NCBI RefSeq assembly: GCF_011386835.1
Contig: NC_088794.1
Span: 6,200,001 to 6,264,000, forward strand
Source: Chrysemys picta bellii
Lineage: Eukaryota
Direction: 5' to 3'
DNA: 64,000 nucleotides
The translations under genes were made by a program, and so were the position numbers. The notes below the pieces were generated by a model. It ran no database searches. It was given only the letters and a program-made list of their open reading frames with translations, and was not told the origin of the DNA. How positions within the stretch are numbered: position 1 is the first letter of the stretch; each line of letters begins with the position of its first letter. Shown here piece after piece: positions 1 to 64,000 of the stretch.

Positions 1-11581: not shown

Positions 11582-12520
11582 TCACTGAGAATCAATCATC
11601 CTGTCTAACATCCTCGTAAAGGCCTTTTTCACCTCCATGTTCCTCAGGCTGTAGATCAGGGGGTTCAACATGGGGATCACCAGGGTATAAAATAAAGAAA
11701 TGATTTTGTCCTGATCCATGAGGTACTTTGAACTGGGCCGTAAATACATGAAACATCCTGTTCCGTAGAAGATGGTGATGGCTGCCAGGTGGGAGGCGCA
11801 GGTGGAGAAGGCTTTGCATTGGCCCAGGGCAGAGTTGATCCTTAGGATAGCAACCAGAATGTATATGTAGGAGATGAGGATGATCAAGATAGTAGGTGTT
11901 ACCACCACAGCAGTACAGGTAAAATGAACAATGTCTGCAATGCGGGTGTCAGAACAGGACAACTTCAGGAGGGGGGGCACATCACAGAAGAAATGGTTGA
12001 TGATGTTTGATCCACAGAAGGACAAACGGAATATAAATAGAGTCTGAACTGTTGCATTTACCCAGCTGGCTAGGTACGACCCCAGCACCAGCAGCACGCA
12101 GAACCGCTTGGACATGATGACGGTGTACAGCAATGGGCTGCAGATGGCTGTGAAGCGATCATACGCCATCACCCCCAACAGGCAGCACTCACAGGACACA
12201 GCAATGCAGAAGAAGTAGAACTGCAGAGCGCACCCAGTGAATGTAATTGCTTTGCTCTCCACTGCAAAGGCCATCAGTGTCTGGGGAGCGATGACGGTGG
12301 AGTATCCCGCATCTAAGAGGGCCAGGTTACTGAGGAAAAAGTACATGGGGGTGTGAAGCCGGGACTCAATCCTGACTAAAGTGACCATCCCGAGATTCCC
12401 CACCAGGATGAGCAAGTAGATGAACAGAAACACCACAAAGAGCATGACTCTCAGGTGCTGGTTGTCCGTGAATCCCAACAAGATGAACTCCGTCACGGTG
12501 GTGTGATTCCCCTTCAACAT
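11582..12520 (-). CDS. Olfactory receptor, OR5-like (class II), 312 aa, intact single-exon CDS
   Basis: Motifs GN (TM1), [49 protein letters not shown]; N-glycosylation site NHT. Confidence 0.97.
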
Positions 12521-12917
12521 TTATCCCAGATGTGCTGTTCCCCACAAGGGAGAAAGCGAGCATTACATGGAAAGAAGAGACAAATAAAGGCTGAGTATCA
12601 ATTCCTTGGGGTCATTCTGATCATATACCATGTGGTTCTCTGGTGAGATCTAACAGAGGTTTAAGACTCCATTATGGGTTTTGAACTAACAGCCATGGGT
12701 CTCTTAGCTCAGGCGGTAGGAAAAAGAAAGAACTTTCTCCCAGCAGAGAGCTGGCCGGCCACGAAATGTCTGTACCTACTGTGGGCAGATTTGTGGTTCC
12801 AGGATCGGATTCCTGAGTCATCTCAGGGCCCATATGTAAATCCGTGGTAGAGATCAGCCTCGAATCGAGGGATCGCCAATGAATGATCGGGCGGTAGAGG
12901 CTTATATTCTACTAGAT

Positions 12918-13041
12918 AGCAAAAAGAACGAGGAGTACTTGTGGCACCTTAGAGACTAACACATTTATTTGAGCTAAGGTGCCACAAGTACTCCTTGTTC
13001 TTTTTGCTGATGCAGACTAACATGGCTACCCCTCTGAAACC
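12918..13041. mobile_element. Older Penelope-like hairpin insertion shared by both arms
   Basis: 12-bp TSD attctactagat (12906-12917 / 13042-13053); same family core ggagtacttgtggcaccttagagactaac. Confidence 0.8.
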
Positions 13042-13053
13042 ATTCTACTAGAT

Positions 13054-13364
13054 CGGGGTCGGCAACCTTTCAGAAGTGGTGTGCTGAGTCTTCATTTATT
13101 CACTCTAATTTAAGGGTCCGCGTGCCAGTAATACACGTTAACGTTTTTAGAAGGTCTCTTTCTATAAATCTATAATATATAACTAAACTATTGTTGTATG
13201 TAAAATAAATGTGGTTTTTAAAATGTTTAAGACGCTTCATTTAAAATTAAATTAAAATGCAGAGCCCCCCCGGACTGGTGGCCAGGACCTGGGCAGTGTG
13301 AGTGCCACTGAAAATCAGCTCGCGTGCCGCCTTCAGCACACGGGCCATAGGTTGCCTACCCCTG
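13054..13364. mobile_element. Non-autonomous hAT-type element (mirror 39361-39672)
   Basis: Termini c(a)ggggtcggcaac...gttgcctacccctg; approximate 8-bp TSD tactaga(t/g). Confidence 0.75.
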
Positions 13365-16300
13365 TACAAGAGAGAAGTCCCATATTCAGTGCTGACTGTC
13401 AAGAGCTCACCGAGTGCTGGTTCCTTACAATATAATGTATTATGACTAGATTCACATACAGTTACCCAGGTTGATTAATTCCACCCCTGGCCAGTGGTAC
13501 TCTGTGCACAGCAAGCTATTAAGGTGAGGATATAGGACATAGGTGCTCGTCCACTTTCTTTTATGGGGCCAGGCTAGTAGTTTCATACAATAAGGTACGT
13601 GGCAGGCAGGCAGAATTGTAGGAAAGGGATCCGTAGTCACCATACTGAGTTGCCAGAGTTACTCGATGAGCTTCTAGAGTATGTGTACCAGTAGCCTGGC
13701 CCCTTGTTTGTACTTCAGAGCGTCTGATGTCAAACACAATTAACTCCCTCCTAAAATTTTACCCTATTTCTCCTGTTCCACTCCTTATACCGGGGGCTGG
13801 ACCTATCAGGCTATAGAATCATTCTCGAACTCTTTTTGGCCAATTGTCCGTTTAAGTATTTGTATGCAGTGGAACAGCTTCATTTGGAGAAACTGGAGGA
13901 GCCCTGATCAGAATACCCCATAGCCCAGTGGTTGGGGCACTCTCTAAAGAGATGAGAGACCAACGTTTAAATGTTTTATCCCCACAAAACTGGTGGGGGG
14001 GGAGGGATTGAACTTGGGTCTCCCACACCCTGGATGACTGCTCTTACCACCAGAATAAAAGTTAGAAGGTTGGTGATGCCAGCATGAGCACCAACACTTC
14101 CTTCCCTTGCATTTCTCAAAAGAAGCAACTTAGGTGCCGTTCTACAGGACTGTCCTCCTGCCCATTGATCACAAGCAGTCGGGACTCAGGTGCTGAACTC
14201 CTGAGGGACAGCGCTTAGGGCATTCTCCCATTGGCGAGCTCCCCACTCAGCATGCTGGCTTTTATGGACCCCATTCCTAGTCAGCTTTCTCTCCTCCCCC
14301 TCCCCCCATGGCATAGGGAGCCCAGGGTCCTAACTCATGTTTTGTGAATCCTGGAAATTTTCTAGGGACCTAAAAGTTAGGCAGTATAACACTGAGCATT
14401 CCAATGCCTAAGTCCCTTGGTGAATCTGGCGTTACACATTTTCTTTATTGGTTTAAATTAGAGCTCATTAGAAAAGGAAATTTCCATTCCATGGTTAAAT
14501 CCAAATTCTGAAATTCCAAATACGAATGAAATGTTGACATTTCAAACTTTGCCCTGGAATGGAAATTCCGAACAAGAATTTCAGTTCAGAAACATTGAAA
14601 AGATATTTTTTCTGTAATTTTAAAACAATAATGTAAAGTAATGTATTTAATATAATATAGACGATTACATTAAAGTTTTAATATAATATAAAAGTAAATA
14701 TGAAATAAAACAATACGATAGACTCAAAATGAAACATTTTTACCTTATCAGAGCAAAACATTTGGACATTATCAAAACAAAATGAGAAAGTAAGACATAT
14801 TCTGGTTAGACATCTTCCCATCCAAAATGTAATCAAAATCAATGCATTCCTGCAAAATGTTATTTTTTTGTCAATTTTGCATTTTCTGACAGAATTGTTC
14901 CATCAAAATTGTTTTGACCATCGCTAGTTTTGGTGTTTCTAAAGATTGTTTTTCAGGATATATATCAATGGGGAAGGAGTTAGACTGATGGCTTTTGAAA
15001 GTGCATCTCCTACGCCATGCACCAGAACACGCACTGGCTGTGACAATGGGAGGTTTCCCTAAAACACTGCTCCCCTCTTTCAGCAGTCTGCGCGTGTGAC
15101 TAGTCCCACATCTAGAGGATATAAATCTAGGAACTAGATGGGGGGGAGTGGGAGTTGCTGATTCGGCTGTGGATAAAGAACGATGAGTCAGATGCTCAGG
15201 TAGCATGAATGGGAATCGACTTCCGTGGATCTACATTGACCGACACCAGCTGAGGATCCAGTGTTCTTAGAATATCTACCTCCAGAATAGTCCATCACCT
15301 GCACCGCATCACTGCACATAATTAATGAAACAATCCACATCCTTGATCTCCCCCAGACACACGTGGCAAATATACCGATTGGACACATTTCTTTACAATC
15401 AAAATACATTTTCAAAAAAATAGAAATAAAAGTTTTAATACTCTGAGACGCCCTCTATTTTGCAGTATGTTATTCTTACCTAAGTAATCGCTTCCCTTTC
15501 TCAGAATGCGAGCGACATGGGCATCATTTCCCTTGTCACTGCTTATTCTGCAACAGAAAAAAACAATATAAATGTGCTGTTCAGATAATCAGGACTCTGA
15601 TTTCAGTGAGTCTGATCTCCACGTGAATTAGCTCTAAATGACAATTGTATCCACATGTCGGAACCAAAGGAGAAAATTTATACCATCTCCTTTGGAGCTT
15701 AAACGACAAACCTACAAGAGGGAGATGTCTGATGTTCTTGATCCCAAAGGGGATTGTTTTTGGAGGTCGGAGGGGTTGTTTATATTTGTTTTGGTGGCAT
15801 ATTGGGACAGAATCCTTGGAGTACTGCCGAGTCTGAACATGAGGCCAGGCACAGGTGGGATTATTAGAACATCTTTCATGTCCCCTGGGAATAATTCCAC
15901 ATAATTGTGTTGCCTACAAAACCTGTGCAAACTCCCTGGGGATTCTTTTATCTCTTTTTTCAAAGTGAACCAGCTATTTTTCTCAGGCAGGAACCTGAAC
16001 AATCCCTCCAGTGGCTAGAACACTAGCCTGATACTCAGGAGACATGGTCATTTCCTTTCTCCATCACAGTCTTCCTGTGTGACGTAGGGCAAACCACTTA
16101 GTCTTTCTGTTCCTGCAAACTGGGGATATTAACGCTTCCCTACCTCACAAGGATGTTGTGAGGATAAATATATTAAAGCTTCTGAGATACTCTGGTGATG
16201 GGGCCATATAAATAGAGCTGAGCCAATAACTGATTTTTCACTCGTACACCTTGCAGGCTTCCAGTTCTCAGCTAGAGAGAGAGACAAGGTGGGTGAGGTA

Positions 16301-16519
16301 ATAGCTTTTATTGGACCAACTTCTGTTGGTGAGAGAGAGACCAGCTTTTGAGCATACACAGAGCTCTTCCTCAGGCCCTGGAAGGAACCAAACCCCTTTC
16401 CCACCACCGCCGGGAGGCAATGTAAATATTTATTAAAAAAAAAACACAACAGTACTACCTGGATCTTACCATTATTAGCCTCCAGTCCTTCCTGGGAACT
16501 GAAAATGTTGTCTGAGCTG

Positions 16520-16730
16520 GTCAGGTATCGCCAGCTTCCCCAGGGCAGTAACTATTTGCTTTGGCATTGGCCTGGCTTTCCTAAATCGAGGCTTGTGGCA
16601 CTCGAGGGTTGGGGTGATCTCATCACACATTCTGAAGTTCTGAAGCCATCGTTCGTCATCCCAGTTATCCAAAATCATGCAATCTCACGACACCATGCTG
16701 GTTCTCCTGGACCAGAAGTGGCAGTCCATC
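16520..16730 (-). mobile_element. PIF/Harbinger transposase remnant
   Basis: HFWSRRTS...WDDERWLQNFRM...IVTALGKLAIPD matches the N-terminal region of HARBI1-like transposases; agtgtagacgtagcc terminus at ~18021-18035. Confidence 0.75.
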
Positions 16731-17000
16731 CATGGGCATACCTTGGCAATACTGGCAGTCACCATATCTGTTCCATGGGGCCAGAGGAGTTTGTCAGTCA
16801 CCCATCATGGTCAGCCATCTTCGTCATGTCAGAAAGTTCTGTCCAGATTCCACCCAGCATCTTGCCAATTGCCCACCCCACCGCATGAACACTCGTCCCT
16901 CAAGAAGGAGTGTTAGGAGTGCGAGTGCCAATGTAGGATACTGGCTTGTATTTTCGCCTGAAATAGTATTTTAAGTTTTGTTTGCCTGTTTGATTTTTTG

Positions 17001-17019
17001 ATATATATATATATATATA

Positions 17020-17062
<43 letters not shown>
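17001..17062. repeat. Compound (TA)n(CA)n microsatellite (mirror 36446-36498)
   Basis: Direct reading. Confidence 0.97.
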
Positions 17063-17064
<2 letters not shown>

Positions 17065-17149
17065 TCTTACTAATATGTGTGAATAAAGGGACCCTTACTA
17101 AGGACAAAGACAGACACCATGTATGCTGCTTTTGCCTAAGTCAGATGGG

Positions 17150-17677
17150 TTTGTTAGTATAATGGGAACAGAGAAGAGCAGTAAAAGTGTTACTGGGCAT
17201 GGTGGGAGTGTAATATATGAGCACACCCTTGAAGACTGCCTCAAGTCCTATCTCAAGGCAAGGTCAAGCAACCAGTTGGGAAGGGCAAAGGGTGATTGGG
17301 GGGAATGTAAAACACTAAAAGGCCAGAGATATGCCTGCCCCTGACTGTAGCACAACCTCACTCCTTACCCCTCCCCTGGGGCACAAAAGGGGTGGGATGA
17401 AGACCCCCAGACACACGACCTTCCGAAACGGAGCGTGACCATAAGTTGTAAGGGGTGGGATGGTGGGCGTGCATTGCAGGTATCATTATACCTACCGAGA
17501 AGGTGGGGAACGGGACACTGGGAAACAAGGTTCTGTGATCTCAGAGTTATGGGACATGTTTGCTGGAAACTAAACCCAATAAACATTGCATTATCTGCAC
17601 TTCGGACTTCTGGTCAGCTTTCTGTCTGCATAACGAGAACCGGGGGAGTGAGAGGGTGAAGAGAAAACCTGATAACA
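17150..17677 (+). mobile_element. LTR-like element (mirror ~35833-36360)
   Basis: AATAAA at ~17578 and a 3' end ...gataaca; 5' boundary and TSD not resolved. Confidence 0.5.
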
Positions 17678-18314
17678 AGGAGCTGGAGCAGAACCACCAT
17701 CATTCCATGTCTTCCACCCAGTGTGGCCAGAGGGAGAGATGAGCGGGTACTGCCATGGGCAAATGCGTAAAAGGGATGGGCCGTGGCAACTGCACTCAGA
17801 TAGGTAGTTCCTAGAGTGTCTCCTGTGAGGCACAGAACCCTGGGATACTGCCTCTGAAGTGGTAGCGCTGCTCTGGCAGAACAAAAGTGGCAGTGTGGAT
17901 GCAGGTATGTGGTCTACACAGGGTTTTACCGCTCTCCAGCACAGTATATGTGGACACTACACGCAGGTCTGAGGAATATGCAGGAGCATGTACACAGTCA
18001 GCTATCCAAGTGTGCACGGAAGTGTAGACGTAGCCAAAGGAGGGGTATTCCCAAAGCACAAAGGTGAGTTAAGCACTCACCTCCCAATGAGCATCTGTGG
18101 GAACTAGGAATCTAACAGCCCTTTTGTGCCTTTGAGCCTCAGTAGCACCTAAATGTTGGACTTATACATCTCAAATGGCAAATAGTGACCTGACGGGCCT
18201 TTGTGGGTGTAGTTGAAACGTCTTAACGTTCTCTGACCCAAAATTCTGTGAACATCATCTTTGAACACATCTGGGGAGAGACTGTATGGCTGTCCATTGT
18301 ATCCAGCAATGACA

Positions 18315-18617
18315 TCATGGCATCTCGTATGCTCCCTTGTGGCTGTAAAGCCCGATCTGCGAGGAGCAAGATTCTAAATGGATGTCACTTAGAAATATGC
18401 AGGCTCCCGATGAAGACTTGGCATGATGCTTGACCATTTTTTCAATCAGTTTTTCTTGTGCGTCTTTCTCAAACTGTTTGATAGTTGTTGTCCTTTCAGG
18501 TCTCTCCTGGGCTGTGTCTTCAAACTTATCTATATTTATGTTACATGAGTTGAGATTCTGTTCTAGGTTGTCTTTGAAGCATTTGTGTTGACCACCTTGC
18601 TTGTGCTTTCCAAGTTC
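18315..18617 (-). mobile_element. RTE-clade LINE ORF2 C-terminal remnant
   Basis: Stop-free 100 codons ELGKHKQGGQHKCFKDNLEQNLNSCNINIDKFEDTA...SCSSQIGLYSH, resembling the RTE GKR..GGQ.KRFKD and SRIGLYSH motifs. Confidence 0.75.
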
Positions 18618-19834
18618 CCTAATCCTGCAAACACATGTGCATGTGCTTAATTTTACTCATACGAGTAGTCCAATTGACGTCAAAGGGATTACTCACATGC
18701 GTAAATTGAAGCACTCACATAAGAATGCCCAGGACTGGGATCTATGGTACTGAACTAATATGCCCTGGAGTCCATGGAAAGACTCCATTGAGTCAAATGG
18801 TCAATGCTCAGGCCCTTAATGAATGACAACGGGGCTGGTATAGTTTTTTCAGATTGATTTTAATGAGAAGGGGCAGCTATTTTTTTATACACAGCTGTTC
18901 TCCGGGAGGAGGTGCCCCCGTACAAACTATCTCGGCTAATTTCTTAACTCTAGTTAAACTACAAATATGTTTACTTATTCATTACCCTGGTAGAGCAAGT
19001 GTTAATACTGACATTATATCTGTGTAATGAGTCATATGTTGTTTTCCTAACTATTCCCAATACGTTTTCTTGCCTAATTAGATAATGACAGAATTGCTCA
19101 AAAAACAATGTTTTAATGAGGCCCACAGCAGTTTATTATAATCCATAATAATGGATGCTTTCTACAAAGTTCTCCTAACTTTGGGGAATTATGTCAACAT
19201 GAACATTACTGGCAAACCAGTGCTGGACAATAGCATTTACTCTTTTTCCCTTTTTTCCCCTTTCAATATCTTCACTTTCAGGCCAAATTCATCTCTGGCA
19301 TCATTCTTTTGTGCCAGAGCTACATTTGGCCCATTGTGTCCAAAGTCATGACAAATCAAACCAGGTCACTGCGGGCGTGAGTCTATGATCCTTGCTCACA
19401 TTGACTGGTACTTACTCATACCAGTAGCCTCAGTGAGATCAAGTACTACTCGGTGCAAGTAAAACAAGATAGACTTAGGTTCCAAATAAACTAAAAAAGA
19501 ATTTTAATACACACAAGACAGACAAGAAGGGGCTTTATCCGATACATAGCAATATGTTAGGGCATCTCGAAACTATAGGCTCAATTCTGATGTCCTTACA
19601 CTGACTAGCCTCTTACTCTGAGATTGGTCTCATTGACTTCCACAGGACTACCTGCTGAAAAAGTGTGGGTAAGGGTATCAAAATCTGCCATTAAAAAGGC
19701 AAAAAACGATGTTAGGGAAATACCCAGAATCTCCTATTTAATCTGGAAAAAACAGTGCAGTCCTCAGAGTGTTTTACGTCAATGCAACATTAATATAAAT
19801 CAGTGTCGAAACTGATGGTTACATGAAACACAAT

Positions 19835-20060
19835 TGGCCAGTGTGAATCAGCATCACTCCACTGATGTCAATGGGCCAGAAACCCCAGCTAACGTAACTC
19901 GATGGAGTGCCACGTCCATCCAGGTGGCTGTATCTCCCGCGGGTGTGAATCAGCATCACTCCACTGATGTCAATGGGCCAGAAACCCCAGCTAACGTAAC
20001 TCGATGGAGGGCCACGTCCATCCAGGTGGCTGTATCTCCCGCGGGTGTGAATCAGCTTTG
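19835..20060. repeat. 102-bp tandem repeat, 2 units plus partial (left arm)
   Basis: Unit repeats at 102-bp spacing; visible as a 34-aa repeat in the ORF track. Confidence 0.95.
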
Positions 20061-20432
20061 CTTCACTGAAATCAATGGCGCTCCCAGTGGTGTAAGCTAG
20101 CATCACTCTAGTGCGATCCACGGGGCCAGATCCCCTGCGGGTGAAAATCAGCATTAGCTCCATTGGCGCGTTTAACCCCCAGCTTTAGTAAATAGGTGGA
20201 GCTCTGCTGATGTCATTGGACCAGAACCATAACTGGTCAAAATTGGTGTCATTCCATTGAAGTCAATGTGGCTTCATACATTTATACAAGAAGAGGATCT
20301 GGCCCTTATGCTCACAGGATTTCCCAAAGCACATAAATGACTTAGGGGCACAAGCCTCTTATTGGGGCAGCCGTCTGGCTCGTTTTACCCAGTTGGCAGA
20401 TCATGTCCTTAACTTGTAACCTGGTATAGATA

Positions 20433-20629
20433 TGTAACCCACACACCTCCTGGGTGTGGTGCTCTGTCCCATCTGGTGGCCCTGAGACCACTTAGAGAGA
20501 GATTAATGAGTGTGCCCTACGGCCTTAGTTAAGAGCCATGTGGCTTTTAGCTCATGTGGTAGAGGCTCATGCACTAAGCTGCAAAGGTCCTAGGTTCGAT
20601 CCTGTCTACCAAGGTCTGTCAGTGTTACA
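20433..20629 (+). mobile_element. 197-bp solo LTR containing a tRNA-like Pol III cassette (TRIM-like)
   Basis: TGTAAC...GTTACA termini, 4-bp TSD gata, internal box A-like tagctcatgtgg and box B-like ggttcgatcct. Confidence 0.75.
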
Positions 20630-20799
20630 GATACACATCAAATTATGCATCCACAGGGGCAAGTGTGAATTGTCTTATGTTAACAGCTTCCCAACCTTAA
20701 CGCTAGCCATAACCCTGCAGAGTGTGGGGAAGCTCTGGGGCAGACTCTTGTTCCAAGACTGAACTAACCTGTAGAAGTTACCGGTTCCCCTCCGTCTCA

Positions 20800-21270
20800 G
20801 AAACATAGGGATTGCCAGACAGGATCAGACACAAGGTCTATCTAGTCTAATAGCCTGTCTATGACAGTGCCTTATACCAGATGCTTCTAAGGAAAGGTAA
20901 GAGCCTAACAGAAGGCAGATGTGGGAGAATCTGCCCCCAACATTAGGTCTCCTCCTAATCTCCAATAGTTAGAGATTAGTTTAAACCTTCAAGCATGAGA
21001 TTTAATCTCTCTCCCAAAAGTATTTTCTTTAATTATAACTCTTGATATTCTGCATGTGCATATCAATATCCTATCCCTTTTTGAACCTCACTAAATTCTT
21101 GATCACAATTACTTCTTGTGGCAATGAGTTCCCTAGAATAATCGTACATTTTGTGAAAATTGATTTCCTTGTCTTGATTTTGAATTTCCTAACTTTTAAT
21201 TTGATTGATTTTTCTCCTGTTCTTGTGTTATGAGACCGGAGAAGAGATGTTCTTGATCTACCTTCTATAG
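20800..21270 (-). mobile_element. Old CR1-type 3' fragment (mirror ~32145-32615; related piece ~23395-23600)
   Basis: Degenerate RTGEKSIKLK...RKSIFTKCTIILGNSLPQEV, resembling the CR1 C-terminus. Confidence 0.7.
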
Positions 21271-21640
21271 ACAATTCAGTCTCCACCAATTGGAGAATGA
21301 AAACAATGGTATATTAGGCAATGGTCTGTTTCCTTCTTGGCATGTTGTCAGCGGCCCATGCAGTGGTTATTCTGACGTTGTTTAATCAGTTCTCCCTAAG
21401 AATCATCTGCATTGTCAACTTTGTCCATTACCCTCCTTGACTTTTTATAGGTCCATATCTGAGTCTGCACTGGAATCAGAGTGAATTTCACATGATCTAC
21501 GAGTTTTATGGAAATATTTTCCACATACCAACCCCTGAGTTCTCTCTCTGATCCCACATGATTGAGATGTGCTGTTCTCTGCAGTCCTGGCCTCCTTAAA
21601 ATTCTGTAACGGTAGTGCTGGAATTGAGATTCTGTGATCT

Positions 21641-22140
21641 NNNNNNNNNNNNNNNNNNNNNNNNNNNNNNNNNNNNNNNNNNNNNNNNNNNNNNNNNNNN
21701 NNNNNNNNNNNNNNNNNNNNNNNNNNNNNNNNNNNNNNNNNNNNNNNNNNNNNNNNNNNNNNNNNNNNNNNNNNNNNNNNNNNNNNNNNNNNNNNNNNNN
21801 NNNNNNNNNNNNNNNNNNNNNNNNNNNNNNNNNNNNNNNNNNNNNNNNNNNNNNNNNNNNNNNNNNNNNNNNNNNNNNNNNNNNNNNNNNNNNNNNNNNN
21901 NNNNNNNNNNNNNNNNNNNNNNNNNNNNNNNNNNNNNNNNNNNNNNNNNNNNNNNNNNNNNNNNNNNNNNNNNNNNNNNNNNNNNNNNNNNNNNNNNNNN
22001 NNNNNNNNNNNNNNNNNNNNNNNNNNNNNNNNNNNNNNNNNNNNNNNNNNNNNNNNNNNNNNNNNNNNNNNNNNNNNNNNNNNNNNNNNNNNNNNNNNNN
22101 NNNNNNNNNNNNNNNNNNNNNNNNNNNNNNNNNNNNNNNN
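21641..22140. other. Assembly gap (500 N)
   Basis: Run of N. Confidence 1.
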
Positions 22141-22492
22141 CCAAGACAGATTCCCGGGAGTTTTCAGATCTCTTGATGACAGAATCGCACAATTAAGTAA
22201 CTAAGACTCACGTTGCAGCCAGACATTTTGAGTACAGAATAATTGCCCTCAGATCTATTGTTCTGATGGGAGCGGGGGTGCGAGAAGAGATTTTTACTCA
22301 CATGCCCACTATTTCTATTCCTGTTTTCTTGCACAAGGATCATTGATCTTCCACATTTGGGTGGAAGGAGGCCCAAAATAAAGCTCCAATTTCTGATTCT
22401 AGTCTATATGGACTTACATCACCATCATATCTGAGCATCGACCAGCAGTGTATTAAGTGACATGATCATTTGTTCTCACTTCTTCTCCCCAT

Positions 22493-23013
22493 TGTTCCTG
22501 GGGGAATTCTGTACCATTGCACAATGCAGAATTCACACCACATTAACATTCTGTGCAGAATTTCCTCCCTTTCCCCCAGATTTGGCATTGCAGAGCTGCT
22601 GGCTGCCACTAGGGGCCGCTGGACCCAGCAGAGTCCAGCTCCCAGCTTGCACATAGGAGATGCTGCCAGGGTAGGGAAATGGAGATGAAGGGCTCCTGGC
22701 ACACGCTGAAAGGAGGAGGTGACATGCAGGAAACTCCATACAAGCACAGGGCCCAGCATCAGGTTGTTTCTCCCTCTGGCTCCCTGGACTTTGGAATGGG
22801 AGGGGTGTGAGTGTCTGGGCTTGGAAGGCTGCAGCTGGGCTCTGGGGGATGGCAGGGGGTGCAGGTGTCTGGGCTGGGGGGCCCTGTGGCTGGCAGGTGT
22901 TTTGAAAAATTACCAAAATAATTGAAACCGGTGTGATTATATAGTGTTATTGTGACAAATTAAATACGCAGAATTTAAAAATATTGTTTTGTTGCAGAAT
23001 TCCCCCAGGAGTA
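22493..23013. mobile_element. Non-autonomous TIR DNA transposon with 6-bp TSD
   Basis: Perfect 16-bp inverted repeat tcctgggggaattctg (22496-22511) / cagaattcccccagga (22995-23010); ccccat on both flanks. Confidence 0.8.
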
Positions 23014-24357
23014 CCCCATGGAGAAAGCTCTGTCCAGTGGAGTATATTGTTGTGGTTGAGGTTTTTATTATTATGATGATTATTATGATCTGGTTTACAC
23101 AGGTTTTACATAGCTGGAACTCCAGGGGATTTCAATGCAGTTCCTCTTGATTTGCATCTGTTTATAGCTGTTTAAGAGAGACCTGAATCAAATCTGACTT
23201 CAGATTTCAGTTTTCAGTGTAACGGCCTCGACACCCGCCTGTCACGAGCACCCCCTCTCTGGCCGATAAGTGCCTACAGTCACTCCGTTTGGAATGGGGC
23301 AGCACCCACTGGTTCAGATTCTCTCTTTAGAAGGAATTTGGTCTGCAGAAGCATTTGGATTCACCGGTCTTTTTATGAAATACTGGATAAACACATAGAA
23401 ATTGCCAGATTGGATCAGACCTGAGCTCCATCTAGTGCAGTATCATGTCTCTGATAGTGGCTAGTATCAGAGGTTTCAAAAGAAGGTTTAATAGCCTTCA
23501 ATAGGCAGATGTGGACTAATCAGCCCTTCCCCACATCCTGCCAGGATCTCTAATAATTAGAGATTGGTTTAAGCCCTGAAGTGTGATGTTTAGTATCCCT
23601 TAAGCAACCGCATCCACACACTATGCCATATAAAGCTGTCAGATCCCTCCAGTTTCTTTGCAGTTCTGCTTTAACAGCTCTCCTAGGATCTACAGACATT
23701 TCCCAACTTCTCAGCTCACCCAGAATAAGAGCTCAGACCAGCAAGGTACTGAGCTCGCTAACCCCAATCCAAGGAAACATAAGCACATGCTTAACATGCT
23801 TTAGACTGTAAGAAGCCCCATTGAAATCAAGGACTCTGGGGCTCTGGTCTCAGTTTGCACCTCCAGTCGCTACTGTAAAACTAATAACATTGAGCTACGG
23901 GCAAATTTCAACCACAAGCCAGGCTCCTTCTAGGATCCTTTGATTTTATATGTATGACCCAACAGGGCTCTCCTCAGGAATGGAGAGATTGAAGTGGTCT
24001 GAGGTATCACAGCCTAAACCCTAGGCCCACTACCTTTCAGACCCATGACGCCCAGTCAAACATTTCCCCTCTTTTCCATGCAATTTGCTCCCTTTTGCCT
24101 GCAGCTGCTGCCACTCCCTTTCTGCCCTCACCCAAACACCGTGGAGTTTTCATCTCACTCCCCTGCCCCCAACACAGCTCAGACCCAGGGCAGGGGGAAA
24201 AGCAATTCTAAAGGCTGGGGAGCCTGCTGCGTGGCCTACAGAAGCAGCAGTGTCCTAGAGCTGAGAACTGTGCAGGCAGAGGAAGGGGGCAAAAAACAGA
24301 GCCATACCCAGCTACTAGCACCAGCCATCTTAACAAAAAGCATCACTTAACCCATGA

Positions 24358-24935
24358 CAGAATCATAGGACTGGAAGGGACCTCGAGATGTCATCAAGTG
24401 CAGGCCCCTGCACTCATGGCAGGACCAAGTACCATCAAGAACATCCCTGACAGGTGTTTCTCTAACCTGCTCTGAACAATCTCCAATGATGGAGATTCCA
24501 CAACCTCCCCAGGCAATTTATTCCAGTGCCTAACCACCCTGACGATTAGGATTTTTTTCCTAATGTCCAACCTAAACCTCCCTTGCTGCAATTTAAGCCC
24601 ATTGCTTCTTGTCCTATCATCAGAGGTTAAGGAGAATAATTTTTCTCCCTCCTCCTTGTAACAACCTGTTAGGTATTTGAAAACTGTTATGTCTCCTCTC
24701 AGTCTTTTCTTTTCCACACTAAACAAACCTAATTCTTTCAATCTTCCCTCATAGGTCATGTTTTCTAGACCTTTAATCATTTTTGTTGCTCTTCTCTGGA
24801 CTCTCTCCAATTTGTTCCCATGTTTCCTGAAATGTGGCACCCAGAACTGGACACAATACTGCAGTTGAGGCCTTATTGCAGCTGTGTAGAGTGGAAGAAT
24901 TACTTCTCCTGTCTTGCTTACAACACTCCTGCTAA
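24358..24935 (-). mobile_element. CR1 LINE 3' fragment in spacer
   Basis: ORF 24394-24840 [33 protein letters not shown]...RFRLDIRK. Confidence 0.93.
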
Positions 24936-27851
24936 TGGTGGATTGTCTGTCACTTGAAGTCTTTCCAACTGGATATCTAGCTAAAAGATGTGTGAGAGCT
25001 AAAAAAAATAATAATTATGGGCTTGATACATAAATTATTGGGCAAGGTTTTGTTATGCAGGAGGTCAGATTAGATGATCACATTGACCTCTTCTGGCCTT
25101 AAACTGTATGAAAAATCAGTTTGACCCAATCAGGGGCAGTAAATTGTAAGGCATTATTAGGCACTAATTGTAAGGGTAGGGTGATTGCTTGGCATCTACA
25201 CAGAACAAAGTTACAGTTGTTTGTTTGCTGTAACTGCGCTTTTTCCATAGTTTAACATGTCTGGATTTCTTTTAAGCCTAACTTTGACACTGAATTCACT
25301 GAGTGCTCCCTACGGAAAGAAAGACTGAGCCATTCATTTTCAGTTTCACTGCTCTTGAGAGTTCTTCCTGTGGCTTAGCAAAACAGCGAGAGCTTTCCGT
25401 AAAACTAAGCAAAGGCAAATAAACAAATCTACGTAGCATGTTAGGGCACCAAGGAGGGCATTGTAATGAGCCCCTCTGTGCCTGGCTTGAGACTGTAATT
25501 GGAGGTGTGACTTCAGAGACTTGATCTCTAAATGACACAGAAATGAATATATAAAGGTATTTGGTGCCCTAACATGATCCCTTAGGGATGAAGAGTGATT
25601 GAACTCTCTCTTCCACCAGTAGCTATGATACAATACTTCTTTCCTTCAGTGGAGGTGGGATAGCTATTTTCCTTCAGTTCTGATTCCTGGACATAACTTT
25701 CCATTTTCTCCATTTACTTGGAAATGTGCTGTTTTTGCAACATTTTTGCAACTTGAGACAGACATTGTTCATTTTTCTGTCTCAGGATAAATTACAGGGG
25801 CAATGGATATGGTTCATGGAAGACCCTGAAAGGTCCAGATGGATATTAGGTAAGAATCCGGTATTATACATAGAGATGAATATGAGTTACACACTTCAGA
25901 TCTGGAATCAGATTCAGATCCGACTTCTGCAACCTTTGAGGATTTTCAGATTCTGGGCTTTGGCTACAGCCAATTATAGAGATAAGTCAGGGCTGTCATT
26001 TATTGTTGTTGTGTTATCAATTAGAGGTCAATGCCCCACTGTACTAGGTTCTCTGGAAACACATAGTAAGGGAGAGTTCCCGCCCTCAAGAGCTTACAGT
26101 CTATTAAACAAGACCGAAGAGGGTGGGCGAAAGGAAGGATTATTACCCAATTTTTACAAAGAGGGAATTGAGGCAAAGAGGAAATCTTTGCTGTGTCCAG
26201 AATCACACAGGAAGCCAGTAGCAGAGCCAGGAATTAATGGCCGATCTCAGAATTGTGCCCCTAGTGCTAGTCTGACCATTATCCAGTGTTGTGTATGCGT
26301 GTGAGTGCAGGAGGGGGGAAGACGGACACTGGGATCCGGTGGGTTCTGGTGTGGCTGATCTCTAATCATAAGGGGGAAATAACAATAATTATTTGCACTG
26401 CGGCAGCCCCAGTCATGCCAGTGTTTGTTTGAAAAATGTAACCAATGGGTAGCATTGGAAGGGCGGAGGTGGTAGATTATAAATTCTGTCTTCAGAGCAG
26501 GGTTAGAATAGTTTAAATAAGACCTGGTATAGCAGATCCCTCTTGGCACCTGCTGGGCTGACAGAGTCACTCAGAAACCCTGAGGTTCAGTAACCACTGG
26601 TGTCATTTACTTACAGGTTCTGTTCCCATCACCTTTTTGCCATACACAGCTTGGGTTCTCATGACTACACCTAGGAACACTCCACTATCTCTACTACCCC
26701 TCCCTTAGCCTCCCCCACTTTTGGCTTCCTTCCTCCCAGCCTTTTCTATAGCCCCAGGCTAATTGCGTGGGTAACTGTCTCCCATTCACCAATTAGGTGC
26801 AGGTTTTTCTAGCCAGCTCCAATTTGCTTCCCTTAATGGGAGCTGGCGTGACAGGGGGCTGAGTGACCAGCTCTTGCCCCGCCCCTGTCACACCTGGGCC
26901 CACACATTGAGTCATGAGGCTAAAACAAAATCCTGAACAGCTGCTCACAAAGTGGGCCCTGTCCATTCTCTGCACTCAAACTGGCTGGGAGCTTTTTAAT
27001 AAAATGGATTTTCCCCCAAAAATATGGATTTGCCAAATCGAAATGTTTTAGTTGGAATGTCTCAGTTTTGATTAAACATTTCTCAGGTTCAGGGTGGAAT
27101 TTCTGGTTAAACTCCAGAGCCATAGAGAGAGCGACCCCAAAATAGCCAAATCCCAGCTATCAGGGCACTCACCTGGGATGTGGGAGACCCCTAGTCAAGT
27201 CCCTTCTCTGCCTAATTAAGAGCAGGGAAATAGATTTATATTGCCAATCTGACAGGTGAGTGCCCTAATGTCTGCCCTATTTTCTATTCTATGGCGCATC
27301 TCAGTCTCTCAATCTCTCCTGTTGGAGCTGTTCCACTTTGTATGAATAATAAAGGATTCATTGGGACAGAGAGAGAGAAAGTCTATCTCGATAGCCGAGT
27401 GGTTGTAAGCCTGATCTGGGACGTGAGACCCAGGTCCAAGTGCCTGATTTGGAACGGGGTCTTGAATCTGAGTCTCCCTCATGTGCCAGTATGAACCACA
27501 TGGGGGAACAAAACAAACAAAAAAATAGAAGCCAAGCAGCTGACTCTAATGATCTACTCCTTCTGGTGGCTGTTGTGAGTAGAAGGAGTCTGGGGACTAT
27601 ATAAGCCAGACCTAACTCAGTCCAGAAGAGTTAGGAGTAGAGGCAACGCCTAAGTAGACTGATGGAGTGCTAAGGAGGGGAAAATAAAGCAGCTCTCAAA
27701 AGGGGAAGAAGGAGTTGTGATCACCTGAGAGGGGAATATTGAGTTTGGGGAGTGTTGGGCATGGCCTCAGGACCAGCGTCCACAAGACTGCGTGGGTTTG
27801 CCTAGAGGGAAGAGCGCTATGGGGAAAGGTGCTACAGATGATGGACACAGC

Positions 27852-28150
27852 ATCATAGAAGATTGGGGTTGGAAGAGACCTCAGGAGATCAGCGAGTCCA
27901 TCCCCCCTGCTTGAACCCCAACTAAATCATCCCAGCCAGGGCTTTGTCAAGCCAGGCCGTAAAACCCTCTAAGGATGGGGATTCCACCACCCCCTGAGGT
28001 AACCCATTCCTGTGCTTCACCACCCTCCTAGTGAAATAATGTTTCCTAATATCCAACCTAGACCTCCCCCACTGCAACTTGAGACCATTGCCCCTTGTTC
28101 TGTCATCTGCTGCTACTACTGAAAACAGCCAAGCTCCATCCTCTTTGGAC
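27852..28150 (-). mobile_element. CR1 LINE 3' fragment in spacer
   Basis: [30 protein letters not shown]...LDKALAGM. Confidence 0.9.
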
Positions 28151-29373
28151 TTGGATGATGACAAACTGATGCACCCCTTTCTATAAATGTTACTACATTC
28201 TCCCCAGCATCCTTTCTCCCCCAACCTTTTCTGTGGTGGTCAAGTCATCCTGACCCACCAGGCAATTGCTTGGTGGCATTTTGAGTGGTGGTATCTGGGG
28301 CTTAGTTGGAGGGCTAAGTCACATTAGTGACGGTCAGCTGGTCTCCCTGGAGCTGTTGAAAATCCACCAGTTCATCCCTTATCCTAGATGAGTACCGTAA
28401 CCACTGGGCTACTGGCTTCGTGGGTTGGGCTTCTCTATCTCTCATTTTCTGTGAAGTTTTTCCAGAAGACCAGGTTTCATCCCAATATAGAATGGGAAAA
28501 TATTTTGAAATCTTGAAAATGTTCAGGGGATGGGAAATCCTTTTCCTACCCATGTCTACTCTGTACCCACTGGCATAGGGATTGAGGAATACCCAAGCTG
28601 AAATCACACCTTGGAATGGTGCATAGATAGACCCAATCAGAAAAAAACCCAATTTTTAGAACCTGTTACGGTCCTTATGTTAGCTATCACTTATGGTCAC
28701 CTAAATGTATTATTGCCCTTTGATGCCAGTGACTCTATAAAGTTGAGCAGATCTTTCCATTTAAGATCTAGCCTTCGGGAAGAAAAAAGACATTCAGTGA
28801 CATGAATGTCTCTACAGGTACATACTATCCCTGCAACACCTTTCTGCTGGGGATTCCCAGCGTGGGACACAGATCCTTTGTAGGACCCTTTCTCTGAGCT
28901 TCAGTGGTGCCAAGTGCCATCGACTCCCACTGACATTGTTGGAAGCCGGAAGAGAAAACCAGTGTAAATGAAAACATCCTACACCATTCGTTATTGTCTA
29001 TACATTTACAAGAGATGATTTCCCTCCTTTCCAAACTAATTTAACTTAACAACAGAGATGGTGTATGGGAGAGACAGGGATGGCAAAGGCCTGTGCCCGA
29101 AGGGACATTTCTGGCATGGGAAGGATTCAGATTTGGACAGTCTCTCATATTGTGACGGAATCTCTGCACGTATTTAATTGAATGCAAAACAGTGCACAGT
29201 GTGCTGTGTTTCTGTGCAGAGACCGTGCACTAGCTCCAGGGGGAAGTGTGTGTATAACCCATAGTACATTCCCCAAGACACACTATTTCACGGGAGCAGT
29301 CAGAGTTATTACAAGGAATCCACATGTGGTCCCTTTTTGGCTTCTGTTTATTTGCAAATTTTGCTTTCCCCCC

Positions 29374-31001
29374 TTCATACCAATGTGACAGAGTTGATTT
29401 TCCTGGGATTCATGGACCACCCAGAGCTGCAGGTCCCACTCTTCATGTTGTTCCTACTGAGCTATGTTATCATCCTGGTAGGGAATCTTGGGATGATTGT
29501 TTTCATCAGGATTGACTCCCATCTTCACACCCCTATGTGCTTCTTCCTCTGTAATCTGTCCATTGTAGATGTTGGTTATTCCTCTGTCACTGCACCTAGG
29601 ATGCACATGACTTCTGTAGCAGAGAGTAATAGAATCATTTCATTCACTGAGTGCACTCTGCAATTTTTCTTTGTCTGTGTCTTTGTGACCAGTGAATGAT
29701 GCCTCCTGGCCACCATGGCCTCTGACCGCTTCACAGTCATCTGTAACCCACTGCTCTAGAGGGTCATCGTGTCCAGGACACTCTGTGTGCTGCAGGTAGT
29801 TGTGTCTTTGTCAACTGCCCAAACAATTTGTATATTCAGCTTGTCTTTCTGTCCCCCGAGTGTCAGCAATCATTTCTTCTGTCACATCCCTCCCCATCCT
29901 GAAGCTGTCCTGCTCTGACATACACAACACAGATGTTATTCATTTCACCTTGTCAACTATATTTGTCATGATTATTATCCTAGTTGTTCTAGTCTCTTAT
30001 ACATACATCCTCGTCGCCATCTGTGGTCAGATGTTGGCTGGGTGTGTGTTCGTTCAGTGTGCTGTCCCAGCTCTGTGCAGATAGCAGAGATAGCAGACCT
30101 CAATTAAACAGCCCAACAAATCCACAGATTCGATTTTCAGCAAAAGCACCCGGCCAGGTTTACTGTCAACAAAGCCCGGTAATAGCGCCTGGCTGGAGAG
30201 TAAGACATGTATGCTCGTGACAATGGACACAGCTCAGTCAGTGGCAGGACTTTCCACTGCTCCCTAGGATGGCCAAAGACACTCCCTCTGAGATACAACT
30301 TTATACACCAATACAAACAAGTTACATATTGCCCCTGATGTATCAGAGTGACACCCTCCGACGTATTAGGGTGCCACCTGTTGATGGATCCAAGGGCTGC
30401 CCATTACCTTGTACATGTTGGTTTGCTAAAACATCTCTATCCATCATGCTGTCATCCTGACCTTATCCTTAAGATGGGTCAGCGTGCTCCTGTTATCTCT
30501 GAGGATTGTGTTTGGTATCAAGGTGTTCTGGTACCATCTTTCTGGAATGTGTTGGTGTATATATTTCTGTGCCTAGCACTACTTAAGCATGTTTGTTTCT
30601 GCAATGTCAGCCCTGTTCTTGCCAGATTCTGTGAACGGGGCCTGCCTCTTGCTCACAGCTTGGCTTTGCTTTATAGCTGCAAAGTTTTGACTACTTTAGC
30701 TCAGGCCTCACACCAGGCCTCTGATACACGGCCTTATGTTTCAGGCCGTCTTCTTACTACATCATCCTGAAGATCCACTCTGTTAAGGGAGACTCAAACC
30801 CTTCTGTACCTGTGCCTCTCACCTGACAGCTGTCACTACCTTCTACGATACTCTGATTTTATGTATTTACGACCCAGGTCTGGCTACACCTTGGACCAAG
30901 ACAACATCATCTCCGTGTTCCCTCTGATCTACAGCCTGAGAAACAAGGAGGTGAAGGATGCCGTTAGAAGGATGATATACAGGAAGATATTTTCTCAATA
31001 A
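29374..31001 (+). pseudogene. OR5-like olfactory receptor pseudogene interrupted by a solo LTR
   Basis: [12 protein letters not shown]...[13 protein letters not shown]..., in-frame TGA at 29697, further stop and frameshifts, no start Met seen. Resumes after 30761 with ILKIHS...CTCASHL...[12 protein letters not shown], ending TAA at 30999-31001. Confidence 0.93.
30022..30761. mobile_element. 740-bp solo LTR inserted in OR pseudogene
   Basis: TG...CA termini, 5-bp TSD ccatc/tcatc; removing it restores the OR reading gccatcctgaagatc. Confidence 0.85.
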
Positions 31002-31154
31002 ATGTAATTATTGATTTTTTTAAAAAATCAATAAACAGCTGTGAGAAAGGGGCAAGTTCTCTGTGTCACCATCGTGATTTCTCTGATTGCACCATTTCTT
31101 TGATTTGAAAAAAAATGATTGTGCATAACGTAGGCTCGTTAATATTGGCAATCC

Positions 31155-31410
31155 TAATAGGAACATAGGACAGGAAGTGACACCTCCCCCTCTCTCCCCC
31201 CCGGTCATTGAGTCCAGTCTACTGCTGTTGCAGGCAGCAACATGATAAAATCCCATTCATAAACTTATTCAGCTCCACTTCAAATCTAGTTAGGTTGTAT
31301 AACTCCACTAGCTGTAGAGGGAGGTTGTTCCTGAATGTCACTCCTCTGATGGTTAGAAACCTTCTTCCACTTTCCAGACTAACTTTATTCATGGCCATTT
31401 TATACCCATA
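31155..31410 (-). mobile_element. Old CR1-type 3' fragment
   Basis: GRRFLTIRGVTFRNNLPLQLVELYNLTRFEVELNKFM matches the CR1 terminal ORF2 pattern. Confidence 0.7.
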
Positions 31411-32785
31411 AATAAGAAACAGGCCAGGGCTAGCTGACCCTGGTTTCAATCCACCGACCACTGGGTTATTATGGGAGTCGCACACTTCCAGCATTCTACT
31501 GAGAGGGTGTCTGCAGTTTGTTGTAATCAGTAAGGCCAGACCTCAAGAGATTCTGTTTGTCAATCACAGGCCTCTTCTACTTGATTTAAAGGTGAATTGC
31601 AGTTACCATTAATGCTTTGGGTTGGATGCCCTCTGTAGGTAAAAGGATGCTGAAATCATACAAATACCTGAGCTGTTCTGAAATTGCATCTCAATAGAGG
31701 ACGCAGTTAAATATACAGGCCCATACATTTTATATTCTCTCTCGTTAGACTGTGCTCAACTCCCAGTGTGCTAAGATCACAGAATCTCAATTCCAGCACT
31801 ACCGTTACAGAATTTTAAGGAGGCCAGGACTGCAGAGAACAGCACATCTCAATCATGTGGGATCAGAGAGAGAACTCAGGGGTTGGTATGTGGAAAATAT
31901 TTCCATAAAACTCATAGATCATGTGAAATTCACTCTGATTCCAGTGCAGACTCAGATATGGACCTATAAAAAGTCAGGGAGGGTAATGGACAAAGTTGAC
32001 AATGCAGATGATTCTTAGGGAGAACTGATTAAACAACGTCAGAATAACCACTGCATGGGCCGCTGACAAAATGCCAAGAAGGAAACAGACCATTGCCTAA
32101 TATACCATTGTTTTCATTCTCCAATTGGTGGAGACTGAATTGTCTATAGAAGGTAGATCAAGAACATCTCTTCTCCGGTCTCATAACACAAGAACAGGAG
32201 AAAAATCAATCAAATTAAAAGTTAGAAAATTCAAAATCAAGACAAGGAAGTCAATTTTCACAAAATGTACGATTATTCTAGGGAACTCATTGCCACAAGA
32301 AGTAATTGTGATCAAGAATTTAGTGAGGTTCAAAAAGGGATAGGGTATTGATATGCACATGCAGAATATCAAGAGTTATAATTAAAGAAATTACTTTTGG
32401 GAGAGAGATTAAATCTCATGCTTGAAGGTTTAAACTAATCTCTAACTATTGGAGATTAGGAGGAGACCTAATGTTGGGGGCAGATTCTCCCACATCTGCC
32501 TTCTGTGAGGCTCTAACACTTTCCTTAGAAGCATCTGGTATAAGGCACTGTCATAGACAGGCTATTAGACTAGATAGACCTTGTGTCTGATCCTGTCTGG
32601 CAATCCCTATGTTTCTGAGACGGAGGGGAACCGGTAACTTCTACAGGTTAGTTCAGTCTTGGAACAAGAGTCTGCCCCAGAGCTTCCCCACACTCTGCAG
32701 GGTTATGGCTAGCGTTAAGGTTGGGAAGCTGTTAACATAAGACAATTCACACTTGCCCCTGTGGATGCATAATTTGATGTGTATC

Positions 32786-32982
32786 TGTAACACTGACAGA
32801 CCTCGGTAGACAGGATCGAACCTAGGACCTTTGCAGCTTAGTGCATGAGCCTCTACCACATGAGCTAAAAGCCACATGGCTCTTAACTAAGGCCGTAGGG
32901 CACATTCATTAATCTCTCTCTAAGTGGTCTCAGTACCACCAGATGGGACAGAGCGCCACACCCAGGAGGTGTGTGGGTTACA
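32786..32982 (-). mobile_element. Right-arm copy of tRNA-containing solo LTR
   Basis: TGTAAC...GTTACA termini, TSD tatc on both sides. Confidence 0.75.
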
Positions 32983-33344
32983 TATCTACACCAGGTTACA
33001 AGTTAAGGACATGATCTGCCAACTGGTAAAACGAGCCAGACGGCTGCCCCAATAAGTGGCTTGTGCCCCTAAGTCATTTATGTGCTTTGGGAAATCCTGT
33101 GAGCGTAAGGGCCGGATCCTCTTCTTGTATAAATGTATGAAGCCACATTGACTTCAATGGAATGACACCAATTTTGACCAGTTATGGTTCTGGTCCAATG
33201 ACATCAGCAGAGCTCCACCTAGTTACTAAAGCTGGGGGTTAAACGCGCCAATGGAGCTAATGCTGATTTTCACCCGCTGGGGATCTGGCCCCGTGGATCG
33301 CACTAGAGTGATGCTAGCTTACACCACTGGGAGCGCCATTGATT

Positions 33345-33680
33345 TCAGTGAAGTGATGCTGATTTACACCCGCTGGAGATACAGCCACCTGGATGGACGT
33401 GGCACTCCATCGAGTTACGTTAGCTGGGGTTTCTGGCCCATTGACATCAGTGGAGTGATGCTGATTCACACCCGCTGGAGATACAGCCACATCGATGGAC
33501 GTGGCACTCCATCGAGTTACGTTAGCTGGGGTTTCTGGCCCATTGACATCAGTGAAGTGATGCTGATTCACACCCGCTGGAGATACAGCCACATCGATGG
33601 ACGTGGCACTCCATCGAGTTACGTTAGCTGGGGTTTCTGGCCCATTGACATCAGTGGAGTGATGCTGATTCACACTGGCC
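33345..33680. repeat. 102-bp tandem repeat, 3 units plus partial (right arm)
   Basis: agtgatgctgatt recurs at 33352, 33454, 33556 and 33658. Confidence 0.95.
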
Positions 33681-34891
33681 AATTGTGTTTCATGTAACCA
33701 TCAGTTTCGACACTGATTTATCTTAATGTTGCATAGACGTAAAACACTCTGAGGACTGCACTGTTTTTTCCAGATTAAATAGGGGATTCTGGTTATTTCC
33801 CTAACATCGTTTTTTGCCTTTTTAATGGCAGATTTTGATACCCTTACCCACACTTTTTCAGCAGGTAGCCCTGTGGAAGTCAATGAGACCAATCTCAGAG
33901 TAAGAGGCTAGTCAGTGTAAGGACATCAGAATCGAGCCTATCGTTTCGAGATGCCCTAACATATTGCTATGTATCGGATAAAGCCCCTTCTTGTCTGTCT
34001 TGTGTGCATTAAAATTCTTTTTTAGTTTATTTGGAACCTAAGTCTATCTTGCACTGAGTAGTACTTGATCTCACTGAGGCTACTGGTATGAGTAAGTACC
34101 AGTCAATGTGAGCAAGGATCATAGACTCACGCCCGCAGTGACCTGGTTTGATTTGTCATGACTTTGGACACAATGGGCCAAACGTAGCCCTGGCAGAAAA
34201 GAATGATGCCAGGGATGAATTTGGCCTGAAAGTGAAGATATTGAAAGGGGAAAAAAACGGAAAGAGAGTAAATGCTATTGTCCAGCACTGGTTATGCCGC
34301 TAATGTTCATGTTGACATAATTCCCCAAAGTTAGGAGAACTTTGTAGAAAGCATCCATTATTATGGATTATAATAAACTGCTGTGGGCCTCACTAAAACA
34401 TTGTTTTTTGAGCAATTCTGTCATTATCTAATTAGGCAAGAAAACGTATTGGGAATAGTTAGGAAAACAACATATGACTCATTACACAGATATAATGTCA
34501 ATATTAACACTTGCTCTACCAGAGTAATGAATAAGTAAACATATTTGTAGTTTAACTAGAGTTAAGAAATTAGCCGAGATAGTTTGTACGGGGGCACCTG
34601 CTCCCGGAGAACAGCTGTGTATAAAAAAATATCTGCCCCTTCTCATTAAAATCAATCTGAAAAAACGATACCAGCCCCCTTGTCATTCATTAAGGGCCTG
34701 AGCATTGACCATTGGACTGAATGGAGTCTTTCCATAGACTCCAGGGCATATTAGTTCAGTACCATAGATCCCAGTCCTGGGCATTCTTATGTGAGTGCTT
34801 CAATTTACGCATGTGAGTAATCCCTTTGACGTCAATTGGACTACTCGCATGAGTAAAATTAAGCACATGCACATGTGTTTGCAGGATTAGG

Positions 34892-35194
34892 GAACTTGAA
34901 AAGCACAAGCAAGGTTGTCAACACAAATGCTTCAAAGACAACCTAGAACAGAATCTCAACTCATGTAACATAAATATAGACAAGTTTGAAGACACAGCCA
35001 AGGAGAGACCTGAAAGGACAACAACTATCAAACAGTTTGAGAAAGACGCACAAGAAAAACTGATTGAAAAAATGGTCAAGCATCATGCCAAGTCTTCATC
35101 GGGAGCCTGCATATTTCTAAGTGACATCCATTTAGAATCTTGCTCCTCACAGATCGGGCTTTACAGCCACAAGGGAGCATACGAGATGCCATGA
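34892..35194 (+). mobile_element. RTE-clade LINE ORF2 C-terminal remnant (mirror copy)
   Basis: Same 100-codon open frame ending SQIGLYSHKGAYEMP*. Confidence 0.75.
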
Positions 35195-36444
35195 TGGCAT
35201 TGCTGGATACAATGGACGGCCATACAGTCTCTCCCCAGATGTGTTCAAAGATGATGTTCACAGAATTTTGGGTCAGAGAACGTTAAGACGTTTCAGCTAC
35301 ACCCACAAAGGCCCGTCAGGTCACTAATTGCCATTTGAGATGTATAAGTCCAACATTTAGGTGCTACTGAGGCTCAAAGGCACAAAAGGGCTGTTAGATT
35401 CCTAGTTCCCACAGATGCTCATTGGGAGCTGAGTGCTTAACTCACCTTTGTGCTTTGGGAATATCCCTCCTTTGGCTACGTCTACACTTCCGTGCACACC
35501 TGGATAGCTGACTGTGTACATGCTCCTGCATATTCCTCAGACCTGCGTGTAGTGTCCACATATACTGTGCTGGAGAGCGGTAAAACCCTGTGTAGACCAC
35601 ATACCTGCATCCACACTGCCACTTTTGTTCTGCCAGAGCAGCGCTACCACTTCAGAGGCAGTATCCCAGGGCTCTGTGCCTCACAGGAGACACTCTAGGA
35701 ACTGCCTTTCTGAGTGCAGTTGCCACGGCCCATCCCTTTTACGCATTTGCCCATGGCAGTAGCCACTCATCTCTCCCTCTGGCCACACTGGATAGAAGAC
35801 ATGGAAGGATGGTGGTTCTGCTCCAGCTCCTTGTTAGCAGGTTTTCTCTTCACCCTCTCACTCCCCCAGTTCTCGTTATGCAGACAGAAAGCTGACCAGA
35901 AGTCCAAAGTGCAGATAATGCAATGTTTATTGGGTTTAGTTTCCAGCAAACATGTCCCATAACTCTGAGGTCACAGAACCTTGTTTCCCAGTGTCCTGTT
36001 CCCCACCTCCTCCGTAGGTATAATGATACCTGCAATGCACGCCCACCATCCCACCCCTTACAACTTATGGTCACGCTCCGTTTCAGAGGGTCATGGGTCT
36101 GGGGGTCTTCATCCCACCCCTTTTGTGCCCCAGGGGAGGGGTAAGGAGTGAGGTTGTGCTACAGTCAGGGGCAGGCATTTCTCTGGCCTTTTAGTGTTTT
36201 ACATTCCCCCCAATCACCCTTTGCCCCTCCTGACTGGCTGTTTGACCTTGCCTTGAGATAGGACTTGAGGCAGTCTTCAAGGGTGTGCTCATATATTACA
36301 CTCCCACCATGCCCAGTAACACTTTTACTGCTCTTATCTGTTCCCATTATACTAACAAACCCATCTGGCTTAGGCAAAAGCAGCATACATGGTGTCTGTC
36401 TTTGTCCTTAGTAAGGGTCCCTTTATTCACACATATTAGTAAGA

Positions 36445-36498
<54 letters not shown>

Positions 36499-36769
36499 CA
36501 AAAAATCAAACAGGCAAACAAAACTTAAAATACTATCTCAGGCGAAATTACAAGCCAGTATCCTACATTGGCACTCGCACTCCTAACACTCCTTCTTGAG
36601 GGACGAGTGTTCATGAGGTGGGCAGGGCAATTGGCAAGATGCTGGGTGGAATCTGGACAGAACTTTCTGACATGACGAAGATGGCTGACCATGATGGGTG
36701 ACTGACAAGCTCCTCTGGCCCCATGGAACAGATATGGTGACTGCCAGTATTGCCCAGGTATGCCCATGG

Positions 36770-36977
36770 ATGGACTGCCACTTCTGGTCCAGGAGAACCA
36801 GCATGGTGTCGTGAGATTGCATGATTTTGGATAACTGGGATGACGAACGGTGGCTTCAGAACTTCAGAATGTGTGATGAGATCACCCCAACCCTCGAGTG
36901 CCACAAGCCTCGATTGAGGAAAGCCAGGCCAGTGCCAAAGCGAATGGTTACTGCCCTGGGGAAGCTGGCGATACCTG
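36770..36977 (+). mobile_element. PIF/Harbinger transposase remnant (mirror copy)
   Basis: WDDERWLQNFRM...VTALGKLAIPD. Confidence 0.75.
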
Positions 36978-50046: not shown

Positions 50047-51003
50047 ATGCTTTTGATGATGCCCAGAGGAAATGAGAGCACCGTGTCTCTATTTCTGCTG
50101 CTGGGATTCTCCAGTCTAGAAGAGCGGCAGGTTCTGCTTTTCCTGGTGTTCTCCCCGGTGTACGTGATAATCCTGACCTCCAACATCACCATCATGGCAG
50201 CCATCAGTGTTGATCGGAGCCTCCATACCCCCATGTACTTCTTACTCTTCGCTTTGTCCTTCTCGGAAACCTGCACCACTATGGCTGTCGTCCCCAAGCT
50301 GCTGGTGAGTTTGCTGTCAGGAAACCAAACAATTTCTTTCCTGGGATGCGCTGCTCAAATGTTCTGCTTCTTTGGCTTCGGGGGCACAAATTGTTTCCTG
50401 CTGTCAGCCATGGCTTACGATCGCTATGTGGCCATATGTAAGCCGCTGCAATACCCAGTTGTGATAAACAGGAGGGTTTGCGTTGAGCTGGTCGCCGTTT
50501 CATGTGCAACTGGCTTTCTTATAGCACTAGGCATCAGTTCCCTTACATTCAGTTTGCCCTTCTGTGGGCCCAATGCCATCAGACATTTCTTCTGTGACAT
50601 CTCGCCCGTTCTGAGGCCGGCGTGCAGTGACCATCATATCATTGGGATTGCCATTGTTTTTCTGTGTGCCTTTGTTTTGCTAGGCACCTTCACAGGAATC
50701 ATCCTCTCTTACATCTATATCCTCGCCGCCATCCTGAAGATCCGCTCTGCCACAGGCAGGCGCAAGACCTTCTCCACCTGCGCCTCCCACCTCATCGTTG
50801 TGATCACACACTTCAGCTGTGCTTTTTTTGTGTATTTAATACCCAAATCAACCGCTTCCCTAGATGAGGACACTTTGATTGCCTTGTCTTATACCTTGTT
50901 TAGTCCTATGTTGAACCCTGTGGTTTATAGTCTGAGAAACAGGGAAGTTAAATCAGCCCTAAGGAAATTAACTGCCCACACATTTCTTTCTCCAAAAATG
51001 TGA
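50047..51003 (+). CDS. Olfactory receptor, OR10-like, 318 aa, intact
   Basis: [71 protein letters not shown]. Subfamily assignment is from motif resemblance only. Confidence 0.95.
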   Translation: MLLMMPRGNESTVSLFLLLGFSSLEERQVLLFLVFSPVYVIILTSNITIMAAISVDRSLHTPMYFLLFALSFSETCTTMAVVPKLLVSLLSGNQTISFLGCAAQMFCFFGFGGTNCFLLSAMAYDRYVAICKPLQYPVVINRRVCVELVAVSCATGFLIALGISSLTFSLPFCGPNAIRHFFCDISPVLRPACSDHHIIGIAIVFLCAFVLLGTFTGIILSYIYILAAILKIRSATGRRKTFSTCASHLIVVITHFSCAFFVYLIPKSTASLDEDTLIALSYTLFSPMLNPVVYSLRNREVKSALRKLTAHTFLSPKM

Positions 51004-51566
51004 AAAGTTGCAAATTTCGGCACTTCTAATATATCAATGACTTCTGCATGATGTCACTGTTGCCCATGGTATGGTCTTCAAGGCACCAACCTCGTCTTTC
51101 TCTTTGTCGGGGCATAAAGAGCACCTGTGGGTCAGTATAAATAATGGACAGTAAAAGAATATTGTTGCTTCTTATTCTGAAAGCAGCATTGCCCCTCTGC
51201 CAATGTCTGGGGCCTTGCAAGTCAGCTTCCCGGCAGCAGTTAAATCTATGATGCAGAGTCTGGCTGTATTCTGAGTGTAACTTGCTTTATTCACACATCT
51301 CTACCAGTCCTGAAATGAGATGGTCAAACAACATGCAGGGCCATCTCTTATTCCAGGAATCTCATCCCAACACTGATACCCAGGGAGCAACTCTGCCTCA
51401 AAAATTGACTTTAATCAGAGACCAAGACGGACAGCAAACTCTCCTGCCACTCACACAACTCCCATTCCCCCCGAAGCTGCCTCTACAACCAAAGCCTTAC
51501 TTTACCCAAAGATGATAACAACACCGCATGTTCCCCTCAAGAGTCAAAACTTGCTTGCACACTAAG

Positions 51567-51836
51567 AGGATGTTTACACTGGCACTGAAGGTGTAATTTT
51601 CAGCTAGGGTAGACCTACCCCTTCTAGCTCTGATCAAGTTAGCATGCTAAAAACAGAAGCGTAGCCATGGTGGTGCGAACGGCAGGATGGGTTAGCCACC
51701 CCGAGAATGATCTCATTTGAAACCTTTGGCATGTAATCGGGCATAAGCTCTCATGCTGTCAGGGCTACACTTCTATTTTTAGCATGCTCGTTCGATCAGA
51801 GCTAGAAGGGGTATGTCTACCTGAGATGGATGTTAC
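51567..51836. mobile_element. Palindromic MITE-like element
   Basis: ~60-bp imperfect inverted repeat: agggtagacctaccccttctagctctgatc... versus ...gatcagagctagaaggggtatgtctacct. Confidence 0.65.
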
Positions 51837-52867
51837 AAAAAGAACGGAGACCATGTACAACAGCACCACCTGATGATGCCCGCATAACAATACTTTTTCT
51901 CTCCTATTTTTTATCATCTCTGTATATGTATAAGTGCAAAGTGTTATTACGGCCAGTTAGTGGCAATGAAGGAGTTCCTGACTTCTAGCCTTTTAATCAA
52001 CATGACACACAGACAGCTCAGTACCTTTCCCCCACAAATACACAGATCTTTGCTGGAATGGAGGTATCAGTATTTGGAATATCAGGGAAGGTGGCTGAAC
52101 GACTGCCACAGTTTGAGGTTTAAATATAGCTGGTGGGTTTTTTCCCACAGGAAAAAAGGGATAAACTTTTTTTGTGAAAAATTTTCCCCGTTTTTTGACC
52201 AGCTCCAGTTTTTGTCAATAGACAGCCCCACCCGCCCTTCTCCCATCTCCCTGAGATAACTGCCGATATCCCAGCACAACCATTTCTTCCCATGTAAATA
52301 TTATAAAGGAAAATAACCTCTTAAAGCTCCCTGCTTCCAATTCTTGCCCCCAGTGCATCACTTTGCTTGTGTGAGTTGAGGACCAGGGGGTATTTGCTTA
52401 TGCCACTAAACTTGTTAAACTGAAAAATAACTTCAAATTATTATTTTTTTTCCCCAAAAGATCAGGGTGAAATTAAAGGCAATTTATGGTCCTAGGTAGA
52501 TCATGACATGTTCCTTCCCCCTTCCCCGTAAACTCACCCTCCACTTGGAATGGTGATGACGAAAGTGCCATCCCCTTCCAGAGAGGCAAGGCTAATGCAT
52601 TTTCTCACCCAGGAATAGTATTGTGTTCATTCGTCCCTCTCTAGGGGAGCATCAGGAGTTTCCTCTGCCCCTAGAGATGAAGGGGTGGTGGCAGGACACC
52701 CCCCCACCAGTACATACCCCAGCAGCTAGGGTGTATCTGTTTTTGAAGAGAGCAAGCCAACTGAATTCCTCCATTCTTGCCACACACAGCTCTCTGCTGG
52801 GATGGGTTGGCATGGCTCCCAAAGCAGTGTGTCCTGCCGTTAACATCCCATTCAGATGCATGGGGCA

Positions 52868-53680
52868 GGTAACGGAATAGACCCATGTTCACACACTACA
52901 CGGTATTGTTATAATGCTTGTACAAGGTTTGCCTTGTGAGGTATTAGTTAAAACTCATAACTTGCTGATGAATATCATGGCAAAATGCACATGGCATCAT
53001 TACATGTAAAGTTAGGAACATAAGATGAAATCATGACTCAAGCATGTTTCCCAGATAAGTCCAGGGAGTAGCTAAACCACTTCCTCAGAGACAAAGGGCA
53101 AGCTGATACTTCAGGTGTCAAGTCTGACTCAACAAGGCTGATAGACCATTACCTGCCAAGTGGCCATTCTTTGACAAGGAAAGGGGCAGGGATAGAAATC
53201 TACATTTTAGCAAAGAAACTGCATGGAGTTTCCTTTCTTCACCAGACTGCCTGTCACCTTTCTCCTAGCTGGAAATGCTTCTCAATGGGGGGCAGGACTA
53301 TAAAAAGAAGGGACAGACACCCCAAGACTCCCATCATCTCTCTCCCTGTCTATCTCTGGCATCACACCTAAGAAGATAAAAGAAAATAGTCACTGGACTA
53401 ACGGGGAGGGATCCAGACCTAAGAGTTTGGTCAGTAATAGGCTGGAGTCTGTAGTGAGAAACTTTGTTTGAATCTAACCTAGTTTATTAAATTAGGCACT
53501 AGTAACTATTTTATCTTTATTTTTCTTATAACAGTTTGTGACTTTTCAGCCTCATTACTTGTACTCACTTAACATCTATCTCTTTGTAATTAATAAACTT
53601 GTTTTACTGTTTTACCTAGTCCAGTGTGTTTAAATTGGAGTGTCTGTCTATTCTATTTAAAATAATAAGATGGCATGTAC
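52868..53680 (+). mobile_element. LTR-like element (solo or truncated)
   Basis: TATAAAAAG at ~53298, downstream AATAAA at ~53591, composition resembling turtle LTR families; ends not resolved. Confidence 0.6.
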
Positions 53681-54179
53681 TTGGTGGATCAGACAGATGC
53701 TCATGAGAAAGAGGATAAATAAGGTGGGGAAGGAAAACGTCACATGAGGGAGGGTGTGACAGCAGGAATACAAGTCTCCTATCCCAAATATTCAGGATTT
53801 AGATGAAGCAGGGCCAGGTGGTGATATCATCTGGTTCCTTCTCTCTGGCTTGGTCTGGTCAGGACGTCTTTCAGGATCAGGACGATGAAGGCCCAATTGT
53901 GTCATGGTGGATGCCAGAGGATGATGGAGGTGGCAGCCATACTGGTAAAGCTCAGGCCTTCCAACCCACTTGTCCCCATGCTATGATGTAGTGACCCCAC
54001 CCCCAGATAAACAGCATCCATTGAGGGATGGATACTACATCCCTGGATCATTAACCTATCCAAGCACGTTTGGGTGGATTCAACTATAAACATTTCCTCC
54101 CATTTGTAGAATCTTTCAGCTCATTGCCGTGCCAACCCATGACTTTACCAGGTGCCTTGCAGACCCCTTAGTGCTGCTC

Positions 54180-55740
54180 CTTTAACCCAACCATCCAGTC
54201 CATAGCAGTCTCTGTGTCTCCATCTTTTGCTGACTTTCATACACAATTGTATGTAACAAGCTGAGCGGGATTCCTGTTACCTGGGATATCTTAGATTTCA
54301 TGCATCTGTGCAATGTGGGGCTGGCTCCATGACTGGGGGCACCAGGCAGGAGAGCTGAGACTGTGGCCCCGTTTTGCCAAGGACTGAACCAGCACATGTT
54401 AGAGGCAAGTCCCCAAATTGCTTATAATATAAATAAGCAAAGGCAGAGAGAGGGAAATAGATTTCCTGAAGGTCATACAGCAGGTCAAAGTTAGGAGTAG
54501 ATTCCAGGTCTCCTGGGTCCCAGCCCAGTTCCGAATCCACTAGACCTGTTAGAGTCTCAGGTTTTTTCAATGATTTTGTAAAAATCCTCTATTGCTACAT
54601 CAATTGCAGTAAGAGCATAGGATAAGCCTGTGTTAGTATGTCTAAGGGCTTGGGTGGTTTGGCTTTTGACCCAAGAATTGTATGACCTCTCAGAATTTAG
54701 GTTAAGCGTATTTAGTATAGAATTGGTGCTTCCAAAAAATCCTCCAATATCACCTAAGATGCTATATTTTTGTCTTTTGGCTGTGCGGGCCCGAATAACA
54801 TATTGGTGTATTAGAAACTGTAGCTGGTCCTGCAGCCATTGCAGGGAGCTGGGGTGATCTGAGCATACATTTCGCAAAGGTGCCGAAAAATTGGACAAAT
54901 CATATTTAACCTGAAGAGAGACCATAAGAACATCATGCAAAAGTGTTTTGTTGGGGCCTACTTGAATCATGCCATCCGGTGGGATAGGGTACAATGCCGG
55001 ACAGATAGTAGGTGAGGAGTATGTTCAAATGGTCAGGTTGTAACATCGTATATCAGTACAATGTGAACGTTTAACAGGGTGTACACAGTATTCCTGACAA
55101 TAGAGTCCCTCCATCCCAGGTTCCCACAGCAGAGGAGGAACATCCGTCCATCCCACATTTATAAACACTGTTAGGTTAATAAAAAGTGCCCAAGCCTCCC
55201 ACAAACATTCACACCGATACTCTCCCAACCCATTAGCAGTCTCCTAAATGTTGTGAATCTCGACCAATCCATCCGAGGCCCTGGAAATAGAATGGTTTGT
55301 TTGTTCTAGAGGAGTGTCCGTAAATTAACACTCTGTCCTTTGGTTCCACTCCCAACATTCTGTGGTCTTGTACCCTGAAATTGGGGGTCCTATATGAGTG
55401 GGCCCACATCCCATGAAGCTAAATACCCAGTAACAGTCCAGATTCAGTGAGATGCAGGGAGGGAGCCGAAGACTGCTCCCGGACTGTGGTAGTCGAATTG
55501 GGACCTCAGAGCCTGGATGTTTTTGGAGGCGAGCTGTAACCACAATACGTCCCAGGTGATCTGGCCGAGAGGTAAGCCAGATGTCTGGCTTTTTTTTACC
55601 CATTCGCCACTGCCTCTTGTAGGAAGTTGCACATACTGACCAGCTTTGAAGCAGGTATCTTGTGTGACATGTACCAAAGGCGGGTCCCAGGAGGCTGCAT
55701 CAGGTATATTTACCAAGAGGATTAACATGGGGAACCACAT
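54180..55740 (-). pseudogene. Decayed env-like (retroviral-type fusion glycoprotein) gene
   Basis: Signal-peptide-like start MWFPMLILLV; ORFs 55325-55603, 55025-55228 and 54557-54994 share one frame; several N-x-S/T sequons; basic site RTAKRQKY followed by Gly-rich hydrophobic SILGDIGGFFGSTNS and a heptad-like helix. Confidence 0.6.
54430..54548 (-). mobile_element. Degenerate MIR-type SINE inserted into the env-like gene
   Basis: Minus strand gtctagtggat...ggctgggacccaggagacctgg...cctgctgtatgacctt...ccctctctctgcct. Confidence 0.65.
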
Positions 55741-57218
55741 TTGTTACCTAGAAGGATACAATATGTTGCTCTTTGCATCTACAACGAGATGGCTTTTGCT
55801 GGTGAGGGATCCTTCAGCTTCCTGGCTGAGGAAAATGGGCCAATTTCCTTTGAAACTAAGAACAGGGAATGAAGTGAGCTCATGAAGTGAGCCCAAGTTT
55901 TGAAGACAACACGTCCATGTGCAGTTATCCCCAGAGGAATTGAAAGACATTTTAATGATCCCATCAGTGCTTAGCCTGATGTGCAGACCTCTGGGGACCA
56001 CCCAGGGATTACATCTGCAAATGCCACTAAAACTAATATATAAACAAACCCAGCGGTCTCCAAATACAATTCTTTTGGCGGGGTCAACAATGACAGACAT
56101 CTGTCTGCTGCCGGTGGGTTTCATCACTCTGGTTCTGATGGAGCTGGCGTAAATATTCTCTTTTGACTTTTTTTTTTTTGCAAGTGGAAATAGTTCTGAT
56201 TTGGAGTCAATTCACCTGGAGAAGGGACTGTCTGAAGAGTCCATCTATTATTGTGTTCCTTTTGCACAGTAACACAATGCTGAGGAAAGTCATGCTGATG
56301 CCTCAAGTAATCTGGGAAACACAAGTGATTGCTTAGGTAAGAGTAATGTATGAAAAAAAGGGCAGTGGAAGTTGATGTTACAAAAAGGCCACATTCTCAA
56401 TGGCTGTAACTTCTCTGAAATCAATGCTCATTTGCTCTAGTTGAGGGCCTGACTTACGATAGGGGAGGGGTAGCTCTGGTATACTTAATGATGGGACTTG
56501 TCTACTGTTGAACAGCTGGTTTCTGTAAGTGCTTTACAATCAGCGTGCTTGCTTGGGATGTCTTGAAAATTGCGCTGCCTCCTGGAAGCCAAGGGTAAGG
56601 TCCAAATGGATAGTCGCTTGTGCTTGGAATTCTCGAGGTACAGCCCCACGGTTCTGAGTGCTTGCTAACCCAAGTCAGACTGCTTTGAGTGTGGACTGAA
56701 GGGGACTTGGGCTCAAAGCTGACTCCCGGGCTTCGTGTGCATTGTGGGCATCCCAAGGCTGGCTCAAGGTGACAGTCTGCGCTCATCGAGTCTTAGCATC
56801 ACTCTTGAACTGTGAGCTTCAGTCCTGGCCCTGGCAGCTTCCTTAACCTGTGTGTGGACGTTAGTTACATTCCGCAGAGGTTTCTTTTGGAACTTTTGCC
56901 CTGAGAGCAAAGCTCCTGGTTTAGGGGCTGATTTTTCGAGGTGCTCCAAAATGTGTCGGCATCAGGGGATTGACTTTAAAGTGACATGTTCTAACCAAGC
57001 CAGGGATGGGATCTGAGATATACATTTGGGATCATTTTGTTCCGAGGATCCAGCCATGCAGCCCTTCTTAAAATTAACTGCTTATAATTTTCAGAGTACT
57101 AAAATCGACATAGATAGGTAAATTGATTTCAAACGTGATATGCTGCAAGGCAGCTTGGAGTAGAGCTGGCGGTGCTATTTGGGGGTAATTTGGTTAAGAG
57201 ATTCCTGAGAAGCCAGGA

Positions 57219-57575
57219 CAGGGGTTCTCAACCTTTCTCTTTCTGAGTCATCCCACCCCCAACACGCTATAAAAACTCCAGGGCCCAGCTGTGCTACAAC
57301 AACTGTGTTTCTGCTTATAAAAGCCAGGGCCGGCATTAGGGGATAAAATTGCCTGGGGCCCTATACCACAGGGGGTCCGCGAAGCTAAGTTGCTCAGGCT
57401 TTAGCTTCAGCCTCGGGTAGTGGGGCTTGGGGCCACGGGCTGCAATCCTGTACGGTGGGGCTTTGGCCTTCTGTCCTGGGCCCTAGCAAGTCTAATGCCA
57501 GCCAAGCTTGGAGGAAACCCTGAAACCTGCTCACGGCCCGCCCAGGGGCCCCGGACTCCTTGTTGAGAACTACAG
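57219..57575. mobile_element. Non-autonomous hAT-type element
   Basis: caggggttctcaac...gttgagaac terminal inverted repeat; TSD not clear. Confidence 0.6.
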
Positions 57576-58129
57576 AGGTAGGGAACAAAACTAGGGATCT
57601 GACTGCTATGCCATATACCATTGGACTGTCCTGGGATCAGCCCCTTTGTGAGTGACACACACTAAGCAGTGTACTCCCTTGGTGACTTAAGGGCCCAGGT
57701 CCTGTCCCTAGAATGAAAGGACCGTGTGTCCCCACCCTTTACTCCAGTATTTTGTGTGCTGTCCGCCTTAGTGCTCTCAAGGTGCCTTTCTGCTCAGTGT
57801 TTGGGACCACAAGGAAGCAACTTTGGAAGCATGAGCGGGACGGTCACTTTAGAGGATGTCCAGCCCTCCACAAACATCCCCCCCCACACACACAATGCCA
57901 TAGAGCTATCTGCCGACGTCTTGGTGGGGGACAGTTTGGGGGGCAGTGCTGGGTCAGAGCCTGGATGGTGATGGAGAGCCTTGATGATATGGGAGGGAAT
58001 AGTTGCCACACAGAAAATGACACGGGAGAGGCCAGTGTAAGGGTCCCAGCCAGGATAAATCACCCATCTGTTGGGATAGGCTCACTGAACGCCTGCCTGG
58101 CAGCACTAGATATGATGAACTGGGTCTGT

Positions 58130-58640
58130 GCCAGCCACGAGGAACAAATGTGCTCAACGCATAGCACGGGCACACGGGACAGGGTGAGGAGCTGAGAATG
58201 GGCGTGCTCGGTGCATGGTACAGTACATAGCTCTGGGATTGTAGCTGGGAGCTGAGAATACATCAATGAGAGCAGACTAAGGAACCGTGAATGGGCTTGC
58301 TCGATGAATGGCACATGCACACAGTGCTGGGACAAGGACTGGAAGCTGGGGATGGGAATGTGATCTGCCTGGCACAAGTCCAACAAGGGCTGAGTTGCAA
58401 TCCTACAGGCACATTCAGGGCACGTTCAGTGTGTGGCATGGTGCACTGACCAGGTGTGGTCAGTGCGTGGCACAGAACACAGGTCTGGGATCATAGTTGG
58501 GAGCAGAAAAGATGCATGCTTGGTGCATGCACCTGGCACACACTATGAGACCAGTGTAGGGATCTGGAAATAAGTATGTTTGGTGCATTGTGCAGGCACA
58601 CAACTCTGCCACTGGGATGGGGAGCTGCGAATGGGCTCTG
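58130..58640. repeat. Degenerate ~55-60 bp tandem repeat array
   Basis: Recurrent minus-strand motif ccattcNcagctccc...cccag...tgtgtgcc...tgcaccNagc. Confidence 0.5.
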
Positions 58641-58854
58641 TAGTAAGAAATGTATGAGTGCCCATGTGTCATATCCTTTCTCACACTGCGTAGAAGCTTG
58701 TTACGCAAAGATTCCCATTAGTCAATGGTAAAGCTCATTGATGTGGATTATGGTCTCAGATTCTGGGTTTTCTATAACCTTGGAAGCTTATTCCAATACT
58801 TACCTATCCTTAGAGTTAGAGAGTTTCCTCCTCATAACTAACCTAACCTGGAAG

Positions 58855-59381
58855 GTTGGTCGAAGCATGAAGGGGCATACAAATGTTTAGCATATCTGGA
58901 TGTAAATACTTTTCAACACTGGCTACAACAGTGCCATGCAAATGCCTCTTCTCACTTTCAGGTGACATTGTAAATAAGAAGTGGGCAGCATTATCGCCTG
59001 TAAATATAAACAAACTTGTTTGTCTTAGTGATTGGCTGAACAAGAAGTAGAACTGAGTGGACGTGTAGGCTCTGAAGTTTTACACTGTTTTGTTTTTGAG
59101 TGCAGTTATGTAAAAATAATTTTACATTTGTAAGTTGCACTTTCACAATTAAGAGATTGCAGTATGAGGTGAATTGAAAAATACTATTATCTTTTTTACA
59201 GTGCAAATATTTGTAATAAAACAATAACACAAAGTGAGCACTGTACAATTTGTGTTCTGTATTGTAACTGGAATCAATATATTGTTGAAAACATCCAAAA
59301 ATATTTAAATAGACAGTGTTCTATTATTGTTAAATCTGCAATTATTTTTTTATCTCACAATTATATTTTAATTGTTTGACA
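58855..59381 (+). mobile_element. hAT transposon 3' remnant (dimerisation domain)
   Basis: With one frameshift: WSKHEGAYKCLAYL/CKYFSTLATTVPCKCLFSLSGDIVNKKWAALSPVNINKLVCL, the hAT C-terminal motif (PATSVPSERLFS..G-like). Confidence 0.8.
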
Positions 59382-59389
59382 GACGTACT

Positions 59390-59555
59390 AGTTTGCTTAT
59401 GAAAATGTTATGTGCGACTGTGTCAAAAGCCTTACTAAAATCTATATCCTATCTACTGCTTCACCTCATCTTCTAGGCTGGTTACACTGTCAAAGAAGGA
59501 CATTAGGTTGAGTTGACATGATTTCTTCTTGACAAATCCGTGTTGGCTGTTACTT
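59390..59555 (-). mobile_element. CR1-type reverse transcriptase fragment
   Basis: Plus-strand gtcaaaagccttactaaaatcta and catgatttcttcttgacaaatcc correspond to the degenerate DFSKAFD and QHGF..KKSC region on the minus strand. Confidence 0.6.
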
Positions 59556-59878
59556 ATTGTTGGCAATGGGGATTGAACTACGGCTCTGACTTTAACAGTA
59601 TGAGCGTCTGCTGCCAGAACTCAAAGACCCAACTGTGTAGCCTGAAGCCAGTAGCAGACTCTTAAATCTCGATATGGTCTAGTCACTACAGGGACCCAGA
59701 GAAGCAGAGGGTATATTTGATAGTTATAATATCTTCAGACCTATGCACTGACTACAGTTTATGCTTTATTGAAAGTGACAGAATTACACCAAGGGGTTTG
59801 CACTCAGCCCTTCTTTGTCTCCTCTTTCAGTGTACACCTCACTTTTCTCACCTGCCGAGGACAGTGCATCTGGGATAA

Positions 59879-60814
59879 ATGGGAGAGAGAAATCGTACTC
59901 TGGTGACTGAGTTCATCTTGGTGGGATTCACAGACAACCTGAAGCTGCAGGTCACCCTCTTTGTAGTGTTTCTGTTGATCTACTTGCTGATCCTAATGGG
60001 GAACCTCACCTTGGTCACCTTAATCAGGACTGACTCCCGACTTCACACCCCCATGTACTTTTTCATCAGCAACCTGGCCCTCTTAGATGTCGGCTACTCC
60101 ACCATCATAATTCCCAGCACGCTGATGACCTTTGTAGCAAGGAGCAAGGTCATTTCAGTCACTGGATGCACTGTGCAGTTTTTCTTCTTCTCCATCGCCA
60201 TCTCTTGTGAATGCTGGCTGCTGAGTGTGATGGCGTATGACCGCTTCACGGCCATCTGCAGCCCATTGCTCTACACCGTCATCATGTCCAAGCGGTTCTG
60301 CGTGCTGCTGGTGCTGGGGTCATATTTCATGAGCTGTCTGAATTCAATGGTTCAAACTGCATTTATATTCCATTTGTCATTCTGTGATGCCTATATCAAT
60401 CATTTCTTCTGTGATGTGCCCCCCATTGTGAAGCTGTCCTGCTCCGACACCCACATCACAGACATTGTTCATTTCACCTGTGCGACGATGCTAGTAACAA
60501 CTACCATCCTGATTATCCTCGTCTCCTATATATACATCGTGGTCACTATCCTAAGGATCAACTCTGCCAAGGACCAACGCAAAGCCTTCTCCACCTGCGC
60601 CTCCCACCTGATGGCCATCACCATCTTCTACGGAACGGGCTCTTTCATGTATTTACGGCCTAGTTCAAAGTCTTCCATGGATCAGGACAAAATCATCTCT
60701 GTGTTTTATACCCTTGTGATCCCCATGCTGAACCCCCTGATCTACAGCCTGAGGAATAAAGAGGTCAAAGAGGCCTTTAGGAGGATAAGAGAGAGGAAGG
60801 TTTTTTCTCTGTAA
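59879..60814 (+). CDS. Olfactory receptor, OR5-like, 311 aa, intact; older paralog of 40205-41149
   Basis: Full OR motif set; long stretches match the 40205 gene ([32 protein letters not shown]); same 5' flank catctgggataaATG. Confidence 0.97.
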
Positions 60815-62639
60815 ATGTAAAAACTGGGTCTGGCTTTAATTCAATAGAGGGAAGAAAAGGCGGGGAATGATTTCTCTGTATTGTTAGCTTGATTTCTGTG
60901 AATAATCAATGTGTGCACCTTCCATGAAAAGGAATAAAGGAAGGTAGATTTTCCTAGTTCTTACATCACTAAATGCATCAGGAATAGTTATCAGAGAAGA
61001 AATGGGGGACTTTGTCAAGGTTTGTGCAGCTGGCTCTTAGAACACAGAAATATATTAGGAAAACCTGTCAAACAAACAGACTCATGAACCAGCAATGCAA
61101 ATTGCCTTTTGCTAACTAATAGAAAATAGATGTATTCAACTCACACAGGCAACGTACATTAATTAAATCATGGAATTTGTTTGTTGTTGCAGCTATAAGT
61201 GCAATTAAAAAGGAGATGTGATGTAACCACAACAAGAAAGTAGTGAATAGATACAGTACATTGTATTTAGAATGTTTTATATTCATGCTGAAACTGTACT
61301 GTTGGTAGATGATGTAACCTGTGCATGAACTTGCTCTGTATACAGCAGGAGAATTCAACATGGCTAGAGAAACACATTCAACCTGACAGCCTTTAGGTAT
61401 TCTCCTATGCTTGGCTCCTGCAACCTTCTGTCTTATCTATCTATCTACCTACCTACCTAAAAGTTTTATAGTGTTAGCCAATCTCATATACAATATTATC
61501 TATAATAGTAGGTATGTTTATACAAGTATGAATTGTATTCTTCTTAAGATCTTCCAAAATTATTTTTACTTATGTTATGCTATTTAACCAAGAGGAGATG
61601 TGAACTATTGTAATCTCAGAGAACAAGGACAAGACAAATAATTTTGCTAACGCCTCACTAACATATGCTTTATAACAAGTTTTTACTGGTAGAGGATGCT
61701 TCGAAGGTTTTGCCAACTTCTCAAATATAATGGTCAAAACAGAGATAATAAACTAGTTATACATGTTGTCCTGTTTACTTTCCAGTCTGTGCCAGCCCAG
61801 CAAAAACATTCAAAAACATGTCAAAGATAAGAGATAAAAAACCCCTCAACTCTAGTGTAGATAGAGGCAGAGTGAAGCTCAGATTTTAAGGCAGTCTGAC
61901 CTCTGCATTGTTACCATCCAGATGGGTTGGTAATATATGTAGTCTTCCTTTCTCTGTTATGCTGCATTTATCTGTTACTAAGAATCTTTTATTCATAAAG
62001 GTTGATTAAGCCTAGCCATTTGGCATTATTGAATTCAGTCGAACCTGTAACATGTGGTAATGATTTAGGGCTGGACCCAGTGTGCCTTAAAAGCCAAATG
62101 CACAACTCCCACTGATTTCACTGGTGCAAATCAAGCCTTTAAAGGGGGTGAGGAGAGGGAATTCTCTGAGCTTGTCCATTTTCCAAATGATTTTTATTTA
62201 CCCATCTTGCACAAATATCTGAAGAGCTAAATTCAGCTTGGGCCAGTAAATGCAGCAAAATGACATTTCCTCTCTCGGTAACATGACATTACATGTCCCA
62301 TTTTGGGGTGGTATCTGTGCCATTAATAGTTCCTCTGTTTATACCTTGGAAACTATTCAAAGTGATGCTTTAAAATGTCATGTGATGGGAAGATGGATAC
62401 ACTTCAATGCTGATCTGTCCCTTATGTAAGATCCATTTTGATACTGATAGCTATGGTTTCCAGGTACTTGTCTGGCACATTTCATCCACTGAAGGATCTC
62501 CGAGGATGTCACAGGAGTCTTATGAACATTATTTTCCCCACTGCTTTATCACAGCTGCCTCTGCGGTGAGGCCGTTCTGGGCTAATGCAATGTAGCCAAC
62601 GTGAAACATGTCAAGAGTTAAAGGTCTAGCTGCCTCTTT

Positions 62640-62760
62640 GAACCCTGTTTGGCCAAATCCATGGAGGACTGTTGCAAAGCCTTCTCCACCTGCATCTTCC
62701 ACTTGGTGGCCATCACAGTGTTCTTTGGAACTGGCTATTCCATGTATTCACAATATTTTG
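62640..62760 (+). pseudogene. Decayed OR fragment (TM6 region)
   Basis: Translates to CKAFSTCIFHLVAITVFFGTGYSMY, matching the OR KAFSTCxSHL motif; flanks no longer OR-like. Confidence 0.7.
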
Positions 62761-63221
62761 TGCACTCCCTCACGTGTTTGGGCTCTTGCCTTTGCCTGTC
62801 CTGGGAAGAAATCCCCGAATTCTCCCACTCTTAGGTTATCAGCTCCTGTGTATCTACAGTGGCTTCTCATCGGGTCCATCTGGGCATGGGGCCTGCAAGT
62901 CTTCCCCTCAGGAGCTGTGATGAGTAATTAACACAGTGACCAGCTTTCTTAAAAAGAACCCCAAAACCTGTGTTTCATCTTAACAACAAAAACACAGCAC
63001 AGCATGGGAGCAAAAGGATTTTCTGACAGTAAACCAGTCTAGGTGCACGAGTGTCTCACCTAAGGCTTAAGAACCCCTGGGGAGATCAGGAAGGCCCTTC
63101 TGCCGGGCCCATGGCTATGTCAGCCGGAGCCTCACAAACAGCACCTGACAACTGCCCCACCCTCACTAGAGATTTGCTTTTTAACTATTTCATATCTGTT
63201 CATTCTATTCCTACCTGTATA

Positions 63222-63506
63222 AGGGCTGTTCTGCACTGAAAACTGTCAGTATAGCTACGTCTCTCTGGAGAGTGAAAAATCCACACACACCCTCTGAGAG
63301 ACGTAGCTATGCCAACATAACCCCATGGCATACACAGTGCTAGGTCCATGGAAGAATCCTTCTGTCAACCTAGCTACCGCCTCTCGGGAAGGCGGATTAA
63401 CTACACAGATGGGAGTACCCCTCCTATCCCTGTCATGAGCATCTACACTGAAGTGCTACAGATGCAGCACCCTGTGCGGTGGTAATAGTTTAAGTATAGA
63501 CACACC
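63222..63506. mobile_element. Degenerate Harbinger-type MITE
   Basis: Termini resembling ggct..tctacact / agtgtagac..acc; internal agctacgtc / gacgtagct inverted pair. Confidence 0.5.
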
Positions 63507-63769
63507 ATAAATTTGGGCTGGAGGCAAGGATTTGGGCACCATTTCTTAGTCCTGTTGCAATGTGAAGGATGGGAGGGTTGATCCATAACTATTTATGGCT
63601 ACTGTATATGACATAGAAAGTGAGATTAAATACGGTCTAGTTACACTGAGTTCTTGGGATGATGTAATAGATACATTGATTAAGCTGGACCATTAGGAAA
63701 CTAGCATGAAGGCAACAAAATATCTCTAGTAGAAGTAACCTTCTGGTAAACATGGTAAAAGTCATTAGC

Positions 63770-63968
63770 TGCTTCCTATTAATTTCTTTGGCTGATCTCT
63801 GATTCTTGTTTTTTATGAAGGGGAAAATAGCATTTCTTGGGGTAAATAACACTGCTTTATTCACTTTCTCCATATCGTTAATGATTTTATTGACCTCTAT
63901 CATATTCCCCCATAGTTGTCTCTTTTCCGAACTGAACTGTCCCAGTCCTTTTAAGCTTTCCTCATATG
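63770..63968 (-). mobile_element. CR1 fragment abutting OR remnant
   Basis: cttccatatgagg...atgatagaggtcaataaaatc...gagaaagtgaataa (MIEVNKIINDMEKVNK), as in the CR1 at 2218-2466. Confidence 0.75.
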
Positions 63969-64000
63969 GAAGCTGTAGATGAGGGGGTTCAGCATGGGGA
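63969..64000 (-). pseudogene. 3' part of another OR (PMLNPLIYS) cut by a CR1 insertion; the rest lies beyond the window
   Basis: Reverse complement tccccatgctgaaccccctcatctacagct encodes PMLNPLIYS, followed directly by CR1 sequence instead of LRNKEVK. Confidence 0.7.

What the first reader, a model, noticed from the sequence alone, without database searches (positions are those of the whole stretch)
11681..12889. 1209-bp perfectly identical tract over the OR5-like gene: probable arm-to-arm gene conversion
Seen: base-by-base comparison of 11681-12889 with its mirror (~39836-41044) shows zero differences, including all synonymous sites and ~370 bp of 5' non-coding DNA, versus 11 of 300 in a block 2 kb away. 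Purifying selection alone would not remove synonymous and non-coding differences. Inference: recent ectopic conversion centred on the gene.
Basis: partly seen in the sequence, partly recalled or inferred. Interest (0 to 1): 0.7.

Follow-up and report, generated by a model that had tools for sequence, protein, structure and literature searches.

The report
Gene conversion between duplicated turtle smell-receptor genes
Two roughly 2%-diverged copies of a painted-turtle olfactory-receptor gene block are letter-for-letter identical over 1,209 bases, most likely because one copy was recently overwritten from the other by gene conversion, which is a clean but ordinary example of how duplicated genes exchange sequence.

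Summary
Window 11681-12889 equals the reverse complement of 39836-41044 with 0 differences. This is the maximal run. The next longest in the window is 285 bp and the median is 23 bp, against about 2.4 difference events per 100 bp between the copies.

Chance is excluded (P about 7e-11), and so is selection. With every nonsynonymous site frozen and the lowest local rate, P is still about 6e-4. The two other OR gene pairs in the same duplicate carry 10 and 7 coding differences, 9 of them synonymous.

Recent non-allelic gene conversion between the two copies is the best explanation (about 0.85).

New context:
- Each copy is a bounded 32-35 kb block carrying three OR genes.
- At least four such blocks exist and show other significant exchange tracts of 630-870 bp.
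- The converted gene is itself a chimera of two OR lineages, with its junction inside the tract, so only these two copies can be the partners.
- The "palindrome" orientation rests on a scaffold join.

The scan has logged similar conversion and unequal-crossover cases elsewhere in this genome. This is a known kind of event and of low interest.

The parts
11681..12889 (.). Identical tract, left copy (1209 bp)
   Evidence: 0 mismatches to the reverse complement of 39836-41044. It is the maximal run in the alignment.
39836..41044 (.). Identical tract, right copy (1209 bp)
11582..12520 (-). OR-A, left copy: intact 312-aa olfactory receptor ('OR5AR1-like'). Codons 1-280 lie inside the tract.
   Evidence: ORF; Pfam 7tm_4 E 3.7e-51; names given by sources.
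40205..41149 (+). OR-A, right copy: intact 314 aa. It differs from the left copy only at V281M, M308K, D310Y and a stop-to-Trp change that adds 2 codons.
11582..11680 (-). The 3' 99 bp of the OR-A coding sequence, outside the tract: 4 substitutions (3 nonsynonymous and a stop loss, 0 synonymous)
12521..12889 (-). 369 bp upstream of the ATG inside the tract. A polypyrimidine run ends in AG at 12536-12535, 14 nt before the ATG, which is a probable splice acceptor (inferred), so most of this stretch is probably intron.
   Evidence: Sequence read. Homology to the paralogs D, A' and OR-C ends about 75-100 bp upstream of the ATG.
11970..12001 (-). Chimera junction of OR-A (residues 174-183; mirror at 40724-40755). 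The N-terminal part is P0004-type and the C-terminal part is D-type.
   Evidence: Against P0004 there are 2 mismatches in residues 1-183 and 41 in 184-312. Against D's OR-A there are 53 in 1-173 and 11 in 174-312. DNA identity to D decays at about 12000.
1..21640 (-). Left copy of the duplicated block. It continues to window coordinate -12936, about 34.6 kb in all, and carries OR-C, OR-B and OR-A.
31774..63976 (+). Right copy of the duplicated block (about 32.2 kb), carrying OR-A, OR-B (50047-51003) and OR-C (59879-60814)
21641..22140 (.). 500-N scaffold gap lying exactly at the inner end of left-copy homology. This is a contig end, so the true inner boundary is unknown.
   Evidence: assembly methods in PMC13077969.
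22141..31773 (.). Apparent spacer, containing a frameshifted OR pseudogene at 29361-30998. It may be right-copy sequence whose left counterpart is missing in the gap.
12918..13008 (.). Hairpin-forming palindromic repeat (stem of about 34 bp) 28 bp outside the tract's upstream edge, with a mirror at 39717-39807
   Evidence: DNA fold -36.1 and -34.2 kcal/mol, z about -10. Sub-threshold miRNA-hairpin matches on both strands. The 29-mer occurs 8 times in the window.
1..736 (-). OR-B left copy (cut by the window start), used as an internal control. The OR-B pair has 10 differences in 948 bp (5 synonymous).

Best explanation
Two paralogous blocks of 32-35 kb lie in a painted-turtle olfactory-receptor cluster (chromosome CM062321.1, about 6.19-6.26 Mb). 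Each carries three OR genes, and the blocks have diverged by about 2%. A recent non-allelic (interlocus) gene conversion copied at most 1,209 bp from one block into the other. In this process a break or gap in one copy is repaired by homologous recombination with the other copy as template, without reciprocal exchange. The event erased the roughly 24-29 differences expected there. The converted stretch runs from inside the probable 5' intron through codon 280 of OR-A, so both genes now encode the same first 280 residues and differ only in the C-terminal tail. Shown here: the identity and its exact limits, that it is an outlier, that constraint cannot explain it, that the two blocks are real paralogs with different outer flanks, and that only these two copies share the chimeric junction the tract spans. 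Inferred: the repair mechanism, the age and the single-event reading. The 95% upper bound on tract divergence is 0.25%, against 1.98% substitutions between the copies, so the event falls within the last eighth or so of their history. The tract is also more alike than two average alleles of this animal (0.48%). The direction (donor and acceptor) is unknown.
For: The 1209-bp identity is exact and maximal. The uniform null gives P about 7e-11, and flank-based local rates give P 1.4e-7 to 4e-16. With omega = 0.35 (estimated against OR-C) about 10-19 differences are expected. Even with omega = 0 and the lowest local rate, 7.5 are expected and P = 5.8e-4. As internal controls in the same blocks, the OR-B pair has 10 differences in 948 bp (5 synonymous) and the OR-C pair has 7 in 936 bp (4 synonymous). 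OR-A codons 1-280 (0/840) against the 736 bp of OR-B coding sequence visible in the window (7/736) gives Fisher P = 0.005. The last 33 codons of OR-A, just outside the tract, have 3 nonsynonymous changes and a stop loss, so the gene is not unusually constrained. About 270 bp of the upstream part has no homology to paralogs. The blocks are bounded, and their outer flanks continue ungapped into unrelated sequence. L-R distance (1.91%) equals L-D (1.92%) and R-D (1.76%), where D lies 1.07 Mb away, so L and R are paralogs and not alleles. Other significant identity tracts exist between copies: L-R 687, L-D 764, L-U 811, D-U 869 and R-D 629 bp, with permutation P <= 0.0012. Site patterns cluster into a mosaic, which shows recurrent exchange in this family. 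The tract spans the OR-A chimera junction, and no other protein in the collection is at least 90% identical, so L and R are the only possible partners for the whole tract. The assembly is hifiasm on about 14-kb Q34 HiFi reads with no polishing step described. Such reads span the tract plus several kb of diverged flank on both sides.
Against: The right copy lies on a small 47-kb contig between two scaffold gaps, in a region where the assembly is visibly fragmented. HiFi coverage was only about 20x. No outgroup shows the pre-conversion state, so non-reciprocity and direction are inferred and not observed.
Confidence: 0.85

Rival explanations
1. Assembly artefact. In a family of four or more copies at 98% identity and only about 20x HiFi coverage, read over-correction or consensus mixing in hifiasm made the two contigs identical over 1.2 kb although the real copies differ.
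For: The region is fragmented. One 500-N gap lies exactly at the end of left-copy homology and a second at window-equivalent 69141-69640. The right copy is on a 47-kb contig, and related unplaced scaffolds exist. No read check was possible, and neither protein is found in any other assembly.
Against: The reads were about 14 kb at Q34-35 and no polishing step is described. The tract is 8.7 kb or more from any contig end and has sharply diverged flanks on both sides. About 25 consecutive paralog-specific variants would have to be erased while neighbours 1 bp outside were kept. The mosaic patterns are typical of real interlocus conversion (PMC10172114).
Confidence: 0.07
2. Both copies were independently overwritten in their 5' part by a third, P0004-type OR locus, and the remaining roughly 300 bp of the tract is identical by chance and constraint.
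For: OR-A residues 1-183 are about 99% identical to P0004, P0141 and P0130 elsewhere in the genome, so close potential donors exist. Exchange among dispersed copies does occur.
Against: It needs two events with matching ends plus a chance-identical 290-320 bp (11681 to about 12000), which at 1.3-2% divergence has P of roughly 0.002-0.02. The inner 9 kb of both copies (12890-21640) is homologous at about 97%, so the chimera predates the L-R duplication. The P0004 locus could not be fetched.
Confidence: 0.03
3. False duplication. The two 'copies' are divergent haplotypes of one locus that the primary assembly kept and scaffolded side by side, so the tract is just a stretch of allelic identity.
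For: The left copy ends at a contig end. The right copy is a small contig placed by scaffolding.
Against: The outer boundaries lie inside ungapped sequence and are followed by unrelated DNA on each side. L-R divergence of 1.9% is four times the 0.48% heterozygosity and equals the distance to copy D, 1.07 Mb away. There are copy-specific insertions of 1.9 kb and 0.77 kb.
Confidence: 0.02
4. No exchange occurred. Purifying selection on the receptor, a locally low mutation rate and chance left the stretch free of differences.
For: 70% of the tract is coding. Divergence in 10.0-11.7 kb is somewhat low, at 1.3 events per 100 bp.
Against: P is 5.8e-4 or less even with all nonsynonymous sites frozen and the lowest local rate. 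The OR-B and OR-C pairs in the same blocks carry 9 synonymous and 8 nonsynonymous differences. The OR-A tail just outside the tract has 3 nonsynonymous changes in 32 codons. The 369 bp of non-coding DNA is also identical, and most of it is not conserved in paralogs.
Confidence: 0.01

Closest known systems
Interlocus (non-allelic) gene conversion between segmental duplications (Harpak et al. 2017, bioRxiv 10.1101/135152; Vollger et al. 2023, PMC10172114)
   Same: High-identity paralogous blocks carry a local tract of identity embedded in diverged flanks. Several tracts occur in a multi-copy family, and a coding exon is affected. The tract size is within the reported range: detected tracts average about 880 bp and the mean is estimated at 250 bp, CI 63-1000.
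   Different: This is a turtle and not a human. It is a single-genome inference without population or outgroup data. At 1.2 kb it lies at the long end for a single event.
Arm-to-arm gene conversion in sex-chromosome palindromes (Rozen et al. 2003, Nature; recalled from memory, not read here)
   Same: Inverted paralogous arms with a spacer exchange sequence non-reciprocally.
   Different: Those arms are kept above 99.9% identical along their whole length. Here the copies are about 98% identical with one local 1.2-kb tract. The inverted orientation rests on a scaffold join, and the same family also exchanges with copies 1 Mb away, so nothing palindrome-specific is needed.
Gene conversion and concerted evolution among clustered olfactory-receptor genes (Sharon et al. 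1999 and Nagawa et al. 2002, recalled from memory; Steiger et al. 2009, PMC2758906, for birds)
   Same: Neighbouring OR paralogs are homogenised over the coding region and adjacent upstream DNA.
   Different: Here the evidence is a base-pair-resolved tract with silent and intronic sites, not phylogenetic clustering. The gene involved is itself a two-lineage chimera.
Chimeric OR genes made by unequal crossing-over in this same genome (earlier scan findings s1-328312 and s1-335719)
   Same: OR-A is a fusion of a P0004-type front and a D-type back, with a junction inside the coding sequence.
   Different: That is the older event that built the gene. The finding itself is a later homogenisation of two copies of the finished chimera.

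Membership tests
Interlocus gene conversion tract | Two paralogous (non-allelic) copies with diverged homologous sequence on both sides of the tract | tested here: met
   Flanks run at 1.3-2.9 events per 100 bp on both sides. The copies are bounded with unrelated outer flanks. L-R distance equals L-D distance.
Interlocus gene conversion tract | Identity run significantly longer than expected from the distribution of differences (GENECONV-type test) | tested here: met
   The run is 1209 bp, against a simulated maximum of 609 in 20,000 permutations; analytic P 7e-11.
Interlocus gene conversion tract | Not explained by selective constraint (silent and non-coding sites also homogenised) | tested here: met
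   P <= 5.8e-4 with omega = 0. The control OR pairs carry 9 synonymous differences. The 369 bp of non-coding DNA is identical.
Interlocus gene conversion tract | Non-reciprocal transfer and its direction shown by an outgroup or by phylogenetic incongruence | tested here: inconclusive
   Copy D is alignable only up to about 12000 and P0004 is available only as protein. No sequence carries the pre-conversion state. The P0004 locus could not be fetched.
Interlocus gene conversion tract | Both copies and their identity confirmed in raw reads | not testable with these tools
Palindrome with arm-to-arm conversion (sex-chromosome type) | Inverted arms established in contiguous sequence | tested here: inconclusive
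   The left copy ends at a 500-N gap. The right copy is on a 47-kb contig between two gaps, oriented by Hi-C and Bionano scaffolding only.
Palindrome with arm-to-arm conversion (sex-chromosome type) | Arms kept near-identical (>99.9%) along their whole length by ongoing conversion | tested here: not met
   Arms are 95-98% identical by alignment block, with 1.98% substitutions and 72 indel events.
Vertebrate olfactory receptor (Pfam 7tm_4) | Full-length match to the OR profile with an intact single-exon ORF of about 310 aa | tested here: met
   7tm_4 E 3.7e-51 and 1.8e-51 over profile positions 1-277 and 1-279 of 280. ORFs of 312 and 314 aa. Closest named relatives are 'olfactory receptor 5AR1-like'.

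The most novel reading that the evidence does not exclude
The conversion may not have been a random event. It may have been started by a break at the hairpin-forming palindromic repeat that sits 28 bp outside the tract's upstream edge in both copies (12918-13008 / 39717-39807). If so, cruciform-prone mobile-element relics would act as local initiators of ectopic conversion that homogenise the intron-proximal region and ligand-binding part of a newly made chimeric receptor. The event may also be young enough to be still polymorphic in painted turtles.
Probability: 0.1. Interest if true: 0.45.

Novelty: new member of a known kind. Interest (0 to 1): 0.2.

Why it matters
It gives a base-pair-resolved, statistically clean example of interlocus gene conversion in a reptile olfactory-receptor cluster. 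It also shows three layers of history at one gene: a fusion of two OR lineages, a block duplication of about 34 kb, and then local homogenisation. For users of the SLU_Cpb5.0 assembly there are three practical points. First, the 'palindrome' orientation is unverified. Second, OR-A's two copies encode identical first 280 residues, so short reads and expression data cannot tell them apart there. Third, phylogenies or dN/dS tests on this OR family will be misled by mosaicism. It does not reveal a new mechanism.

Tried and rejected
(1) Read-level check. The look-up of sequencing runs listed 18 runs holding the stretch, from 9 studies.
(2) Independent assemblies. Exact look-ups of both OR-A proteins found only GCA_011386835.2.
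(3) Outgroup for the 5' part.
(4) Copy D as an outgroup across the tract. Rejected, because D has no homology upstream of about 12594 and only 68-87% identity over 12000-12594.
(5) An older, wider L-R conversion as the cause of the low-divergence shoulder at 10.0-11.7 kb. Not supported, because four-way site patterns there show no excess of L=R sites (first bin).
(6) Hairpin repeat as a general tract-end feature. No other long tract end lies near a copy of the element.
(7) My first OR-B codon comparison was out of register because the two copies have different annotated starts. Its long codon list and its '689 differences' are void and were redone. The Fisher test is not affected, because its 7/736 count came from the copy-to-copy alignment.

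Full report
OBSERVATION. The window holds two long inverted matches, left 1-21640 and right 31774-50782 and beyond. A direct comparison gives 0 mismatches between 11681-12889 and the reverse complement of 39836-41044. In the full copy-to-copy alignment this is exactly the maximal identical run. It is bounded by substitutions at 11680/41045 and 12890/39835. The next longest runs in the window are 285, 285 and 251 bp, and the median is 23 bp. Over 18,869 aligned columns there are 373 substitutions (1.98%) and 72 indel events.

IS IT MORE THAN CHANCE OR CONSTRAINT? With events placed uniformly, the largest run in 20,000 simulations was 609 bp, and the analytic P for a run of 1209 or more is 7e-11. 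Local flank rates give P between 1.4e-7 and 4e-16. The gene is an intact olfactory receptor: left copy 11582-12520 (-), 312 aa; right copy 40205-41149 (+), 314 aa; Pfam 7tm_4 E about 1e-51. With omega = 0.35 (estimated against the OR-C paralog in the window), 10-19 differences are expected in the tract. Even with every nonsynonymous site frozen and the lowest local rate, 7.5 are expected (P = 5.8e-4).

Three internal controls agree with this.
- The 33 codons of OR-A just outside the tract carry V281M, M308K, D310Y and a stop-to-Trp change, with no synonymous change.
- The two other OR gene pairs in the same duplicated blocks are not homogenised. OR-B has 10 differences in 948 bp (5 synonymous) and OR-C has 7 in 936 bp (4 synonymous).
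- About 270 bp of the upstream part is not conserved in any paralog examined.

Selection plus chance is therefore excluded.

WHAT GENOME AND HOW WAS IT ASSEMBLED? The proteins match Chrysemys picta bellii 'olfactory receptor 5AR1-like' entries. Both copies lie on CM062321.1 of GCA_011386835.2, where window position = record position - 6,200,000. The assembly paper (PMC13077969) describes hifiasm 0.16.1 on about 20x HiFi reads (mean about 14 kb, Q34-35) with Hi-C, followed by tigmint/ARCS, 3D-DNA and Bionano curation. No polishing step is mentioned. [quoted passage not shown] Reads of 14 kb span the 1.2-kb tract plus several kb of 2%-diverged flank on each side, and the tract is 8.7 kb or more from any contig end.

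THE READ TEST COULD NOT BE RUN. The look-up of sequencing runs listed 18 holders from 9 studies, all kept as Logan contigs. I worked beside those places from then on. Both OR-A proteins occur in no other public assembly.

WHAT THE STRUCTURE REALLY IS. Fetching neighbouring loci showed that the duplication extends beyond the window. The left copy runs from window coordinate -12936 to 21640 (34.6 kb) and the right copy from 31774 to 63976 (32.2 kb). Each carries OR-A, OR-B and OR-C at a spacing of about 10 kb. Beyond the outer ends, both sides continue ungapped for 5-7 kb into unrelated sequence. These are therefore bounded paralogous blocks and not allelic haplotigs.

The inner end of the left copy coincides exactly with the 500-N gap (21641-22140). 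The right copy sits on a 47-kb contig between that gap and a second one at window-equivalent 69141-69640. The inverted ('palindrome') orientation and the 9.6-kb 'spacer' therefore rest on scaffolding. The true duplicated block may also be longer on the inner side.

At least two more copies of the outer part exist. Copy D lies at 5.11-5.14 Mb on the same chromosome. Copy U is the unplaced scaffold JAAOEE020001078.1.

Over 21.5 kb the four copies are about equidistant: L-R 1.91%, L-D 1.92%, R-D 1.76% and pairs with U 2.05-2.43%. Their site patterns, however, cluster strongly.
- L and U share 38 sites over window 6788-2813, and they also share the 1.9-kb insertion at 4223-6159.
- R has 53 private differences over 79 to -1905, where L, D and U are nearly identical.
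- L and R share 23 sites over -1906 to -3904.

Long identical runs occur in other pairs: L-R 687, L-D 764, L-U 811, D-U 869 and 672, and R-D 629 bp. Each pair's longest run is significant by permutation (P <= 0.0012), except R-U, which is marginal at 0.036. Exchange among these blocks is thus recurrent and not confined to the two neighbouring copies. The OR-A tract is the longest and apparently the youngest example.

THE GENE IS A CHIMERA. Against P0004, a different painted-turtle OR lineage on the same chromosome, OR-A has 2 mismatches in residues 1-183 and 41 in 184-312. Against copy D's OR-A it has 53 mismatches in residues 1-173 and 11 in 174-312. DNA identity to D is about 96% in the 3' flank and the 3' third of the coding sequence. 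It falls to 68-87% over 12000-12594 and vanishes further upstream. D has no counterpart of the inner 9 kb of the blocks.

OR-A is therefore a fusion of a P0004-type front and a D-type back, with its junction at window 11970-12001. This is the expected product of unequal recombination between two OR paralogs, as the scan has logged elsewhere in this genome. Both L and R carry the same junction and homologous inner DNA at about 97%, so the fusion predates the L-R duplication. The identical tract spans the junction, and no other protein in the collection is at least 90% identical to OR-A. Only L and R can therefore have exchanged the whole tract.

MECHANISM. The best reading is a single recent non-allelic gene conversion. 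A lesion in one copy was repaired from the other by homologous recombination without crossover. The converted stretch is at most 1,209 bp, because the true ends lie between the outermost erased differences and the first retained ones.

On age, 0 differences in 1209 bp gives a 95% upper bound of 0.25% divergence, against 1.98% between the copies. The event thus falls in the last eighth or so of their history. The tract is also more alike than two average alleles of this animal (0.48%, about 5.8 differences expected per 1209 bp). From this I infer that the event may still be polymorphic. The copies' divergence of about 2% is of the same order as the 1.8% Chrysemys-Trachemys difference quoted in PMC13077969. 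This places the block duplications very roughly near that split, if conversion is ignored.

The tract length fits published values: detected non-allelic tracts average about 880 bp, and the mean is estimated at 250 bp, CI 63-1000. Interlocus conversion is pervasive in high-identity human duplications. The direction of transfer cannot be determined.

A POSSIBLE INITIATOR, UNPROVEN. A strong hairpin-forming palindromic repeat lies 28 bp outside the upstream edge of the tract in both copies (12918-13008; stem of about 34 bp; -36 kcal/mol; z about -10). Its 29-mer arm occurs 8 times in the window, including in the Penelope-like element at 6587-6809. It gives only sub-threshold miRNA-hairpin matches in Rfam. 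No other long tract end lies near such an element, so this is one post-hoc coincidence.

RIVALS. Assembly artefact is about 0.07 and was not directly testable here. Independent overwriting of both copies by a P0004-type donor is about 0.03; it needs two matching events plus a chance-identical 300 bp. False duplication of alleles is about 0.02, contradicted by the different outer flanks and by L-R being as distant as L-D. Constraint plus chance is about 0.01.

VERDICT.

Noticed in passing
window 11970-12001 (mirror 40724-40755): OR-A is a two-lineage chimera. Residues 1-183 are about 99% identical to P0004-type painted-turtle ORs. Residues 184-312 are of the D/A' type (92-94%). The junction is shared by both copies and lies inside the identical tract.
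   Followed up: partly
window 12918-13008 and 39717-39807: A strong hairpin-forming palindromic repeat (stem of about 34 bp, -36 kcal/mol) lies 28 bp beyond the tract's upstream edge. Its 29-mer arm occurs 8 times in the window, including in the Penelope-like element at 6587-6809. Rfam gives only sub-threshold miRNA-hairpin matches.
   Followed up: partly
window 21641-22140; L008:19263-19762 (window-equivalent 69141-69640): The right copy lies on a 47-kb contig between two 500-N scaffold gaps, and the first gap sits exactly where left-copy homology ends. The inverted orientation, the 'spacer' and the inner boundary of the duplication are therefore unverified.
   Followed up: partly
L008:19763-20892 (window-equivalent 69641-70770) and L004:16629-17802: The sequence right after the second gap is 99.9% identical to the unplaced scaffold JAAOEE020001078.1, which probably belongs there or is its haplotig. 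This is another copy of the same OR block.
   Followed up: no
window 79 down to window-equivalent -1905 (L003), and right copy about 50700-52700: Over about 2 kb at the 3' end of OR-B and downstream of it, the right copy has 53 private differences while copies L, D and U are nearly identical to each other. Either three copies were homogenised or the right copy was overwritten from an unseen donor.
   Followed up: partly
window 4223-6159 and 15753-16520: These are left-copy-specific insertions of 1.9 kb and 0.77 kb relative to the right copy. The 1.9-kb one is shared with scaffold U but is absent from R and D.
   Followed up: partly
window 29361-30998 (+): A frameshifted olfactory-receptor pseudogene (53-59% identical to OR-A, in pieces) lies in the apparent spacer. 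A short OR fragment also lies at 62673-62747.
   Followed up: no
window 41143-41149: The right copy of OR-A has lost the ancestral stop codon (TGA to TGG) and ends two codons later, giving 314 aa against 312.
   Followed up: yes
window 50047-50058 and L003:9989-10003: The two OR-B copies are annotated with different starts (318 vs 315 aa), although the upstream ATG and the bases around it are identical in both. This is an annotation inconsistency and not a sequence difference.
   Followed up: yes

Follow-up and report, generated by a model that had tools for sequence, protein, structure and literature searches.

Positions 55740-54550, on the minus strand of the 64-kb window (the whole stretch of DNA analyzed here), very probably hold the front half of an envelope (env) gene that is now broken and non-coding and has intact relatives in fish LTR retroviruses. 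It was likely left by an ancient endogenous retrovirus (ERV) of or near the snakehead retrovirus (SnRV) clade. With equal confidence, the stretch can be described as a dead, truncated env of a retroviral envelope family that is F-like. The locus most likely has no function today, since its ATG frame ends at the first stop, codon 100, and the membrane anchor is gone.

A decayed envelope frame on the minus strand

The original prediction described a decayed env-like fusion glycoprotein with an unusual architecture, and the elements it named were located in the letters, all read on the minus strand of the window. These are the ATG at 55740 (MWFPMLILLV), the A8 run at 55590-55597 where the leader frame switches to the main frame, three internal stops (55327, 55246 and 55027, with a further stop at 54559), five sequons (NHS at 55297, NLT at 55177 and 55039, NKT at 54952, NFS at 54892), a Cys-rich block (13 Cys counted in the env-like frame), the VEIHNI...GEYRCEC motif at 55270-55205, and a degenerate basic site with a fusion-peptide-like segment, RTAKRQKY/SILGDIGGFFGSTNSILN, at 54787-54710. 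A heptad-like helix follows, so that basic site, fusion-peptide-like segment and heptad together occupy 54787-54560. The window copy carries at least one frameshift: the proposed break near 55590 stands, but its being the only one is doubtful, as comparison with the Caretta paralogue P0003 places a second frame change near 55495. Between 55510 and 55330, neither frame scored above shuffles against the fish env profile. The features are as follows.

55804-56360, unstranded: old repeat of the host immediately before env, not pol; 65% identical to 15455-16008 over 582 nt, with further matches at 36988-37279 and 25459-25674
55594-55740, minus: N-terminus of the envelope surface subunit with ATG and signal-peptide-like leader, from alignment with fish homologue N-termini and Caretta P0003
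54557-55600, minus: main frame of the decayed env, 347 codons long, with stops at 55327, 55246, 55027 and 54559
55205-55270, minus: Ig-like E/F-strand motif V/L-x-I-x-N ... G-x-Y-x-C, agreeing in position with the invariant Y-x-C of the fish N-domain
54926-55135, minus: conserved linker block rich in Cys, with the NKTLLHDV motif common to fish envs at its end
54788-54925, minus: F2-like strand and helix ahead of the cleavage site, equivalent to the start of the F-like core (residue 266 on in the fish model)
54764-54787, minus: basic cleavage region, without the complete R-x-K/R-R motif of homologues
54560-54763, minus: fusion-peptide-like segment, then the first heptad helix, which breaks off at ~54550
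54441-54546, minus: old SINE-like element abutting the truncation point, 65% to 11201-11312 and 41414-41525

The env-like frame lies beyond chance because it has few stops, scores far above shuffles and aligns with the family. Stops take up only 3 of 347 codons in the main frame, as compared to 14 and 19 in the other two frames and a background of 5.0%. Repaired with X at the stops, the frame (55600-54557) reached 149.3 bits on a profile built from 26 homologues, while its reversal scored -3.3 bits and the best of 500 shuffles 7.2 bits; hhalign matched it to the family with a probability of 99.8% (E 1.7e-29). The proposed start at 55740 is likewise borne out, the leader frame at 55692-55594 matching the N-terminus of the fish homologues at 12.1 bits, a score equaled by 0 of 200 shuffles. 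Sequence homology of the Ig-like motif stretch (55205-55270) to the fish N-domain was not significant. The window copy retains a basic cleavage site with an incomplete motif, a Gly-rich fusion peptide and a heptad; the second heptad and transmembrane anchor are present in homologues and absent here.

Truncation and flanking sequence

Anywhere in the window, the family profile covers only positions 170-369 (weakly 9-52) of 714, and the C-terminal half of env (the rest of the fusion subunit, the second heptad and the membrane anchor) has no profile match in the whole window. Homology to env ends at ~54550, where the SINE-like piece starts. The original prediction placed a MIR insertion here, with env-like fragments continuing past it. 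A SINE-like piece, which we take to be MIR-like, is indeed present at 54441-54546, but env does not resume behind it, so that the piece marks where env was truncated and is not inserted into the gene. The supposed fragments fall within moderately to highly repeated sequence (53770-54295) that is not env, and a Pfam search of all six frames of 53771-54432 returned nothing meaningful. Few contigs pile on the SINE at 80% likeness as compared to the young element at 57219-57570, suggesting that the SINE predates the env copies and that the junction was made by deletion, not by SINE insertion.

On the other side, an old repeat begins 64 nt before the env ATG and contains most of a stop-free 155-codon stretch (P0002), which has no homologue among four candidates of 85-272 aa. 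Copies of this repeat (55804-56360, 15455-16008, 36988-37279 and 25459-25725) are 58-65% identical to each other and give a conserved protein-like reading by tblastx, with no Pfam or PDB match; those at 15.5 kb and 25.5 kb each have an olfactory-receptor ORF ~3-3.5 kb downstream, and the relative orientation is the same in both cases. Flanking pol and LTRs were not found at the locus and Pfam returned nothing upstream of env. In agreement with the original prediction, no gag or pol could be recognized: the gag and pol of a fish provirus (contig L001, described below) gave a best E of 0.29 against 55740-59900. A decayed integrase or matrix gene upstream of env, suggested by a weak motif at 56258-56196 (E 0.63), was rejected because of this search result, the lack of a P0002 homologue and the repetition of the region at three window sites. 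An "empty-site" reading, in which the old repeat abuts a SINE at 16008-16021 without env, was also considered; the two SINEs and downstream DNA align at 62.5 against a shuffle maximum of 68.5. Pfam searches of window frames yielded nothing meaningful, PDB sequence searches, whether by window frame or by family profile, yielded chance matches only, and Rfam and ARAGORN yielded nothing. Since env stops at the SINE and the upstream DNA is a repeat without a gag or pol match, the locus is a bare orphan env fossil of ~1.25 kb, with a few paralogues that carry internal deletions. The flanking provirus was presumably lost by deletion.

The window itself resembles a turtle olfactory-receptor cluster, judging by its olfactory-receptor-like ORFs (11582-12520, 40205-41149, 50047-51003, 59879-60814 and 29265-29699), its CR1-like ORFs and the nearest protein match, which comes from Caretta caretta. 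Parts of it, e.g., 14000-17499 and 36010-38731, form a large inverted duplication at ~96% identity, and a 500-N gap lies near 21640-22140. A solo-LTR-like element was delimited by eye at ~52869-53762 on the plus strand (TATA near 53300, AATAAA near 53593, ending in TGACA, GCAG on both sides); it has high contig depth at its 3' end, lies on the opposite strand to env and is probably unrelated. The element at 57219-57570 is short, of very high copy and apparently MITE-like, its loose ends being sharp in each of the four runs, and 56558-56731 is another short repeated piece.

Copies of the locus in sequencing runs

The env stretch or part of it is present in 20 of the 24 listed runs, from seven organisms. 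Contigs at ~96-99% identity bridge the upstream junction in all four runs examined and the env/SINE junction in three of them (the contig from X19 ends too close to count). Further contigs at ~85-87% cover env and show several internal deletions: 54830-55167 and 54669-55351 are missing in paralogues from three of the four runs (some with short sides), and a third deletion, 54686-55378 in run X5, has the same breakpoints as Caretta P0003. The ~85-87% contigs fit a small, old ERV family, contig depth not being copy number, whose age in turtles is probably tens of millions of years. With its shared orthologous junctions, the insertion may serve to date the lineage in turtles.

Relatives in turtles, sharks and fish

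An exhaustive phmmer search returned 13 matches at E≤0.001, 11 of them in one family, so homologues, whose absence would have counted against a viral origin, do exist. The other two are repeat proteins, including a V-set Ig repeat protein (P0015) that matches query positions 107-134 (E 7.7e-4). Named relatives are a Caretta protein (CAM2111711.1; 74% identity), cyprinid, goldfish and zebrafish proteins (~30-37% for the intact teleost proteins) and fragments from two sharks (33-37%). A profile search retrieved 96 relatives from 4,249 candidates, the named ones all teleost. Intact members are ~700-750 aa long, with a signal peptide, an R-x-K-R site, a fusion peptide, a heptad, a Cys-rich body, a second helix and a membrane anchor. 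Viral-fusion Pfam families found no match among the sets of 12 and 16 proteins scanned.

Over a 122-residue shared core, identity of the window copy is 33-37% with both shark fragments and 21-29% with 17 teleost proteins. The shared-core tree, which excludes Caretta P0003 as it is without the 122-residue region, joins turtle and sharks by long branches, with a support of 92/85 that falls short of the starred threshold. The sole turtle protein in the exhaustive representative search is internally deleted. A divergent intact family member occurs in Carassius auratus and C. gibelio (P0033/P0034/P0009/P0035), and also in Logan contigs, at 22-26% identity to other fish members.

Predicted fold of the envelope family

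Structural comparison, which the original prediction had proposed, was carried out on the fish homologue P0016 rather than on the window copy; its low-confidence model has an F-type three-domain fold and matches paramyxovirus and pneumovirus F, foamy Env and walleye epsilonretrovirus Env. The core is therefore predicted to fold like paramyxovirus and pneumovirus F, unlike ordinary retroviral envelopes. The prediction that this is not a gamma-type env also holds, as CXXC in SU, ISD and CX6CC were not seen in alignments of intact homologues, and the fold neighbors are F-type. The fish N-terminal domain is modeled as a beta-sandwich with weak V-set Ig similarity, and Foldseek gave no match to it among viral models at E≤0.001. 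We predict this domain to be Ig-like, and it is likely receptor-binding.

Among known envelopes, foamy Env and paramyxovirus and pneumovirus F share the predicted F-type core, with both subunits contributing to domains (compare Fernandez et al. 2024, PMC11468914), and differ in being only 7-15% identical to the env family. Foamy Env further carries an inserted RBD and, at its N-terminus, a leader peptide/TM, whereas members of the env family have an N-terminal beta-sandwich and a signal peptide that looks cleavable. The walleye Envs (WDSV, WEHV1) are the best predicted-structure matches in BFVD and are described as being without gamma-type hallmarks (PMC9967133); at 1159-1317 aa versus ~740 aa and 13-14% identity, they remain distant.

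The ancestral virus would have made a type I glycoprotein of ~700-750 aa, secreted under its signal peptide, whose N-terminal beta-sandwich, predicted to be Ig-like, would bind the receptor. Cleavage at the basic site would free the Gly-rich fusion peptide and heptad for class I membrane fusion, and the F-like core, with a second heptad and membrane anchor at its C-terminus, may refold to a six-helix bundle and so fuse the membranes, a mechanism suggested by analogy to F proteins and to foamy Env (PMC11468914).

A fish provirus carrying a related envelope

Several fish gene models fuse an env-family protein with integrase or gag-like sequence, and one fish contig, L001, carries the full order of LTR, coiled-coil/gag, protease, RT (YVDD), RNase H, integrase, env and LTR. 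The window env is 35.6% identical to the L001 env over 177 aa (E 3e-27) and is thus homologous to genes between integrase and the 3' LTR. L001 (1-9098) is a near-complete provirus, with terminal repeats identical over the 80 nt available and a few stops or frameshifts. When viral contigs were scanned with fish env and the RT of L001, no carrier turned up; L002 gave a weak RT match that is unrelated.

Among solved structures, the L001 RT is nearest to foamy RT. Its RT and RNase H motifs match, by eye only, the SnRV rows and not the Loki rows of the part of the PMC7947760 supplement available, and its gag likewise differs by eye from the Loki rows there. The SnRV clade (clade Huo, Xu et al. 2018, PMC6001957; PMC12193657) is reported from fish, amphibians, reptiles and birds, and a coiled coil in Gag is also reported in PMC2717909. 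L001 resembles this clade in its coiled-coil Gag, in-frame gag-pol, YVDD RT and SnRV-like RNase H motifs. It also has a 14-codon leader with a splice donor (1378-1424) just after the primer site and ahead of gag. Hart et al. are said to have described in 1996 an SnRV env with a leader upstream of gag, and a coiled-coil Gag, so the likeness reportedly extends to this arrangement. The clade differs from L001 in its primer site, which in SnRV is of the Arg tRNA type and in L001 is presumably Trp-like. The turtle env differs from SnRV in having its own in-frame ATG and signal peptide, and SnRV Env itself is absent from the phmmer and profile-search matches.

Origin of the turtle copy

That the fossil is the env of a poorly characterized ERV-like lineage, as originally predicted, stands insofar as its homology is to retroviral envs and its predicted fold is F-like; the locus itself has no pol, and the carrier lineage in the turtle is deduced from relatives. 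We consider an SnRV-like carrier the most likely, at somewhat better than even chances. The same env family may instead have reached the turtle in another retroviral lineage (epsilon-like, ERV4 or Ovex1/CrocERV37-45-like) through env recombination, a less likely but serious alternative. Consistent with this, the turtle env has only 21-29% identity with teleost SnRV-like envs in the shared core and 33-37% with shark fragments, walleye epsilonretrovirus Envs are the best BFVD matches, and envs are reported in crocodilian and turtle ERV4 and Ovex1-related groups (PMC4299795); the sole whole carrier, L001, nevertheless looks SnRV-like. An env from a lokiretrovirus, a group whose RT branches as sister to every retrovirus sampled, is highly unlikely, even though Wang and Han (2021, PMC7947760) report highly degraded lokiretroviruses in Testudines with an Env similar to PF00523, and Loki Env shares with our family a signal peptide, basic cleavage site, fusion peptide, coiled coil and F-like relationship. 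In the four Loki Envs displayed there, RxKR comes after the first ~120-150 residues, and nothing corresponds to the N-terminal extension of ~250 aa in the env family; the family motifs TLLHD, WWDW and VICTC occur 0 times in the part of the supplement examined; the L001 RT and gag differ by eye; and the env family has no PF00523 match. Of the envelopes originally proposed for comparison, Loki is thus set apart by its short N-subunit and PF00523, while foamy (spuma-like) and walleye (epsilon-like) Env match in predicted fold.

A non-retroviral origin, in which the F gene of a paramyxo-, pneumo-, lispi- or fish-filovirus-like RNA virus was copied as bare cDNA, could account for a bare fragment of 1.25 kb that starts with an ATG of its own and lacks retroviral flanks, and Mononegavirales glycoproteins are among the F-like fold neighbors. 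It is very unlikely, however, as the sequence homologues are all vertebrate-genome proteins, several tied to integrase or gag, the would-be upstream matrix ORF is an old host repeat, and internally deleted paralogues suit an ERV family. Equally hard to credit is a once-domesticated host env (syncytin-like or a restriction factor) that later decayed: the ATG follows a pyrimidine tract-AG, proviral flanks are missing and the locus is common to several organisms, yet there are multiple diverged, differently deleted copies, the sole turtle protein found by exhaustive search is itself deleted, and conservation finds no backing in any selection test.

Discussion

F-like Envs have been published for foamy viruses (PMC11468914) and lokiretroviruses (PMC7947760). 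No description of an F-like, Ig-bearing env for SnRV-clade ERVs was found in the literature searched, which mostly lay outside subscription journals, so absence is not proven. Tentatively, and with rather less than even confidence, we propose that F-like envelopes of retroviruses include, besides those of foamy viruses and lokiretroviruses, a third and little-described group, in which SnRV-clade or epsilon-related Envs of sharks, teleosts and turtles join a captured V-set Ig receptor-binding domain to an F-like core. The turtle form would be closest to the shark forms in this scheme, which would point toward an old water-borne jump between distant vertebrate classes. The Ig-like receptor-binding module is possibly analogous to RBD-C of gamma-type Envs (bioRxiv 10.1101/2024.03.17.585361). 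While the locus itself is an ordinary dead fossil, the family, with its F-like core and possible Ig-like domain, is moderately interesting: it would extend F-like Envs to SnRV-like ERVs of fish, sharks and turtles, and bears on how frequently envelope classes are swapped among retroviruses.
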